Shown piece by piece: positions 1-64,000 of a DNA stretch of 64,000 bases. Every line of letters starts with the position of its first letter. Position 1 is the first letter of the stretch. The notes beneath the pieces were generated by a model. It searched no databases, had not been told where the DNA came from, and worked only from the letters and a program-made list of their open reading frames with translations. The stretch is taken from positions 130,797-194,796 of the forward strand of contig CP129489.1 of the NCBI GenBank assembly GCA_030584065.1, written 5' to 3'. This DNA is from Flavobacteriales bacterium (GTDB taxonomy: Bacteria; Bacteroidota; Bacteroidia; Flavobacteriales_F; PHOS-HE28). The translations under genes and the position numbers were made by a program.

Positions 1-34
1 GGCTTCAAGAAGTAGCGCGTTCCGGAACCTTTGG

Positions 35-66
35 GCGCCCCTCCCGTTAAGAGGGGCGCTCTTTTT
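35..66 (+). terminator. Rho-independent terminator of the off-window upstream + strand gene
   Basis: GCGCCCCTC (35-43) pairs perfectly with GAGGGGCGC (51-59), 7-nt loop, then TCTTTTT; follows an in-frame TAG at 13-15. Confidence 0.7.
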
Positions 67-101
67 CAGGCCCCATCAGCGGGGCCGAGGGGGCGGTGCG
101 C

Positions 102-3100
102 ATGAGTGAGAAGATCCTGAAGGCCCTGTTGCAGCTGTTCGCCATCATCGCCAAGGGCGAAGCGGTGGCGCTGGGCGCGCGGCCTGAGAATGCCGCCATC
201 CTGGAGCGCTTCCTGCGCAAGCAGTTCAGCCCGGAGACGGCGGCGGCGCACATGGCCCGGTACCAGGCTTTCGTGGAGTCGTTCCACGGCGCGGCCCAGG
301 GCCGCACGGGCCGCAAGCGGACCTCCTTGAACTCGGTGAAGGTCCTCAAGATCTGCACGCAGGTGAACGAGGAACTCACACAGCGCCAGAAGTTCGTCGT
401 GCTGCTCCATCTGCTCGAGTTCATCCATGCCGATGGGGAGGTGACGCCGCAGGAGTCGGAGTTCGTTGCCACCGTCGCAGAGACCTTCAACATCGCCCGG
501 CCCGATTTCGCACGGTGCCGCGCCTTCGTCTGCCAGGAATCACAGGAGCGCCTGGATGAGGAGCACCTGCTCTACATCGATGCAGCGGCCACCACCACCC
601 TCAGCGCGGCCAGGCACCTGCACGCCCATGGCCTCGACGGGGAGGTGCGCGTGCTGCACGTGCCGAGCGTGAACCTGTATGTGATGCGCTATCAGGGCCG
701 GGACGAGGTGCTGCTCAACGGGCAGCGCATCGGGCGCGACAGCCATTATGTGCTCGGCAACGGCAGCAGCGTGCGGCCGCCCAGCGGGGTACCCATCTAC
801 TACAGCGACATCCTCCAGGCCTTCATGGCCAAGCAGGGCCGGCCGCGCATCGTCTTCCGGGCCGACGCCATCGAGTACACCTTCCCCAACGGGCGTGTAG
901 GCCTGCACGAGCTGCATCTGGCCGAGGCCTCGGGCAAGCTCATCGGGATCATGGGCGGCAGCGGCAGCGGCAAGAGCACGCTGCTGAACGTGCTCAATGG
1001 AAATCTGGCGCCCAGCCGGGGGCGTGTCACCATCAACGGCATCGATGTGCACGCCGAGCGCGACCGCATCCGCGGGGTGATCGGCCACGTGAGCCAGGAC
1101 GACCTGCTCATCGAGGAGCTGACCGTCTACCAGAACCTGTTCTTCAATGCCAAGCTCTCCTTCGGCGACCTCACGGACCAGCAGGTGGCCGAGCGCACGC
1201 TGCGCATGCTGCACACCCTGGGGCTCTACGAGACCAAGGACCTGAAGGTGGGCAGCCCCCTGGAGAAGACCATCAGCGGAGGGCAGCGCAAGCGGCTCAA
1301 CATCGCCCTGGAGCTGATCCGCGAGCCCAGCGTGCTCTTCGTGGACGAGCCCACCAGCGGTCTGAGCTCGCGCGACTCCGAGAACATCATGGACCTGCTC
1401 AAGGAGCTGGCCCTCAAGGGTCGGCTCGTCTTCGTGGTCATCCACCAGCCCAGCTCGGACATCTTCAAGCTGTTCGATCGGCTCCTGCTCATGGACCAGG
1501 AGGGGCACCCGGTGTACTACGGCGATCCGGTGGATGCCGTGGTCTACTTCAAGAAGGTGACCGGGCAGGTGGACAGTGAGCAGGGCCAGTGCCGTGCGTG
1601 CGGCAACGTGAACCCGGAGCAGATCTTCAATATCCTGGAGGCGCGCCTCGTGGACGAGTACGGCAAGGAGACCGACCAGCGCCGCATCAGCCCTGATGCA
1701 TGGAATGAGGTGTTCCGGGCACAGATGGAGGTGCGCGTGGCCCAGGTGCCCGATGAGCGCAGCGTGCCGCACAGCACCTTCGCCATCCCCGACCGCCTCA
1801 GGCAGCTCAAGGTCTATTTCCAGCGCGACCTGCTGAGCAAGCTCGCCAACCGGCAGTATGTGCTCATCAATCTGCTGGAGGCCCCGGCGCTTGCGTTCTT
1901 CATGTCCTTCTTCCTCAAGTACCACGGGGCGGCGGAGACCGGCTCCTACGTCTTCAGGACGAACGAGAACCTCCCGCAGTACCTGTTCATCGCCGTCATT
2001 GTGGCCCTCTTCCTGGGCCTCACGGTGAGCGCCGAGGAGATCATCCGCGACCGCAAGATCCTAGCCCGGGAGAAATTCCTCGACCTCAGCTGGCTGAGCT
2101 ACCTCGCCAGCAAGCTGGGCATCCTCTTCATCATCTCCGCCATCCAGACCGGGCTGTTCGTGCTGGTGGCCAACCGGGTGCTCGGAATCGAAGCGCTCGG
2201 CGCTGCGCATTGGCTCGTGCTCTTCTCCACCAGCTGCTTCGCCAATGCCCTCGGGCTGAATGTGAGCGCGAGCTTCAACAGCGCCAAGGTCATCTACATC
2301 CTGATCCCCGTCCTGATCATCCCCCAGCTGCTCTTCAGCGGCATCATCGTCAAGTTCGACCGGCTGCACCCGTGGTTCGGGTCGGAGCGGGGCGTGCCCC
2401 TCATCGGCAACGTGATGGCCTCGCGGTGGGCCTACGAGGCACTGGCCGTCACGCAGTTCATGGAGAATCCCTATGAGCGGAACTTCTACGCCTTCGATCA
2501 GCGCATGAAGACGGCCAATTGGAAGAAGGACCTCTGGGTGGCCGAACTCCAGAACCGCTCAGCCGAGGCCCGGCGGCTGCTTTCCGCCCCCCCCGAGGAG
2601 CGGGTCGGGTTGGAGGAGGCGCTGGAACTTCTGCGCCATGAGCTGCGGCGGGAGGAGCGCCGCCTGGCAGGCTTCGTCGTGAAGGGGTTGGAGCGGCTGA
2701 CGCCTGAATCCTGCGATGCTTCCGTGCTGGATGAGGTGGATGCGGCGCTCGGGCGGCTCACGCACCACTACCGGTCGGCGTACAAGGAGGCCGAGCGGGG
2801 GAAGGAGCGGTTGATCGCCGAGATGACCGCCACGGAGCAGTCGCGCGCCGCCTACTTCGACCTGCTCGACCGCTATCGGAACGACGGCCTGGCCGATGTG
2901 GTGACGAACAAGAACGACCTCCGCGTGATCGTGGAGGATGATGGCGCACTCATCCGGAAGAGCGACCCGGTGTACGAGGTGCCCGAGGGGGGCTTCCTGA
3001 GCGCCCACTTCTATGCGCCCGTGAAGCCGGCATTCGGCTTCCGCCTCAGCGCATTGGCGGGCAACGTCCTGGTCATCTGGACCATGGTGCTGGCCCTGTG

Positions 3101-3167
3101 CGCTGCGCTGTATTGGGAGCTGTTCCCTCGCCTGATGCGGATGCTCCCGCAGCGCTTCGGCCGCTAA
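102..3167 (+). CDS. Fused ABC transporter ATPase + ABC-2 permease with TerB-like N-terminal module and long charged C-terminal tail
   Basis: ATG at 102 (GTG at 96 also in frame). Walker A GGSGSGKST, signature SGGQRKR, Walker B LFVDEPTSGL, then multi-TM region. N-terminal helical segment (LLEFIHADGEVTPQESEFVATVAETF) looks TerB-like. About 270 aa charged tail ends in one extra TM. Confidence 0.9.
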   Translation: MSEKILKALLQLFAIIAKGEAVALGARPENAAILERFLRKQFSPETAAAHMARYQAFVESFHGAAQGRTGRKRTSLNSVKVLKICTQVNEELTQRQKFVVLLHLLEFIHADGEVTPQESEFVATVAETFNIARPDFARCRAFVCQESQERLDEEHLLYIDAAATTTLSAARHLHAHGLDGEVRVLHVPSVNLYVMRYQGRDEVLLNGQRIGRDSHYVLGNGSSVRPPSGVPIYYSDILQAFMAKQGRPRIVFRADAIEYTFPNGRVGLHELHLAEASGKLIGIMGGSGSGKSTLLNVLNGNLAPSRGRVTINGIDVHAERDRIRGVIGHVSQDDLLIEELTVYQNLFFNAKLSFGDLTDQQVAERTLRMLHTLGLYETKDLKVGSPLEKTISGGQRKRLNIALELIREPSVLFVDEPTSGLSSRDSENIMDLLKELALKGRLVFVVIHQPSSDIFKLFDRLLLMDQEGHPVYYGDPVDAVVYFKKVTGQVDSEQGQCRACGNVNPEQIFNILEARLVDEYGKETDQRRISPDAWNEVFRAQMEVRVAQVPDERSVPHSTFAIPDRLRQLKVYFQRDLLSKLANRQYVLINLLEAPALAFFMSFFLKYHGAAETGSYVFRTNENLPQYLFIAVIVALFLGLTVSAEEIIRDRKILAREKFLDLSWLSYLASKLGILFIISAIQTGLFVLVANRVLGIEALGAAHWLVLFSTSCFANALGLNVSASFNSAKVIYILIPVLIIPQLLFSGIIVKFDRLHPWFGSERGVPLIGNVMASRWAYEALAVTQFMENPYERNFYAFDQRMKTANWKKDLWVAELQNRSAEARRLLSAPPEERVGLEEALELLRHELRREERRLAGFVVKGLERLTPESCDASVLDEVDAALGRLTHHYRSAYKEAERGKERLIAEMTATEQSRAAYFDLLDRYRNDGLADVVTNKNDLRVIVEDDGALIRKSDPVYEVPEGGFLSAHFYAPVKPAFGFRLSALAGNVLVIWTMVLALCAALYWELFPRLMRMLPQRFGR

Positions 3168-3556
3168 TCGCCGTTCACCTCGGCGATCTGGATCATCTTG
3201 AAGGGGATGTTGATGATCCCCGAATAGTCCTCCCCGGCTTCGAGCATGTCCTCGTCATCCGCCTCGTAGTGCCAGAGCACGGTGACCTCGTTGCCCGCGG
3301 CGCGGATGGGCTCGAGCCGCTTGAACACATCCAGGATGCACTTGCTGGAGCTCGTGTTGAAGTACTCGAGCTGCACGTGCAGCGCGGTCCGCTCGCTGGG
3401 CTGTCGGCTGTACCGGTCGATCCAGTCGATGAGCGGCTTGTAGAAGTCGATGCTGTTCTCCGGGATGGAGCGGCCCTTCAGCTCCAGCAGGCCCGATGCG
3501 GGGTCGAAATGCACGTACGGGGTCTTGGGCGATCCTTCGAGGTGGAGCGGTTCCAT
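3164..3556 (-). CDS. siaC: SiaC-family (DUF1987) partner-switch phosphoprotein
   Basis: 130 aa; alignable by eye with P. aeruginosa SiaC, including the LEYFNTSSSK block with Thr at residue 68 (codon 3353-3355); acidic C-terminus. Confidence 0.8.
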   Translation of the reverse strand: MEPLHLEGSPKTPYVHFDPASGLLELKGRSIPENSIDFYKPLIDWIDRYSRQPSERTALHVQLEYFNTSSSKCILDVFKRLEPIRAAGNEVTVLWHYEADDEDMLEAGEDYSGIINIPFKMIQIAEVNGD

Positions 3557-3567
3557 GGCGTTCCTGT

Positions 3568-4134
3568 CTAAGTGTTCACGTTCACGTTGAGGCTGAAGAA
3601 GGCGCTATCCTTGTCATAGGGGACGAAGGCGTACTCGAGCTTGCCGCCGCTGCGGCGCGCGATATCGATCATGCCAAGGCCTCCGCCGCCGGCGCTAGAG
3701 TACGTGCCGTCAGCGAGCTTCGCCCTGTACCATTCGCGGAGGTCGTCGGGATTGAGTGAGTTGATGCGGTCGAGGTGACCCTTGAGCTGCTCCACCTCCG
3801 AGCCGGCCATGAAGTTGCCCGTTAGCACGGAATAGCCACTCTCTGTTCGGGCGATCATCACCACGCCATGGGGCTCCTTCGTAGTGTGCACAGCGCCGTC
3901 ATCGAGCCGCAGGTGCCCGTTGTGGTGGTAGAGGTTCTGAAGGCACTCAACCACCACATTGAAGACGCGCTTGCGCGACTTATGGTCGGGCTCCATGCCG
4001 TCCAGCTTGCGCTCCACCAGTGCCAGCAGCACCGTGATGAGCTCGGGGGTGAGCCCTCCCTTGAAGGAGAGCATCACCCGGCGGCGCTCCAGTTCATCGT
4101 AGAGGTCATGGATGCGGTCGAGCAGTCCGGGCAT
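3568..4134 (-). CDS. siaB: SiaB-family protein kinase (anti-sigma/HATPase-like fold)
   Basis: 188 aa; blocks GGGLGMIDIARRSGG and AFFSLNVNV match the SiaB C-terminal ATP-lid region; 11-nt gap to siaC. Confidence 0.75.
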   Translation of the reverse strand: MPGLLDRIHDLYDELERRRVMLSFKGGLTPELITVLLALVERKLDGMEPDHKSRKRVFNVVVECLQNLYHHNGHLRLDDGAVHTTKEPHGVVMIARTESGYSVLTGNFMAGSEVEQLKGHLDRINSLNPDDLREWYRAKLADGTYSSAGGGGLGMIDIARRSGGKLEYAFVPYDKDSAFFSLNVNVNT

Positions 4135-4266
4135 GGGAAACCCTTAGCGGGGCATACACAAAGCAAGTTCCGTTGCGATTCCCGGATTTCCGCAGCTGGC
4201 CGGAGTTTTCCACGCGTGCGTGTGAGCCGGGCACGGGCCGGTTACTTTCGCCGCCCATCATCCCCC

Positions 4267-4995
4267 ATGGGCTGGTTCAAGCACTGGTTCGGCACCCCGT
4301 ACTACAAGCTGCTCTATGGGCATCGCGATGACGCCGATGCCCAGGCCTGGGTGGAAGCCATCCTGGGGCGGTGGCGGCTGCCCGAGGGAGCCGGCCTATT
4401 GGACCTTGCGTGCGGGCGGGGCAGGCATGCCCGTCATTTCGCCGCCCATGGCATCAAGGTCACCGGTTGCGACCTCTCCGAAGAGAGCATCGCCGAGGCC
4501 CGTGCGGCAGTGCCTCAGGCGGAATTCCTCGTGCACGATATGCGGGAGCCCATCGCCGGAAGGCGTTTCGAGGCCATCTGCTGCCTGTTCACCAGCCTGG
4601 GCTACTTCGAGCGGCTCGAGGACGACCAGCGCGTGCTCGATGCCGTGGCGGCCATGCTCGTGCCCGGAGGGGGCTTCGTCCTCGATTTCATGAACACGGA
4701 TGTCGTCCTGCGCGACCTCGTGCCCCACGAGGAGGTTGAGCGGGGCGGCGTCCGGTTCCGCATCACCAGGTGCCTTCAGGCCGATGTCCTCGTGAAGCGC
4801 ATCGAGGTGCTGGATGGCGAGGCGGTGCATCGGTTCGAGGAGCGCGTGCAGACCCTGCGCCCTGCCGTACTCGAGGGCATGGCCACCGGTGCGGGCCTGC
4901 GCATCGAGGACCGCACCGATGGGCCGCTGCTCACCCCCTTCGACCCCGACCGGTCGCCGCGTTTCGTTCTTTGGTGCCGAAAGCCACCCGCATGA
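4267..4995 (+). CDS. Class I SAM-dependent methyltransferase
   Basis: Start at MGWFKHWFGTPYY (in frame with ORF 3868..4995); motif I LLDLACGRGRH; the 133 upstream codons are non-protein-like. Confidence 0.85.
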   Translation: MGWFKHWFGTPYYKLLYGHRDDADAQAWVEAILGRWRLPEGAGLLDLACGRGRHARHFAAHGIKVTGCDLSEESIAEARAAVPQAEFLVHDMREPIAGRRFEAICCLFTSLGYFERLEDDQRVLDAVAAMLVPGGGFVLDFMNTDVVLRDLVPHEEVERGGVRFRITRCLQADVLVKRIEVLDGEAVHRFEERVQTLRPAVLEGMATGAGLRIEDRTDGPLLTPFDPDRSPRFVLWCRKPPA

Positions 4996-5702
4996 GCCTC
5001 CTCGTCGCCCTGCTCTTCTTCGCCATGCCCATGATCGCCGGTGCCGCCGTGCGCGCAGGCAGCCCTGACCAGAAATGGCTTCGTCTGCTCCTGGGCTTCA
5101 GCGGCGCCTTCCTGGTGAGCGTGGTGTTCCTGCACATGCTGCCGGAGCTCTACGAGGAAGAGGGCGCGATGATCGGTGCATGGGTGCTGGGGGGCTTCCT
5201 CCTCCAGGTGGTCCTGGAGTTCTTCAGCCAAGGCATCGAGCACGGCCACATCCATGTGCATGCGCACCATGGCGCACGCGCGGTGCTGCCCTGGCTCACC
5301 ATGGCGAGCCTGTTCCTGCATTCCTTCGCCGAAGGCATGCCCTTCGCCGATGCCGCCGTGGCCGGTAACGTGCCCTTCCTGGCTGGGGTGCTGCTCCATA
5401 AAGTGCCCATGGCCATCGCGCTGGCCACGGTGCTGCTCAAGAGCGGCGTACCGGGTTCGGCCAGTTGGCTCATGCTGGTGCTCTTCGCGCTGGGGGCGCC
5501 CCTGGGCATCGCGGCGGGCACCTTGGCGGGCGATTGGATGGACGGCCACTTCCTGCACCGCATGCTCGGACTGGCCATCGGCATGCTGCTGCACATCGGC
5601 ACCACCATCATCTTCGAGAGCGCGCCGGATCATCGCTTCAACGCCGCCCGCTTCGCTGCCGTGGTGGTGGGCGTGGTGCTGGCCGCCCTGGCCGTCCATT
5701 GA
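4992..5702 (+). CDS. ZIP-family divalent metal transporter (ZupT-like)
   Basis: Start MSLLVALLFF overlaps the upstream stop (ATGA); multi-TM; His-rich loop GIEHGHIHVHAHHG; LHSFAEGM metal-site helix. Confidence 0.85.
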   Translation: MSLLVALLFFAMPMIAGAAVRAGSPDQKWLRLLLGFSGAFLVSVVFLHMLPELYEEEGAMIGAWVLGGFLLQVVLEFFSQGIEHGHIHVHAHHGARAVLPWLTMASLFLHSFAEGMPFADAAVAGNVPFLAGVLLHKVPMAIALATVLLKSGVPGSASWLMLVLFALGAPLGIAAGTLAGDWMDGHFLHRMLGLAIGMLLHIGTTIIFESAPDHRFNAARFAAVVVGVVLAALAVH

Positions 5703-5746
5703 TTTTTCCTCGGGCCTCGCATACGGATCGCGCGCACGCCCCGTTA

Positions 5747-5769
5747 CTTTGCAGCGCAAAGCACTTTGC
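5747..5769. promoter_or_regulatory. Candidate operator: interlocking hexamer palindromes CTTTGC-AGC-GCAAAG-CA-CTTTGC
   Basis: Perfect inverted hexamers at 5747-5752 / 5756-5761 / 5764-5769, overlapping a TTACTTTG -7-like box (5744-5751) and ending 3 nt before the ATG at 5772. Confidence 0.45.
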
Positions 5770-5771
5770 AT

Positions 5772-6443
5772 ATGACTCAGCACGATCCCCTGCAGGAGTT
5801 GGCCCGCATCCGAGGCCTCATGGACCGCAGCACCCGATTCCTCAGCCTGAGCGGCCTCAGCGGCGTCATCGCCGGCGCCGCGGCGCTGGTGGGCGCCTTC
5901 GTCGCGCGCGAGCACCATCAGGCACTGGTCTGGTCGCACGGCTTCGAAGGCAACGGCGGCGAGGCCTTGGCTGCAGGGGGCCTCAATCGCCAGAGCGCCT
6001 GGTGGGGCCATGTGAACTTCCTGATGGCCGATGCCGCCATCGTGCTCGCGGTGGCCCTGCTGGGCGCGCTATGGTTCACCTGGCGCCGCAGCAAGCGCAC
6101 GGGGCAGGGGCTGTGGGGTGCCAGCGCCCGCCGCATGGCCCTCAACCTTTTCCTGCCCCTGGTGGCCGGAGGCCTGTTCTCGCTGGCGCTCATCGTCCAT
6201 GGCGCGGTGGGGATGGTGCCCGCGGCCACCCTCGTCTTCTACGGCCTCGCGCTGATCAACGCGAGCAAGTACACGCTCGACGAGATTCGGTGGCTCGGCC
6301 TCAGCGAATCGGTGCTCGGCGTGGTGGCCGCCTTCTGGGCCGATGCGGGACTGCTCTTCTGGGCGCTCGGCTTCGGCGTGCTGCACATCTTCTATGGGGG
6401 GCTCATGTACCTGCGCCACGAGCGCGGCAATGCTGAAGCATGA
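5772..6443 (+). CDS. Membrane protein of unknown function (first gene of the coupled operon)
   Basis: ATG at 5772 (ORF track starts at TTG 5766); several hydrophobic helices; stop overlaps the next start (ATGA at 6440-6443). Confidence 0.75.
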   Translation: MTQHDPLQELARIRGLMDRSTRFLSLSGLSGVIAGAAALVGAFVAREHHQALVWSHGFEGNGGEALAAGGLNRQSAWWGHVNFLMADAAIVLAVALLGALWFTWRRSKRTGQGLWGASARRMALNLFLPLVAGGLFSLALIVHGAVGMVPAATLVFYGLALINASKYTLDEIRWLGLSESVLGVVAAFWADAGLLFWALGFGVLHIFYGGLMYLRHERGNAEA

Positions 6444-6727
6444 TCGATCGGCTCAATAAGTCCTTCGAGAGCCGGGTGCGCCTGGGCATCATGGCCGTGC
6501 TCGTCGTGAACGAGTGGGTCGATCATACGCAATTGAAGGAGCTGCTCGGCGTTACTGACGGCAACCTCGCGAGCCACCTCGCCGCCCTGGAGGATCTGAA
6601 GTACGTGCAGGTGCGCAAGCGCTTCATCGGCAAGCGGCCGAACACGAGCTACAAGGCCACCGTCAGTGGCGCCCGTGCCTTCCGCGACCACCTCGATGCC
6701 ATCGAACGCCTCATCCCCAAACCCTGA
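6440..6727 (+). CDS. Winged-helix transcriptional regulator (small MarR/PadR-like)
   Basis: 95 aa; RLGIMAVL...QLKELLGVTDGNLASHLAALEDLKYVQVRK...TSYKAT is a typical wHTH recognition helix plus wing. Confidence 0.85.
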   Translation: MIDRLNKSFESRVRLGIMAVLVVNEWVDHTQLKELLGVTDGNLASHLAALEDLKYVQVRKRFIGKRPNTSYKATVSGARAFRDHLDAIERLIPKP

Positions 6728-6731
6728 ACGC

Positions 6732-8291
6732 ATGAACGCCATCGCCAATTGGATCCAAGCCCGCGCGGCGATCATCATCGCGCTGCTGTCGGCACTCGTC
6801 TTCGACCGGCTGTTCTTCCGGATGGGCCTCGGTCTGAACGTGCTGCTGTTCACGCTGCTGGTGGTCATGCTCATCGTGCATCGTATCGGATGGGGAGGGC
6901 TGTCGAAGCCGGCGCGCTGGGCCATGGCCGGGGCATTGGTCGCCGCGGCGATGGCGGTGGTGCACGGAAGCGTTATCGCACCGGTCATGGCGGTGCTGGC
7001 GGTGCTGTGGTTCAGCGCCCTCGCGCATGAGCCTGTGCTGCGGAGCTTGCCGTTCGCTTCGGTGCAGGCCATCTCGAATCACCTGGCGCTGCCCATGGCC
7101 GTGCTCGATGGAGCCAACGAGCTCATGCCCAAGCGCGGCGTTGCGCGCACGGGATGGCGCTGGGCGCGGTTGAGCGTGGTGCCCATGCTCGTGCTCGCGC
7201 TCTTCTTCCAGCTCTATCGCGTGGGCAATCCGAAGTTCGACCACCTCACCGCAGGCTTCCTCGATGGCATCTGGCAGGCGATCGCCGAGCTCCTCGAATT
7301 CGTGGTCACCGCGCACGCGCTCTTCTTCCTCTTCGGCCTCTTCTTGTGCGCGGGGCTGCTGTTCCGCTTCGCGCCCAGGCTGGTGGCGCAATGGGAGCAG
7401 CGGCTGGGCGATGGCATGCGGCGCGTGCGCCTGAAGCGTCCGCACTGGCGGGCGCCGCTGGACATGAACCCGCTGGAGCGGGAGCGTCGCCGCGGGGTGG
7501 TGCTGCTGGCGCTCGTGAACGCCCTTCTCCTGGTGGTCAACATCATCGATGTCGATTGGGTCTGGTTCGGCTTCGAGGTGCCTGAGGGCTTCAGCCTGAA
7601 GCAGTTCGTGCATGAAGGCACCTATGCGCTCATCTTCAGCATCCTGCTCAGCATCGCGGTGGTGCTCTGGTTCTTCCGTGGCAACCAGAACTTCTACTGG
7701 CGCAGTGCCTGGCTGAAGCGCCTGGCCTTGCTCTGGGTGGTCCAGAACGGCGTCCTCGCGGTGTCGGTGTTCCTGCGGAACTGGCACTACATCAGCTTCC
7801 ACGGTCTCGCCTACAAGCGCATCGGCGTCATCGTGTTCCTCGCGCTCGTGCTCGTGGGGCTGGTCACCTTGTTCGTCAAGGTGAAGCAGCGCCGTTCGCT
7901 GTACTACCTGGTGCGTGTGAATGCGTGGGCGGCCTTCGCGCTGCTCGTGGGCCTCACCACGGTCGATTGGGATGGCTTCATCGTACGCGTGAACCTGGGC
8001 CATGGCAATCCCGGCGAGATCGACATCGACAACTACCTCGCAATGAGCGACAAGGTGCTGCCGCTGCTCTACGCCAACATCGACCTGGTGGAGCAGCAGA
8101 TGGAGCGGCATCGCCACAACCGCGTGCGCTGGGTAGACCACCTCGATCCGCTGGCCTTCCGTGCCCTGCTTGATGGCAAGCGCGATGCCTTCCTTGCGCG
8201 CCAGGCCGGTCAACGCTGGCAGGAGTGGACCTGGGCCGATGCGCGCACCAGGGCCGGGCTGGAACGCATCGGTCAAGCCGCGATGCAATGA
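6732..8291 (+). CDS. Large polytopic membrane protein (DUF4173/DUF4153-like)
   Basis: Start MNAIANWIQARAAIIIALL; roughly 10 TM segments followed by a soluble C-terminal part; family name from memory, not verified. Confidence 0.75.
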   Translation: MNAIANWIQARAAIIIALLSALVFDRLFFRMGLGLNVLLFTLLVVMLIVHRIGWGGLSKPARWAMAGALVAAAMAVVHGSVIAPVMAVLAVLWFSALAHEPVLRSLPFASVQAISNHLALPMAVLDGANELMPKRGVARTGWRWARLSVVPMLVLALFFQLYRVGNPKFDHLTAGFLDGIWQAIAELLEFVVTAHALFFLFGLFLCAGLLFRFAPRLVAQWEQRLGDGMRRVRLKRPHWRAPLDMNPLERERRRGVVLLALVNALLLVVNIIDVDWVWFGFEVPEGFSLKQFVHEGTYALIFSILLSIAVVLWFFRGNQNFYWRSAWLKRLALLWVVQNGVLAVSVFLRNWHYISFHGLAYKRIGVIVFLALVLVGLVTLFVKVKQRRSLYYLVRVNAWAAFALLVGLTTVDWDGFIVRVNLGHGNPGEIDIDNYLAMSDKVLPLLYANIDLVEQQMERHRHNRVRWVDHLDPLAFRALLDGKRDAFLARQAGQRWQEWTWADARTRAGLERIGQAAMQ

Positions 8292-8785
8292 GCGACCTCC
8301 GTTGCATCCGCGGCTGGCTGGCCTTCTTCATGGCGTCCCTGGTGCTGAGCGGCATCACCGCCGTGCCGCTGGCGATGCTCACGGCATGGCTCGTTGAGCT
8401 CACGGAACCGGCGGGGGGCGCATGGCATCAATGGGCATCGCATGCCGCAGGTGCCGTGGCCCATGTGGATGCCGCATACCCGATCCTCTTCTACGGCACC
8501 GACTGGCTGGCCTTCGCGCATGTGGCGATCGCACTCGCCTTCATCGGCCCGTGGCGCGATCCGGTGCGCAACCGCTGGGTGGTGGAGTGGGGCCTATGGT
8601 GCTGCGCGCTGGTGATCGTGCTGGCCTTCGCATGGGCGCCGGTTCGCGGCATTCCCTTTTTCTGGCGCTGCGTGGATGCCTCGTTCGGGGCGATCGGAGC
8701 GGTGCCGCTCTGGCTCGCCCTGCGGCGAATCCGTCGCATGGCCGCGCGTCCGGCCACCGGCGCACCTTCCATGGAGCCATCATGA
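8288..8785 (+). CDS. Membrane protein, unknown function
   Basis: ATG at 8288 overlaps the upstream stop (ATGA); 4-5 hydrophobic helices. Confidence 0.65.
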   Translation: MSDLRCIRGWLAFFMASLVLSGITAVPLAMLTAWLVELTEPAGGAWHQWASHAAGAVAHVDAAYPILFYGTDWLAFAHVAIALAFIGPWRDPVRNRWVVEWGLWCCALVIVLAFAWAPVRGIPFFWRCVDASFGAIGAVPLWLALRRIRRMAARPATGAPSMEPS

Positions 8786-9702
8786 GCGGGGTGCATCAGC
8801 TGAAGCTCGTCACGCTCACGCTCGCGGCGGGGTGCGGTCTCGCCTTTGCGCCGGATTCCTTCCCCGCCATGCTGGCACGGGCTTTCCTGCCGTGGTGGGC
8901 GGTGCTCTTCCTTGGGCTTGCGGCGTTGGCCATGGCGCGCGGTCGATGGTGGTGGAGCGCATCCGGCTTCATCGCAGCGGCGCTGGTGGCTGCACCGTTG
9001 CGTGTGCCTGTCCCGGATCCGGTGGGCAAGGATGGCGGCTCGGGCCTTCGGGTGGCCACGATGAACCTGTGGCAGGTGAACGGCCGGCGCTCGGATGCGG
9101 TGCGTTCGGCCGTTGCGACGGACGCTGATGTCATCGCCTTCCAGGAGGTGAACGCGATCTGGGCCGCTGCGCTGGAGGAGGGGCTGGCGGTGCGCTACCC
9201 GTACCGCAGGGCCGTACCCCGCGAGGACTGCTATGGCATCGCGCTGTTCAGCAGGTTTCCGATCGGCGCCATCCGCGTGGCGGAGGTGGAAGGGACACCC
9301 TTCATCCTTGCCGATGCGGAGACCGACGGCGGAACGGTGCGCATCTGCGCGGCGCATGCCGCCTCGCCCACCAGCCTTATGGATTTTCGCCGGCGGAACG
9401 CGCAGCTGAGGTGGCTGGCCCGGGAGATGGGCGCCAGCGACCATCCCATGCTCGTGATCGGTGATCTGAATACCGTGCACTGGGACGATGCCTACCGAAG
9501 GCTGTGCAGGGCCTCCGGTGGGCGACCCGCCAGCACGCCGCTGGATATCACCTGGCCGTCGTTTGGTCCGCTGGCCCTGATCCCCATCGACCACGTGCTG
9601 CTTCGGGGCCCCGTCGAACCGGCAGCGCTGAGCACCTTCGAGGTGGCCGGCAGCGATCACCGGGGCATCGTCGCCGATATCATACTGACCCATGAGAGCT
9701 GA
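8782..9702 (+). CDS. Membrane-anchored endonuclease/exonuclease/phosphatase (EEP) family protein
   Basis: ATGA overlap with the upstream gene; N-terminal TM helices, then EEP motifs ATMNLW, AFQEV, GDLN, SDHRGI. Confidence 0.85.
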   Translation: MSGVHQLKLVTLTLAAGCGLAFAPDSFPAMLARAFLPWWAVLFLGLAALAMARGRWWWSASGFIAAALVAAPLRVPVPDPVGKDGGSGLRVATMNLWQVNGRRSDAVRSAVATDADVIAFQEVNAIWAAALEEGLAVRYPYRRAVPREDCYGIALFSRFPIGAIRVAEVEGTPFILADAETDGGTVRICAAHAASPTSLMDFRRRNAQLRWLAREMGASDHPMLVIGDLNTVHWDDAYRRLCRASGGRPASTPLDITWPSFGPLALIPIDHVLLRGPVEPAALSTFEVAGSDHRGIVADIILTHES

Positions 9703-10402
9703 CATCCGCCGCGCGTTCGCCTGGATGAGCGCCTTCTTCATCGCGATGGCCTATTTGGAGAGCGCCGTCGTGGTTTACCTGCGCGCGCTGCACTACCCGC
9801 AGGGCTTCGCCTTCCCCTTGGTCCCCATGGCCCCTCCGCTGATCGCCACCGAGGTGTGGCGCGAGGCGGCCACCCTGCTCATGCTGCTGGCGCCGGCTGC
9901 GCTGATCGCACGGTCAGCGCTGGAGCGCTTCGCCTGGTTCTGCTACGGTTTCGGCCTCTGGGACCTCTTCTACTACGCATGGCTGAAGGTCCTGCTGGAT
10001 TGGCCATCGAGCCTGTCGACCCCCGACCTGCTCTTCCTGATACCGGTGCCCTGGGTGGGGCCGGTGTGGGCTCCCTGTGTCATCTCCTTGGGCCTGATCC
10101 TGCTGGCGCTGGTGATCCTCAGGGGACGCTCAAGGGCGGCGGACTACCGCATCGATGGGCGTTCCTGGGCGCTTCTGATAGCGGGCGCGGTGCTGATGGT
10201 GATCTCCTTCACAATCGATCCGCTGATGCGCACGGATGGCGTGGACGCCTTGACGAGCGCATCCTCCATCGGGGCGGATGGTGCGCGTGCGCTGCTCGAT
10301 GACGGGACATACATACCCGGTCCCTATCCCTGGCCATGGCTGGCTGGCGGGCTAGTCCTTGCGATGGCCGGACTCTATCGCAGCGGACGCCCTTGGCGCT
10401 GA
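9692..10402 (+). CDS. Membrane protein, unknown function
   Basis: Start overlaps the EEP gene by 11 nt; about 6 TM segments. Confidence 0.65.
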   Translation: MRADIRRAFAWMSAFFIAMAYLESAVVVYLRALHYPQGFAFPLVPMAPPLIATEVWREAATLLMLLAPAALIARSALERFAWFCYGFGLWDLFYYAWLKVLLDWPSSLSTPDLLFLIPVPWVGPVWAPCVISLGLILLALVILRGRSRAADYRIDGRSWALLIAGAVLMVISFTIDPLMRTDGVDALTSASSIGADGARALLDDGTYIPGPYPWPWLAGGLVLAMAGLYRSGRPWR

Positions 10403-10468
10403 GCGGCACTGTTCGTAATTCTGAAACCCGCAGGGACGCAACCCCGTTTCAGGCTTGCGTCTCTATCC

Positions 10469-10792
10469 ATGGATAACAAAGAGAGAATGGTAGCAGAAGC
10501 GCGCCTCTTCATCCGGCTGGGCGTCCTGTCCACGCTGGGCTTCATCTTCTACTATGCCCACCTATTCTTCGGGCTGATGGATAATGTGGTGCTCTTCAAG
10601 ACTCTGGCCATCACCTTCCTGCTGGCGACGATCCCCCTGCCCATCATCGCCATGAACAACAAGAAGCTCTTCCCGGAGCTCTCCCGTGGCGGCAAGCAGA
10701 TCCTCACGCTGGTGACGGCGATGCTGCTGTTCCATCACTTCCTCATGACGTTCATCTTCGTCATGTTCCTGCGGGGCGAAGCCGTGATGTGA
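10469..10792 (+). CDS. Small 3-TM membrane protein
   Basis: 107 aa, hydrophobic; codon usage more A/T-rich than neighbours by eye; no recognised family. Confidence 0.5.
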   Translation: MDNKERMVAEARLFIRLGVLSTLGFIFYYAHLFFGLMDNVVLFKTLAITFLLATIPLPIIAMNNKKLFPELSRGGKQILTLVTAMLLFHHFLMTFIFVMFLRGEAVM

Positions 10793-10810
10793 AGCGGGGA
10801 GGGGGCGCGG

Positions 10811-10818
10811 TAGCTTTG
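10811..10818 (+). promoter_or_regulatory. -7 promoter box TAGCTTTG (Bacteroidota sigma-A consensus TAnnTTTG)
   Basis: Perfect consensus match ending 4 nt before the ATG at 10823. Similar boxes: TTACTTTC 4242-4249, TTACTTTG 5744-5751, CATCTTTG 17656-17663, and CATCTTTG on the minus strand at 13561-13568. Confidence 0.45.
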
Positions 10819-10822
10819 CGGC

Positions 10823-11545
10823 ATGTGCCTGATCGCGCTGGCATACAAGGTCCATGCGCGCTTTCCCCTGATCGTGGCGGCCAACCGGGATGAGTTCCTT
10901 TCCCGAGAGGCTGATCCCGCGCACTTCTGGCCCGATCTTCCCCTGGTGCTCGCCGGCCGTGATCGGCGGGCGCTCGGCACTTGGATGGGAATCACCCTGT
11001 CCGGGCGGTTCGCTGCCCTGACGAACCACCGGGACCTCCGGAGGCCGCCGATTGCGGGCCCCTCGCGCGGCCTGCTGGTGCGCGATGCGCTCCTGGCGGA
11101 GCCTGAAGCGGATCCGGTGGCGAGGGAGGGCTATAACCTGTTGCACGGGCCGATCGAGGCCCTGCGGTACCGGTCGAACATCACCGGCGAGGACCGCGTG
11201 CTGCAGCCCGGGATCCATGGGCTCAGCAACGCGCTGCTGAATACACCCTGGCCGAAGGTGGTGCGTGCCAAGCAGTCCATGGAGCGCATGGTCCTTTCCG
11301 ACAGGCCTGACCCCGAGGCCATGTTCAGGCTTCTTCAGGATGCACGGCCCGCAGCGGACCATCAGCTCCCCGAAACCGGCCTCGGCATTGATCGTGAACG
11401 GGCCCTCAGCTCCATACGTATCGACCTGCCGGGCTACGGCACCCGCTGTTCCACGGTGATGCTGGTGTCCGTCACGGGACTGGTCCGCTTCGAGGAGCGC
11501 ACGCTGAAGGATGGCGGCAGGGTGCTGCAGGAGTTCCAGTTGTGA
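10823..11545 (+). CDS. NRDE-family protein (TANGO2 homologue)
   Basis: N-terminal MCLIALA and the eponymous AANRDEF motif. Confidence 0.85.
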   Translation: MCLIALAYKVHARFPLIVAANRDEFLSREADPAHFWPDLPLVLAGRDRRALGTWMGITLSGRFAALTNHRDLRRPPIAGPSRGLLVRDALLAEPEADPVAREGYNLLHGPIEALRYRSNITGEDRVLQPGIHGLSNALLNTPWPKVVRAKQSMERMVLSDRPDPEAMFRLLQDARPAADHQLPETGLGIDRERALSSIRIDLPGYGTRCSTVMLVSVTGLVRFEERTLKDGGRVLQEFQL

Positions 11546-11690
11546 TGACCATGCAACATTCGGCACGGGATCGGCGTTACACAGTCAGGTCCGGTAAGGG
11601 ACCGAAGGAATAGCCGGTCACAAGGAGCGAGGCCCATCGGCGTTAGAAGCTCCCTTCCAAGCCCGTAAGCAGGGAGACCGGAATCGTACA

Positions 11691-11716
11691 GGAACCCGCC
11701 CCGTAAGGCGGGTTCC
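11691..11716. terminator. Bidirectional hairpin between convergent genes
   Basis: GGAACCCGCC / GGCGGGTTCC perfect 10-bp stem, 6-nt loop; weak T-tract (GCCGTTTC). Confidence 0.55.
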
Positions 11717-11722
11717 GCCGTT

Positions 11723-12997
11723 TCACCGCACCACCTTCCAAGCGCGTCCACCGGCACGCACGAGCAGGAGGCCCTGTGCATTGCAGGGCAGGCGGAGCTC
11801 ACTCGAAGGCGTGCTGGCCGCGGCGACAGTCCGGCCCATGGCATCGAGCACCTCCACTGCACCAACGGGTCGGCCTTCAGGATTGCGGACCAGGATCTCC
11901 CCATCCAGTTCGATGACCGTCCAGTGGCGGAGGGGGGCATCCGGCATCCCCGTGCCGCCTTCCACGCAGGGAGCATAGAAGCTGAACAGCATGATCACGG
12001 GCGGCCCCCAACTCACGGTTTGCGAGGGTCCTGCAACGCCGCCCTGACCCGCAACGCCATAGACCAGGTTGCCTCCGGGTAGGGGCGGCCCCAAGGGCGT
12101 GACCGACAAGCCGTACTGCCCGGGGGATAGGCACTGAGCGACCTCCGTGTATTGGTTGTTGAGGTCCAGCGTGAACGTGCCAGTGGCGATGGGCGCGGAG
12201 ATCGAGGCGTCCGTCAAGGTCCATGCGAAGTCGCCGGTGACCAGCATGCCCCCGAAGTTGCCCAAGGTGAGCGTGATGGACGCACAGGGAGGCGGAAGGC
12301 AGAGTGGGACATCCTCCAGGTTCCAACTGCACGCCAGGTTGGTGGTGAACTCCGTCCAGAGCTCCAAGGTGCCATTCAAAATGGGCTCGTCGAAGGAGAC
12401 TCCATCCTGCAGCCTCAGCACGTGCCAGCTCTCACCGGACAGGCCGAAGGCGCTCACGGTTTCCTTCGCCAGGGTATCGCCCGTAGTGCCCAGGAGGATG
12501 AAGTTCGGGTAATCGAAGAGCGTTGTGGAATTGTTCACCACGTTCACGACCAGGGCAGTGTCCGAGAAGGGCGCCCAATGGACGGAAAGGACATCCAGTT
12601 GGTCGCAGGGGCTGCCACTTTCCGCCACAGTGAAGGCGTGCTGCTGTGCAGGCGCAGAATCCAGGATGCCGGAGGAGCCGGACGTGAATTCGATGCTGTA
12701 GGTGCCGGCGGGCAGCTGCCCCAGGCTGATCGCCTCCGTATGCGGCACCAGGACGGTGAGCCCTCCGGTGCTGGCAGCCACCAGGGTGATCGAGATGAGT
12801 GAGGCCGTTACGCTGGCCTGGGCGAACACGATGTAGGAGCCCGTGCTGCTCAGGTTCCCGATGAGCTGCAGCTCCACCTCATCCGCCGTGGTCGCCGGGT
12901 CGGGTGCCACCGCGATCTGGTCGATGTAGAAGTAGGTCTGCCCTTGGGCGAGTCCGATGAGCAGGGCTGCGACGGCGGATAGTACTGAGCGCTTCAT
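11723..12997 (-). CDS. Secreted protein with T9SS type-A C-terminal sorting domain
   Basis: Start at MKRSVLSAVAALLIGLAQG (signal peptide; ORF extends to 13027); beta-rich body; CTD-like tail ...AVEVLDAMGRTV...LLLVRAGGRAWKVVR. Confidence 0.75.
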   Translation of the reverse strand: MKRSVLSAVAALLIGLAQGQTYFYIDQIAVAPDPATTADEVELQLIGNLSSTGSYIVFAQASVTASLISITLVAASTGGLTVLVPHTEAISLGQLPAGTYSIEFTSGSSGILDSAPAQQHAFTVAESGSPCDQLDVLSVHWAPFSDTALVVNVVNNSTTLFDYPNFILLGTTGDTLAKETVSAFGLSGESWHVLRLQDGVSFDEPILNGTLELWTEFTTNLACSWNLEDVPLCLPPPCASITLTLGNFGGMLVTGDFAWTLTDASISAPIATGTFTLDLNNQYTEVAQCLSPGQYGLSVTPLGPPLPGGNLVYGVAGQGGVAGPSQTVSWGPPVIMLFSFYAPCVEGGTGMPDAPLRHWTVIELDGEILVRNPEGRPVGAVEVLDAMGRTVAAASTPSSELRLPCNAQGLLLVRAGGRAWKVVR

Positions 12998-13050
12998 CTG
13001 TGAAGGGGTTATACCCATGACGCGCATCGGGCATCGCGCGCTGCCCGGGC

Positions 13051-13542
13051 TCAGCTTTTCATGTTCTCGAACTGCAGCGGGATCTCGAAGTCCTGCTGCC
13101 GGCAGAGGGACATTACGGCCTGCAGGTCATCGATCTTCTTGCCCGTCACGCGGACCATGTCATCCATGATCTGCGGCTGCACCTTGAGCCCGCTGTCCTT
13201 GATGGCCTTGGTGATCTTCTTGGCGGTCTCGCGCTCGATGCCCTGCTTCACCTTGATGATGCGGTAGAGCGTCTTGCCGCTCGGCACGGGCTCTTCCTTC
13301 AGGTCATAGCTGCGCACGTCCACCTTCTGCTTGCCGCTGCGCTCCAGCAGGATGTCGACGATGGCATCGAGCTTCATATGGTCTTCGGTGCTCACCTTGA
13401 TGGTGAGCGCCTTCTTGTCGAGTTCCACCGTGCTGCTGGTGCCGCGCAGGTCGTACCGGGTGTCGATCTCGCGCTTCACCACGTTCACGGCGTTGTCGAG
13501 CATCTGGATGTCCACCTTGCTGAGGATGTCGAAGCTGGGCAT
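13051..13542 (-). CDS. yajQ: YajQ-family (DUF520) nucleotide / cyclic-di-GMP-binding protein
   Basis: Start MPSFDILSKVD..., 163 aa, full-length resemblance to YajQ; the 27 upstream codons are non-protein-like. Confidence 0.9.
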   Translation of the reverse strand: MPSFDILSKVDIQMLDNAVNVVKREIDTRYDLRGTSSTVELDKKALTIKVSTEDHMKLDAIVDILLERSGKQKVDVRSYDLKEEPVPSGKTLYRIIKVKQGIERETAKKITKAIKDSGLKVQPQIMDDMVRVTGKKIDDLQAVMSLCRQQDFEIPLQFENMKS

Positions 13543-13642
13543 GGTCGGGGATTGTGCGCTCAAAGATGGGGCAGGGGGCGGAAGCAGGAACGGCCGCCCC
13601 GATCGGGCGGCCGTTCCATGCATGCCGGTGGCTTCTGGTCGC

Positions 13643-15361
13643 CTACTTGTTCACCTGCACGCGGAATTCGCTCATACGGCCGCCTTCCGTGTCGAGGCGG
13701 AAGAGGTAGGTGCCGCTGGCGAGGCCGGCCATATCCAGCGTGAGCACGCTGTCGCCGCCGACATTCGCGGTGCGCTCCAGCACCCGGGCGCCCTTGGCAT
13801 CGAAGGCACGCACGCTCACCATTCCGGTGACACCCTTCAGCGGGATGCGGAGCCAGTTGGCCGTGGGGTTGGGATAGGGCGTCACCTCCAGGGGCTTGGC
13901 GGCCTCATCCATGCCGATGGTGCTCGCCTCCACGGCGTGGATGGCGTGCGAGGGCGCGCCGGCCAGGCCGGTGAAGCCATTGTACCAGGTGGCGGCATCG
14001 CGGATCATCGATACAGGCTCGTTGGTGATCTCCGACACACGGTCGTAGTTCAGGCTGCTGTTCCACCCGTGCCAGACGATGCCGCTGTAGGAGTCCAGGC
14101 AGAGCAGGTAGCGCACGTTGTCCTGCAGGGTCACCACATCGGAGAAGGGCACATAGATGGGCGTGTTGCGCAGGTCGCTGGTGAAGGTGTAGGTGCCGGC
14201 GGCGAGCGACAGGATGTCGGCGTTGGTGGGCAGCGTGATGGGGCTGGTCACCGTGCCGGTCCACTCGTACAGGGTTCCGTCCACGATCTCGTCGGTGAGC
14301 ACCTGGTCGGCTGCCGCGGAAGCCGTGAACCAGAAGCCGGCAGCGGCCAGACGCGAGCCGTTCGGGTCGCTGAAGTGGATGCAGGAACGCCAGCCGTCGA
14401 CGTTGTTGGCGGGCACGACATGCGTATTGCTCACGATGTCGAGCGTCGCAGGGTTGATGGGCGCGTAGGTGAACTTGTCACCGGCGGTGCCGAGCGTGAG
14501 CGCGAGGCTGTTGTTCTGCGGGAAGTCATCGGCCACATCGCCCTCCAGGGAGTAAGTGATGGTGTAGGAACCGCTGTAGCTGGCCTGGCTGAAGTCCGGC
14601 AGGGTCACGTAGAGCGAGTCGCCGCTGTTGATCGTGGCGCCGGGGGAGACCTGGTTGTAGACCTCCGTGCCGCCAGGCTCCTGGGTGATCACGCAGCGCA
14701 CGCGTGCGCCATCCATGGGCTGGGCGCCGTAGTTGTGGATGTTGGCGCCGAGGCTCACGAAGTACTCGCTGGCGCTGCTGTGGATCACCGGGTGGATGGC
14801 CCCGGTGCGCGGCACCAGGATGTCATCCCCGTCGAAGCCCAGGTTGTACTGGTAGTAGTTCTGCTGGCTGCCGATGAAGACCTCCAGGTCATTGCAGGTG
14901 AGGATGGCATCGCGCAGCTGCGCGCCCGCCTCTTGGCTGATCATCACCACCGGGATGGTGACATCGGCACCCACGGCTCCTGCGCCCATGGCCACAGGCG
15001 CCCCGGGCTGGTTGTTGATGATCATCACCGCGATGGCACCGGCCGTCTGGGCATTCAGACTCTTGGCGCCGAACTCGCAGGCGCCGCGGTAGATCACCGC
15101 GATCTTGCCGTTGATGTCCGTGCCATTGACCAAGGCATTGCAGCCCAAGGAGTCGGCCTCCGTGCCATCATCCACAAAGCAGGCGGTGCCCACGATGTTG
15201 TTCATCGGGTCGTTGAGGTCCGGGGTCTGACCCCATTGCGCCCAAGTGAATTCCAGCGGGCCTTCCAAGGAGGCCGGCTGCTGCACGTAAACGGTCACCT
15301 GGGCATGCAGGGCGAGTCCTGCCACGCAGGCGGCGATGGAGGGGAGTAAGCGTTTCATCAT
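13643..15361 (-). CDS. Secreted PA (protease-associated) domain protein with T9SS CTD
   Basis: Signal peptide MMKRLLPSIAACVAGLALHA; PA-like block GKIAVIYRGACEFGAKSLNAQTAGAIAVMIINN; CTD VTPYPNPTANWLRIPL...GTYLFRLDTEGG. Confidence 0.85.
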   Translation of the reverse strand: MMKRLLPSIAACVAGLALHAQVTVYVQQPASLEGPLEFTWAQWGQTPDLNDPMNNIVGTACFVDDGTEADSLGCNALVNGTDINGKIAVIYRGACEFGAKSLNAQTAGAIAVMIINNQPGAPVAMGAGAVGADVTIPVVMISQEAGAQLRDAILTCNDLEVFIGSQQNYYQYNLGFDGDDILVPRTGAIHPVIHSSASEYFVSLGANIHNYGAQPMDGARVRCVITQEPGGTEVYNQVSPGATINSGDSLYVTLPDFSQASYSGSYTITYSLEGDVADDFPQNNSLALTLGTAGDKFTYAPINPATLDIVSNTHVVPANNVDGWRSCIHFSDPNGSRLAAAGFWFTASAAADQVLTDEIVDGTLYEWTGTVTSPITLPTNADILSLAAGTYTFTSDLRNTPIYVPFSDVVTLQDNVRYLLCLDSYSGIVWHGWNSSLNYDRVSEITNEPVSMIRDAATWYNGFTGLAGAPSHAIHAVEASTIGMDEAAKPLEVTPYPNPTANWLRIPLKGVTGMVSVRAFDAKGARVLERTANVGGDSVLTLDMAGLASGTYLFRLDTEGGRMSEFRVQVNK

Positions 15362-15530
15362 TCGGTTATGGGGTTAGCGGATTCTGGTAGCTCCGGGTCG
15401 GATAGCGCACCGGTACGGCAAGGTTAGTAACGTCCGCGTAAAATCCAACCGGTCGTCACGTACAGAGCACGGCTGCCATGGGATTCCTTTATGGAGGGGA
15501 TTATGACCGCATTCCGCATCTTCGGCTGGG

Positions 15531-16649
15531 ATGAGCCTCCGGATCGAGCCCGTTCGCACAGCCGCTGACCTGCGCCGCTACCTGCGGGTTCCGCTGGCCG
15601 TGAATGACCGCCCCAACTGCGTGCCGGCGCTCCGGAGCGATGAGGCGGCCTTCCATGACGAAGCCCGCAACCCGTCGCTGTCCGCCTGCCGCGCCGTGCG
15701 CTTTCTGGCCTGGGAGGGCGACCGCCCGGTTGGGCGCGTGATGGGAATCATCCGCCCGGACTACAATGATCGGGAGGGTGTCCGTGAAGGCCGCTTCTAC
15801 CAGCTGGATTGCCGGCGGGACCCCGATGCGGTGCGCTTGCTGCTGCGGGCCGTGGAGGGCTGGGCCGCCGCCGAGGGCATGACCCACGTCCTGGGACCTT
15901 TCGGGCTGAGCGACAAGGACCCCCAAGGCCTTCAGGTGGAGGGCTTCGAGCACCTGCCGGTGCTCGCAACGGCGTCCAATCCGGCCTGGCTGCCTCCCTT
16001 GGTGGAGGGCAACGGGTACGCCAAGCACCTGGATGCGGTGTCCTACCGGCTTGATATCCCCGCAGCCTTGCCTGAAGCGTATCGGCGCATCGCGGACCGG
16101 GTGCTGGCACAGGGGCGCTACCGCCTGGTGCGCTTCGAGCGGCGCAGCCAGATCAAGCCCTTCATCCTTCCTGTGCTCCGGCTGGTGAATGCGGCATACG
16201 AGGGGCTGCTTGGCTTCATGCCCATGACGGAGGCCGAGATGCGGAAGCTGGCGGCGCAGTACATGCCGGTGCTCGATCCGGCCTTCGTGCACGTGGTGGT
16301 GGATGAGCAGGGCGATCCCGCAGCCTTCGTCGTGGCCATGCCCGACTTCAGCGAGGGCATCCGGCGCAGCGGTGGGCGGCTCTTCCCGTTCGGGTGGTGG
16401 CATATGCTCAGGGCCATGCGCACCTCCCGGCAGCTCGACCTCTTCCTCGGCGCCGTGCGCCCCGAACTGCAAGGCCGCGGCCTTACCAGCGTCCTGGCCA
16501 TCGCACTCATGGAAGAGGCGCGGAAGCGGGGCCTCCGCTGGATCGACAGCCACCTGGTGCTGGAGACGAACCACCGGATGCGCGGCGAGCTGGAGCGGCT
16601 CGGCGCCACCGTCTGGAAGCGCTACCGCATCTACCGCAAGGCGCTATGA
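15531..16649 (+). CDS. GNAT-like N-acetyltransferase (about 370-aa two-lobe type)
   Basis: C-terminal acetyl-CoA-site-like VRPELQGRGLTSVLAIALMEEARKRG; protein-like composition, unlike the antisense ORF. Confidence 0.7.
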   Translation: MSLRIEPVRTAADLRRYLRVPLAVNDRPNCVPALRSDEAAFHDEARNPSLSACRAVRFLAWEGDRPVGRVMGIIRPDYNDREGVREGRFYQLDCRRDPDAVRLLLRAVEGWAAAEGMTHVLGPFGLSDKDPQGLQVEGFEHLPVLATASNPAWLPPLVEGNGYAKHLDAVSYRLDIPAALPEAYRRIADRVLAQGRYRLVRFERRSQIKPFILPVLRLVNAAYEGLLGFMPMTEAEMRKLAAQYMPVLDPAFVHVVVDEQGDPAAFVVAMPDFSEGIRRSGGRLFPFGWWHMLRAMRTSRQLDLFLGAVRPELQGRGLTSVLAIALMEEARKRGLRWIDSHLVLETNHRMRGELERLGATVWKRYRIYRKAL

Positions 16650-16688
16650 GCCAGCGGCCACGTGCGGGCCGTGGCGTAACCTTGCGCC

Positions 16689-17645
16689 GTGGACATCTCC
16701 ATCGTCGTTCCGCTGCTGAATGAGCGCGAGTCGCTGCCCGTGCTGATCGAGCGGCTGCATCAGGTGCTGCGGTCCATGGGGGTCGCCTATGAGGTGGTCC
16801 TGGTCGATGACGGCAGCACGGATGGGTCCTGGTCGGAGATCGTGAAGGCCTCTGCGGCCGATGGGCGCGTGAAGGGCATCCGCTTCGGCCGCAACTTCGG
16901 CAAGAGCCCGGCCCTGAACGAAGGGTTCATCGCGGCGCAGGGCGATGTGGTGATTACCATGGATGCCGACCTCCAGGACGACCCGGATGAGGTGCCCGAA
17001 CTCTACCGCATGGTGCGGCAGGAGGGCTTCGACCTGGTGAGCGGGTGGAAGAAGAAGCGCTACGATCCGCTGACGAAGACCCTGCCCACCAAGCTCTTCA
17101 ACTGGACCACCCGGCGGGTGAGCGGGGTGATGCTCCACGATTTCAACTGCGGGCTGAAGGCCTACCGGAAGGAGGTCGTCAAGAGCATCGAGGTCTACGG
17201 CGAGATGCATCGCTACATTCCCTTCATCGCCAAGAAGGAGGGGTTCCGGCGCATCGGAGAGAAGGTGGTGAAGCACCATCCCCGGCGCTTCGGCCGGACC
17301 AAGTTCGGCTTCGACCGCTTCATCAACGGGTTCCTCGATCTGCTCACGATCACCTTCGTGTTCCGCTTCGGCCGCAAGCCCATGCACTTCTTCGGGTCGG
17401 TGGGCACCTTCATGTTCGTGGTGGGCTTCCTGAGCGCGGCCTGGGTGGTGGGAGAGAAGCTCTGGCACCTTTACGTGCTCAAGCAGCTGGCGCCCCGGGT
17501 ATCCGATCAAGGGCTCTTCTATGTGGCCCTCACGGCCATGGTCATCGGCGTTCAGCTCTTCACCATGGGCTTCGTGGCGGAGCTGGTTCACCGTTACAGC
17601 CCCGAGCGCAACCAGTACCGCGTGTCTGAGCGCGTGGGCCTATAG
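16689..17645 (+). CDS. GT2 polyprenyl-phosphate glycosyltransferase (GtrB/ArnC/DPM1-like)
   Basis: GTG start; VVPLLNE, DDGSTD, DADLQDD (DxD); two C-terminal TM helices typical of GtrB. Confidence 0.9.
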   Translation: MDISIVVPLLNERESLPVLIERLHQVLRSMGVAYEVVLVDDGSTDGSWSEIVKASAADGRVKGIRFGRNFGKSPALNEGFIAAQGDVVITMDADLQDDPDEVPELYRMVRQEGFDLVSGWKKKRYDPLTKTLPTKLFNWTTRRVSGVMLHDFNCGLKAYRKEVVKSIEVYGEMHRYIPFIAKKEGFRRIGEKVVKHHPRRFGRTKFGFDRFINGFLDLLTITFVFRFGRKPMHFFGSVGTFMFVVGFLSAAWVVGEKLWHLYVLKQLAPRVSDQGLFYVALTAMVIGVQLFTMGFVAELVHRYSPERNQYRVSERVGL

Positions 17646-17667
17646 ACGGCATCCGCATCTTTGAGGG

Positions 17668-19080
17668 ATGAGGCCCGCAGCCCGCATCGCCCTCGCCGTA
17701 CTGCTCCTCGCCGCACTGTCGCGCTACGTGGCCCTCAGCGCCTGGGTCCATCCCTTCGCCGATGACTTCAGTTACGCGGCCGTGGGCATGCGGACGGAGC
17801 TCCTGCCCAGGCTCTTGGACGAGTACCGGCATTGGAACGGGCGGTGGTTCTCCAACATCCTGGTGCTGCGCAGCCCGCTGGTGCTCGGCATCGATCCCGG
17901 CCTCGCCCTGTACCGCGGGGTGCCGCTCGTGCTGCTCGGCCTCACCTATGGCGGCCTCTGGGCATTGGTCGCTGCGTGCGGCACCGCCCTGCGCAGGGGC
18001 GACCAGGCGCTGCTCGCCGGGGGGCTGCTGCTGCTCTACCTCCACCTCATGCCCGACCTCTCCGAGGGCCTGTACTGGTACACTGGGGCGGTCAGCTACC
18101 TGCTGCCCGGAGCGCTGTCGTTGCTCGTGGCGGCGGCATGGATCCGCAGCGCGCGCCGTCATTGGCGGCTCGGCTGGGCAGCCACGGCTGCGGTTGGCCT
18201 GCTGGCGGTGGTCGCATCAGGATGCAGTGAGCTGCACATGATGGTCATGGCCGCGGGCCACGCTGCCCTGCTCGGCCTTGCCTGGCGGCGCCAGCGCGCG
18301 GTTCCGCTTCCGCTGGCCGCCGTGCTGCTCGCCGTGCTCGCTGCGGCCTTCCTCATGGCTGCGGCGCCGGGCAATGCGGTGCGCGGCGCCAACTTCCCGC
18401 TGCGGCATGATGCGTTGCGCACCGTGGGGTGGGCAGCGGTCCAGTCCATGCGGTTCGCGTTCACCTGGTTGTCGTCTCCGGCCCTGCTTGCCGCCTCTTT
18501 CATCTACCTGGCCGGCGGCGAGACCTTCCATGCCCGCATCGCCGGGGCATTCGGCCCGATCGGTATGAAGCCCTGGCGGCTGGCGGCCATCCTGGGATTG
18601 ACGCTGTTCGCTGCCATGGCCCTTCCATACTGGGCCACCGGGCTGCTCGGCCAGCACCGCACGGTGAATGCGGTGCTGCTCGTGCTGCTGCCCGGCTGGT
18701 TCCTCCTGCTCTCTGCGGTACGGGTCTCCCTGGTCGAACAGGGCAGGTGGCGGTGGGCGCCCTGGCCCTCACTCATGAAGCCCTTTGCCTTCGCCGTGCT
18801 GCTGTCGGCGGTGCTGTTCACCGGAAGCGGCGGGCGCGTGACCGGTGACCTGCTCTCGGGCCGGATGGCGCGGTTCGATGCCGCGCTGGTGGATCGCTAT
18901 GCGCGGATCATCGGTGCGCAGAAGGCCGGCGCACGGTCGATGACCCTGCCGGCCCTGGCCGATCAGCCGCGCTCGCTGCGCTACCTCGACGCGGGCAGTG
19001 ATGCGGAGGGCTGGATCAACCGGTCGCTGACGGGATGGCTGGGGGCCGGATCGCTGCGCATCATCGTGCCGGGTGACTGA
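17668..19080 (+). CDS. Polytopic membrane protein, candidate GT-C/GtrII-like periplasmic glycosyltransferase
   Basis: 470 aa, about 11 TM segments, early acidic motif HPFADDFSY, immediately downstream of the GtrB-like gene; family not verified. Confidence 0.65.
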   Translation: MRPAARIALAVLLLAALSRYVALSAWVHPFADDFSYAAVGMRTELLPRLLDEYRHWNGRWFSNILVLRSPLVLGIDPGLALYRGVPLVLLGLTYGGLWALVAACGTALRRGDQALLAGGLLLLYLHLMPDLSEGLYWYTGAVSYLLPGALSLLVAAAWIRSARRHWRLGWAATAAVGLLAVVASGCSELHMMVMAAGHAALLGLAWRRQRAVPLPLAAVLLAVLAAAFLMAAAPGNAVRGANFPLRHDALRTVGWAAVQSMRFAFTWLSSPALLAASFIYLAGGETFHARIAGAFGPIGMKPWRLAAILGLTLFAAMALPYWATGLLGQHRTVNAVLLVLLPGWFLLLSAVRVSLVEQGRWRWAPWPSLMKPFAFAVLLSAVLFTGSGGRVTGDLLSGRMARFDAALVDRYARIIGAQKAGARSMTLPALADQPRSLRYLDAGSDAEGWINRSLTGWLGAGSLRIIVPGD

Positions 19081-20708
19081 AGGACCATGGGCGGCGTGCC
19101 GAACAGCTCCTCGGAAAGCCGGGCATCATGCCCATACACATCATCCCTGAAATGCGGGCGTCCGGCCCGGTCCACCCAGGCGGTGAAGTAACCGATGCTC
19201 ACCGGGCGCTTCCTCTTGAGGCGCACGAACTGTTCCTTGCCGCTGTGCATGGCTTCCTTGATGCGCTTGGCGGTCCACGCCGTGTCATCCCGGAGCAGGT
19301 ATTCGGCCAGTCGCTGCGGCTCGCTGAGGCGGATGCAGCCATGGCTGAACGCGCGGCTCTCGCGGGCGAAGAAGCTCTTGCTCGGCGTGTCGTGCAGGTA
19401 GATGCTGTAGCTGTTCGGGAACAGGAATTTCACGCGCCCCAAGGCATTGGACGCCCCCGGGCGCTGACGGATGATGGGGTTCGATGCCGACCCGCCGATG
19501 ATCTCCATCCCTTTCTTCCGGAGGTAGTTCGGGTCCTTGGCCATGGCCGGCAGGATCTCGCCGCGCACGATGCTCGCGGGCGGCGTCCATGTGGGACTGA
19601 AGACGATGGTCGAGAGGGAGTCGCTGAAGATGACCGTGCGGGTCGCTGCCGTGCCAACCACCACAGCCATGCTCCAGGCGATGGTGTCCGCCTCATGCAC
19701 ATGCAGGCGGAACTCAGGGATGTTCACCAGCAACTGGTCAGGGGCGGTGCGCTCCGGCACCCAGCGCAGGCGCTCCATGTTCACCAGCAGCGTGCGCACG
19801 CGGTCGGCGGGCGCCACGTTGACCTGGGCGATGACGCCCTTGCCGATGACCCCGTCCGGATGAAGGCCATGCCGCTCCTGGAAACGCTTCACGGCCTCCA
19901 CCAGCAGGCTGTCGTAATCGGTGCTGAAGAGCAGCATGCTGTCGCCGGTTGAGCGGAAATCACCGAGCAGCATCAAGCGCAGCCGCAGTTCGGGCATCCA
20001 GTCCACCGCTTCGCCCGGCTCGATCTTCCGGCGGTCGCCGAGGCTGAGCTGCGGCCAGGGCAGGTCCTCAAGGTCGTGGTAGCGCTTGAGCTGCGCCTTG
20101 AGCAGCTTGTACTGGGGGTGCAGCGGCTCAACGGGGGAGAGGTCCATGCGGCCGGCCACGAGGGAGTCCAGCAGCCGGTCATAGTTCTTCTTCCGCCTCG
20201 GGATGAACCAATCGAGCTCGCGCGGGTCCTTGTCCACGGCGCCTCCGTACTTCTTCTCCGCGTACCGGAAGAACTCAGCGGTGAAGGCCAGCTCGAGCCG
20301 CAGCATGCAGCTGTCGCAGAGCCCGGCCTCGCGCCCCCGGCCCTGGTTCATGAGGTCGTCCAGCTTCGCCCGGATGTAGGCCAGCTCCCTGTAGGCGGTG
20401 TCGGGCTCGGTGACCAGGTAGCGGAAGGCCGCAGCGCCCTGCGAGAGGGTGTCGTTCACGAACCAGGCGAACTGGTGGCCGCGGCGCGCATAGAAGGCGG
20501 TGATGCCCGATGAGTCACGCTGGTACTCCGGGTGGTCGGCGAGGAAACGCACGATGAACAGCGGATCGAGCGTGCGTACGGAGTAGACGGCCCGTGTCTC
20601 GAACACGGAGTCGACGGCCTGCCCGGGGCCGTTGACCGCGGCATCGTCAACCGGATGCACGCAGGATGCCAAGAGGGCCAGGGTGCCCGCCATCAATGGG
20701 AAACGCAT
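18981..20708 (-). CDS. YcbB-type L,D-transpeptidase lipoprotein (PG-binding + YkuD domains)
   Basis: Start MRFPLMAGTLALLASC (lipobox); catalytic HGCIRLS; ORF extends upstream to 20759. Confidence 0.85.
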   Translation of the reverse strand: MRFPLMAGTLALLASCVHPVDDAAVNGPGQAVDSVFETRAVYSVRTLDPLFIVRFLADHPEYQRDSSGITAFYARRGHQFAWFVNDTLSQGAAAFRYLVTEPDTAYRELAYIRAKLDDLMNQGRGREAGLCDSCMLRLELAFTAEFFRYAEKKYGGAVDKDPRELDWFIPRRKKNYDRLLDSLVAGRMDLSPVEPLHPQYKLLKAQLKRYHDLEDLPWPQLSLGDRRKIEPGEAVDWMPELRLRLMLLGDFRSTGDSMLLFSTDYDSLLVEAVKRFQERHGLHPDGVIGKGVIAQVNVAPADRVRTLLVNMERLRWVPERTAPDQLLVNIPEFRLHVHEADTIAWSMAVVVGTAATRTVIFSDSLSTIVFSPTWTPPASIVRGEILPAMAKDPNYLRKKGMEIIGGSASNPIIRQRPGASNALGRVKFLFPNSYSIYLHDTPSKSFFARESRAFSHGCIRLSEPQRLAEYLLRDDTAWTAKRIKEAMHSGKEQFVRLKRKRPVSIGYFTAWVDRAGRPHFRDDVYGHDARLSEELFGTPPMVLQSPGTMMRSDPAPSHPVSDRLIQPSASLPASR

Positions 20709-20755
20709 GCGGACTGCGATGGAGGCAACGAAGGAAGGGATGGCCGGCCGGTGGC

Positions 20756-21391
20756 TCAACGTCCGTGGACGTAGAGATATCCACCATCCGCGAGCAGCTC
20801 GATCACGCGGGGCATGTCGTCACGGCTGACAGCCGGGCACCCCCAGCTGCGGCCAAGGCGTCCATGCCTGGCGATGAAGTCATCGCTGACGTAATCCGCG
20901 CCATGGATGATCACCTCACGGCTCTGCGCCTGGCAGTTCGAGCCCTTGTCCAGCCCATGGAGGAGTAGCGCTGCGCCATGCTTCGGGCTCACGATCTCGG
21001 CCCCCACGCGGTAGAGCCCCTTGCTGGTGGCATGGGAGCCCTCGCGATTGCTGAAGGTTGTGCACATCAGGTCGCCTGAACCCTGCCCGTGTGCCACATA
21101 AGTGCGCAGCACAAGTTCTTTCCGGTCCATGTCGATCACGACCAGCCGCTTCGCGGTGCTGGGCTGGGTCATGTCAGCGATGGCCAGCATGCGCGGCCTC
21201 ACGCCCCGTGCCGAAGCGCTGGCATAGCCTTTGGCGAAGGCCAGCTCATGCAGGCAGCCGTCAAGGCCGATTTCCGTGTAGAGGGCCCGCACCTCGTCCA
21301 CGGTGGGGGATTCCAAGGTGGCGGCGGGTGCGGGTGCGGCAGCGGGCAGCAGCCATAACAAAGGCAAAAGCAAAGCCACCGGAGCTCTCAT
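20756..21391 (-). CDS. YkuD_2-type murein L,D-transpeptidase catalytic-domain protein
   Basis: Start MRAPVALLLPLLWLLPAAA (signal peptide); HGADYV...GRSWGCPAV catalytic Cys motif. Confidence 0.8.
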   Translation of the reverse strand: MRAPVALLLPLLWLLPAAAPAPAATLESPTVDEVRALYTEIGLDGCLHELAFAKGYASASARGVRPRMLAIADMTQPSTAKRLVVIDMDRKELVLRTYVAHGQGSGDLMCTTFSNREGSHATSKGLYRVGAEIVSPKHGAALLLHGLDKGSNCQAQSREVIIHGADYVSDDFIARHGRLGRSWGCPAVSRDDMPRVIELLADGGYLYVHGR

Positions 21392-21537
21392 CCTTCTTCC
21401 TTGCAGGTTCGCCCTTCGTTGCTTCAACCGGCGAGGTTCCAGGTCACCGGTCGGGAAGGGTTCCGCGAATCTAACGGACAGGGCCATCCCCTGCTTGTAC
21501 GTTGGGGATCTTTAAGGGTTCAGCCTTGGAAAGCCGG

Positions 21538-22866
21538 TCAGCCGTTAAGCACCGCCTTGGCGTAGTTCGCCCAGCTCATGGTCTTCGTGGCCTCCACCAC
21601 GTTCTCACGGGGGATGGGCTTGTCGATGCTCGCGTTCATCACGCGCACCATGTCGGCGATGTCCTTTGGGGTGGCCAGGTAGCCGTTGAAGCCATTGGTG
21701 ATGGTCTCTGGGAAGTGTCCCACACGGGTGGCCACCGCGGGCAGCTTGAAGTTGTAGCTGAGGCTTTCCACGCCGCTGGGGGTGGCCGTCTCGTAGAAGA
21801 GCACGATGGTATCGGCCGCTTGGAAGTAGGGGGGCACTTCCTCGTTCGGGATGAAGCGGTCCACCACCAGCGTGCGGTCGCGGATACCGAGGCTGTCAAC
21901 TAGTGCCAGCGGATCGTAGTCGCGCTCGTCGTCCGCCTTCTTCAGGAAGAGCTTCTTCAGCGTGCCGAACACCGCGTTCTTCAATTTGGTGCTGAGCTTG
22001 GTCTGGTCCACCGTCTGCCAGAAGCGCTCGCCCACGATCATCAGGCTTACATCATCGCGCTGCTTCGCCAGTTCCGCGAAGGCCTCGATGCAGTAGTGCA
22101 GCCCCTTGTACTTGCGGATGAAGCCGAAGAAGAGGAACACATGCTTCCGCAGGCCGTGCTGCGCCTTCCACGCCTCCTTGTCGAACGCCGGGTCGGGTTT
22201 GAAAAGGGAGTAGATGGGGTGGTAGAGCTTGAGGATGGGGTGAATGGTCGTTGGTGATTGGTGAATGGGTCGGTCAACATGTCCAAGAGGTGTTTCACCA
22301 TTCGCCATTGACCATTCGCCATTCGCCCTCTTCCCGTCCAACGTCACCTTGAACTCCTTCTCCGGCATCAACGCCTTCAGCTCCTGCGCCGTCTTGTACG
22401 CATGCACGATGAAGCTGTGCCCGTGCTGCAGGGCCATGCGCGTGAGCCGCGCGTCCAGGCTGCTCTGCTCCTTGGCGGCCACGAAGTGCAGGTCGAAGAG
22501 GATCTCCGCGCTCGTATGCTTCCGCAGGTAGCTGGCGATGGTGTTGAGCGGGATGCCCTGTGTGGGGTTGTACCACTGCAGGATCACTTTGTCCGGCTTC
22601 AATTCAGCGATGGCCTTCGCGGTGCTCCACCAGGTGCGCGGATCGTTCCAGTTGGTGAGGTAGTGGACGGGGATGTCGTAGCCCTCCAGGAAGGTGCTGC
22701 GGCTGGCCTTGTCCACGAACTCACGCGGGATGATCGCGGGATACTGCTGCGTCCAGCTGACGATGGTGACCTGCGCGCCCTCATCCTTCAGCGCCCGCGC
22801 CAACGCCGTGTTGTACTGCACGATACCGCCCTTGAACTTGGGGCCTGGGCCGAAGCAGACGATCAT
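21538..22866 (-). CDS. GT4 (GT-B fold) glycosyltransferase
   Basis: 442 aa; C-terminal donor-site blocks (VVDRFIPNEEVPPYFQAADTIVLFY, PSGVESLSYNF); contains the repeat-derived segment ANGEWSMANGETPLGHVDRPIHQSPTTIHP. Confidence 0.85.
   Translation of the reverse strand: MIVCFGPGPKFKGGIVQYNTALARALKDEGAQVTIVSWTQQYPAIIPREFVDKASRSTFLEGYDIPVHYLTNWNDPRTWWSTAKAIAELKPDKVILQWYNPTQGIPLNTIASYLRKHTSAEILFDLHFVAAKEQSSLDARLTRMALQHGHSFIVHAYKTAQELKALMPEKEFKVTLDGKRANGEWSMANGETPLGHVDRPIHQSPTTIHPILKLYHPIYSLFKPDPAFDKEAWKAQHGLRKHVFLFFGFIRKYKGLHYCIEAFAELAKQRDDVSLMIVGERFWQTVDQTKLSTKLKNAVFGTLKKLFLKKADDERDYDPLALVDSLGIRDRTLVVDRFIPNEEVPPYFQAADTIVLFYETATPSGVESLSYNFKLPAVATRVGHFPETITNGFNGYLATPKDIADMVRVMNASIDKPIPRENVVEATKTMSWANYAKAVLNG
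22241..22325. repeat. Inverted heptamer arrays inside the GT4 coding sequence
   Basis: Left array TGAATGG TCGTTGG TGATTGG TGAATGG (22241-22268). Right array CCATTCG CCATTGA CCATTCG CCATTCG (22298-22325), the reverse complement of the CGAATGG type. 29-nt spacer. Confidence 0.8.
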
Positions 22867-22870
22867 CGAT

Positions 22871-23002
22871 CAGAAAATGAGATGATCAGATGATCAGAAA
22901 ATGGAATGCGCACCCATTGACAGCTCCGTGCGCTGACCTCGCCGATCGCACTACGCTCAATTATCTGATCATCTGATCGTCCGATCATCTGATCCGCATT
23001 TT
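22871..23002. repeat. MITE-like element: inverted octamer arrays flanking a 60-nt core
   Basis: Left array CAGAAAAT GAGATGAT CAGATGAT CAGAAAAT (22871-22902). Right array ATCTGATC ATCTGATC GTCCGATC ATCTGATC CGCATTTT (22963-23002). 14-nt perfect complementarity (GATCAGATGATCAG). A/T-rich by eye. Confidence 0.75.
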
Positions 23003-24022
23003 CGCCGCTTCATACACCCTCCGCATCCCTTCCTCGATGCTGATCTTGGCCTTCCAGCCTAGGTTCTGCTCCACCCAGGTCATGTCGCAGTAGCGGCTGT
23101 GCACGCCCACGGGCTTGTCCAGCAGCGGCTTGATGGTCGGCTTGTAGCCCGCGAAACCGGTGAAGACCTCGATGAGCTCCAGGAAGCTGGTAAGACGGCC
23201 CATGCCGATGTTGATGGCCCGGCCGTCGCTGATCTTGTCCATGGCCAGCAGGGTGAGGTCGAGCACGTCGTCGATGTGCACGAAGTCGCGGCCCTGTTTG
23301 CCGGTGCCCCACACCTCGAAGGGGTTCTCCTTCTTCGCCGCACGCGCCGCGATGGCCGGCACGGGGTAGGAGAGGTCCTGGTCCTCGCCGTAGCCGCTGA
23401 AGGGGCGGATGCAGGTGACGTGCACGCCGTAGTGGTTGGCCGCGATCTTGGCCAGGAACTCGCCTGTGAGCTTGCTCCAGCCGTAGGTCATGTCGGGCTC
23501 GCCCATCTTCTTGAAGTCAATGTCGGTCTCCTTCAGGCGCAGAGCGTGGGCCTCGGTCTGCAGGTCGATGGGGTAGGCGGCGCTGCTGCTGGGATAGAGG
23601 AAGCGGCGCGGCTTGTTGCGGCACACGTAGAGGAACATCTCCGCATCGATGCTCAGGTCCTGGGCCACCAGCATGGGGTCGCCGTCGATCTTGCTGCGAC
23701 CGCCCACGATGGCTGCGAAATGGAAGATGTCATCGAACAGGGCAATGCTGAGGCCGTATTGCTTGGCGAGCCACTGAGGGTCGGTGTTGAGGCCGCGCAG
23801 CACGTCGCGCAGGTCGGCATGGAGGAAGAGGAGCCGCTCGTCCTGCCCGTAGATCCTGAGGTTCTTGTGCTCGAAGCTCACGGGCAGCCCCAGCCACGCA
23901 TCCGGGTGGATGCCCACGCTGAGGTCATCGATGAAGAGGACGCGGGCACCTTGGGCGTGGAGCCGTTTGACCATGTTGCGGCCCACGAAGCCGCAGCCGC
24001 CGGTGACGAGATGGGTTGCCAT
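22985..24022 (-). CDS. NAD-dependent epimerase/dehydratase (SDR family)
   Basis: Start MATHLVTGGCGFVGRN (Rossmann GxxGxxG); YGWSK catalytic YxxxK; the ORF's 433 upstream codons are G/A/R/H-rich junk. Confidence 0.9.
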   Translation of the reverse strand: MATHLVTGGCGFVGRNMVKRLHAQGARVLFIDDLSVGIHPDAWLGLPVSFEHKNLRIYGQDERLLFLHADLRDVLRGLNTDPQWLAKQYGLSIALFDDIFHFAAIVGGRSKIDGDPMLVAQDLSIDAEMFLYVCRNKPRRFLYPSSSAAYPIDLQTEAHALRLKETDIDFKKMGEPDMTYGWSKLTGEFLAKIAANHYGVHVTCIRPFSGYGEDQDLSYPVPAIAARAAKKENPFEVWGTGKQGRDFVHIDDVLDLTLLAMDKISDGRAINIGMGRLTSFLELIEVFTGFAGYKPTIKPLLDKPVGVHSRYCDMTWVEQNLGWKAKISIEEGMRRVYEAAKMRIR

Positions 24023-24097
24023 GCGCGGCAAAGATGCGGCGGAGGCGCCGAGCCGGGCCATGAGGCGGGGGGCAGCACCGCGGGCTATCTTGCCGGC

Positions 24098-26104
24098 ATG
24101 CGCCGAAGCCCGCTCCGAGAGGCCCTGGAGGCCATCGCCGCGCATGATGGCGGTGAGTCGGAGCCGTTGGGCCATCTGGTGCGGGCATTGCGCCCCATCC
24201 GGTCGGAGCGGCTGGAGTCTGGCGTGCCCCGCTTCAAGGCGCTGCTGCAGCTGCTGGAGCACGATGGGCAGCTGCGCAACGGGCTCGCCGCATACCTCAT
24301 GCGGGTGCTCGGGCAGAAGGGCGTGGGGCGCACCCTCACGGATGCCGGTATGCCCAGCGGGGCCTTCTGGCACGAGCTGCGCCAGCGCCTCACCTACAAG
24401 CTGCTGCCGTACCAGCCCGAGCGGGAGTCGCTGGACCATGTACTGATCAACGTCTTCTTCCAAGAAGAGGATGCGCGCTGGGTCGCAGCCATACCGGACG
24501 AGGACATGATCAGGCTGCTGGATCTGCTCGGGGTGCCGGGCATCGATGCCCGCGACCGCCATGGCCTGCTCATGCAGGAGCTGCTCTTCGCCGCCAAGGT
24601 GCTTGGCCTGCGCATCGCAGGCCGTGCCTTCGACAGCGAGGTGCTCCGGATGGTGCCTGAGCACGCCAACTTCGAGAGCCCCTTCGTGCGGCTGGAGGAT
24701 GAGCTGGACCGGTATCTGGATGCGGTGCGGGCGGGGCATGCATCCCGCACCCGCTCCGACCCCGGCTTCCTGCCCGTGCGCGCGCTCATCGGCGAGTGCC
24801 ACGGCGCCATCGCGCAGGCCTACGCGAACAGCGCCACGCTCGGCATCACCTTCCGCGTGAACCAGCACCTGCTCACCATGGAGCGCATGCTGCAGCGGCT
24901 GCAGGAGATCCTCGACGCCATCGCGCTGCCCGATGGCATCGACGGCCGTGCGGCCTTCGCACGGCTGGTGAAGGCGCTGGTGCGGTACAACAGCGGGCGC
25001 ACCCAGGTAGGCGCATTCATCGCGGAGAGCACGCAGGCCGTGGCCCGCGAGGTGACTCAGCACACCGGCCGGAAAGGGGAGCATTACATCACCTCCACGC
25101 GCAGCGAGTACGCGGCCATGCTCCGGTCGGCCCTGGGCGGTGGCGCCATCGTGGCGGTGGCCTGCATGCTCAAGGCATGGTACGGCTCCCTGGAGGGCAG
25201 CCTGTTCTTCCACGCCTTCCTCTACAGCCTCAACTATGCGATGGCCTTCACCGCCATCTACCTGCTGCACCTCACGCTGGCCACCAAGCAGCCGGCCATG
25301 ACCGCGGCCACCATCGCGCAAGCGCTGGACGAGGGTCGGCGGGATGGGCAGGTGACCTACGATGCGCTCGCGGGCCTGGTGGAGCGGGTGTCACGCTCGC
25401 AGCTTATCGCCTTCGTCGGCAATGTCGCCATGGCCTTCCCGGTGGGCATGGCGCTCGCCTACGGCTGGAACGCCCTCTTCGGGCCGGAGCTGCTGGCCGG
25501 CAAGGCAGGCAAGATGCTGCAGGAGCTCGATCCCCTTGCATCGTTGGCCTTGCCCCATGCGGCAATCGCCGGCGTCTTCCTGTTCGTCAGCGGCCTCATC
25601 GCGGGTAGCGTCACCAATGCCAGCATCCACCGCAACGTTCCGCTCCGGATCCAGGAGCACCCCGTGCTCCGGCTCTTCCTGGGGGCGGAGTGGCGCAACC
25701 GCCTGGCCCGTGCCTACGAGCGGCATGCTGGCGGGGTGGTCAGCAACATCTGGTTCGGCATCTTCATGGGCTCCGTCGGCGCGGTGGGTGCCTTCCTGGG
25801 CCTGCCGCTCGACATCCGCCACATCACGTTCGCAGCGGGCAACATGGGGCTGGGCCTGGTCGGCATGGACTGGTCCGCGGGGGCGTACGCCGTGATCATG
25901 GGCGCCCTCGGCATCGTGCTCATCGGACTCTTCAATTTCCTGGTGAGCTTCAGCCTGTCGATCCTGCTGGCGCTCCGCTCACGGGGCATCCCCCTGGGTG
26001 AGCTGGTGCCCATCGCGCGTTCCGTCCGCGACCGGTTGAAGCGCCGCCCGCGGGCCTTCTTCTTTCCCCCTTCGGCAGGAGCGGCGGATCGTCCCGATGC
26101 CTGA
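24098..26104 (+). CDS. PF10136-type protein (annotated 'site-specific recombinase'); polytopic membrane protein of unproven function
   Basis: Start MRRSPLREALEAIAA...; soluble N-terminal half, then about 6 TM segments; no recognisable Tyr/Ser recombinase motifs. Confidence 0.7.
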   Translation: MRRSPLREALEAIAAHDGGESEPLGHLVRALRPIRSERLESGVPRFKALLQLLEHDGQLRNGLAAYLMRVLGQKGVGRTLTDAGMPSGAFWHELRQRLTYKLLPYQPERESLDHVLINVFFQEEDARWVAAIPDEDMIRLLDLLGVPGIDARDRHGLLMQELLFAAKVLGLRIAGRAFDSEVLRMVPEHANFESPFVRLEDELDRYLDAVRAGHASRTRSDPGFLPVRALIGECHGAIAQAYANSATLGITFRVNQHLLTMERMLQRLQEILDAIALPDGIDGRAAFARLVKALVRYNSGRTQVGAFIAESTQAVAREVTQHTGRKGEHYITSTRSEYAAMLRSALGGGAIVAVACMLKAWYGSLEGSLFFHAFLYSLNYAMAFTAIYLLHLTLATKQPAMTAATIAQALDEGRRDGQVTYDALAGLVERVSRSQLIAFVGNVAMAFPVGMALAYGWNALFGPELLAGKAGKMLQELDPLASLALPHAAIAGVFLFVSGLIAGSVTNASIHRNVPLRIQEHPVLRLFLGAEWRNRLARAYERHAGGVVSNIWFGIFMGSVGAVGAFLGLPLDIRHITFAAGNMGLGLVGMDWSAGAYAVIMGALGIVLIGLFNFLVSFSLSILLALRSRGIPLGELVPIARSVRDRLKRRPRAFFFPPSAGAADRPDA

Positions 26105-26116
26105 ACGCGCCAGGTG

Positions 26117-27724
26117 CTACTGCACCACCAGCCGCTCGGTGAGCCGGCGCTGTCCATCGTGCAACCCGATCAGGTAGAGGCCTGCCGGGAGGTCGGTCGC
26201 CAGGGTCGAGGTGCCTGCGGAAAGCCGCTCCGCATGCACCGTGCGGCCGAGTTCATCCGAAACGGTGACCAAGCCCGAGCGGCTGCTGCGGACCTGAATG
26301 GTGCCCCGGCCCGGATTGGGGAAGACAATGAGGCGCGGTGCAGGCATCTGCACCTCCCCGGTGGACACAGCTAGGAGCAGTGCCCGGTAGGCGTTGATGC
26401 GGCCATGGCCGTGGTAGGGGTCCCAGCCGGCGACATCCTCCAGCGGGTCGCCCACCTGATCCTCGGCCGTGGCCTCGATGATCGATCGGATCTCGGCGGC
26501 GCTGCGGGCCGGGACCTGCGCCTTCAGCAGGGCGGCCAGTGCGCTCACGTGCGGGGTGGCCTGCGAGGTGCCGGACCAGTAGGTGCTGTACCCTGTGTTC
26601 GACAGGTGGCTGAATCCGTAGATGTAGTCGCCCGGGGCGCATACGCTGATGTGGCCTCCGTAATTGCTGCCGCTCGTGCTGCCCCAGTAGAAGGGGGCGG
26701 CCCGCCGGTCATTGGGCTTGGTGGCGCCCACGGCCATCACGCCGTTGAGCGCTGCTGGATAGAATGGCGTGGCGGAATTCGTGTTCATCATGCAGGCCAC
26801 CACCAGCACGTCGTTGGCCGCGGCGTAGTCCGCGGCGGCCTGCAGCTCGAACGATGGATCCGTGCCGCCCATGGACATGCTGATGATGTCCGCGCCGTTG
26901 TCCACGGCATAGTACATGGCGGCGATCCACCAGCTGTACCAGCCTTGGTTGGCGGAGTTCAGCGCCTTCAGCACCATGGCCCTGCAGTTGAGGTCCACAC
27001 CCGCGAAGCCCGTGGCGTTGTTGCCCTCGGCCGCCACGATGCTCGTCACATTGCTGCCGTGGCCCTGGTCGTCGGCCGGGTCGTTATCGTCGTTGGCGAA
27101 ATCCCAGCCCCGCCAATCATCGATCAGGCCGTTGCCATCATCGTCCATCCCGTTGCCGGGCACCTCCTCGCCGTTCTGCCAGAGGCGGTCGCCCCAGTCG
27201 GGATGCTGCAGGCGCACGCCGGAATCGATGATCGCCACGGTGACATCGGCACTGCCCTGCTCCAGCTCCCACGCGCTCTCCATGTCGATGTCCGCGCCCG
27301 CGGTGGCCGTTGAGAGGCTGAAGGATCCGTCGTTCTTCAGGCCCCACTGGCGGAAGTAGTAGGTGTCGTCCGGCACGAAGCTCCTGTCACCTCCGCCCTG
27401 GCCCAGGCGATCGGGCTCGGCGCACACCACGCCCGGCACGGCCCCGAAGGCCGCCGCCGCGCTTTCGGGATCGGCCGGCCCGGCGAGTTCGATCGCATAG
27501 AGCCGCGGTACGCCCGTCCGGGCCGGCGTCAGGCGCTTGGCGCTCACGGCGCCGAAGCCCCGGCTGAGCCGGTCGAGGGGCTCCAGGCCCACTGCTGCGC
27601 GTGCGGCGATGGGCACGGCCTTCAATTCCGCGGCATCGGATACGCGCACGATGATGCGCCCGGTGGTCTGCGCGAGCAGCACGGTCGGCAGGATGGCCGC
27701 AACGAGTGAGGAAATGCGCTTCAT
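26117..27724 (-). CDS. S8 subtilisin-family serine peptidase with T9SS CTD
   Basis: Signal peptide MKRISSLVAAILPTVLLA; triad blocks AIIDSGV, HGSNVTS, SGTSQATPHV; CTD IVFPNPGRGTIQV...GLYLIGLHDG. Confidence 0.9.
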   Translation of the reverse strand: MKRISSLVAAILPTVLLAQTTGRIIVRVSDAAELKAVPIAARAAVGLEPLDRLSRGFGAVSAKRLTPARTGVPRLYAIELAGPADPESAAAAFGAVPGVVCAEPDRLGQGGGDRSFVPDDTYYFRQWGLKNDGSFSLSTATAGADIDMESAWELEQGSADVTVAIIDSGVRLQHPDWGDRLWQNGEEVPGNGMDDDGNGLIDDWRGWDFANDDNDPADDQGHGSNVTSIVAAEGNNATGFAGVDLNCRAMVLKALNSANQGWYSWWIAAMYYAVDNGADIISMSMGGTDPSFELQAAADYAAANDVLVVACMMNTNSATPFYPAALNGVMAVGATKPNDRRAAPFYWGSTSGSNYGGHISVCAPGDYIYGFSHLSNTGYSTYWSGTSQATPHVSALAALLKAQVPARSAAEIRSIIEATAEDQVGDPLEDVAGWDPYHGHGRINAYRALLLAVSTGEVQMPAPRLIVFPNPGRGTIQVRSSRSGLVTVSDELGRTVHAERLSAGTSTLATDLPAGLYLIGLHDGQRRLTERLVVQ

Positions 27725-27776
27725 GGTTCGCACGGTTGGAGCATGGGCAAGTTAAGCCGCGCGGGCGCGCTCCGCC

Positions 27777-29396
27777 TCAGGGCTGCCCGTCCCGGCCTTC
27801 GAGCAGGTCGCGGAGTGCGGCGCCCTGATGCCCGCTCTTGGGCGGCACCAGGCTCATGGCGTACTCCGCCAGGGCCGTGATGGTGAGGCTGGGGTTCACG
27901 CCCAGGTTGGCGGGGATGACGGATCCGTCGATGATGCGCAGATCCGGGTACCCGAAGGCCTCGAAGCGCTCGTTCACGACGCCCTCGCCCGCATCGGCGC
28001 CCATGGGGCAGCCGCCCAGGATGTGCGCCGTGCTGCTCATGTCGAGCAGCACCTCGGGCAGCGCGTTCATGGCGGTGCCGCCGGCTTTCGCGGCGTAGCG
28101 GTGCATCACTTCCTGGCCGATGCCGATGTAGGCCGGCACGCGCTTGCCGCCGTCGCTCGCCACGCTCAGCCGGCCACCGAAGAGGCCGCGCTTCCACTGC
28201 ACGCGCACGGCGTTGTCCAGGCTCTGCATCACCAGCAGGATGATGCTGTGCCGGCCGAAATCGCGGCGAAGCACCCTCAATGCCTTGCGCGGCTGCGTCA
28301 CCGTGTTCCAGATGGACTTCGCCATGCGCAGCAACGGTGGTCCCTCGCCGGCGGCCATCACCGCCAGCAGGCCCATGGCGCCGGATCCGTCGCCGTACTT
28401 CACCAGCTCGATGTGGGTGTGCGGATCGGGCTCGAACACGCGGCTGATGGCAACGCCATGGTTCACCTTCACCGGTATGCCGCTGATGCCGCAGAGCGAT
28501 TCGCTGTTGGTGCGCAGGCTGGCCCCCAGCTGGTCGGAGAGCGCCGGCAGCGTGCCCACCTCGTGCTTCTGGCGCATCAGGAGCTTCAGCGTGCCCATCA
28601 CGCCGGCGCTCACCACCAGCCCCTTGGCGCGGAACACGCGGGGACGGCCCGTCCCCCAAGCCGTGGAGCGGCGTGTGTGCACGTGATAGAGGCCGTCGGC
28701 GTGCTCGATGCGCGTCACCTCCGTCTCCGCCTCGATGCGCGCGCCGAAGCGCTCGGCGAACCAGAGGTAGTTCTTGTCGAGCGTGTTCTTGGCATTGAAC
28801 CGGCAGCCGACCATGCAATTGGCGCAGGCGGTGCAGCCGGTGCGTTCCGGGCCGAGCCCCTTGAAGTACGGGTCGGTGGGCGCCAGCGTGTCCCCGAGGT
28901 AGATGCCGACATGGTCCACGGGCTTATAGGTGCCGGCCTTGCCCATGTCACGCGCCACTTCGGCGAGGATGCGGTCTTCGGGCCCTTCCGGCACGTACCG
29001 CGTGCTGCCCAGCATGAAGCGCGCAGTGACGTAATGCGGCGCCAGGCGCGCCTTCCAGTCGCCGAACCGCGACCAGGCCGGATGGCGGAAGAACCCGTCG
29101 CCCGGCATCATGTGCGTGTTGGCGTAGATGAGGCTTCCGCCTCCCACGCCCGCGCCGCTCAGCACCATGATGCGGTTGAGCAGCTGGATCCGCTGCGGCC
29201 CGAAGCAGCGGAGCATCGGCGCCCAGAGGAAGCGCCGCAGGTTCCAGTTGGTGCGCGGGAAATCCTTCGCCGCCCACCGCTTCCCCTGCTCCAGCACCAG
29301 CACATCGTAGCCCTTCTCGGCCAGGCGCATGGCGCTCACGCTGCCGCCGAAGCCCGAGCCGATGACGATGTGGTCGTGGATGCGGTCCTCACCCAT
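27777..29396 (-). CDS. GMC-family FAD oxidoreductase (cholesterol-oxidase-like)
   Basis: N-terminal FAD fold VIGSGFGGSVSAMRLAEKGYDVLVLEQG; C-terminal GMC block DGSVIPANLGVNPSLTI. Confidence 0.85.
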   Translation of the reverse strand: MGEDRIHDHIVIGSGFGGSVSAMRLAEKGYDVLVLEQGKRWAAKDFPRTNWNLRRFLWAPMLRCFGPQRIQLLNRIMVLSGAGVGGGSLIYANTHMMPGDGFFRHPAWSRFGDWKARLAPHYVTARFMLGSTRYVPEGPEDRILAEVARDMGKAGTYKPVDHVGIYLGDTLAPTDPYFKGLGPERTGCTACANCMVGCRFNAKNTLDKNYLWFAERFGARIEAETEVTRIEHADGLYHVHTRRSTAWGTGRPRVFRAKGLVVSAGVMGTLKLLMRQKHEVGTLPALSDQLGASLRTNSESLCGISGIPVKVNHGVAISRVFEPDPHTHIELVKYGDGSGAMGLLAVMAAGEGPPLLRMAKSIWNTVTQPRKALRVLRRDFGRHSIILLVMQSLDNAVRVQWKRGLFGGRLSVASDGGKRVPAYIGIGQEVMHRYAAKAGGTAMNALPEVLLDMSSTAHILGGCPMGADAGEGVVNERFEAFGYPDLRIIDGSVIPANLGVNPSLTITALAEYAMSLVPPKSGHQGAALRDLLEGRDGQP

Positions 29397-29436
29397 GTGC
29401 GTCCCAAATCTACCGGCCGGACGGCGCGGCGCCGGC

Positions 29437-31104
29437 TCAGAACTGGAAGTAGATGAAGGGCACCATGTCCGCCGTCACGGTCTGGTAGATGAGCACCACC
29501 GCGGCGGCGCAGGCCAATGCCATGGCCCAGAGCGGGAGCGCGGCGAAGCGCTCGCGGTAGCGCTGCTTGAGCGACTCGGGCAGCCAGTGGATGACGAGCC
29601 CGGCCAGGGTGACGCCCAGCACGCTGCGGAAGGCCCAGAGCACATCGCCGGCCAGGTGTAGGCCGAAGTCGCTGGTCACCTGGTGGAGGAAGGCATTGGC
29701 GGTCTCCAGGTCGGGGCTGCGGAACCAGATGCGCGTGAAGCTGATGAAGGTGAAGGTGAGGAGCACCGACCAGGCGTGCGCGGCCCAGTGCGTGCTGCGG
29801 CCCCAGGGGCTGATGCGCTTCCAGGCCTTGTGCACCACCAGCCCCAGGCCGTTGAGGCCGCCCCAGATCACGAACATCCAGCTGGCGCCGTGCCACAGGC
29901 CGCCGATGAGCATGGTGATCATGAGGTTGAGGTTGGTGGTGATGGCATTGTGCACCGCCGGGGAGAGGCGAACGAGCACAGCGGCGAGGGCCACGACGGA
30001 CAGGTACACCACCGGCAGCCACCACCATCCCGTGAGCAGGATGAGCGCTGCGCCGATGATGCCGAGCATGATCCAGGAGAAGCGCGATCCGCCCCGGTTG
30101 CCGCCCATGGGGATGTAGAGGTAGTCGCGCAGCCAGGTGCTCAGGCTCATGTGCCAGCGGCGCCAGAAGTCGCCCACGTCGGCGGCCTTGTAGGGGCTGT
30201 TGAAGTTCTTGGTGAGGCGGAAGCCCATGAGCAGGGCGATGCCGATGGCGATGTCGGTGTAGCCGCTGAAGTCGGCGTACACCTGCAGGGAGTAGCCGTA
30301 GAGCGCCAGCAGGTTCTCGAAGCCGGTGTAGCGCAGCGGGTCGGCGAACACGCGGTCGATGAAGTTCACCGCGATGTAGTCGCCCACCACCATCTTCTTC
30401 AGCAGCCCGTTGAGGACCCAGAACACAGCCATGCCGAACTCCGCGCGCGAGAGCCGGAAGGGCTGGGCGATCTGGGGGATGAACTCCGAGGCGCGCACGA
30501 TGGGGCCGGCCACCAGCTGCGGGAAGAAGCTCACGTAGAAGCCGAAGTCGAGCAGGTTGCGCACCGGCTTCAGGTGGCCGCGGTACACGTCGATCGCGTA
30601 GCTCATGCACTGGAACGTGTAGAAGCTGATGCCCACGGGCAGGAGCACCTTGTTCTCCACGAAATGCGCATCCCAGGCGGCGTTGGCCCAGCGGGCGAAG
30701 TAGTTCACCGGTTCGAAGGCGGTGCCCAGCAGGGCGTTGACGTTCTCCACCACGAAGTGCGCGTACTTGAAGTAGCCCAGCACGAGCAGGTTGAGCGTTA
30801 CGCTGAGCGCGAGCAGCAGCCGCTTGCGGAGCCGGTCCGGCGCTGCGGCGCTGGCCCTGCCGATGAAGAAGTCCATGACGATGCTGAAGCCCAGCAGCCC
30901 CACGAACAGACCGCTCGTCTTGTAATAGAAGAAGAGGCTCACGGCGAAGAGCCAGCCGCTGCGCCAGAGGGGGCGCCGGTGCACGATGCTGAAGCCGGCC
31001 AGGGCCACCAGGAAGAAGCCCCAGAAATAGAGCCGCGTGAAGATGACGGGCGCATGCTCATCGTAGCGGAGGAGCGCGGCCCAGTCGATCGTCGCGGTGC
31101 TCAT
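29437..31104 (-). CDS. MBOAT-family membrane O-acyltransferase (AlgI/PatA/DltB-like)
   Basis: 555 aa polytopic; conserved FWRRWHMSLSTWLRDYLYIP His motif. Confidence 0.9.
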   Translation of the reverse strand: MSTATIDWAALLRYDEHAPVIFTRLYFWGFFLVALAGFSIVHRRPLWRSGWLFAVSLFFYYKTSGLFVGLLGFSIVMDFFIGRASAAAPDRLRKRLLLALSVTLNLLVLGYFKYAHFVVENVNALLGTAFEPVNYFARWANAAWDAHFVENKVLLPVGISFYTFQCMSYAIDVYRGHLKPVRNLLDFGFYVSFFPQLVAGPIVRASEFIPQIAQPFRLSRAEFGMAVFWVLNGLLKKMVVGDYIAVNFIDRVFADPLRYTGFENLLALYGYSLQVYADFSGYTDIAIGIALLMGFRLTKNFNSPYKAADVGDFWRRWHMSLSTWLRDYLYIPMGGNRGGSRFSWIMLGIIGAALILLTGWWWLPVVYLSVVALAAVLVRLSPAVHNAITTNLNLMITMLIGGLWHGASWMFVIWGGLNGLGLVVHKAWKRISPWGRSTHWAAHAWSVLLTFTFISFTRIWFRSPDLETANAFLHQVTSDFGLHLAGDVLWAFRSVLGVTLAGLVIHWLPESLKQRYRERFAALPLWAMALACAAAVVLIYQTVTADMVPFIYFQF

Positions 31105-31108
31105 GCGG

Positions 31109-32344
31109 TCAATGGCGGATGGCGCTCAGGTGCCGGCCGTAGCGCTCCATCAGCGCCGCGAAGAGCAGGTCGCCGAGCAGCGCATAGCCCGGCCGTTTCA
31201 GGTGGATGCGGTCAGGCTGCGCCAGGCCGGCCTTCTCCCAGGCGCGGATGCTGCCCTCGCCGCCCATCACGCCGAAGGCGTCCCACACGGCCACCCCCTC
31301 CGCGGCGCTGAGGCGCAGCATCGCCTCCCGCACCGCGCCTGCGTTCCGGTTCACGTGGCGGCGCTTCACGTAGCTGTCCGTGTTCGTGGTGAGCAGGATG
31401 GCGGCACCGGGGCTGGCCTGGCGGATGCGCCGGATCAGCTCGCGGTAGTTGGCCTCGTAGCGCGCCGCGCTGAAGTCGGGGTCGTGCGCGTCGTTGATGC
31501 CGATGGAGAGGATGACCAGGTCGGGCTTCAGCAGGGCGAGCTCCTCGGCGAAGCGCTGGCAGCGCAGCCAGCTGGCCGTGCTGGCGCCGTTGACCCCGAG
31601 GGCGTGGAGGACGAATCCCGGGTCGCTGTTCTCCAGCACGATGCCCCTCAGGGTGAACCGCCGCTGCGCGGTGTCCGTGCGCTGGATGCGCAGGCGCAGC
31701 GTATCGCGCAGGCGGTCGTAGGTGAATTCGGTGTAGCCGCCCGCCGTGTCCACCCGGCGCTCGATCCGTACCGTGGTGTCCGTGCACCAGGCCTGCACCT
31801 CGTAGCTGCTGTCCATGCGGTGCAGCACGCGCACGCGGTCGAAGGCGTAGCCGGGGTAGGCCTCGCCGCGGAAGCTCACCTTGATGCCGGTGAGCGTGTC
31901 GGTGGTGGTGACGCTGATGCCCGCCGCGCCGAGCACCGAGCTGTCCGTGCGCATCACGTTGCGCACTGCCGTCCAGCTGCCCGTGTACTCCGGGTGGTAC
32001 CAGTAGGGATTGTTGCTCTTCGCCATGTTGTAGGGGAAGATGAATCCGCGTCCAGCGCGCACGCCGGGCGCCATCGTCTGCAGCCGGTGCCGCAGCTCCA
32101 TGCTCCACAGATCGGCCTGCACGTGCGACCCGCCGATGTGCGCCACGCTCACCTGCCCGGTGCCGTCGAACAGCAGCCGGTCGAGCTTCGCGTGGTAGGC
32201 CTCCCAGGCCGCGCTGTCGCCAAGGGTAGTGACGCGGTTCACCGCGGGGTTCAGGAAGGCGCGCTCCTGCACGCGCAGGGGATTGCCCTGGCCAACGGCC
32301 GTGGCCGCTGCGAGGAGCAGCGCCAGCAGCGCGGCGGCCCTCAT
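31109..32344 (-). CDS. Secreted SGNH/GDSL-fold hydrolase or acetyltransferase (PatB/Ape/AlgJ-like)
   Basis: Start MRAAALLALLLAAATAVG one nt after the upstream stop; block I HIGGSH, block V DRIHL. Confidence 0.75.
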   Translation of the reverse strand: MRAAALLALLLAAATAVGQGNPLRVQERAFLNPAVNRVTTLGDSAAWEAYHAKLDRLLFDGTGQVSVAHIGGSHVQADLWSMELRHRLQTMAPGVRAGRGFIFPYNMAKSNNPYWYHPEYTGSWTAVRNVMRTDSSVLGAAGISVTTTDTLTGIKVSFRGEAYPGYAFDRVRVLHRMDSSYEVQAWCTDTTVRIERRVDTAGGYTEFTYDRLRDTLRLRIQRTDTAQRRFTLRGIVLENSDPGFVLHALGVNGASTASWLRCQRFAEELALLKPDLVILSIGINDAHDPDFSAARYEANYRELIRRIRQASPGAAILLTTNTDSYVKRRHVNRNAGAVREAMLRLSAAEGVAVWDAFGVMGGEGSIRAWEKAGLAQPDRIHLKRPGYALLGDLLFAALMERYGRHLSAIRH

Positions 32345-32345
32345 T

Positions 32346-33830
32346 TCAGGGAAGGTCCTTGTGGTATGCGGCGAATTCATTGATCAGCGCGGTGTAGAAG
32401 AGCTCGCCCACCTTGCGCGCACCCTGGGGGCTGAAGTGCGTGTAGTCCTCGGCGGCCAGCGGCGGGTCGGCCTGCACCCAGCTCACCATGCTGTTGCGCC
32501 CGCCCATGGCCTCGTACATGTCCCAGAAGGCCGCGCCCTGCGCCAGTGCATGGGCCTTCATGGCGTCGCGCACCTCCTCGAGCCAGGGCCGCGTCACGTA
32601 GTCCGCGCCGTCCTTCACGCTCATGTCGCTGGGGCCGATGACGATGACGCACACGCCGGGGATCATGCGCTTGAAGCGCGCGATCTGCGCGCCGAAGAAG
32701 CGCCCGTACTGCTCGGCCTCCTCCTTGCTCTTCAGGTTTGGCAGCACATTGCCGCCGTACTGCAGGATCAGCAGCCGGGGGGCCAGCTCGGCGTACATGG
32801 CCGTGAGCAGGCCCTGGTCCGTGCGCCGGAATTCGTAGCCTGCGGCCCCGCGCGCCGCGATATTGTCCATGGCCACGCCGTTGCGGCCCTCCAGCGAGAT
32901 GCCGAAGACATCGGGGCTGTCGGCGCCCGTCATGGTGATGGTGACCTCCTTCGGGGCGCTCTCGAACCGCCACTCGCGCACCAGCAGCCCGGCCTCCGGC
33001 TCCACCGTCTCGCTGCTCAGCGCGGCGCCATCGGCGGCCATGGCAAGGGTGAGGGGCGCGCGGTGCCAGCCGTAGAAGAGCCGGCATACGGACCAGGCCT
33101 GCGCCTTGCCATAGCTACGCCGCTCGGGGCGCAGGGTGATGGTGGCGGTGCGCTCCGTGGAATCGGGTGCCACCGAGTCGGGGAGGATCGGCGTGAAGCG
33201 CGCGAAGGCGGAGAGCGCGCCGAAGCGGTCGTGGCCCTGCTCCTTGGGCTTCTTCGACATCACGCTGTAGCGCGTCCAGCCCGCGCTGAGCTCACGCGCC
33301 ACGCTGAAGTGCGGAACGATGTCGGCCACGGCCACCAGCCCGGGGCCCTGGCCGCCGAACTGCACCTGCAGCTTGTTGCGCACATAGGCCGTGATGCGGT
33401 CGCCCTCCAGCTGCGAATCGCCGTAGTGCAGGATGCGGACGGGGCGCTTGGCCGAAGCGGCGCCTTGCAGCGCGGCGAAGAAGGGGTGCAGGATGGCGGG
33501 CCCCTCGGGCGGGAAGTGCAGCCGGATGCGCTCCTCGAGCGGCGCCAGCTTGGAGGCGTCGAAGGCGAACGGGGGCGCCACGGTGTCCGCCGGCTCCGCC
33601 TCGAGCGCCGCCACGGCGATCGTGTCCACGGCCGCGGTGTCGGCTTCCAGGGCGATGATGTCGCTGATGTCCACCCGCTCCTCGCGCGCCGGGAAGAGCG
33701 CCTCGCGCGGGCCGGGCAGCCGGATGTTCAGGCCGGCCAGCTGCAGCCCCCCGGCGGGCAGCAGCGCCCCGATGGCCGCCAGCAGCAGCAGCACGGCCAC
33801 GAGGAAGGCGAGGATGCGCGTGGGGGTCAT
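32346..33830 (-). CDS. Membrane-anchored SGNH/GDSL-fold hydrolase or acetyltransferase
   Basis: N-terminal signal anchor ILAFLVAVLLLLAAIGALL; block I HYGDSQLEGD, block V EDYTHF; ATGA overlap with the upstream gene. Confidence 0.8.
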   Translation of the reverse strand: MTPTRILAFLVAVLLLLAAIGALLPAGGLQLAGLNIRLPGPREALFPAREERVDISDIIALEADTAAVDTIAVAALEAEPADTVAPPFAFDASKLAPLEERIRLHFPPEGPAILHPFFAALQGAASAKRPVRILHYGDSQLEGDRITAYVRNKLQVQFGGQGPGLVAVADIVPHFSVARELSAGWTRYSVMSKKPKEQGHDRFGALSAFARFTPILPDSVAPDSTERTATITLRPERRSYGKAQAWSVCRLFYGWHRAPLTLAMAADGAALSSETVEPEAGLLVREWRFESAPKEVTITMTGADSPDVFGISLEGRNGVAMDNIAARGAAGYEFRRTDQGLLTAMYAELAPRLLILQYGGNVLPNLKSKEEAEQYGRFFGAQIARFKRMIPGVCVIVIGPSDMSVKDGADYVTRPWLEEVRDAMKAHALAQGAAFWDMYEAMGGRNSMVSWVQADPPLAAEDYTHFSPQGARKVGELFYTALINEFAAYHKDLP

Positions 33831-35272
33831 GGCTTCAGCGGCACCTTGAGCCGTTGTCCGGGGCGTATGTCAGCGCCGATGCCGTTGATCCGCATCAGGC
33901 TGTCGGCATCCACGCCGGGGTATCGCTTGGCGATGCCGTAGAGTGAATCGCCGCGCTTCACCGTGTACCAGGTGAAGCCCTGTGCCGGGGCGACGCCCGC
34001 GGGCGGTGCAGGACGCGGCTCCGCCGGCGGGTCGTCGGCCACCGGCTGCTCCTGCTGGCGCTCGTAGCGCGCGCGCTGGGCCGGCGTCACGTAGATCACC
34101 AGGTCCTCGCCCACATCGATGTGGTCGCCGCGCAGCCGGTTCCAGGTGCGCAGCTGAGACACCTTCACGCCGAACCGCTGGGCGATGCGCCCGAGGTAAT
34201 CGCCGCTGCGCACGCGGTAGTAGATGGCTTCGCGCCCGTCGGGCGCCCGGGCCACCAGGTCCTCGCCGGGCTCGCTCGCCTTGCGCACGGCCTCGTTCAA
34301 CGCCTCCTGGGCGCGCCGCACCGAGTCGCCCAGCGCCGTGAACCGTGCGCCTTCGCCCTTGGGCAGCAGCAACGCGTGGAAAGCGGGCACGCGGTCGTTG
34401 CACAGGGTGCTGTTCAGTGCCTGCAGGCGCTCCTTGGGCAGCTGCAGGATGGCGCTGACGGTGCTGATCCGCAGCTCGGTGGCGGCGCGGATGGTGTCGG
34501 CAGGCTCGAAGGGCACGGCGTGGATGGGCGCGATGCCGAGCTTGCCGGCGTGCTCGGCCAGGTAGGTGAAGGCCATCCACAGCGGCAGCGCATCGCGGCA
34601 GCCGGCGGTGAAGTGGGGGTAGAGCGCTTCCATGGCGGTGCTGCCGGTGCTGCGTCCTTGCGCCCGGGTGATGTTCGCCGGGCCGCAGGCGAAGGCCATG
34701 ATGGCCATGCCCCAGTCGCCGTAGCGCGCATGCAGGTCCTTCAGATGGCGCGCCGCTGCGGCGGTGCTCAGGCGCGGGTCGCGGCGCTCATCGATGTCCG
34801 CTGTCACGCGCAGCCCGTATCGCAGCGCCACCGGGTAGGTGAGCATCCAGAGCCCGGCGCCGCCCTCGGGCGATTCGGCCAGGGTGTTCATGGCCGAGAG
34901 GCCCAGCGGCAGGTAGCGGAGCTGGCGGGGCAGCCCGTGCCGCACCAGTTCGCCCTCGATCAGCGGCGCGTACTCCTCGCACAGGCCCAGTGCCGCGCGC
35001 AGCTCATCGCGCCGCGGCTCGCCGAGCAGGTCCACGTAGCGCGCCACCAGCGTATCGGCGAACACGGGCAGCTCCGGCGATGCGGCGCGCAGCCGCGGCA
35101 GCAGGTCGCGCGTGTCCATGGCGCGCACCACGCCGGGAGCGCTCTGGCGGTGGCTCGCCTCCAGCGCCGCGCGCACGGGCCAGGTGGCCGCCAGGCTGTC
35201 GAGCCGCCAGAGCGACTGGGCGCCGGCCGACAGGGGGATGGAGCAGAGGAGGAGGAGGGCTCTGGCGCGCAT
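33827..35272 (-). CDS. MltD-like lytic transglycosylase with C-terminal LysM repeats
   Basis: Start MRARALLLLCSIPLSAGA; SLT-like core (ESPEGGAGLWMLTYP); LysM-type repeats, at least two clear (YRVRSGDYLGRIAQRFGV..., YTVKRGDSLYGIAKRY...). Confidence 0.85.
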   Translation of the reverse strand: MRARALLLLCSIPLSAGAQSLWRLDSLAATWPVRAALEASHRQSAPGVVRAMDTRDLLPRLRAASPELPVFADTLVARYVDLLGEPRRDELRAALGLCEEYAPLIEGELVRHGLPRQLRYLPLGLSAMNTLAESPEGGAGLWMLTYPVALRYGLRVTADIDERRDPRLSTAAAARHLKDLHARYGDWGMAIMAFACGPANITRAQGRSTGSTAMEALYPHFTAGCRDALPLWMAFTYLAEHAGKLGIAPIHAVPFEPADTIRAATELRISTVSAILQLPKERLQALNSTLCNDRVPAFHALLLPKGEGARFTALGDSVRRAQEALNEAVRKASEPGEDLVARAPDGREAIYYRVRSGDYLGRIAQRFGVKVSQLRTWNRLRGDHIDVGEDLVIYVTPAQRARYERQQEQPVADDPPAEPRPAPPAGVAPAQGFTWYTVKRGDSLYGIAKRYPGVDADSLMRINGIGADIRPGQRLKVPLKP

Positions 35273-35581
35273 TCGGGCCCGGTAAAGCAAGGCCCTTGCC
35301 GGCCCGCCGGCGCGTGCGCTCCACCGTGTTTTCTGCACGGGCTGGTGTGGAGCGCTCCGCGGTGCAGTACCCGTGTCCTGCGGTGGCCACTTCGTCGCAC
35401 TCCGTGCGCAGCGGTATGATGGCCGCAATCAAATGCGGTCCCGATGGCTTCGACCGCGATTCGTTATCTACCCATGGTCGGCTATTTTCAGCCCATAAGT
35501 GCCATGGAGAGCAAAGGCATATTCCAATCCGTTCCCAACGCACAGCTCGCATCGAACGGGCAGCTCTGTGCGTGTGGCGTG

Positions 35582-35609
35582 CTCTCTCTCTCTCTCTCTC
35601 TCTCTCTCT
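35582..35609. repeat. (CT)14 dinucleotide microsatellite
   Basis: 28 uninterrupted nt of CT inside the 613-nt non-coding gap 35273-35885. Confidence 0.95.
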
Positions 35610-35885
35610 ACAATGACACGGCCTGCAAAGGCCATCACAGAGAAGCCCCCGGCGCTTGCGACGCCAGGGGCCGGTAACTCATGTCCCACCAACTCTGGTA
35701 AGAAGATGAACACGAGCTAGGCAAAGGTACCGACCCCGCCCGGAACAAGCCGCGAGCCGGGCGGTGCGGTGAGCACCCGGTATCTTCGAGATCGAAGCCG
35801 GAAGCAGAGGCAGCGCGCACGCTTGTGCCGCGGTCCTACATGTGCCGAAGACGTGGCGAAAGGAGTTTGAACTTGATTGAGGAAC

Positions 35886-36887
35886 ATGCGCTCAGCGCTG
35901 CTACCATTTGGACTTATGCTGCTCGTGCTGCCCATGCGCGCCCAGAACCTCGTGCCCAACTGGAGCTTCGAGGAGATCAGCAGTTGCCCGCAATACGAAG
36001 GCGATATCGAGAAGGCCATCGGATGGTTTGCCTTCAGAGGCGAGTATTCCTGCGACCTCTATCATGTGTGCGGACATCCCGATTCGTGCGGAGTGCCGAT
36101 CAATTTTGTGGGTGAGCAGCTGCCTGCCAGTGGCCAGGCGTACGCTGGCATCATCACATTCAGTGAGGATGACGGCTGGCCTTGGTACTTGAGAGAGTGG
36201 ATAGGTACGCAGTTGACGAGCCCATTAGAGGTTGGGACCACGTACTATGCTTCGCTCAAGGTCAATCTCACCCTGGGTTGGGGCACAGGATGGCCAGCAC
36301 TAGATAGAGTCCTCTTCGCTAACGATCACATCGGTTTGCTCTTCACCATGAACCAATGGCTTCAGGATGACTTTGATGCCGTGCCGGGTTATGCCCAAGT
36401 GTATGGTACTGAAGTGGTTGAGGACACGGTAGGCTGGACGGTAATCAGCGGCAGTTTCGTGGCCGACAGCGCCTACCGGTACGTGGTGGTGGGCAACTTC
36501 TTCAGCGACGAAGAGACCAACTGGTCGCTGATGGACCCCAATGGCACGAATAACCTGACCTATTACTTCATCGACGATGTGTGCGTCTCACCGGATTCGC
36601 AGTATTGCGCCATTGCTTCTGGTTTGGCGATCAGGCCGCAGCAAGGGTTCAGGATTTGGAGTGACCCCTCCAGTGGCTCCTTGCACGCGGCCGGGCTTCA
36701 GGTGCTCGATGTACGGCACATTTCGGTGGTGGATGCGCTAGGAAGAACAGTTGCAGTGCCACCGGCAGTGACAGGCTCGGATACTTGGAGCGTCTCGGTG
36801 AGCACATGGGCGAGTGGTGCATACATCGTGGTGGCTGAACGCGATGATGGCAGTCGAATAGCTGAGCGCGTGTTCCTCGGTCGGTAA
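35886..36887 (+). CDS. Secreted protein with T9SS CTD (NLVPNxSFE-type N-terminal domain)
   Basis: Signal peptide MRSALLPFGLMLLVLPMRAQ; QNLVPNWSFEEISSCP motif common in Bacteroidota surface proteins; CTD-like tail ...GSLHAAGLQVLDVRHISVVDALGRTV...GAYIVVAERDDG. Confidence 0.8.
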   Translation: MRSALLPFGLMLLVLPMRAQNLVPNWSFEEISSCPQYEGDIEKAIGWFAFRGEYSCDLYHVCGHPDSCGVPINFVGEQLPASGQAYAGIITFSEDDGWPWYLREWIGTQLTSPLEVGTTYYASLKVNLTLGWGTGWPALDRVLFANDHIGLLFTMNQWLQDDFDAVPGYAQVYGTEVVEDTVGWTVISGSFVADSAYRYVVVGNFFSDEETNWSLMDPNGTNNLTYYFIDDVCVSPDSQYCAIASGLAIRPQQGFRIWSDPSSGSLHAAGLQVLDVRHISVVDALGRTVAVPPAVTGSDTWSVSVSTWASGAYIVVAERDDGSRIAERVFLGR

Positions 36888-36897
36888 ACCGAGAAAA

Positions 36898-39360
36898 ATG
36901 AGACAGACACATCGAGCGTGGACCCTGGCACTGGGTTTCTGCGCGATGACGACGTGGGCAACCGCGCAGTTGTTCACCAATGTCACTGCAGGATGGTGGC
37001 GCACCAACCCGGCCAATCCCAACATTGGACGGGGCTTGGCAATCGGGAATCTGACGACCACCCCGTATCCAGCAGCCTTCCAGGTTCATGGGGATTTGAC
37101 CGCCACGCAAACGGGCGAGGTATTCCGCACCAATGCGTCCCAGGCCATTCTTGGTGTGCCGAACCCCACGTTCTGGCGGATGTTCCATGGCGGTAGCACA
37201 CCCGATTTCGAGCGAGGGCAGTTCTTCGCGGAGCCGGCTGCGCAGAACGGGTTGTTCCAATTCAACATCAATGCGCCGACCGGGCACTTGCAGCTGCATA
37301 CCCAGAACGTGCAAAGAGCGCGGCTGAATGGGAATGTGACCAGCGACATGGGGCCGAGCACCGCGCCGCCCTTCACCAATGTGAATCGCGATGGCTTCTT
37401 CGCGCTCAGCGGCACTGCCGATGCCGTCGCCAACCCGACGAGCCGCGCGCCTTTCACGCGGCTGCATCTGGTGGATAATGCCGTGAGCGCCAATGACCCC
37501 ACGGTGTATGCGCAGCAGCATGGCTTCCGGCCCTGGCAGCGCAATGGTGTCACCTTCACCGGCAACAGCGACCAGAGTTACATCGGGCACCGCTACGCGG
37601 GGAATGACAACACCGATTTCGTGATCCAATGGAGCGATAACCCGAACGGGAGCCCATGGGGCACGGATCGGATGCGCTTCGTGTTCACCACTCAGTTCAA
37701 CCCAGCCAATACCCGCGGCGCCACCTCGGTGGAGGGCTTGGAAGCCATCCGCCTCTGGCCGCGAGACAATTTCCGCGTGAACGTGGGCATCGGTGATTTC
37801 TTCGCCGGGAATCAGTTGACCCCCGCGACGGTCACGGACCCCACGGAGCGCCTGGACATCCTCAATGGCCGTATGCGCATCAGGCAGCTGCCGGATGATT
37901 CAGCAGCGGTCGATTCCTTCTACGTGATGGTGGTGGACCGCACCGTGCTAACGGAGGACAATCAGGAGCGCGGCGTGGTGAAGTGGGTGGATCCATCAGC
38001 GCTCGGCGGCGGTGGAGCTGATTGCGATTGGACCGTGGAGAATGACGGCACCTCCGGGCCTGGGGTATCGCACAACGTCTATACGGCTGTAGGCGTCAGC
38101 GACGATTGCCCGGATGGTGAGGATCGCGTTGGCATCGGCACGGCGACGCCTGGAGCGAAGCTGCATGTGAGAAAGGGTGTACTCATAGACCCGGGCACGG
38201 ACCATGCGGCCTTGCTGCACAACACGACAGGAGCCATCATGTCAATCGGTGCCGAGGGGTGGGCCGATGGCGGGGTGCATAACATCGGTGTGCATGGCCT
38301 GGCGGAGAATAGCTCCAGGCTGTACGGCGTATGGGGCGTTGCGCGCAATGGGGGCGGTGGTGCCTACGGAGTCAGGGCTGAAGCATACGCATCCCCGACA
38401 CCGATTGGCGTCTCGGCCTTGGCTCTAGGCGGTGGCACCACAACCGGCATGCAATCTCAGGCGAGCGGAGGCACCAACTTCAATCGAGGTGTTTTGGCTT
38501 CAGCAACTGGCGGTCAGGAAGCCATGGGCCTTTACGGATTCGCTTCGCTGGGCACTTCCTCGAACTACGGGGTCTTTGGACAAGCAACGGGCACCAACGC
38601 TTGGGCAGGCTGGTTTGACGGCGACGTGAAGATCACGAGCACCTTGACCGTCAATACGACCGTTTACACCTCCGACGGATCGCTCAAGACCGGGATCGAA
38701 CCGGCCCCATCGTGCCTGCCGATCATCGATGCCTTGCAGCCCAAGACCTACCGGTTCACTCAAGCAGCAACCGACGCGCTGAACCTTGATTCGGACCAGC
38801 ATGTGGGCCTGATTGCCCAGGAGCTGGAAGGGGTGCTCCCGACCCTGGTGCACGAGGTCAGAATGCCAGCGAGGTTCGACTCGTTGGGCAACATGGTTTC
38901 GAATCAATGGAGCTATAAGGGTGTGGACTACGTCTCGTTGATCCCTTACTTGATCGGTGCTGTGAAGGAGTTGTCGGCTCAGCATGCAAGCATGCAGCAG
39001 CAGCTCGCAGCCTGCTGCACCGCCCCGCCCACGGATAGCGACCAGCGGAGCGGCGCCATCGGAACCGGTGCTACGGAGGAGCAACTCACCCTGGCCCAGG
39101 AGCGCCTGCTGCGCATCGCGCCCAACCCCTTCGCCGACCGCACCACGCTCTATTGCACCCTGGAGCGCGCGGGCCGCATGCAGCTGCTGGCCAACAGCGC
39201 CGATGGCCGCGACCTGCGGGTGCTGGCGGAAGGCCAGCGTGAAGCCGGTGAATTCCAGCTGGAGTGGAGCACCGCCCACCTGGCGCCCGGCATGTACTAT
39301 GTGACCCTGCTCCTCGATGGGGAGCCTGTGGTGAAGCGGGCCGTGAAGGTGCGGGAATGA
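36898..39360 (+). CDS. Tail-fibre-like surface protein: Gly-rich beta-helix-like repeats + Peptidase_S74 intramolecular chaperone domain + T9SS CTD
   Basis: Signal peptide; repeated GV.G.A units; S74 block TSDGSLKTGIEP...VGLIAQELEGVLPTLV...VDYVSLIPYLIGAVKEL (about 38671-39020); CTD LLRIAPNPFADRTTLYC...GMYYVTLLLDG. Confidence 0.85.
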   Translation: MRQTHRAWTLALGFCAMTTWATAQLFTNVTAGWWRTNPANPNIGRGLAIGNLTTTPYPAAFQVHGDLTATQTGEVFRTNASQAILGVPNPTFWRMFHGGSTPDFERGQFFAEPAAQNGLFQFNINAPTGHLQLHTQNVQRARLNGNVTSDMGPSTAPPFTNVNRDGFFALSGTADAVANPTSRAPFTRLHLVDNAVSANDPTVYAQQHGFRPWQRNGVTFTGNSDQSYIGHRYAGNDNTDFVIQWSDNPNGSPWGTDRMRFVFTTQFNPANTRGATSVEGLEAIRLWPRDNFRVNVGIGDFFAGNQLTPATVTDPTERLDILNGRMRIRQLPDDSAAVDSFYVMVVDRTVLTEDNQERGVVKWVDPSALGGGGADCDWTVENDGTSGPGVSHNVYTAVGVSDDCPDGEDRVGIGTATPGAKLHVRKGVLIDPGTDHAALLHNTTGAIMSIGAEGWADGGVHNIGVHGLAENSSRLYGVWGVARNGGGGAYGVRAEAYASPTPIGVSALALGGGTTTGMQSQASGGTNFNRGVLASATGGQEAMGLYGFASLGTSSNYGVFGQATGTNAWAGWFDGDVKITSTLTVNTTVYTSDGSLKTGIEPAPSCLPIIDALQPKTYRFTQAATDALNLDSDQHVGLIAQELEGVLPTLVHEVRMPARFDSLGNMVSNQWSYKGVDYVSLIPYLIGAVKELSAQHASMQQQLAACCTAPPTDSDQRSGAIGTGATEEQLTLAQERLLRIAPNPFADRTTLYCTLERAGRMQLLANSADGRDLRVLAEGQREAGEFQLEWSTAHLAPGMYYVTLLLDGEPVVKRAVKVRE

Positions 39361-39381
39361 TCCCGGCCTGCATGGCCTGGG

Positions 39382-39409
39382 AAGGGGTCCGGCTTCGGCC
39401 GGGCCCCTT
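39382..39409. terminator. Bidirectional terminator hairpin with UUCG loop
   Basis: AAGGGGTCCGGC-TTCG-GCCGGGCCCCTT, 12-bp stem with one mismatch, between convergent genes; followed by TTTCAATT. Confidence 0.65.
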
Positions 39410-40447
39410 TCAATTCCCCAGCACGCCGCACAGGTGCCACAGCACGCGCGCACCCACGTTGGCGTCCCACTCGTCGGTGCCCGGGCTCACCTCCACCAGG
39501 TCGAAGCCGATGACGGTGCGCTTGGCGGCGAGGCGCGAGAGCAGGTAGGTGGCCTCCTCGAATTGCAGGCCGCCGGGCACGGGCGTTCCGGTGTTGGGGC
39601 ACAGCGTGGGGTCGAGCCCATCGATGTCGAAGCTGATGTGCACCTTCTCGGGCAGGGCGGCGATGATGGCCTCGCACTGGTCCTTCCAGGTGGCGCCGGC
39701 GTATTGCAGGGCGCGCAGGTCGGCGCTGCGCACGATGCGCACGCGGTCCTTGGCGGCGAGGAAGACCTCGTTCTCCTGCTGGCAGAAGTCGCGGATGCCC
39801 ACGCTCACGATGCGCTCCAGCTGCGGGATGGCCAGCGCGTTGTGCATGATGCTGGCGTGGCTGTAGGCGAAGCCCTCGTAGGCGATGCGCAGGTCGAGGT
39901 GGGCATCGATGTGCAGGATGCCGAACTTCTTATGGCGCTTGGCCTGGGCGCGGAAGAGGCCCAGCGGCGTGCTGTGGTCGCCGCCCACGAGGCCCACGCG
40001 CTTGCCCTGGTCCATCCAGTGGCCGCAGCGCTCCTCCACCCATTCGTTCATCACGGCGCACTCCTCGTTGATCAGCTGCAGGGCCTTTTGCGCCCGCGCC
40101 TTCCGCTTGGCGCCGGGCCGGCCCACCAGGGCGTCCATCACCTCGGCGGCGCGCTTCTTCAGCGCATCGCTCTGCTGCAGGAGTGCCCCGGGCGCCTCGT
40201 CCATGGCGATGCCGCGCTTCCACAGCTCAGGGAACTCGGGGTGGAAGAGGTCCACCTGGAGGCTGGCCTGCCGGATGGCCTCGGGGCCCCGCGAGGTGCC
40301 GCCGCCGTAGCTGGTGGTCACCTCCCAGGGCACGGGCACCAGCACGATGTCGGCCTCCGCGCAGGTGAAGGGCAGTCCGTAGAGCTGGGCATCGGGATCG
40401 CCCGGGCTGTTGGGGTCGAACGACTTGATCTTGCTCGCTTTGCTCAT
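39410..40447 (-). CDS. Agmatinase/arginase (ureohydrolase) family protein
   Basis: Mn-site motifs GGDHSTPLG, DAHLDLR, SFDIDGLDP. Confidence 0.9.
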   Translation of the reverse strand: MSKASKIKSFDPNSPGDPDAQLYGLPFTCAEADIVLVPVPWEVTTSYGGGTSRGPEAIRQASLQVDLFHPEFPELWKRGIAMDEAPGALLQQSDALKKRAAEVMDALVGRPGAKRKARAQKALQLINEECAVMNEWVEERCGHWMDQGKRVGLVGGDHSTPLGLFRAQAKRHKKFGILHIDAHLDLRIAYEGFAYSHASIMHNALAIPQLERIVSVGIRDFCQQENEVFLAAKDRVRIVRSADLRALQYAGATWKDQCEAIIAALPEKVHISFDIDGLDPTLCPNTGTPVPGGLQFEEATYLLSRLAAKRTVIGFDLVEVSPGTDEWDANVGARVLWHLCGVLGN

Positions 40448-40522
40448 GCCGCCAAGGTAGGCACCCCGCCCGGCTGGGCCTGAAACCCTTACCTTCGCGG
40501 GCCTTTTTCAAGCGCTTCCCCC

Positions 40523-42340
40523 ATGCTGGACCTCCGCAACATCGCCATCATCGCCCACGTCGACCACGGTAAGACCACCTTGGTGGACAAGATCCTCCAT
40601 CAGTGCCAGCTCTTCCGGGTGAACGAGGAGGTGAAGGAACTCCTCCTGGACAACAACGACCTGGAGCGTGAGCGGGGCATCACCATCCTCAGCAAGAACG
40701 TGAGCGTCCGCTACAAGGGCGTGAAGATCAACATCATCGACACCCCGGGCCACAGCGACTTCGGCGGCGAGGTGGAGCGCGTGCTGAACATGGCCGATGG
40801 CGTGATCCTGCTGGTGGATGCCTTCGAGGGCCCCATGCCGCAGACGCGCTTCGTGCTGGGCAAGGCCATCGAACTCGGCCTGAAGCCGGTGGTGGTGATC
40901 AACAAGGTGGACAAGCCGAACTGCACGCCCGAGGAGGTGCACGAGGCCGTGTTCGACCTGATGTTCGCCCTCGATGCCAGCGAGGACCAGCTGAATTTCC
41001 CGGTGGTCTATGGCTCGGGCAAGGGCGGCTGGATGGGCCCCGACTACAAGAATCCCACGGAGGATGTGAGCTACCTGCTGGATGTGATCGTGGACCAGGT
41101 GCCCGCCCCGCGGCAGGTGGAGGGCACCCTGCAGATGCGCATCACCAGCCTCGACTACAGCAGCTTCCAGGGAAGGATCGCCGTGGGCCGCATCACGCGC
41201 GGCAGCATCAAGCCGGGCCAGCACGTGACCCTGGTGAAGAACGACGGCACCCAGCAGAAGGGCCAGGTGAAGGAACTGATGGTCTTCGAGGGCCTCGGCA
41301 AGGAGAAGGTGAAGCACGAAGTGGGCTGCGGCGAGATCGTGGCCGTGATGGGGCTGGAGAACTTCGACATCGGCGACACCGTGGCGGATGCGGAGAATCC
41401 CGAGGGCCTGCCCAAGTTCAAGGTGGATGAGCCCACCATGAGCATGCTCTTCACCGTGAACAACTCGCCCTTCTTCGGGCGCGAAGGCCAGTTCGTCACC
41501 AGCCGCCACGTGCGCGACCGCCTCTTCAAGGAGATCGAGAAGAACCTGGCCATGCGCATCCAGGAGACCGACAGCCCCGACCGCCTCCTGGTGTTCGGCC
41601 GCGGCATCCTGCACCTGAGCATCCTGGTGGAGACCATGCGCCGCGAGGGCTATGAATTCCAGCTGGGCCAGCCCCAGGTGCTGTACAAGGAGGTGGATGG
41701 CGAGCGTCACGAGCCTATCGAGATGCTCACCGTGCAGGTGCCCGAGCAGTTCAGCAGCCGGGTGATCGACAACGTGACGCGCCGCAAGGGCGAGATCCTC
41801 AACATCGAGCAGAAGAGCGACCGCACGGTGCTCGAGTTCAGCATCCCCGCGCGCGGCATCATCGGCCTGCGCAACGTGCTGCTCACCGCCACCGAGGGCG
41901 AGGCCATCATCGCGCACCGCTTCAAGGGCTACGAGCCTTTCAAGGGCCAGATCGCCACGCCGCGCCCCGGCTGCATCGTGAGCGCCGAGACCGGCACGGC
42001 CATCGCCTACGCCATCGACAAGCTGCAGGACCGCGGCAAGTTCTTCATCGAGCCCGGCGAGGAGGTGTACGCCGGCCAGGTGATCGGCGAGAGCCCCAAG
42101 CCCGGTGAGGAGCTCGGCGTGAACGTGATCCGGGTGAAGAAGCTCACCAACATGCGCGCCAGCGGCAGCGACGACAAGGTGAGCATCGCTCCCGCCGTGA
42201 AGTTCAGCCTGGAGGAGTGCATGGAGTACATCGCCGAGGATGAGTACCTGGAGGTGACGCCCAAGAGCCTGCGCATCCGCAAGATCCTGCTCGACGAGAA
42301 CGAGCGGAAGCGCGCGGCGAAGAAGCTGCAGGAGGCGTAG
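40523..42340 (+). CDS. typA: Translational GTPase TypA/BipA
   Basis: [27 protein letters not shown]; full-length 605 aa BipA architecture. Confidence 0.97.
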
Positions 42341-42382
42341 GGCGACCTGCGCACCCCGTGCTGAAGTGCCCGATGGCACTCA

Positions 42383-42793
42383 TCACTGCTTGCGCTTCCC
42401 AGGGAACCAGCTGGGCAGAGCCTGTTCAAGCGCTTGCCAGTCTGAGGCATCGTACTTGGTGCGCAGGGTCTTGCGGCCGTTTGAGGTGTCGAACTCCCAC
42501 AGGATAGCGTCCCATTCCGTGTAGTGTCCGCTGACGAACCGGTACGACAGCACGTCGTCAGCGCTGAATGAAACGGTCCTGAGCGCGGGCCGGAAGGGAT
42601 AGATGATCTTGATGGCAGTCGGCGTGATCGTGACCCGCTTCAGAGACAGGAACTGGTAGAGCGCGATCGGCAGCATGGCTGCACTGAGCGCAGGATGTTG
42701 AGCTTGGAGGAGGACTGCGCCGAAGAACAGCGCCAGCCCGGCATTCATGGCCAGGCCGAAGTAGTTCGCACGCAGGGTCAGCACAGGTGTCAC
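42383..42793 (-). CDS. Small membrane protein (2 TM + soluble C-terminal part), unknown function
   Basis: GTG at 42793 overlaps the upstream TGA (GTGA); alternative ATG at 42748; more A/T-rich than neighbours by eye. Confidence 0.5.
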   Translation of the reverse strand: MTPVLTLRANYFGLAMNAGLALFFGAVLLQAQHPALSAAMLPIALYQFLSLKRVTITPTAIKIIYPFRPALRTVSFSADDVLSYRFVSGHYTEWDAILWEFDTSNGRKTLRTKYDASDWQALEQALPSWFPGKRKQ

Positions 42794-43803
42794 TTCGCGA
42801 TCACCACGCGCGCGGCGCGGGCTCCATCGATGCGTATGCAATAGACCCCGGTATCCAGGAAGCCCATGTCCATTCCGCTGTTGCCCGCGAGCTGCGACTG
42901 ATGGAGCAGATGCCCCATGCCGTCGAACACCTCGATCACCGCATTCGGCCCGCTCAGGCCATCGATGCGGATCGGACCGCAGGTCGGATTCGGAAGGATC
43001 CGCAGTTGCCCGTCGGTACGCTCGTTCATCCCCATGCTCCCTTCCATCAACCACCCGAGCGCGTCCCGGATGTGCGCCCGGAACAGCGCATCGCTGGTGT
43101 AGTTCTCCGCGGCATGCCCCAGCGCCGTGTAGAACACGCGTGAGCCGTTGGGAAGCATCCGGTACCAGCTCATCGGGCGCGGCGCGTCGTAGCTGTTCAC
43201 CTGTCCGTTGGGCCCCACGGTCTGCTCCACCCGCAGCACCTCCACGTTGTCCGGTCCGTAGTAGCCGCCTTCCCAGTAGTAGTACTCTTCGTTCTTCACC
43301 CACGGATCCGGCAGGTTCACGGTGCTGGCATGCGCGCCTATTAGCTCCATGGCATATTCCGGCGTACCGGCCACATGGTTGGGACTTTCCTGCACGCTGG
43401 CCCCGATCAACTCGGCATAGAAGTCCCAGGTGCCGGTGTTGCCGCCGTTGGCCGTGCTGTGGCGGTAGGTGTCGCTGGCCGCGTGGATGCCCATCACATG
43501 GCCGCCATTGGCCACCCATTCCTCGAAGTTGGCACGCTGCTGCGCGCTAAGGATGGCGTTGCCACTCGTGTTGCCGAAAATGATGACATGGTACTCGGCC
43601 AGGGTCACCGGGTCGCTGAAGGAATCGCCGGTCGCGTCGTCATCCACCGCGGCGCCCAGTTCCTGCGCGATGGACTGGAACAGGGCAAAGGAGACCGCAC
43701 GCGTGCCGTGATCATAGCCTGAGGTGCGGGTGAAGTGCAGGATGCGCGGCTGGGCGGAGGCCACGGTGCCGAGCAGCCAGGCGGAGACAAGGAGCGATCG
43801 CAT
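42790..43803 (-). CDS. ThuA-domain protein with T9SS CTD
   Basis: Signal peptide MRSLLVSAWLLGTVASA; ThuA-like ILHFTRTSGYDHG...GGHVMGIHAASD; CTD LRILPNPTCGPIRI...GVYCIRIDG. Confidence 0.8.
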   Translation of the reverse strand: MRSLLVSAWLLGTVASAQPRILHFTRTSGYDHGTRAVSFALFQSIAQELGAAVDDDATGDSFSDPVTLAEYHVIIFGNTSGNAILSAQQRANFEEWVANGGHVMGIHAASDTYRHSTANGGNTGTWDFYAELIGASVQESPNHVAGTPEYAMELIGAHASTVNLPDPWVKNEEYYYWEGGYYGPDNVEVLRVEQTVGPNGQVNSYDAPRPMSWYRMLPNGSRVFYTALGHAAENYTSDALFRAHIRDALGWLMEGSMGMNERTDGQLRILPNPTCGPIRIDGLSGPNAVIEVFDGMGHLLHQSQLAGNSGMDMGFLDTGVYCIRIDGARAARVVIAK

Positions 43804-43910
43804 GCCCGAAGGTATTCGGCCAGGGCCTGCGGGGCGGCAGCTGGACCGGGAAACGGGGCACGCGCAGGCCGCTGGGCTGTTGGGCGTATGGGCATAGCTT
43901 CGCCCGAAGC

Positions 43911-46900
43911 ATGCGCTGGCTTCCTGCGTGGTTCGTCCTCCTGCTTGCTCATCACCTTGCTCACAGCCAAGGCGGAGCGCATTTCGAATCGCTCCATGTG
44001 CCCGGCATCGAGGACGCCGTGGTGCGTACGGCTGCGGTGGACCGTTTCGGTGCCTTATGGCTGGGGACCAATCGCGGTGTGCACCGGTTCGATGGCTCGC
44101 GCACGGAATCCTACCTGAACGATCCGCTGGACAGCCTTTCGCTCCCCGATGACGTGGTGCATCAATTGGTGTTGGCGCCTGACGGCGCTGTCTGGGCCGC
44201 CACCTTCGGAGGTGCGTGGCGCATCGATCCGCTCAGCGGTGAGCGCAGGAGGCTGCCCTTGGTACGCCGCGATGGAACCACCGGCTCCTACGAATGCACC
44301 GAGCTGTTGTGGTCTGCTGATGGCACCCTGTGGGCCTTCTGCAACCGTTCTGGCCTCGCCCGCCTGGACCCGACGGGTGATCGTTTGTCCGTGCAAGGAC
44401 TTCCGGAGGTGGCCATGGCACGCGGTGGCCATGTGGATGCAGACGGCGTTGTTTGGCTCGCCGACCGCCAGTCCCTGGGTGCATTCGATCCCCGGTCGGG
44501 CACGTGGGTCAAGCATCCATACCGCCACGGCGGGTCATCCGCACCACCGAAGACACTGCTGCTGGATGTGCTGCCGGATGTGCATGACCCGAGCGCGCTC
44601 TGGTGCACCTCGTGGGGTTTGGGCCTGGTGCGTTTCGACCGCAGGAGCGGCGCCTTCGACCGGCAGGCGGTCCGCGCACCGCCGTTGAGCGACCTGGTCA
44701 ACATCACGCCGCATGCGGTGCAGCGGGGCCGCGGGACCTGGTGGTGCAACATGGATGGCCATCTCGTTGAGGTGGATGCCAGCGCAGGCACGATACGCGA
44801 CCTGCCGATGCCCGGTGAGGCCTCGGTCCCTGACCTCACCCTGCTCGCAGACCTGGCCGGGGTAGGGGTCTTGGCCGGATCACCGGGCGTGGTGCACCTG
44901 CACATGCCGGGTAGAGAGGAGCTTCAGCCCGTGGCGGCCACCGCACTTTCGGCGAATACCCACATCGCGCCGGCCTCACTGGATGATGGCTATTGGATCG
45001 TTCGCTTCTACGCGGACCGCGAGGTCATGCACCTTGATGCCGACGGACGCCTCATTGAACGTGTCCCACTGCCAGCCGAGGACCGCCCCTATGAGGCTTT
45101 CCGCGTGATGCAGGATGCCCGAGGCCGCGTCTGGCTGGCGTCGGATCATGGTCTTCTGCGCTATCGGCCCGGAAGTGGTGCGATCGAGCAGGTCCAGGTG
45201 GAGGGAATGGGCGTGGATACTCCGAGACCCAATGTGCTTGACCTGCATGAAGGACCGGATGGGGCAACGTGGGCTGCACTGGGCCAGGATGGTCTGCTCC
45301 GGTGTGACCCGGAGGATGGCGGTGGCCGCTGCTTCCGGCCCCCAGTGGGCGGTGATGGGGGTGCGTCGCAGGTGATCGGCATTGAACGGTATGAAACGGA
45401 CCGCCTCCTGGTGGATCTTGGTCCCGATGGGCCGGCGCTGTTCAACATGGCCTCGGGAGCATTCGAGCTAGTGTGCGGTCCCCGAACGCCCAAGGCGCAG
45501 TTCAGGGCCTCAATGGGCCTCTTGGCGGATGATGCAGGCCGCATCTACGCCCTTTCCCGCAGCCACGGGGTCATCCGGATGCATCGCGATCACGATGGGG
45601 CCTGGTCGATCGAGCGGCGCTGGTTGCCGCCGGAACGGCCCTATTTCGAGTCGGCGGTGAAGGATGCGCGAGGCCGGCTCTGGTTGCTGGCCGGGCGCGC
45701 CTGCTACCTGCTCGATCCCGACACGGAGATCCTGGTCCGGCTCGATCCGCTTCATGGTTTCGCCGCCGTGGTGCACGGCCTGGCGCAAGGCCATGATGGC
45801 GGGATCCTGATCGATTCAGAGGGATGGAAGCGCGTGCGGGCATTCGAACCGTCGCACCCTGAGGCGTGGCTCATGGTGCGCGAGGCCAGGTCCGGTTCCG
45901 ATCCCCTCAGCCTGGTTGCCTTGCAGGCCGATGGGGTGGAGCTGCCGCACACGCGCAACAGCATCCAGCTGGCGTTCGGGGTGGTGGCGCTTTTCGAAGG
46001 GGATGCGTTCACCTACGCCTATCGCATCACACGCGATGGGACGCCCGGCGAATGGGCCGCCCTCGGCCGCCAGCGCTCGTTCAGTCTGCTGGACCTTCGG
46101 CCTGGTGCGTATGAGGTGGACGTGCGGGCCGAGAGCCCATCGTCCAAGCCTGTCGAGGTGCAACTGCGCTTCGTCATCCTGCCGCCCTGGTGGGCACGCT
46201 GGTGGGCGATCGGAACCGGTGCACTGTTGGCCGTGCTGTTCGTGGTGCTGCTCACGCGCATGGTGCTCAACCGGCGGCATCGCGCCCAAGTGCGCGAACT
46301 GGAGCGCGAGCGCGAGCTGGAGCGCGTGCGGATGCGCATCGCGCGCGATATCCACGATGGCATCGGCAGCGGCCTCACCAAGATCACGATGCTCTCGCGG
46401 CAGATGGACGCCTCTGCAGCGCCGCAAGCCGCGCGCATCGCCGAGGCCAGCACCGAGCTCGTGAATGAACTGGGCGAGATCGTCTGGACGGTGGACCCGC
46501 GCAACGACAGCTTCGCTTCCTTCCTGGCCTACGTGCGCAGCATGCTTGGGCGTCAGTTCGAGGACCTGCAGGTGCAGCTGATCGCAGATCTGCGCTGCGC
46601 CGATGCCGACCGCGAGCGTACCATCGGCCCGGAGCTGAAGCGCAACATCCTGCTCGTGCTGAAGGAGGCGGTGAACAATGCGCTCAAGCACAGTGGCGCC
46701 GCGCGCATCGCCGTGCAGCTTCACCTGGGCACGAGCCAGGTCGAGCTCCTGGTGCGCGACAACGGCCACGGATTCGATCCGCAGCGGATCCGGGAAGGCG
46801 CCAACGGGCTGGCCAACTTCAGCAAGCGCGCCGAGGCCTTGGGCGGCGCCGTGAAGGTGGATACGGGCCCTGCGGGCACCACTGTCACGTTTCAGGTGCC

Positions 46901-46922
46901 GCTACCCCCCACGAACATGTGA
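43911..46922 (+). CDS. Sensor histidine kinase with periplasmic beta-propeller/Y_Y_Y-type sensor and HisKA_3 core
   Basis: Signal peptide, repeated propeller-like ...LWLGT/VWAAT... units, single TM (WWAIGTGALLAVLFVVLL), H-box IARDIHDGIGSGL, N-box NNALKHS, G-box DNGHGFD. Confidence 0.9.
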   Translation: MRWLPAWFVLLLAHHLAHSQGGAHFESLHVPGIEDAVVRTAAVDRFGALWLGTNRGVHRFDGSRTESYLNDPLDSLSLPDDVVHQLVLAPDGAVWAATFGGAWRIDPLSGERRRLPLVRRDGTTGSYECTELLWSADGTLWAFCNRSGLARLDPTGDRLSVQGLPEVAMARGGHVDADGVVWLADRQSLGAFDPRSGTWVKHPYRHGGSSAPPKTLLLDVLPDVHDPSALWCTSWGLGLVRFDRRSGAFDRQAVRAPPLSDLVNITPHAVQRGRGTWWCNMDGHLVEVDASAGTIRDLPMPGEASVPDLTLLADLAGVGVLAGSPGVVHLHMPGREELQPVAATALSANTHIAPASLDDGYWIVRFYADREVMHLDADGRLIERVPLPAEDRPYEAFRVMQDARGRVWLASDHGLLRYRPGSGAIEQVQVEGMGVDTPRPNVLDLHEGPDGATWAALGQDGLLRCDPEDGGGRCFRPPVGGDGGASQVIGIERYETDRLLVDLGPDGPALFNMASGAFELVCGPRTPKAQFRASMGLLADDAGRIYALSRSHGVIRMHRDHDGAWSIERRWLPPERPYFESAVKDARGRLWLLAGRACYLLDPDTEILVRLDPLHGFAAVVHGLAQGHDGGILIDSEGWKRVRAFEPSHPEAWLMVREARSGSDPLSLVALQADGVELPHTRNSIQLAFGVVALFEGDAFTYAYRITRDGTPGEWAALGRQRSFSLLDLRPGAYEVDVRAESPSSKPVEVQLRFVILPPWWARWWAIGTGALLAVLFVVLLTRMVLNRRHRAQVRELERERELERVRMRIARDIHDGIGSGLTKITMLSRQMDASAAPQAARIAEASTELVNELGEIVWTVDPRNDSFASFLAYVRSMLGRQFEDLQVQLIADLRCADADRERTIGPELKRNILLVLKEAVNNALKHSGAARIAVQLHLGTSQVELLVRDNGHGFDPQRIREGANGLANFSKRAEALGGAVKVDTGPAGTTVTFQVPLPPTNM

Positions 46923-46957
46923 TACCGCCGCTGCTGCTTGCGGGTACCTTCGCTTTC

Positions 46958-47587
46958 ATGTCCATCCGCATTGCCATCATCGAGGACGACGCCGACATGC
47001 GCCTCGCCTTCGAGCGCGCCATCCGGGAAGCCGGTGACCTGGACCTGAAGGGCAGCTTTCCCCATGCGGAGGCCTTCCTTGCCCGGCCGGAAGGGCTCGA
47101 TGGGCTGGACGTGGTACTCTCCGACATCAACCTGCCCGGACAGAGCGGCATCGAGGTGGTGGCCCAATGCAAGCCCAAGCGGCCCCGGCTGCAGTTCCTC
47201 ATGATCACCGTGTTCGAGGACAATACCAATCTGTTCAGTGCGCTTTGCGCCGGAGCGACGGGCTATCTGCTGAAGACCGCCACGCCGGCGGAGATCGCGC
47301 AGGCGGTGCGCGACATCCATGCCGGCGGCTCGCCCATGTCGCTCGCCATCGCGCGCATGGTGGTGGCCAATGTGCAGCAGAAGAAGGCCAGTGCCCGGCT
47401 CGTGGAGAGCCTCACGCCGCGCGAGCACGAACTCGTAAGGCTCCTGGCCGATGGCTACCGCTACAAGGAGATCGCCGACCGGCTCGCCCTGAGCGTGGAG
47501 ACCGTGCGGTCCTACATCCGCGCCATTTACGGCAAGCTGCAGGTGCATAGCCGCACCGAAGCGCTCAACAAGGTGTTCGACCGGTGA
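46958..47587 (+). CDS. NarL/FixJ (LuxR-type) response regulator
   Basis: Start MSIRIAIIEDD; phospho-acceptor VVLSDINLPG; LuxR HTH LTPREHELVRLLADGYRYKEIADRLALSVETV. Confidence 0.9.
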   Translation: MSIRIAIIEDDADMRLAFERAIREAGDLDLKGSFPHAEAFLARPEGLDGLDVVLSDINLPGQSGIEVVAQCKPKRPRLQFLMITVFEDNTNLFSALCAGATGYLLKTATPAEIAQAVRDIHAGGSPMSLAIARMVVANVQQKKASARLVESLTPREHELVRLLADGYRYKEIADRLALSVETVRSYIRAIYGKLQVHSRTEALNKVFDR

Positions 47588-47639
47588 GGCCGCCGGCGCC
47601 CATGCCTTACGCAAGGTTGGGGCGGTCGTGATCCAGGGG

Positions 47640-50600
47640 TCAGGGCAGGCTGCCGAGCCGCACCGCCGTGGGCACCGAGCCGCCGATGTTCTGCAGCACC
47701 GGGTCGCGGTCGTTGCCGTCGCCCACGTACTTCACCAGGCCATCCAGCGAGATGTCCTCCATGCGATAGCCTGCGATGGTATTGGTGGGCACGTTGCCGC
47801 CGATGGCCACCAGCATGAGGTCGCGGTCGTTGTCCTCGCCCACATACTTGAGCCTGCCGTCGCCATTCACATCGCCCGCCCACAGGCCCAGCGGCGCATT
47901 GCCGCCGCTCAGCTGCTTGCGCGCCTGCGCGCCGTAGGTAGGAAGCGCGGCGCTGGTGAGGTCGATCGGCGCTTGCAACCCATCCATGTGGATCGCATCC
48001 TGCGTCATCGCGCCGAGGTGATTGCGGTGCAGCACCGCTGCATGGTAGCTGCCGGTGGGAACGGCCAGGAAGGTGAGCGGGCTCGATCCGTCCGTGTCCA
48101 CAATATCGCCATCGCGCTGCAGCAAGCCGGCACGGCGGGCTACCACCTGCTGCGGGGCGCCTTGTGCGCGGAGCTCCACCAGCACCCAGTCCACGATCGC
48201 ATTCGGGCCGGTGGCCTGCAGGGCGAAGGATCCCAGCTCCTCGCTGCCATCATGGAACCACGGCGCGCCGCCATAGGGGTGCTGCGCAGGGATGAGGCCG
48301 GCGATGCGCAGGTTGTCGCGCATCAGGCCGGTGGCCGGTACCCACGCGCCATCGAGCACGGCGCGCACGGGTACCTGCAGGCTCATGGCGGTGGGCGGGA
48401 CGACCGAGAAGTATCCATACGGGCAGTGGTCGCCCGAACCGGAGGCGCTCAGCGGAGTCGCGCGCCATGTGTAAGCGCCAATCGGGAGCGCGTTAAGCAA
48501 CAGGTCGGTGCCGAATGCGGTAACGGGGAAGCCGTCGACGGGGTCCGGTGCGTAGGCCGTGATATCCAGCAGCTCGATGAGGTAGCTGGTTGCCGTGGGG
48601 GAGGATGTCCATTCAAGGTGTATCGGCGCGCCCTCTTCGATCTCCTCGAACGGAGCAGGAGCGATCAGGCTGGCGCAAGGCGGAGGTGCGGTGCGGTGCA
48701 GGCAGATGGCGAAGCTGCCGGGCACGTCGTAGCCCAGGTTGGTGAAGGCGCGAAGCCGGTAGAGCGCGTTCTGCTGAACAGGCAGGAGCAAGGTACCGTC
48801 GACCCCGGACTGGCACCAGACCGGCACGCCCGTACAGCCGGTACCGTTGTCCATATACAGTTCCAGGCTGAGCCCGGATGCGCTGCCCAGATAGACTTCG
48901 GCCACTACGGGCGTCATGCCCGACTGAAAGGTGAACCAGACATCCGGCCATGGGCCATTGTTCTCGAACGCGTGGGTGTCGCAGGTGGGCGTGGGGCCGT
49001 CCTGCAACGCGCCGCCCGCATTGTTCCCGGGTGTTGCCGCAACCGGATAGTCGGTATTCCAGGGGTGGACGGCCAACGGTGTCGCATTCGCGCAATCATC
49101 GTTCGGCGGTACGGGGCAATGGATCGTGAAGGTCAAGGAGACGTCGTTCGTGGTGGGCTGGTCCACCATGATCAGGTAGTCGACCCCTTCATTGAACCAG
49201 CGCGGTTGCGCCTCCTCATAGGGACCGGTCAGTTCATCCCAGCAGGAGAAGCTGCCCTGCTCGGCGCAGAATGTCGGGCTGGCATCGGGCGACTCCTCGA
49301 GCACGCTGTAGTGAAGCGTTGCTCCCGTACCCGTTTGCGTGAGTGTGTGGTAGCCGCTGGCACCGGGGCTGAAGCGGAAGATGCGCTCCTTGCCCGGAAG
49401 GCTGGGGGTGGGGTTTCCCGGAGCGCAGGAGTTCCAGTCCTTGCCGCCTTGCCCGCTGCCCAGTACCACGAACCGCGGCGTGCCGCAGGTAACGGGCTGG
49501 ATGTCCGTGCAGGCTTCGTAGGTCGGGCACTCGATCCGGAAGGCCAGCTGTCCTCCGGTCATGCTCGAGGCATCGATCATCAGCCAATAGAGCATGCCGC
49601 CGGTGAGGTTCATCGTGCCCACCTCACTCGTTCCCTGCCGATAACCGATGCACATCCAACCATCGGTGCAGGAGCCGAAGCCTGCGGCCCTGTAGGCATA
49701 GCGGTAGGTGGTGTAGTCCCCATCGCCGTCCATCATCTGGATGACGCTGAACACTCCGCTCTCCGTCGGCATGAAGGCATAGATCCGTTCACGCCCGGGC
49801 ATCGGATCGCCGCCGCAACCGGGCAGTTGAAGGAGTCCGCCCGCGCCGGAGGGCACATTCACGGGCATATCCGTGTTGCAGGTGACGGAACCCATCATGC
49901 TCGTGTTGCAGACGTTGCCGCTGGCTGCACATCCCATGACGAATTGGACCGTTTGGCCGGTGGTGGCCAGCGCATCCAGCATCACCAGGTAGGTAGTGCC
50001 CGCCGTCATGCTGTAGGTAGAGGTGACACCGGCCCCGCTGATGCCGCCCAGGCAGGTCCAACCGGATCCATTGCAGCCGCCGGATTGCGGCTTCACGTAG
50101 TAGTTGATGGTGCCGTTGGAGGTGAACTGCTGGAAGAAGCGCTGCCCTCCCTCCGCGGCGGTGTAGGTGAAGATGCGCTCGCGGCCGGGCGTGTTCGCCC
50201 CGCAGCTGCTGCCTGGGTTCAGGTAGCTGCCGTTCCCTGTTCCTAATTGCACGGACATGGGCTCGTTGCATCCGGCCAGCGGCTCGGTCAAGGCGCAGGC
50301 ATCGTAAGGACTGCTGCATTCAAGCTGGAAGGAGAGGATGCCGCCGTTGCTGGATTCCGGGTCGGCCATGATGAGATAGGTGATACCCTGGAGCATGGTG
50401 AATGCCCCGCTCAGCTCCGCGCCGAACAGGTCATCGATGCAGGTCCAACCGGCGGCGCTGCATCCATTGGCTTCAGGCTTGAAGAAGTAGTCGGTCCAAT
50501 CGTAAGCGGTGAATTGCCTGATGTTGTAGGTCCCCGAATAGGGTGCCGTGAAGCGAAGGATCTGTTCACGCCCGGGCGTGCTGTACCCGCAGGTGTTCTG

Positions 50601-52322
50601 CGGCGCGCTGTAAGCCCCCTGGCCCGGTGCGATGCTCCGTGTGACGGGGATGCCGCAGGCGAGGTTCACGATGGCCGCACAGGGGTCGGCCGGGGGAGGA
50701 GGGCAGTTCACGCGCATGGTATAGCTGCTCGTGAGGTAGGCGTACAAGGCATCGGCCATGATGTAGTAAGGCACGCCTGCCTCCAGCGTGATGGGTGGCG
50801 TTGTGCCAGGGCCGTTCAGTGATCCGATGCAGGACCATCCCATGGATGAGCAGCCTCCGGATTGCGGCTTGATGAAGTAGCGCATCATCTGTCCCTGGGT
50901 GAGCATCGTCTGTTCGATGGTGTGCGCTCCCGTTTGATCAGGGGTGAAGGCATACAGGCGCTGCTTCCCCCACGATCCGCTGATTCCGCAATAGCCCGTC
51001 AAGCCGTTCCAACCGCCGGTTCCGCTCACCGTTGCTGAAGCAGGCAACCCGCAGCTCAGGTTGCCGATCGCGGAGCAGGGGTCCTCGACAGCCGAGCAAT
51101 CAATGGTGAATGTGACCGAAGCGCCCGTGGTGTAGGTTCCATTCAACCGGAAATAGTAGGTCATGTTCGGCTTCAGGGACGTGGTGATGGAGCCTGCGTT
51201 CGGCGCCCAGTCCATGCACTTGAACTCGCAGGGGCGGGTGGGGTCGCCCTTCGACACCAGCCAGGTCACCGGTTCGGATGCGTTCTGGGTGATGGTATAG
51301 TCGCCTCCGAGCACGGTGGTGAACGCGAAGACACGGGTCTTGCCCAAGGTCAGCAGTCCGCATTCCAATGATTCCCCGGCCATGCCGGCTCCCGATGGTA
51401 TGGTCACACTGTACGTGTTCCCGCAACTGATGGGTGTCGGTGACAGGCAGGGGTCGGGCTGCAGGGTGCAGCCAAGCTGAAAGGAGACGTCACCTTGGGT
51501 GGTGGCCTCCGGATCGGCCAAGAGGAGGTAGCGCACCCCTTCGCTCACGGTGAAGGAAGTGCTGCTCGCATTGCCGGTCAGGGTGCCGACGCAGGTCCAG
51601 CTGGTGGCGCCGCAGCCTTGGCTTTCCGGCTTGTAGTACCAGCGGACCGGCGCATGTGAGGCGAGCTGCTGCAGCACCATGGAGCCGCTTGATCCGGGCA
51701 CGAAGAGGTACGCCCGTTCCTTGCCTGTGCCGCTGCCGCTGCCGCAGGAAAGGTCAAAGACGCCTGCACCGCTGCCGTGCGTGGCCGTGTAGGTGGTTGC
51801 ACAGCGTATCTCCGTCCTTGCCTCGCAAGGCTGGAAGGCGGGGCAGGTCACGCACCGCCACGAAGGCTGGTACTTCCGTGTGGTGTATGGGGTGATGTAG
51901 CAACCATCCTCCCGTAGTCCCAGGATCACCGTTCCGGATTGGTCCGCGGTCCAGCGGATCTTCGGGAAGGCGCCGCAGACATCGTCGGAATAGCAGAGGA
52001 AGCTGCCATCCGCACGCATCAGGGTGAAATTGATGTCCGATGGGTAGTAGGGTATCCCGGCGCCGTCCGCCGGGCAGGAGGACCATTCATAGGTCTCGCC
52101 GGCGGTGACCGGGAAGCTCGCGGACCAACTGGGTTGGATCCAGACCCCGGAGGTGGTGAAGTGCGATGCGCTGGTGGCCGGAACCGTAGCGGTTGAGGGG
52201 CCGCCAGTGTAGGTGCATGCCTGGGGCTGGCATTCCCCGGGCTGGGAATAGGCCTCGTGCGCGGTGATCAGCAGCAGGCCGGCGATGAGGCAGGGGAGCG
52301 GGGTGGGGCAGCGGAGATCCAT
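47640..52322 (-). CDS. Giant secreted protein: seven tandem Cys-framed modules + PPC-like domain + Fn3-like segment + conserved C-terminal module with two DxNxDG Ca-binding-type repeats
   Basis: ATG at 52322 (GTG at 52340 also in frame); signal peptide CLIAGLLLITAHEAYSQ; no T9SS CTD at the C-terminus (ends ...NIGGSVPTAVRLGSLP). Confidence 0.85.
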   Translation of the reverse strand: MDLRCPTPLPCLIAGLLLITAHEAYSQPGECQPQACTYTGGPSTATVPATSASHFTTSGVWIQPSWSASFPVTAGETYEWSSCPADGAGIPYYPSDINFTLMRADGSFLCYSDDVCGAFPKIRWTADQSGTVILGLREDGCYITPYTTRKYQPSWRCVTCPAFQPCEARTEIRCATTYTATHGSGAGVFDLSCGSGSGTGKERAYLFVPGSSGSMVLQQLASHAPVRWYYKPESQGCGATSWTCVGTLTGNASSTSFTVSEGVRYLLLADPEATTQGDVSFQLGCTLQPDPCLSPTPISCGNTYSVTIPSGAGMAGESLECGLLTLGKTRVFAFTTVLGGDYTITQNASEPVTWLVSKGDPTRPCEFKCMDWAPNAGSITTSLKPNMTYYFRLNGTYTTGASVTFTIDCSAVEDPCSAIGNLSCGLPASATVSGTGGWNGLTGYCGISGSWGKQRLYAFTPDQTGAHTIEQTMLTQGQMMRYFIKPQSGGCSSMGWSCIGSLNGPGTTPPITLEAGVPYYIMADALYAYLTSSYTMRVNCPPPPADPCAAIVNLACGIPVTRSIAPGQGAYSAPQNTCGYSTPGREQILRFTAPYSGTYNIRQFTAYDWTDYFFKPEANGCSAAGWTCIDDLFGAELSGAFTMLQGITYLIMADPESSNGGILSFQLECSSPYDACALTEPLAGCNEPMSVQLGTGNGSYLNPGSSCGANTPGRERIFTYTAAEGGQRFFQQFTSNGTINYYVKPQSGGCNGSGWTCLGGISGAGVTSTYSMTAGTTYLVMLDALATTGQTVQFVMGCAASGNVCNTSMMGSVTCNTDMPVNVPSGAGGLLQLPGCGGDPMPGRERIYAFMPTESGVFSVIQMMDGDGDYTTYRYAYRAAGFGSCTDGWMCIGYRQGTSEVGTMNLTGGMLYWLMIDASSMTGGQLAFRIECPTYEACTDIQPVTCGTPRFVVLGSGQGGKDWNSCAPGNPTPSLPGKERIFRFSPGASGYHTLTQTGTGATLHYSVLEESPDASPTFCAEQGSFSCWDELTGPYEEAQPRWFNEGVDYLIMVDQPTTNDVSLTFTIHCPVPPNDDCANATPLAVHPWNTDYPVAATPGNNAGGALQDGPTPTCDTHAFENNGPWPDVWFTFQSGMTPVVAEVYLGSASGLSLELYMDNGTGCTGVPVWCQSGVDGTLLLPVQQNALYRLRAFTNLGYDVPGSFAICLHRTAPPPCASLIAPAPFEEIEEGAPIHLEWTSSPTATSYLIELLDITAYAPDPVDGFPVTAFGTDLLLNALPIGAYTWRATPLSASGSGDHCPYGYFSVVPPTAMSLQVPVRAVLDGAWVPATGLMRDNLRIAGLIPAQHPYGGAPWFHDGSEELGSFALQATGPNAIVDWVLVELRAQGAPQQVVARRAGLLQRDGDIVDTDGSSPLTFLAVPTGSYHAAVLHRNHLGAMTQDAIHMDGLQAPIDLTSAALPTYGAQARKQLSGGNAPLGLWAGDVNGDGRLKYVGEDNDRDLMLVAIGGNVPTNTIAGYRMEDISLDGLVKYVGDGNDRDPVLQNIGGSVPTAVRLGSLP
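49116..51830 (-). repeat. Seven tandem ~120-130-aa cysteine-framed protein modules (coding repeat)
   Basis: Each module: C...SG.G...CG...G(K/R)E(R/Q)(I/L)(F/Y).F.P..G...I.Q....Y..K....GC...GW.C(I/L)G......L..G..Y.(I/L)M.D......(F).(I/L).C. Residues 171-1075 counted from the 52340 start. The loops are divergent. Confidence 0.8.
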
Positions 52323-52569
52323 GATGAGTGGCGTAAGCACCGGTCAGGGTGCTGCAGGGCAGCAACATTATCCCGTGCATACGCCCTTCGCATCCCCACT
52401 TTCGTGTGGAGGCCGGCCACTGCGCAACGGTCCCGCTGAGGCTGGTCAACGACCGCTCTCCGCCGCAGGCCCGGCCCAGCGGGATACCCACGAACATGTG
52501 ATGGATGCGGTGCGAGCCGGGCGCTACCCTTGCCCCATGCACCAACGGATCGCCCTTCCCGGCACGGGG

Positions 52570-54402
52570 ATGAAACACACAGCGAACAATCCCAAGCGGT
52601 CGCCCGCCGCTGCGCAGAGCCTCAACCACTGGACCTTGCTGCTGGTGGCCATGCTCGGTTTGCTCCTGCTGCTCCTCGGCGGTTGCCGGAAGGACGAGGA
52701 GGATGCAGCCGCGCCGTCATCCGCGCCCATGGCCACCGGCACCACGCGCGTGCTGGGCCAGGTGGTGGATGGCTCCGGCGCCCCCTTGCCCGGCGTGCAG
52801 GTGCAGTCCGGCAGCGCATCGGCCGTGACCGATGCGGCGGGCATGTTCTTGCTCGGCAGCGCCCCGGCGAACGAACGCGTGGTGGTGCGTTGCCAGAAGG
52901 CGGGCTACTTCAACGCGGTGCATGGCACGGCGGCCCACCTCAACGGCACCACGATCGTACGCGTGTCCATGCGGTCCAGCGCGCCTGACTTCACCGGTCT
53001 CTCATCCGATTCGCCGCAGGACCTGCAATTGCCGGATGGATTCCGCCTGCAGCTGCCGGCCAACGGGCTCGTCACCGCAACGGGAGCGCCCTACGCGGGC
53101 ACCTACGCCGTGGCTGCGGAGCACTTCGCCACGGATGCGCCGGACTTCAGCGCGGCCATGCCGGGTGGCGACCTTACGGCCATCGCGGGCGGCACGCAAC
53201 AGCAGCTCTACAGCTACGGCATGGCCAGCGTGCGCATCACCGATGGCGCGGGCAACGAGCTGCAGCTGGGCAATGGGGCCTCGGCCACCATCCGCCTGCC
53301 GATCGCGGCCGATCAGAGCAGCGAGGCGCCCGCCACCGTTCCGCTGTGGCACCTCAATGAGCAGACGGGCATCTGGGAGCCGGAGGGCGAGGCCCAGCGC
53401 CAAGGCGGCGAGTACGTCGGCGTGGTGCAGCACTTCTCCACCTGGAACGCGGATGCCGCATGGCCGCGGGCGCGCGTTCGGGGCCGCGTGCGCGTGGAAG
53501 GGGATGAGGAGCTGGCGCCGCTGCTGCCCTTGCGCATCCGGCAGGTGAGGACCTATCCGCGTTCCGATGGGGAGTTCGACGCGTTCGTCCCTTCGGGTGT
53601 CGACCTCACCGTGGAGGTGGATGCGAACCCGATCGGCCTCACGGCCGCGCCGATGCCCATCGGCACGTTGGCGGCCGATGCCGAGCAGTACGTGGAGCTG
53701 TTGGTGAACACGCCGGGCTACATCGTGGGCACGCTCATCTGCCCAAGCGGCACCGTGAACGGCTATGCCATGGTCACCTGGTCCGGCGGCTCTTACTTCA
53801 TGCCGCTCGGGGCCACCCCCGAGTTCCGCATCGCTGCGCCGTACAATGGGCAAGAGGCCACGCTCCGGCTGGTGAACCTGAACGGCGGCATCGTGCAGGA
53901 GGTCTCCGTGTCGCTGCCCACCGCGCCGGGAGGTGAAGCGGATGCGGGCACCATCACCCTCTGCAACGGCGGTTCTGGCGGCGGGCTGCAGGCGGGCTGC
54001 GTGCTCAACGGCGATGGCTACAATCAGCAGACCGTGGTGCTTGACCCGGCCGCCGGCATGGCCACCGCCACCTACTATGCCGCGGACAATACCACGCAGC
54101 TCTTCGTTGTGGATGGCGGCGGCGGTCCGCAGCTCTACGGGGAATGGCTGGGCAGCGCCACCGGCAACTGCGCCACGGTGGAAGGCGAAGGCGACTGCAG
54201 CATCACCCTGGTCATCGATGGGCGCTACTACTTCCCCTACAACCTCCAGGTCGGGGTGAACCTGTACGGCCCGGTGGGCGGCGAGGTGCAGGGCATCTTC
54301 CTCGGCACCATGGTCCGGTACGACACAGGGACCGGCGAGGAGGTCTTCGTGACCGTGAGCAATGGCTACTTCCGCGCGCAGCGAGCGCCGGATGAGCCGT
54401 AG
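52570..54402 (+). CDS. Lipoprotein with N-terminal CarboxypepD_reg-like domain
   Basis: Start MKHTANN...; lipobox LLLLLGGC; TRVLGQVVDGSGAPLPGVQVQSGSASAVTDAAGMFLL; start choice uncertain (earlier in-frame Met codons exist). Confidence 0.75.
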   Translation: MKHTANNPKRSPAAAQSLNHWTLLLVAMLGLLLLLLGGCRKDEEDAAAPSSAPMATGTTRVLGQVVDGSGAPLPGVQVQSGSASAVTDAAGMFLLGSAPANERVVVRCQKAGYFNAVHGTAAHLNGTTIVRVSMRSSAPDFTGLSSDSPQDLQLPDGFRLQLPANGLVTATGAPYAGTYAVAAEHFATDAPDFSAAMPGGDLTAIAGGTQQQLYSYGMASVRITDGAGNELQLGNGASATIRLPIAADQSSEAPATVPLWHLNEQTGIWEPEGEAQRQGGEYVGVVQHFSTWNADAAWPRARVRGRVRVEGDEELAPLLPLRIRQVRTYPRSDGEFDAFVPSGVDLTVEVDANPIGLTAAPMPIGTLAADAEQYVELLVNTPGYIVGTLICPSGTVNGYAMVTWSGGSYFMPLGATPEFRIAAPYNGQEATLRLVNLNGGIVQEVSVSLPTAPGGEADAGTITLCNGGSGGGLQAGCVLNGDGYNQQTVVLDPAAGMATATYYAADNTTQLFVVDGGGGPQLYGEWLGSATGNCATVEGEGDCSITLVIDGRYYFPYNLQVGVNLYGPVGGEVQGIFLGTMVRYDTGTGEEVFVTVSNGYFRAQRAPDEP

Positions 54403-54499
54403 CGGCCCATCCGATTGAACCCGATCGGCGCGCGCGTGTACCGCATGTGCAAAACGCCCTTCCTCCGCATCCCAGCGGAGAGGCCTAAACGCACACGCC

Positions 54500-55834
54500 A
54501 TGAGAAAGCACGTCTTCCTGATCGCCGCCATCACCGGCGGATTCGGCATCCTGGTGATGCTCCTTGCCTTCAACCCGCGGCCTTCCGCCACGGCCCGCGC
54601 CCACTGCCACACGCCGGTGCCCGAGCCGCCTGAGGGCTGCGTGTTCAAGACCGTCTACGAGGGCGAGGGACTCGACAGCTCCTTCGTGCTCGCCACGCCG
54701 GCAGCGGTGCTGCAGGCCGAGCGCAAGGGGCTCGATTGGCTGGTGCGCGCGCAGGCTGCCGATGGCGGCTACGGCGCCGGCTCGCACGCCCGGCAGGACA
54801 TCCGCGACCCGCATGCCGTGAGCACCGATCCCGCCACCACGGCCATGGTGGCCATGGCCATCATGCGCATGGGCAGCACGCTCGACCAGGGACCCTACAG
54901 CCAGCAGCTGGCCCGGGCCACCGATTACCTGCTGCTGCAGGTGGAGGCCGCGCCCAAGGGCGCCATCAACATCACCCAGCTGCAGGGCACGCAGATCCAG
55001 GCCAAGCTGGGCGCCAACATCGATGTGGCACTCACCGCCCAGTACCTGAGCAACCTGGTGGCGAAGCTCAAGGAGCAGCATCCGAAGCGCCTCCGCGCCA
55101 TGCGCGCCCTCAACACCTGCGTGGACATGATCCAGCGCGGTCAGAACGCCGACGGCAGCATGCGCGGCGACGGCTGGGCCGGCGTGCTGCAGAGCAGCTT
55201 CGCCGCCAGCGCGCTGGAGAGCGCCAAGGCCCAGGGCGCCACGGTGGATGAGGAGTCGCTGAAGCTGGCGCGCGACTACCAGAAGAGCAACTTCGATGCG
55301 GGCAAGGGCACCGTGGCCACCGAGCGCGCTGCCGGCATCACCCTCTACGCCGTGAGCGGCAGCACGCGCAACAGCGCCGCCGAGGCCCGCGAGCTGAACG
55401 AGGTGGTCACCAAGGCGAAGAAGGAGGGGCGGATCGCGAAGAATGCGCCGGTTACCGTGGAGACCCTGCAGGATGCCGGTGTGCCGCGCGGCGAGGCCGA
55501 GCGCCTCAACGCCGCCTACCAGGTGTACGAGGCCGCCAAGCAGCAGGCCCAGCGCGAGGATGTCATCAGCGGCTTCGGCAACAACGGCGGTGAGGAGTTC
55601 CTCAGCTTCCTGCAGACCGGCGAGTCGCTGGTGATCGCCAAGGATCAGGGGTGGAAGAACTGGTACCAGCAGACCACCGGCCGCCTGGTGGGCATCCAGA
55701 ACAACGATGGCAGCTGGAACGGCCATCACTGCATCACCAGCCCGGTCTTCTGCACCGCCACCAGCTTGCTCATCCTCAGCATCAACAATGACATCGAGCA
55801 CCTGCTGGCGCAGGGGGCGGTGAAGTACAAGTAG
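54500..55834 (+). CDS. Membrane-anchored prenyltransferase/squalene-oxidase-repeat (alpha/alpha-toroid) protein
   Basis: N-terminal TM; repeats LDWLVRAQAADGGYG, QNADGSMRGDGW, QNNDGSWNGHH typical of terpene-cyclase-like toroid repeats. Confidence 0.8.
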   Translation: MRKHVFLIAAITGGFGILVMLLAFNPRPSATARAHCHTPVPEPPEGCVFKTVYEGEGLDSSFVLATPAAVLQAERKGLDWLVRAQAADGGYGAGSHARQDIRDPHAVSTDPATTAMVAMAIMRMGSTLDQGPYSQQLARATDYLLLQVEAAPKGAINITQLQGTQIQAKLGANIDVALTAQYLSNLVAKLKEQHPKRLRAMRALNTCVDMIQRGQNADGSMRGDGWAGVLQSSFAASALESAKAQGATVDEESLKLARDYQKSNFDAGKGTVATERAAGITLYAVSGSTRNSAAEARELNEVVTKAKKEGRIAKNAPVTVETLQDAGVPRGEAERLNAAYQVYEAAKQQAQREDVISGFGNNGGEEFLSFLQTGESLVIAKDQGWKNWYQQTTGRLVGIQNNDGSWNGHHCITSPVFCTATSLLILSINNDIEHLLAQGAVKYK

Positions 55835-55950
55835 TTCGGTCCCTTCCACGAGCGGCTGTCTGGTGGTGGCTGCGGTGGTGGGGTGAGTGGGGGAGGTCCG
55901 GACCTTTGCGCCGGACCTTTCCCCCTTCACCCTTGCGATTCATCCGCCGC

Positions 55951-57054
55951 ATGCTCTGGATCCTGCTGGGCCTCCTGGCCGCTCTCGGCCTTGCTCTCGC
56001 GCTCTACTTCCGCTTCGCGCCGCGCATCGGCGCCGATCCCGAAGGCGCGCGCCTCGAGCGCATCAAGGCATCGCCCAACCAGGTGGATGGCCGGTTCCGC
56101 AACGTGGTGGAGACCAGCATGGACATGCCCTTGGGCACCATGCTGGGCGTGCTATGGGAGTTCGCCAAGGGCGCCGAGGGCCGCGAGCCGGAGGACACCA
56201 TCCCCACGGTGGGCTTCGACGCGGATGCCTGGGCCGCCGTGCCGGACAGCGCCCTGGCCGTGTGCTGGTTCGGCCACTCCACGCTGCTCATCAAGGTCGA
56301 TGGCCTCACCTTCCTCACCGACCCCGTGTTCGGCGAGCGCGCCAGCTCCTTCTCCTTCGTGGGACCGAAACGCTTCCGCTATACGAAGCACATGCACGCC
56401 GACCTGGTGCCGCAGGTGGATGCGGTGCTCCTCTCGCACGACCATTACGATCACCTCGACCACGAGACCATCCTGCAGTTGAAGGACAGGCGCTTCATCG
56501 CGCCGCTCGGCGTGGGCGCGCACCTGGAGCGCTGGGGCGTGCCCGCAGCGGCCATCACCGAGATGGACTGGTGGGAGAGCGGCGCCCTCGGCCCCGTGAA
56601 GCTCACGCTCGCGCCAGCGCGCCACTTCAGCGGCCGCAGCCTCACCAACCGCTTCACCACCCTCTGGGGCTCGTGGGTCATCGAGGGCCGCACCAAGCGC
56701 GTGTACTTCGGCGCGGACTCAGGCTATTCGCCCACGTTCAAGGCAATCGGCGAGCGTTTCGGCCCGTTCGATCTGGCACTGCTGGAATGCGGTGCCTATA
56801 ACGAGCGCTGGAGCAGCATCCACATGATGCCCGAAGAGACCGCCCAAGCCGCCGTGGACGTGAAGGCCCATGTGCTGTTGCCGGTCCATTGGGGCAAATT
56901 CAGCCTGGCCATGCACCCGTGGAAGGAGCCCATCGAGCGGCTCACCGCGAAGGCGGCCGAGTTGGGCGTCCCCTTGCTCACGCCGCGCATCGGGCGCATC
57001 GTCAACGGGCCGGACCTCAGGCTCAGCGAGCCTTGGTGGACCGCGGTGCGCTGA
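55951..57054 (+). CDS. MBL-fold metallo-hydrolase (NAPE-PLD-like) with N-terminal TM
   Basis: ATG at 55951 (ORF track TTG at 55906); HxHxDH motif LLSHDHYDHLD. Confidence 0.85.
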   Translation: MLWILLGLLAALGLALALYFRFAPRIGADPEGARLERIKASPNQVDGRFRNVVETSMDMPLGTMLGVLWEFAKGAEGREPEDTIPTVGFDADAWAAVPDSALAVCWFGHSTLLIKVDGLTFLTDPVFGERASSFSFVGPKRFRYTKHMHADLVPQVDAVLLSHDHYDHLDHETILQLKDRRFIAPLGVGAHLERWGVPAAAITEMDWWESGALGPVKLTLAPARHFSGRSLTNRFTTLWGSWVIEGRTKRVYFGADSGYSPTFKAIGERFGPFDLALLECGAYNERWSSIHMMPEETAQAAVDVKAHVLLPVHWGKFSLAMHPWKEPIERLTAKAAELGVPLLTPRIGRIVNGPDLRLSEPWWTAVR

Positions 57055-57093
57055 ATGCACGAGCGCCGCCTGAGGGCGGCGCTCATGCATTCA
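57052..57093. terminator. Long bidirectional hairpin between convergent genes
   Basis: TGAATGCACGAGCGCCGCC-TGAG-GGCGGCGCTCATGCATTCA, 19-bp stem with one mismatch; includes the TGA stop of the MBL gene. Confidence 0.7.
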
Positions 57094-57105
57094 GCGGCGC
57101 AGTGC

Positions 57106-57696
57106 TCAGCGTGCGATCACCACGCGCTGCTCGCGGCGCAGCGTGCCATCGCGGTCGGTGATGCGGAGCACGTAGGTGCCGGGCGCAAGGCCGGCCACCG
57201 GCAGGCGGTCGTTGCCCGTGAGGGGGCTTTGCAGCGCCTGGCGGCCTTGGGCATCGATCAACAAGGCCGTGCCGCCAGCGGCCTCCGGCTGCTGCACTGT
57301 CAGCTCCTGGGCGACGGGGTTGGGGAAGACCAGGGCGATGCGCTCCGTCAGCGGCTCACGCACACCGGTGCCGCTCTCCACCACGATCCGCCCCTTCATG
57401 CCCATGCTGGCGTGCGGGATGCAGACGTAGTAGTAGGTGCCGGGGTCGGTGAGCGTGAGCTGGTGCGTGCCCGAGTTGAAGTTGAAGCCGCCTGGCAGTG
57501 CCGTGTTGCCGTTGGCGTTCCACGTTGCTTCGCTCACCTGGGTGAAGGTGTGCCCCCCGCCCAGGGTGATGGTGATCTCCGTGCCCGGCGGCACGGTGAG
57601 CAGGTTCGGGTTGAAGGTGAAGTTCGACTGGTTGATGGTCTGCGCACCAGCAGCGGTGGCCAGCAGTGCGGAGAGTACGGTGTAGGGTGCCTTCAT
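57106..57696 (-). CDS. Cupredoxin (plastocyanin/azurin-like blue-copper) protein with T9SS CTD
   Basis: Signal peptide MKAPYTVLSALLATAAGA; ligand pattern GGGHTF ... YYYVCIPHASMGM; CTD LVFPNPVAQELTV...GTYVLRITDRDG. Confidence 0.85.
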   Translation of the reverse strand: MKAPYTVLSALLATAAGAQTINQSNFTFNPNLLTVPPGTEITITLGGGHTFTQVSEATWNANGNTALPGGFNFNSGTHQLTLTDPGTYYYVCIPHASMGMKGRIVVESGTGVREPLTERIALVFPNPVAQELTVQQPEAAGGTALLIDAQGRQALQSPLTGNDRLPVAGLAPGTYVLRITDRDGTLRREQRVVIAR

Positions 57697-57766
57697 GGGA
57701 GTTCGGTTGGGGTTAAGACGCGCGGCGCGCCCGTTCCGCTGCCCGGCGGTGCCGAACGGTTCGCGC

Positions 57767-58399
57767 TCAGGCCATGGCGTAGAGCGCGGCGCCCACCAGC
57801 CAGGTGAGGAGGAAGCTGATGTAGGCCAGCCGCAGCGGGCGGTATTTTTTCCGCGCGATGTAGTGGCCGTGGCTGTGGAGCTCCTCCAGGATGGCATCGT
57901 GGGTGCGGGGCGGCGAGGAGAGCACCTCGTGCATGCGTCGCTTGTAATCCGGAAGCGAGAGCTGGATGAAGGAGGTGAAGAAGAGCAGCGAGAAGCCCTT
58001 GGGCAGCGGCGCCCCATCGGGCAGCTGCCGGCCCAGGGGCGGCGCCTTGGGCAGCGTGGAGTAGGCGCAGAGCAGGATGGTGGTGAGCGCACCGAAGACC
58101 ATCACCCAGTAGTGGGCCTTGGGGCCGGTGAGCGCATGGTCAGACACCTTGCTGAGCGCGAACTGCAGCAGCACCGCTGAGAGCGTGAGCATCAGGTTCG
58201 CCTTCAGGTCGCTCATCTGGCTCACCGTCATCAGGTTCCACCGACTCTGGATGAGCAGGTGGTCGCGATGGTCCGCCTGATAGGGATCCACATCCTCGTA
58301 GCGCGCCGGAGGTGCGGCTTCGGAGTCGCGGAGGGGCTGCTCGGGCCGGGGTGGCTCGGGGGTGGGCTGCTGCCTGTCGTCGACGGGGGGCTGTGACAT
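57767..58399 (-). CDS. PycTM/DUF5706-like membrane protein (Pycsar-effector-type domain) with Pro/Glu-rich N-terminal extension
   Basis: SDLKANLMLTLSAVLLQ, LLFFTSFIQLSLPDYKRRMHEVL, HGHYIARKKYRPLRLAYISFLLTWLV match my memory of the DUF5706 pattern; not verified by search. Confidence 0.6.
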   Translation of the reverse strand: MSQPPVDDRQQPTPEPPRPEQPLRDSEAAPPARYEDVDPYQADHRDHLLIQSRWNLMTVSQMSDLKANLMLTLSAVLLQFALSKVSDHALTGPKAHYWVMVFGALTTILLCAYSTLPKAPPLGRQLPDGAPLPKGFSLLFFTSFIQLSLPDYKRRMHEVLSSPPRTHDAILEELHSHGHYIARKKYRPLRLAYISFLLTWLVGAALYAMA

Positions 58400-58437
58400 G
58401 CCCCAAAGAAAGCGGCTCCGTGCACGCAGCGCCCCGC

Positions 58438-60021
58438 TCAGCGCACTTTGAGCAGGTTGCGCACCTGCTGGCTGCCTTCGTTCTGCAGCCGCGCATAGTA
58501 CACGCCGGCGGGCAGGTCGCCCAGGTCCACGTCCACGCGGTAGGTGCCGGCAGGCATGGGCTGGTTCAACGCGGTCTGCATCAGCTGGCCCTGCTCGTTG
58601 AAGACCTGCACCAGCACGCGGCCGCCGTGGCTCACGTACTCGAGCGTGGTGCGCTCGGTGAAGGGGTTGGGGAAGGCGCGCAGCAGCTCGTTGCCGGCGC
58701 GCTGGTTCACCTCGCGGATGTCCGTGCCCAGGCAGCCCTCGGGGTCGATCAGCGCCAGCGGCTGGTAGGTGTTCAGCAGCACCGTGTCGATGTCATTCTC
58801 CTCCAGGCAGAACCAGTCCTTCAGCACGCTGGCATACACCGACCGGAAGTCGTACTGCATGGCCAGGTTGGTCTGGTAGGTGGCGTTGGCGGGGATCTCC
58901 GGGTTGGTGCCCAGCATGCCGGGGATCACCTTGGTGCCGAAGAGGAACATGGGCTGCGCGCTGCCATGGTCGGTGCCCAGCGAGGCGTTATCCACGATGC
59001 GGCGGCCGAATTCGCTGAAGGTCATGCCCAGCACGCGGTCCTCCAGGCCCAGCAGGTTCAGGTCGTCCTGGAAGGCGTGGATGCTGTCGCTCAGGCCCTG
59101 CAGCAGGTTGGCGTGGAAGCCGATGGTGTGGTCGCTGTCCTCAACCTGCTGGGCGTGCGTGTCGAATCCGCCGATGCTCACCCAGTAGATCTTCGTCTTC
59201 AGTCCGCCGCAGATGAGCTGCGCCACGATCTTCAGCGCCTGCGCCAGCTCGGCGCCCGGCGCGTTGCCGGTGGGGTAGAGGGTGCTCTGGTTGCAGCCCG
59301 CCACCGCCGCCGCCTCGATCACATCGCCGTAGAGGTCGGTCTGCCGCTGCACCTGCCGCGCGAAGGACAGCTTGCCGCCGCTGCAGGTGGCGGGCGCCGC
59401 GTCCTGGTAGATGTTCCCGGCCAGGTTGAGCGGGTCGTTGGTGTTGTTGAGGGCCACCGCCATGCTCACGCCCATGTGCTGGAGGCCGGGTCCCACGGCG
59501 CCGCCGATGCGGATGGCGAGCGGGTCGGGCATGTCGGTGTTGGGGTAGCCCGCGGGGTAGTTGGGGTACTCGAAATTGAGGTAGCGCCCCGTCCAGCCCG
59601 AGCTCAGCAGCTGGTTGGCATCGGCGCCCGTCTCGTAGATGTCGGTGGCCCGGAAGTGGGAGTAGTTCGGCTCGGGATAGCTCACGCCCTGCACGATGGC
59701 CAGCTTGCCGTCCTCCCACAGCTCGCGCATGCCGCCCATGGCGGGGTGCAGCCCGGTGCCGCCCAGGCCGCCCAGGGGGAGCGCCGCCGCCTGCGGGATG
59801 AGCACGTAGGGGCGCTTGGCGGCCAGCGTGCCGTACTGGTCCAGCGGGATCACCGTGTTCAGCCCGTCGTTGCCGCCGAAGAGCTGCACGATCACCAGCA
59901 CGCGGTCCTCGGCGGTGCGGCTGTTGCGCAGGGCTTGAAGCAAGGGACTGGCGAAGCCTTGCACGGTGAATCCGCCCAAGGTGGCCACCGATGAGGTGCG
60001 GAGGAAGTGTCTGCGGTCCAT
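58438..60021 (-). CDS. DUF1501-family protein with twin-arginine signal and T9SS CTD
   Basis: Start MDRRHFLRTSSVATLGGF (Tat motif); DUF1501-like body (VIVQLFGGNDGLNTVIP..., GTDHG); CTD LLRAFPNPFTERTTLEY...GVYYARLQNEG. Confidence 0.85.
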   Translation of the reverse strand: MDRRHFLRTSSVATLGGFTVQGFASPLLQALRNSRTAEDRVLVIVQLFGGNDGLNTVIPLDQYGTLAAKRPYVLIPQAAALPLGGLGGTGLHPAMGGMRELWEDGKLAIVQGVSYPEPNYSHFRATDIYETGADANQLLSSGWTGRYLNFEYPNYPAGYPNTDMPDPLAIRIGGAVGPGLQHMGVSMAVALNNTNDPLNLAGNIYQDAAPATCSGGKLSFARQVQRQTDLYGDVIEAAAVAGCNQSTLYPTGNAPGAELAQALKIVAQLICGGLKTKIYWVSIGGFDTHAQQVEDSDHTIGFHANLLQGLSDSIHAFQDDLNLLGLEDRVLGMTFSEFGRRIVDNASLGTDHGSAQPMFLFGTKVIPGMLGTNPEIPANATYQTNLAMQYDFRSVYASVLKDWFCLEENDIDTVLLNTYQPLALIDPEGCLGTDIREVNQRAGNELLRAFPNPFTERTTLEYVSHGGRVLVQVFNEQGQLMQTALNQPMPAGTYRVDVDLGDLPAGVYYARLQNEGSQQVRNLLKVR

Positions 60022-60040
60022 GGTTGGTGATTCGGGGGAT

Positions 60041-61708
60041 TCAGTGCAATTGGGTCTCGGCGGCCTTCGCCATGTCAAGGAAGAGCCACAGCAGCATGCT
60101 CGGCACCAGCTGCGCCGTCATGTCGGTGGTATTGGGGTCGGTCACATAGAGCTCGTAGGCGTCGCTCCAGTAGCTGTCCGTGAGCTGGCCGAGCAGCAGG
60201 TAGCTGATCTTCAGCTGCGTGCGCACCAGCAGGCTCACCGGCACGGCGAACATCAGCTCGGCCGCATCGCTCACCAGCGCGTTGGGGTTCATGGGATCGG
60301 AGAACTGGCCCACCAGCCCAACGAAGTCCACCTTGAACTCCAGGTTGCGGCTCTCGGGCTGGTAGAGGTTGTTGGGCGTGGAGAAGCCGCTGAAGAGCAG
60401 CGCCGCCAGCGAGTTGTTGCGCGCCGGATAGGTGGCCGTGTCGAGCCAGATGTCGTCGTAGGCGGGGAACTGGTAGTAGGCCGGCCAGCCCGCCACGTTG
60501 GGCACGTTGAGCAGCTCCTGGCCGCTGTAGGCGGTGAGGAAGTACACATCGCGCCACACGCGGTACTGCGCCTCCACCTGCGCGGGTGTGGGCATGGGCA
60601 TGTCGAGCTTGCGGATGGACCCGATCACCAGGTCGGCCGGGCTCATGATCATGCACGCCCGGATCTGCGCGCTGAAGAAGTGGTCGCTCGTCAGCAGCGC
60701 CTGCATCACCGTGCGCAGCTGGTCTGGCGCGCCCATGTGGGCCCGGAAGAGCTCGGCCAGCGGCTCGATCACCTGTGCCTCGGTGGCGGCATCGATCTCA
60801 CCGTGCACGAAGAAGCGGTAGAGCTCGCGGCAGATGAAGCGCGAGACCTCCTCCTTGGCCATGATCATGTCCAGCAGCGCGTTCAGCTCGGCCTCGCCGC
60901 CGTCCTGGCCGCCCTGCCCCTGGATGATGGTGTTGTTGAAGAAGGCGCTGAACTGCTTGTCGGCGGTGACGTGCTGGCTGGGGCGGTAGGCCACGTAGGG
61001 CAGCACGATGTCGCCCAGCTGGTCGGTCTCGCGCACGGTCCATCCGGTGAGCACCCGTGCCGCCGCCTGCACGTCCTCCTCGGTGTAGCCGCTGCCCTCG
61101 CCCAGGGTGAAGAGCTCCATCAGCTCGCGCGCATAGTTCTCGTCGGGCGCGTTGGCCGTGTTGAGGAAGCCGTTGAGGTAGATGAGCATGGCGCCGCTCA
61201 CCGTCACATCGTGCACCAGCTGCCTGAAGTTGCCCAGGCATTGCGTGCGCAGCAGCTGGTCGTACTCATAGCTGAAGCGCGGGTTGAAGACCTGGAACAC
61301 CTGCGTGGGCATGTGGTTGTACCAGAAGAGGGCCATCTTCTCGCGGATGTTCCGGTCCTGGTGCACCATGAGGCCCGTGCGCCACCACGCGTAGCTCTGC
61401 AGCCGCGCGCTGCTGATGTCGGCCAGCTCCACCTCACTGCCGTAGCGCGGGGTGTCCACCCAGGTGCTGCCGAAGGGCACCTGCGGGTCCAGCGCGTTGG
61501 GATCGGGCGCGCTGCCATTGAGGTTCCAGTAGGTCTTCACCGGCGGCGCGGTGTCGTTGGTGAAGGTGAGCAGCGCATCCACCACCTGTGCGAGCGACTG
61601 CCCTTGGAAGTGGGCCAGGTCGGCGTTGGAGCAGCCGAACAGGGTGCGCCGCAGCAGGTGCTGCTGCTCGGCGCGGCCGAAGGGGCCGGTGTAGGGGGTG
61701 AGTGGCAT
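60041..61708 (-). CDS. DUF1800-family protein
   Basis: ATG at 61708 (TTG at 61735 also in frame); N-terminal HLLRRTLFG motif typical of DUF1800; 19-nt gap to the DUF1501 gene. Confidence 0.8.
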   Translation of the reverse strand: MPLTPYTGPFGRAEQQHLLRRTLFGCSNADLAHFQGQSLAQVVDALLTFTNDTAPPVKTYWNLNGSAPDPNALDPQVPFGSTWVDTPRYGSEVELADISSARLQSYAWWRTGLMVHQDRNIREKMALFWYNHMPTQVFQVFNPRFSYEYDQLLRTQCLGNFRQLVHDVTVSGAMLIYLNGFLNTANAPDENYARELMELFTLGEGSGYTEEDVQAAARVLTGWTVRETDQLGDIVLPYVAYRPSQHVTADKQFSAFFNNTIIQGQGGQDGGEAELNALLDMIMAKEEVSRFICRELYRFFVHGEIDAATEAQVIEPLAELFRAHMGAPDQLRTVMQALLTSDHFFSAQIRACMIMSPADLVIGSIRKLDMPMPTPAQVEAQYRVWRDVYFLTAYSGQELLNVPNVAGWPAYYQFPAYDDIWLDTATYPARNNSLAALLFSGFSTPNNLYQPESRNLEFKVDFVGLVGQFSDPMNPNALVSDAAELMFAVPVSLLVRTQLKISYLLLGQLTDSYWSDAYELYVTDPNTTDMTAQLVPSMLLWLFLDMAKAAETQLH

Positions 61709-61841
61709 CGGAGGGGCGTTGTCTGCGTTCGACAAACGAAGTTAGCGATAGTTGCATCGCGCCGTAAAGGGGGCAGCCCCGTTTTTTGGACGAACTATCA
61801 CCAGCCGCCGGTTGAAGGCCCGTTCCGGGCCCACCGGCCGC

Positions 61842-62867
61842 TCAGGCCAGCAGCTGCTGCACCCGCGGCGCCACCTCGGTGGCATAGAGCTCGATGCTCC
61901 GCAGCTGCAGCGCGTGGGGCAAGGTGCCCGCGCTGTACTTCAGGTCGAACCGGGACAGCCCCAGCGCCTTGGCCGTGCGGGCGATCTTGCGGGCCACCGT
62001 CTCCGGCGCGCCTGCGCAGAGGGCGCCCGTGGGCCCCGCCTGCTGCTCGAAGGCGGCGCGCGTGAGGGGCGGCCAGCCGCGCTCGCGCCCGATGCGGGCA
62101 TGCATGGCGCTGTAGTGCGGCCACAGTTCCTCCTTCGCCTGTTCGTCGGTGGGCGCCACGTAGCCGGGCGAGTGCGCCCCGATGGGCAGTGGCTCGCGGC
62201 CCAGCTGCGCCAGGGCCCGCCGGTGCAGGTCGGCGAAGGGGGCGAAGGCCAGCGGGTCGCCACCGATGATGGCGAGCATCAGCGGCAGCCCGTATTGCGC
62301 CGCACGGATCACCGACTGCGGCGTGCCGCCCACGCCGATCCAGGTGCGCAGCGCACCGCCCTCGGTGGGCGGGTGCACGCGCTGGTCCTTCAGCGGCGCG
62401 CGCGTGCGGCCGCTCCACGTGGTGGGACCCTCCTTCAGCAGCGCGCAGAACAGCTCGAGCCGCTCGTTGAACAGCGCATCGTAGTCCTCCAGCCGGAAGC
62501 CGAAGAGGGGGAAGCTCTCGGTGAAGGACCCGCGGCCGATGATCACCTCCGCCCGGCCGTTGCTCAGCGCATCCAGCGTGCTGAAGCGCTGGAAGACGCG
62601 CACCGGGTCGTCGCTGCTCAGCACCGTCACCGCGCTGCCCAGCCGGATGCGCTGCGTGCGCGCCGCGATCGCCGCAAGCACCACCTCGGGCGCACTCACC
62701 GCGAAGTCGGGGCGGTGGTGCTCACCCACCCCGAAGAAGTGCAGCCCCAGCCGGTCGGCCAGCTCCGCCTCGGCCACCACATTGCGCAGCACCTGCGCCG
62801 GGTGCAGCGGACGGCCGTCCGCATCCACCGTCACATCACCGAAGGTGTCCAGGCCGAGTTCCAGCAT
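61842..62867 (-). CDS. LLM-class (luciferase-like) flavin-dependent oxidoreductase
   Basis: Start MLELGLDTFGD...; FFGVGEHH, TIM-barrel LLM blocks; the 31 upstream ORF codons are non-protein-like. Confidence 0.85.
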   Translation of the reverse strand: MLELGLDTFGDVTVDADGRPLHPAQVLRNVVAEAELADRLGLHFFGVGEHHRPDFAVSAPEVVLAAIAARTQRIRLGSAVTVLSSDDPVRVFQRFSTLDALSNGRAEVIIGRGSFTESFPLFGFRLEDYDALFNERLELFCALLKEGPTTWSGRTRAPLKDQRVHPPTEGGALRTWIGVGGTPQSVIRAAQYGLPLMLAIIGGDPLAFAPFADLHRRALAQLGREPLPIGAHSPGYVAPTDEQAKEELWPHYSAMHARIGRERGWPPLTRAAFEQQAGPTGALCAGAPETVARKIARTAKALGLSRFDLKYSAGTLPHALQLRSIELYATEVAPRVQQLLA

Positions 62868-63021
62868 GCCCGGCGAATGTAGCCGAGCCGCCTTGACGGA
62901 AGCCGCGGGCGCCTTGGGGCGGAAGCCCCGCGGAATGGATGTGCGGGATTGGCGCGGCAATGGGGGAGGACAGACCTCCGGATCGCGAGCAGCAAGCGCC
63001 CATTCGTGCCATCTTCACGGC

Positions 63022-63783
63022 ATGAAACTCATCTCCTTCAATGTGAACGGCATCCGCGCCAGCGTGGGCAAGGGGCTGCACGATACCCTGCGGAAGCTCG
63101 ATGCGGACATCGTCTGCTTCCAGGAGACCAAGGCCACGCCCGAGCAGGTGGCGCAGGCCCTGGCCGGCGCGGACGGCTACCACGTGAACGCCTACGGCGC
63201 CGTGCGGCCCGGCTACAGCGGCACCGCCATCGCCAGCCGCGAGCAGCCCGCGCAGGTCCACTTCGGCATCGGCATGAAGGGCCACGACGACGAAGGCCGC
63301 GTGGTCACCTGCACCTTCAAGGAGCTGGTGGTGGTGTGCGTGTACACGCCCAACAGCGGTGAGGGCATGAAGCGGCTCGACTACCGCGGGGAGTGGGATG
63401 CCGCGTTCCGGCACTACGTGGCCAGGCTCGCCAAGGGCAAGCTGCCCGTGATCGTCACCGGCGACCTCAACGTGGCGCATCGGCCCATCGACATCGCCCG
63501 GCCCAAGGAGAACTACAACAAGACCAGCGGCTACACCCAGCAGGAGATCGACGGCATGGACGCCCTGCTCGCCGCCGGCTTCGTGGACAGCTACCGGCAC
63601 CTCCATCCCGACACGGTGAAGTACAGCTGGTGGAGCCAGCGCTTCGGCGCCCGCGCCAAGAATGTGGGCTGGCGCATCGACTACGTGCTGGTGTCGAAAG
63701 GCTTCGAGAAGAAGGTGAAGGAGGCCTTCATCCTCAACGAGGTGATGGGCAGCGATCACTGCCCTGTGGGCATCACCTGGTAG
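63022..63783 (+). CDS. xth: Exodeoxyribonuclease III
   Basis: MKLISFNVNGIRA..., CFQETK, GDLNVAH, SDHCPV. Confidence 0.95.
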   Translation: MKLISFNVNGIRASVGKGLHDTLRKLDADIVCFQETKATPEQVAQALAGADGYHVNAYGAVRPGYSGTAIASREQPAQVHFGIGMKGHDDEGRVVTCTFKELVVVCVYTPNSGEGMKRLDYRGEWDAAFRHYVARLAKGKLPVIVTGDLNVAHRPIDIARPKENYNKTSGYTQQEIDGMDALLAAGFVDSYRHLHPDTVKYSWWSQRFGARAKNVGWRIDYVLVSKGFEKKVKEAFILNEVMGSDHCPVGITW

Positions 63784-63812
63784 TGCGCCCGTGTCCGCCG
63801 CCAAGGACGCGG

Positions 63813-63854
63813 GGCAACCGACAACGAACATCCGGCAATCGGCAACGCACAACG
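63813..63854. repeat. Tandem heptamer array, 6 units
   Basis: GGCAACC GACAACG AACATCC GGCAATC GGCAACG CACAACG in the xth-DUF4260 intergenic region. Confidence 0.7.
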
Positions 63855-63868
63855 GAAAAGCTCCCGCC

Positions 63869-64000
63869 ATGAGAACCCTCCTCCGCCTTGAAGAGCTCGT
63901 GCAATTCCTGGGCTGCGCACTCGCGCTGTATGCGGCCGAACTGCCGTGGTGGACCTACGCCCTGTTGCTCCTCGGCCCCGACATCGGCATGCTGGGCTAC
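63869..64000 (+). CDS. DUF4260-family membrane protein (5' partial, runs off the window)
   Basis: MRTLLRLEELVQFLGCALALYAAELPWWTYALLLLGPDIGMLGY matches the DUF4260 N-terminal pattern from memory. Confidence 0.65.
   Translation, partial: MRTLLRLEELVQFLGCALALYAAELPWWTYALLLLGPDIGMLGY

What the first reader, a model, noticed from the sequence alone, without database searches (positions are those of the whole stretch)
47640..52322. Giant secreted protein built from seven tandem cysteine-framed modules, with no recognisable anchoring or sorting signal
Seen:
- After a signal peptide and a Cys-rich N-terminal region, residues about 171-1075 form seven consecutive 120-130-aa modules.
- The modules share a rigid scaffold: an opening C; SG.G; CG; G(K/R)ER(I/L)(F/Y).F.P; Y..K....GC; GW.C(I/L)G; Y.(I/L)M.D; a closing (F).(I/L).C. 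Each module has about six conserved Cys, and short PC/AC linkers join them.
- The intervening loops are highly divergent.
- Next come a DDCANATPL...DVWFTF PPC-like domain, an Fn3-like segment, and a conserved C-terminal module (VDWVLVELR, LLQRDGDIVD) ending in two DxNxDG...NDRD repeats reminiscent of dockerin/EF-hand Ca sites.
- Unlike eight other secreted proteins in this window, it has no T9SS CTD.

Inference: the scaffold order resembles pre-peptidase C-terminal (PPC) beta-sandwiches. The constant-frame/variable-loop design across paralogous modules suggests a multivalent binding array (lectin- or adhesin-like), disulfide-stabilised outside the cell. I do not recognise the module as a named family.
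Basis: partly seen in the sequence, partly recalled or inferred. Interest (0 to 1): 0.7.

Follow-up and report, generated by a model that had tools for sequence, protein, structure and literature searches.

The report
Giant surface protein with dockerin-like tail
This is a real 1560-residue secreted protein from an uncultured Flavobacteriales bacterium, built from seven ordinary PPC-type binding modules; its unusual feature is a 254-residue C-terminal domain resembling the cellulosome's "X-module + dockerin" anchor, which sits where related proteins carry a type IX secretion tag.

Summary

**Modules.** They are not a new fold. AlphaFold2 plus Foldseek and a profile hit place them in the PPC / collagen-binding-domain β-sandwich superfamily. 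They belong to a large family with no Pfam or NCBIfam model (2733 clusters at 50% identity). That family occurs in similar arrays in many giant Bacteroidota proteins, most of which end in a type-A T9SS tag. Divergence between modules is uniform, not concentrated in loops.

**C-terminus.** The claim of "no anchoring or sorting signal" is probably wrong. The last 254 residues form a domain found in at least 1261 proteins of uncultured Flavobacteriales. It almost always ends at the last residue and is attached to unrelated passenger domains. It was never found together with a T9SS CTD. Its best structural matches are cellulosomal X-module-dockerin units. A distant relative carries a bona fide Pfam dockerin after a homologous β-sandwich.

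**Best reading.** A surface adhesin held or sorted by a dockerin-like C-terminal domain. No partner was identified, the route across the outer membrane is unknown, and neither anchoring nor sorting was tested.

The parts
52242..52322 (-). Signal peptide (residues 1-27). Predicted SPase I cleavage ...AYS|QPGEC leaves an N-terminal Gln. No lipobox follows the hydrophobic region.
   Evidence: Read from the sequence. The ortholog P0002 has the same 27-residue leader. Cleavage site and absence of a lipobox are inferred, not tested with a predictor.
51828..52241 (-). N-terminal 8-Cys domain (residues 28-165). Homologous to a ~125-aa unit repeated four times in P0012, a BACON/PKD protein with a T9SS CTD, and to a segment of the F. 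johnsoniae adhesin RemA.
   Evidence: BLAST to P0012 repeats; alignment A5; profile hit to RemA 8gl6_D residues 246-334 at E 1e-5. Not related to the seven modules (hhalign probability 4%).
49116..51827 (-). Seven tandem six-Cys modules M1-M7 of PPC / collagen-binding-domain fold. Residues 166-1069; individual DNA spans 51468-51827, 51096-51449, 50703-51077, 50316-50681, 49929-50297, 49527-49910, 49116-49511.
   Evidence: repeat significance; structure and fold match; 2LUW PPC, E 2.3e-5; family of 2733 clusters.
48702..49094 (-). Eighth β-sandwich domain, GBD_T9SS_assoc type (residues 1077-1207, DDCANATPL...DVWFTF). A distant sister of the seven modules.
   Evidence: Pfam PF23759 at 23.2 bits here and 28.5 bits in ortholog P0002. 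hhalign against the module profile gives probability 61%, E 8e-5, with three Cys in register. Not detected by the 7-module HMM.
48405..48695 (-). Fn3-like spacer (residues 1210-1306); assignment unconfirmed.
   Evidence: No Pfam or PDB sequence hit. Relatives P0005 and P0010 have a true fn3 directly after their GBD domain. It is the least conserved segment between orthologs (29% identity).
47913..48404 (-). N-terminal part of the C-terminal domain (residues 1307-1470): lead-in segment plus a β-sandwich ('X-module-like') with the motifs VDWVLVELR, LLQRDGDIVD and YH.AV.HRNHLG.MT.
   Evidence: AF2 model with pLDDT 94.1 and pTM 0.91. Foldseek top hits are XDoc units. A homologous sandwich precedes real dockerins in P0274 and P0142.
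47643..47912 (-). Dockerin-like tail (residues 1471-1560). Two ~40-aa repeats of the form (W/Y)..D.N.DG.(L/V)KY.G..NDRD..L..IGG.VPT, ending in ...R..(Q/S)LP at the stop codon.
   Evidence: Internal duplication and family consensus. Each repeat is modelled as loop-strand-helix. The DxNxDG loop aligns in register with true dockerin half-repeats. Pfam Dockerin_1 is only sub-threshold: 4 of 23 members, best E 0.0066.
52570..54402 (+). Divergently transcribed neighbour: a ~610-aa predicted lipoprotein (LLGGC lipobox) with a CarboxypepD_reg domain. Syntenic in all three ortholog loci. Context only; no functional link shown.
43911..47587 (+). Convergent two-component system: a Reg_prop/HisKA_3 sensor kinase (43911-46922) and a LuxR/GerE response regulator (46919-47587). 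Syntenic in all ortholog loci. Context only.

Best explanation
The gene encodes a giant, Sec-exported, disulfide-rich surface binding protein (an adhesin type) of an uncultured Flavobacteriales bacterium.

**Shown.**
- Behind a signal peptide lies a RemA-related N-terminal domain.
- Next come seven β-sandwich modules of the PPC / collagen-binding-domain superfamily. They belong to a large unnamed family that is normally found in arrays in T9SS cargo.
- One GBD_T9SS_assoc domain and a spacer follow.
- The protein ends in a 254-residue two-part C-terminal domain: a β-sandwich plus a duplicated dockerin-like loop-helix unit.
- That C-terminal domain ends at or within nine residues of the C-terminus in every member examined. 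It is shared by more than a thousand otherwise unrelated secreted proteins of this clade. It occupies the position that a type-A T9SS CTD holds in related module-bearing proteins.

**Inferred.**
- The PPC-type modules and the N-terminal domain act as a rigid multivalent binding stalk for an insoluble protein or polymer ligand.
- The C-terminal domain works like the X-module-dockerin of cellulosomal scaffoldins. It would dock the whole protein non-covalently, perhaps with Ca2+, onto an unidentified cell-surface partner, with the N-terminal end pointing outward.
- The ligand, the partner and the way the protein crosses the outer membrane are all unresolved.
For: **Architecture and repeats:**

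**Module fold and family:**
- The module 4 model has pLDDT 91.4. Its Foldseek top hits are 5sv5 (collagenase PPC domain) and 1nqj and 3jqw (ColG and ColH collagen-binding domains), with TM 0.6-0.76. The module profile hits PPC domain 2LUW at E 2.3e-5.
- The family has 2733 clusters at E<=1e-3. At least 98 of 153 top carriers end in a type-A CTD, 4 have an XDoc-like or partial terminus, and none has both.
- The N-terminal domain hits RemA 8gl6_D at E 1e-5.

**C-terminal domain:**
- At least 1261 homologs, nearly all from Flavobacteriales MAGs, with diverse passengers such as fn3, PKD, PA14, P_proprotein, GEVED, delta-60, MAM/choice-of-anchor J, lactonase propeller, YDG, Calx-beta and M43 peptidase.
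- The domain ends exactly at the C-terminus in 121 of 129 proteins and in 71 of 72 ORFs.
- At least 589 loci in GTDB species representatives, several per genome, including clusters of 3-4 adjacent genes.
- The model has pLDDT 94.1. Foldseek ranks type II XDoc structures first: 4u3s_B, 5k39_B, 4wi0_B and 2b59_B at probability 0.92-0.99 and TMt 0.47-0.58, with 4fl4 chains lower at probability 0.60-0.75 and TMt 0.30.
- Relatives P0274 and P0142 have the homologous HRN β-sandwich followed by canonical dockerin F-hands at the extreme C-terminus. P0274 scores 31.1 bits on Pfam Dockerin_1, above the 22.9 cutoff.
- By a crude hydrophobic-stretch test, 71 of 102 family proteins starting with Met have signal-peptide-like N-termini and only 7 have a lipobox-like motif; several of the rest start inside the conserved domain, so look like fragments or miscalled starts.

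**Selection and context:**
- Purifying selection acts on every domain; dN/dS is 0.20 for the C-terminal domain.
- The host uses the T9SS for other cargo in the same window.
Against: - No cohesin-like or other partner was identified. No gene recurs next to family members; the best real cluster appears in 5 of 79 loci. No cohesin domain was seen in the neighbours examined.
- The fold match to XDoc is modest: best E 1.5e-3, RMSD about 6 Å, and no hit below E 1e-3.
- Pfam Dockerin_1 is never reached at threshold in this family.
- The canonical Ca-ligand positions 9 and 12 are not conserved in register, and across the family the invariant part is NDRD..L..IGG rather than DxNxDG.
- Without a recognised T9SS signal, no known route takes a 160-kDa protein across a Bacteroidota outer membrane, so a periplasmic location is not excluded.
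- No ligand or binding activity has been shown for this module family.
- Many family members are short standalone proteins, which fits a functional domain as well as it fits an anchor.
Confidence: 0.5

Rival explanations
1. The 254-residue C-terminal domain is a new, fourth class of T9SS secretion signal. The T9SS or a dedicated shuttle protein would recognise it, so its main role would be outer-membrane translocation rather than docking to a cohesin-like receptor.
For: - The domain ends at or within nine residues of the C-terminus and its last Pro is invariant.
- It is confined to a T9SS-bearing clade and sits in gene clusters beside type-A cargo.
- It never co-occurs with type-A CTDs on proteins carrying the same passenger modules.
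- Its passengers are typical T9SS cargo domains.
- CTD classes outside A and B already exist (type C, ChiA), and type-B signals may need more than 200 residues (PMC10202324).
Against: - No sequence match to any type A, B or C model in Pfam or NCBIfam across 68 members.
- At 254 residues in two parts, it is far larger than the roughly 70-100-residue Ig-like CTDs. Its extreme C-terminus is a loop-helix repeat rather than a β-sandwich.
- No adjacent PorP/SprF-like partner, unlike type-B cargo.
Confidence: 0.3
2. The C-terminal domain is a ligand-binding head of its own, for example a Ca-dependent carbohydrate-binding or haemagglutinin-type domain with FG-GAP/VCBS-like loops. It would be neither an anchor nor a signal. 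The protein would then be released, or periplasmic, as a soluble multivalent binder.
For: - Many family members are little more than a signal peptide plus this domain.
- One is named 'hemagglutinin protein' by NCBI.
- There is a weak FG-GAP_3 hit to the first repeat (E 0.026-0.08).
- The strand-loop-strand geometry around DxNxDG resembles FG-GAP Ca loops.
Against: - A binding head has no reason to sit always at the extreme C-terminus with an invariant last residue.
- It would also have no reason to exclude T9SS CTDs.
- The best fold matches are XDoc units, not lectins or propellers.
- Relatives have true dockerins in the same position.
Confidence: 0.12
3. One reading: an unanchored secreted lectin- or adhesin-like array whose paralogous modules keep a constant disulfide frame while their loops diversify to generate different binding specificities.
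For: - The Cys frame and the PPC-like fold are real.
- Length variation between modules falls in loops.
- Modules are only 22-37% identical to each other.
Against: - Substitution divergence is uniform across strands and loops (28% versus 23% identity, p=0.32).
- Each module is strongly conserved between orthologs, with dN/dS 0.10-0.36.
- The protein does carry a shared C-terminal domain that is a plausible anchor.
Confidence: 0.08

Closest known systems
PPC (pre-peptidase C-terminal) domains and the collagen-binding domains of clostridial collagenases (ColG s3b 1NQJ, ColH s3 3JQW, B. anthracis collagenase PPC 5SV5, Vibrio metalloprotease PPC 2LUW)
   Same: Same β-sandwich fold (TM 0.6-0.76). 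Profile-level sequence similarity to 2LUW (E 2.3e-5). These domains also occur in tandem in secreted proteins and bind insoluble substrates (established knowledge for ColG and ColH).
   Different: No peptidase is attached. Each module has six conserved Cys in place of the Ca-binding N-terminal linker of collagen-binding domains. There are seven to eight copies. The Pfam PPC model is not matched. No ligand is known.
Pfam PF23759 GBD_T9SS_assoc (galactose-binding-domain-like domain of T9SS cargo)
   Same: The eighth domain is of this type. The seven modules alternate with it in relatives such as P0005. They share three Cys positions with it in the profile-profile alignment.
   Different: The seven modules do not match the Pfam model at any threshold, and the profile-profile probability is only 61%. 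I read them as a separate sister family. No function has been assigned to PF23759 either.
Type II X-module-dockerin (XDoc) of cellulosomal scaffoldins (C. thermocellum CipA 2B59/5K39; A. cellulolyticus ScaA 4U3S/4WI0)
   Same: A C-terminal β-sandwich directly followed by a duplicated loop-helix module at the very end of a giant multi-module extracellular protein. These are the best structural matches. A bona fide Pfam dockerin occupies the same position in relative P0274.
   Different: The host is a Gram-negative, T9SS-bearing Flavobacteriales bacterium. The repeats are about 40 residues instead of about 22, with KY.G..NDRD replacing the canonical N..D half of the loop. The Pfam dockerin threshold is not met. 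No cohesin partner is known. The domain is attached to over a thousand different proteins rather than to a scaffoldin.
T9SS C-terminal domains, types A (PF18962/TIGR04183), B (PF13585/TIGR04131) and C (ChiA type)
   Same: Always at or within a few residues of the C-terminus of Sec-exported proteins, on the same kinds of passenger domains, in the same genomes and gene clusters.
   Different: No sequence similarity to any of the three classes. About three times longer. A two-part fold with a helical repeat at the end.
Giant T9SS-secreted adhesins of Flavobacterium johnsoniae (RemA, SprB)
   Same: Very large, repetitive, Sec-exported surface proteins. The N-terminal domain is homologous to a RemA segment. 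Relatives combine the module with SprB repeats (P0135).
   Different: RemA carries a type-A and SprB a type-B CTD (established knowledge; PMC10202324, PMC12618676), whereas this protein has neither. No lectin domain is detected here.

Membership tests
PPC superfamily (Pfam PF04151 / collagenase collagen-binding-domain fold) | β-sandwich fold superposable on solved PPC and collagen-binding domains | tested here: met
   AF2 model of module 4 (pLDDT 91.4). Foldseek top hits 5sv5, 1nqj, 3jqw and 2o8o, with TMt up to 0.76.
PPC superfamily (Pfam PF04151 / collagenase collagen-binding-domain fold) | Sequence match to the family, either to the Pfam model at its gathering score or to a solved member | tested here: inconclusive
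   No PF04151 hit for the protein or for single modules, even at E<=10. The 16-sequence module profile does hit PPC domain 2LUW at E 2.3e-5, 27.9 bits.
PPC superfamily (Pfam PF04151 / collagenase collagen-binding-domain fold) | Located C-terminal to a secreted peptidase | tested here: not met
   No peptidase domain anywhere in the protein.
PPC superfamily (Pfam PF04151 / collagenase collagen-binding-domain fold) | Ca2+-dependent binding of collagen or another insoluble substrate | not testable with these tools
   Needs biochemistry.
Pfam PF23759 GBD_T9SS_assoc | Match to the model at the gathering score (27 bits) | tested here: inconclusive
   Domain 8 scores 23.2 bits and its ortholog in P0002 scores 28.5 bits. 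The seven modules give no hit. hhalign of the module profile against the GBD-type alignment gives probability 61%, E 8e-5.
Dockerin / type II X-module-dockerin | Match to Pfam Dockerin_1 (PF00404) at the gathering score (22.9 bits) | tested here: not met
   1 of 68 full domains at E 0.31. 4 of 23 isolated tails, best E 0.0066. No PDB dockerin found by sequence.
Dockerin / type II X-module-dockerin | Tandem duplication of a Ca-loop (DxNxDG...D) plus helix segment | tested here: inconclusive
   There is a clear duplication of a ~40-residue unit, each modelled as loop-strand-helix. The DxNxDG loop aligns in register with true dockerin repeats, but positions 9 and 12 differ. DxNxDG is not invariant in the family.
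Dockerin / type II X-module-dockerin | Overall fold: β-sandwich X-module packed against a C-terminal dockerin | tested here: met
   Foldseek ranks 1, 2, 3 and 6 are XDoc chains (probability 0.92-0.99, TMt 0.47-0.58), though the best E is only 1.5e-3. A homologous sandwich precedes a bona fide Dockerin_1 (31.1 bits) in P0274.
Dockerin / type II X-module-dockerin | A cognate cohesin partner encoded in the genome | not testable with these tools
   No cohesin or recurrent partner gene in the neighbourhoods examined. Whole genomes could not be scanned.
T9SS C-terminal sorting domains (types A, B, C) | Sequence match to PF18962/TIGR04183, PF13585/TIGR04131 or the type-C model | tested here: not met
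   Nothing in Pfam or NCBIfam for the protein or for 68 family members. A custom type-A HMM that finds 7 other window ORFs does not hit it.
T9SS C-terminal sorting domains (types A, B, C) | At the extreme C-terminus of Sec-exported proteins in T9SS-bearing Bacteroidota | tested here: met
   Ends at the last residue in 121 of 129 proteins and 71 of 72 ORFs. Signal-peptide-like N-termini in 71 of 102 members by a crude test. Type-A cargo occurs in the same window and loci.
T9SS C-terminal sorting domains (types A, B, C) | Compact Ig-like β-sandwich of about 70-100 residues | tested here: not met
   254 residues; a β-sandwich plus two loop-helix repeats.
T9SS C-terminal sorting domains (types A, B, C) | T9SS-dependent secretion | not testable with these tools
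   Needs genetics or proteomics. The lineage is uncultured.

The most novel reading that the evidence does not exclude
The 254-residue X-module-dockerin-like domain defines a previously undescribed C-terminal surface-anchoring or sorting system in a Gram-negative, T9SS-bearing clade of uncultured Flavobacteriales. It would be a cohesin-dockerin-type display mechanism, or a fourth class of T9SS signal. It is used by more than a thousand different cargo proteins in parallel with classical type-A CTDs, and this giant adhesin is one of its cargos.
Probability: 0.35. Interest if true: 0.75.

Novelty: new variant of a known kind. Interest (0 to 1): 0.55.

Why it matters
The seven-module array, the headline of the finding, is one more giant Bacteroidota surface protein built from PPC-type β-sandwiches. 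Its value is mainly for annotation: a family of about 2700 clusters has no Pfam or NCBIfam model.

The C-terminal domain matters more. Bacteroidota are thought to deliver and anchor large surface proteins through T9SS CTDs of types A, B and C, or through lipidation. Here an abundant uncultured Flavobacteriales clade, seen mostly in wastewater and freshwater MAGs, attaches a different, much larger domain to at least 1261 secreted proteins. That domain ends at or within a few residues of the C-terminus in every member examined and resembles an X-module plus dockerin.

If it is an anchor, dockerin-type non-covalent display extends to a Gram-negative outer surface on a large scale. If it is a secretion signal, it widens the definition of T9SS cargo and would change secretome predictions for these organisms. 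Either way the domain gives a concrete, portable handle for experiments, for example as a fusion tag.

Tried and rejected
- **Pfam and NCBIfam** on the whole protein and on each piece gave nothing for the modules, the N-terminal domain, the Fn3-like segment or the C-terminal domain.
- **Word-indexed homolog search** with the module alignment returned nothing, not even the query protein. I treat that as a tool limitation; the exhaustive HMMER search replaced it.
- **PDB sequence searches** with the C-terminal domain profile and the tail profile found no meaningful hit.
- **Foldseek against viral structures** gave nothing meaningful for the C-terminal domain.
- **Conserved neighbour next to C-terminal-domain genes** in 79 loci: only antisense artefacts and one ORF cluster present in 5 loci.
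- **Cohesin domains** in the neighbours of the target, of two short family members and of the two true-dockerin relatives: none.
- **Lipoprotein anchoring rejected.** The Cys residues in the leader precede or lie inside the hydrophobic region, and there is no lipobox.
- **N-terminal domain as a ninth module rejected** (hhalign probability 4%).
- **Loop-focused diversification rejected**.
- **Literature searches** for dockerins in T9SS Bacteroidota, for PF23759 and for additional CTD classes found no description of this domain.
- **Public names** for family members are almost all 'hypothetical protein'.
Full report
**1. The gene.**
The finding's coordinates hold a single long ORF on the minus strand. 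It starts at ATG 52322, stops at TGA 47640-47642, and encodes 1560 aa with 59 Cys. GC3 is 0.81, typical of real genes in this 65% GC window.

Three orthologs at 71-75% identity exist in metagenomes and in one GTDB MAG. The full-length ortholog P0002 starts at the equivalent position.

Every domain is under purifying selection, with dN/dS between 0.10 and 0.52.

The N-terminus is a signal peptide with a predicted ...AYS|QPGEC cleavage site and no lipobox. This is read from the sequence and is an inference.

**2. The repeats are real.**
Seven modules lie at residues 166-285, 292-409, 416-540, 548-669, 676-798, 805-932 and 938-1069.

All 21 module pairs are significant by BLASTP, with E between 4e-4 and 5e-30. 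Each module is recovered by an HMM built from the other six, with E between 7e-13 and 3.5e-29 at Z=1e6. M2 is the most divergent.

**3. What the module is.**
Pfam and NCBIfam have no model for it.

An AlphaFold2 model of module 4 is confident (pLDDT 91.4, pTM 0.85). Foldseek places it with the PPC domain of a Bacillus anthracis collagenase (5sv5) and the collagen-binding domains of ColG and ColH (1nqj, 3jqw), at TM 0.6-0.76. The claudin-binding domain of C. perfringens enterotoxin follows. A profile of 16 modules hits the Vibrio metalloprotease PPC domain 2LUW at E 2.3e-5.

The eighth domain (1077-1207) is of the Pfam PF23759 GBD_T9SS_assoc type. It scores 23.2 bits here and 28.5 bits in the ortholog, against a cutoff of 27. 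A profile-profile comparison links it to the modules only moderately (probability 61%, E 8e-5), with three Cys in register.

The module is a distinct, unnamed family within a known superfamily.

**4. The module is common, and so are arrays of it.**
An exhaustive HMMER search of 1.84 billion representative proteins finds 2733 clusters at E<=1e-3, 1013 at E<=1e-10 and 222 at E<=1e-30. Many have 5-13 copies.

Carriers combine the module with GEVED, fn3, SprB, HYR, MopE, PA14 and GBD_T9SS_assoc domains. With a custom HMM, at least 98 of the 153 best carriers end in a type-A T9SS CTD. This is a lower bound, because several 'no-CTD' proteins are fragments or have CTD-like ends.

**5. Divergence is not loop-focused.**
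I mapped the DSSP string of the model onto the seven-module alignment and excluded the invariant Cys. Strand columns average 28% pairwise identity and non-strand columns 23% (Mann-Whitney p=0.32). Only indels are confined to loops.

Between orthologs, M1-M5 are 81-92% identical, with dN/dS 0.10-0.30. M6, M7, M8 and the Fn3-like segment are only 29-61% identical and have higher dS, a mosaic pattern that suggests recombination.

The modules are old, individually constrained paralogs. They are not a diversifying loop library.

**6. The other pieces.**
The N-terminal 8-Cys domain (28-165) is homologous to a unit repeated four times in P0012, a T9SS protein with BACON and PKD domains. Its profile hits a segment of the F. 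johnsoniae gliding adhesin RemA (8gl6_D, E 1e-5). It is unrelated to the seven modules.

The Fn3-like segment could not be confirmed. Relatives do have an fn3 in that position.

**7. The C-terminal domain is the interesting part.**
*Distribution.* Residues about 1307-1560 match the extreme C-termini of five large proteins with unrelated passengers. A dedicated search finds at least 1261 proteins, nearly all from Flavobacteriales MAGs. None has a Pfam assignment for this region, and their N-terminal domains vary widely. Public names are almost all 'hypothetical protein', and one is 'hemagglutinin protein'.

*Position.* The domain ends exactly at the last residue in 121 of 129 proteins and 71 of 72 ORFs. 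The other proteins end within nine residues of it. The last Pro is invariant and the consensus ending is R..QLP.

*Copy number and taxonomy.* GTDB species representatives hold at least 589 copies, several per genome. Some loci have 3-4 adjacent genes that all end in it. One of these is an M43 peptidase with GEVED and PKD domains, and the clusters sit beside type-A CTD genes. The window's organism belongs to the same clade: its BipA is 94-95% identical to MAGs that carry many copies.

*Export signals.* By a crude test, 71 of 102 family proteins starting with Met have signal-peptide-like N-termini and only 7 have a lipobox-like motif. Several of the rest start inside the conserved domain, so look like fragments or miscalled starts.

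*Not a known CTD.* It is not a type A, B or C T9SS CTD by any Pfam or NCBIfam model. It was not found together with a type-A CTD in any protein examined.

**8. What the C-terminal domain looks like.**
The AF2 model is very confident (pLDDT 94.1, pTM 0.91). It shows a lead-in segment, a β-sandwich, and then two strand-loop-strand-helix repeats.

Foldseek's best PDB matches are the type II X-module-dockerin units of cellulosomal scaffoldins. 4u3s_B, 5k39_B, 4wi0_B and 2b59_B score probability 0.92-0.99 and TMt 0.47-0.58; 4fl4 chains rank lower (probability 0.60-0.75, TMt 0.30). The best E is only 1.5e-3 and RMSD is about 6 Å.

The last 90 residues are an internal duplication of a ~40-residue unit: (W/Y)..D.N.DG.(L/V)KY.G..NDRD..L..IGG.VPT. 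By sequence, Pfam Dockerin_1 is touched only below threshold.

Two distant relatives among the module carriers give an independent link. P0274 and P0142 have a β-sandwich homologous to this one, with the shared YY.AV.HRN motif (i-Evalues 6e-5 and 4e-7). It is followed at the extreme C-terminus by canonical dockerin F-hand pairs. P0274 passes the Pfam Dockerin_1 gathering score (31.1 against 22.9 bits).

Aligned with those true half-repeats, our DxNxDG loop is in register, but the second half of the loop is remodelled.

I conclude that the domain is an X-module-dockerin-like unit, probably derived from that arrangement. It is not a Pfam dockerin member.

**9. Context.**
Three orthologous loci share the same neighbourhood. 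A CarboxypepD_reg lipoprotein is divergent upstream. A LuxR-type response regulator and a Reg_prop/HisKA_3 kinase are convergent downstream, followed by ThuA. These orthologs are close relatives, so the synteny says little about function.

No cohesin-like gene and no recurrent partner was seen near any family member examined.

The window has at least seven other ORFs with type-A CTDs, so the host uses the T9SS.

**10. Mechanism.**
*Shown:* the domain composition, folds, family sizes, positional rules and selection.

*Inferred:*
- The protein is a rigid multivalent binder (adhesin type). The PPC and collagen-binding-domain precedent and the RemA-related N-terminal domain point that way.
- The C-terminal domain works like an XDoc, holding the protein on the cell surface through an unidentified partner.

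*Main rival:* the domain is a new class of T9SS signal. The two are not mutually exclusive. A ligand-binding 'head' role is less likely, given that the domain always sits at the C-terminus and is never found with a CTD.

*Unresolved:* the partner, Ca dependence, the ligand and the route across the outer membrane.

**11. Literature.**
A 2023 review lists three T9SS CTD classes, A, B and C (PMC10202324). I found no paper describing this domain or PF23759.

**12. Verdict.**
The module array is an ordinary member of a large but unnamed PPC-type family. The claim that the protein lacks any anchoring or sorting device is probably wrong, because the C-terminal XDoc-like domain is the best candidate for that role. 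That domain is a new variant of a known kind and is worth experimental follow-up.

Noticed in passing
window 23099-26101 (+): A 1001-aa protein with a full-length PF10136 'SpecificRecomb' site-specific recombinase domain (E 1e-178).
   Followed up: no
window 36898-39357 (+): An 820-aa protein with a Peptidase_S74 domain at residues 592-651. This is the intramolecular chaperone of phage endosialidases and tail spikes. A C-terminal tail is hit by my custom type-A T9SS CTD HMM (E about 5e-7) but not by Pfam. It may be a tailspike-like protein routed through the T9SS.
   Followed up: partly
window 42793-43803 (-): A ThuA-domain protein with an ~85-residue C-terminal extension. The custom type-A CTD HMM hits it (E 3e-7); Pfam Por_Secre_tail does not at E<=0.001. 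The same ThuA gene is syntenic in the ortholog loci.
   Followed up: partly
window 57109-61735 (-): A plastocyanin/azurin-like copper protein with a T9SS CTD (57109-58092). Next to it is a DUF1501 protein with a T9SS CTD (58441-60078) and its usual DUF1800 partner (60044-61735).
   Followed up: no
P0036, P0027, P0066, P0032; P0033, P0098, P0128, P0049 (other Flavobacteriales MAGs; e.g. L002 10001-10963, L004 10001-10930): Short standalone proteins (about 300-360 aa) made of a signal peptide, a small N-terminal segment and the XDoc-like domain. One group has repeated GGxGRGD motifs. Another has a conserved 'SWSxGEPxIGTG..GGIITQGFQQP' motif. Neither is explained.
   Followed up: partly
window 47643-49910 versus 49929-51827; L086 3073-7746: Divergence from ortholog P0002 is mosaic. 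M1-M5 are 81-92% identical, with dS 0.23-0.76. M6 through the Fn3-like segment are 29-61% identical, with dS 1.0-1.5. A third ortholog (P0003) is 74% identical to the window in domain 8, against 44% for P0002. This suggests recombination between alleles.
   Followed up: partly
L084 7262-12041; L085 6877-11656: In two independent assemblies the ortholog is split into a 232-aa ORF and a 1346-aa ORF. This could be a frameshift, a pseudogene or phase variation.
   Followed up: no
L002 1-12490; L004 2316-13746: Clusters of three or four consecutive genes that all end in the XDoc-like domain. Their passengers include LTD-domain giants and an M43 peptidase with GEVED and PKD domains. They lie next to type-A CTD genes and an OmpH-DUF4924-LptD block.
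   Followed up: partly
P0274 residues 1082-1225; P0142 residues 1880-2005 (loci L087, L088): Module-bearing giant proteins from other organisms that end in a β-sandwich plus a canonical dockerin. Pfam Dockerin_1 scores 31.1 and 18.4 bits. No T9SS CTD is present and no cohesin gene is nearby.
   Followed up: partly
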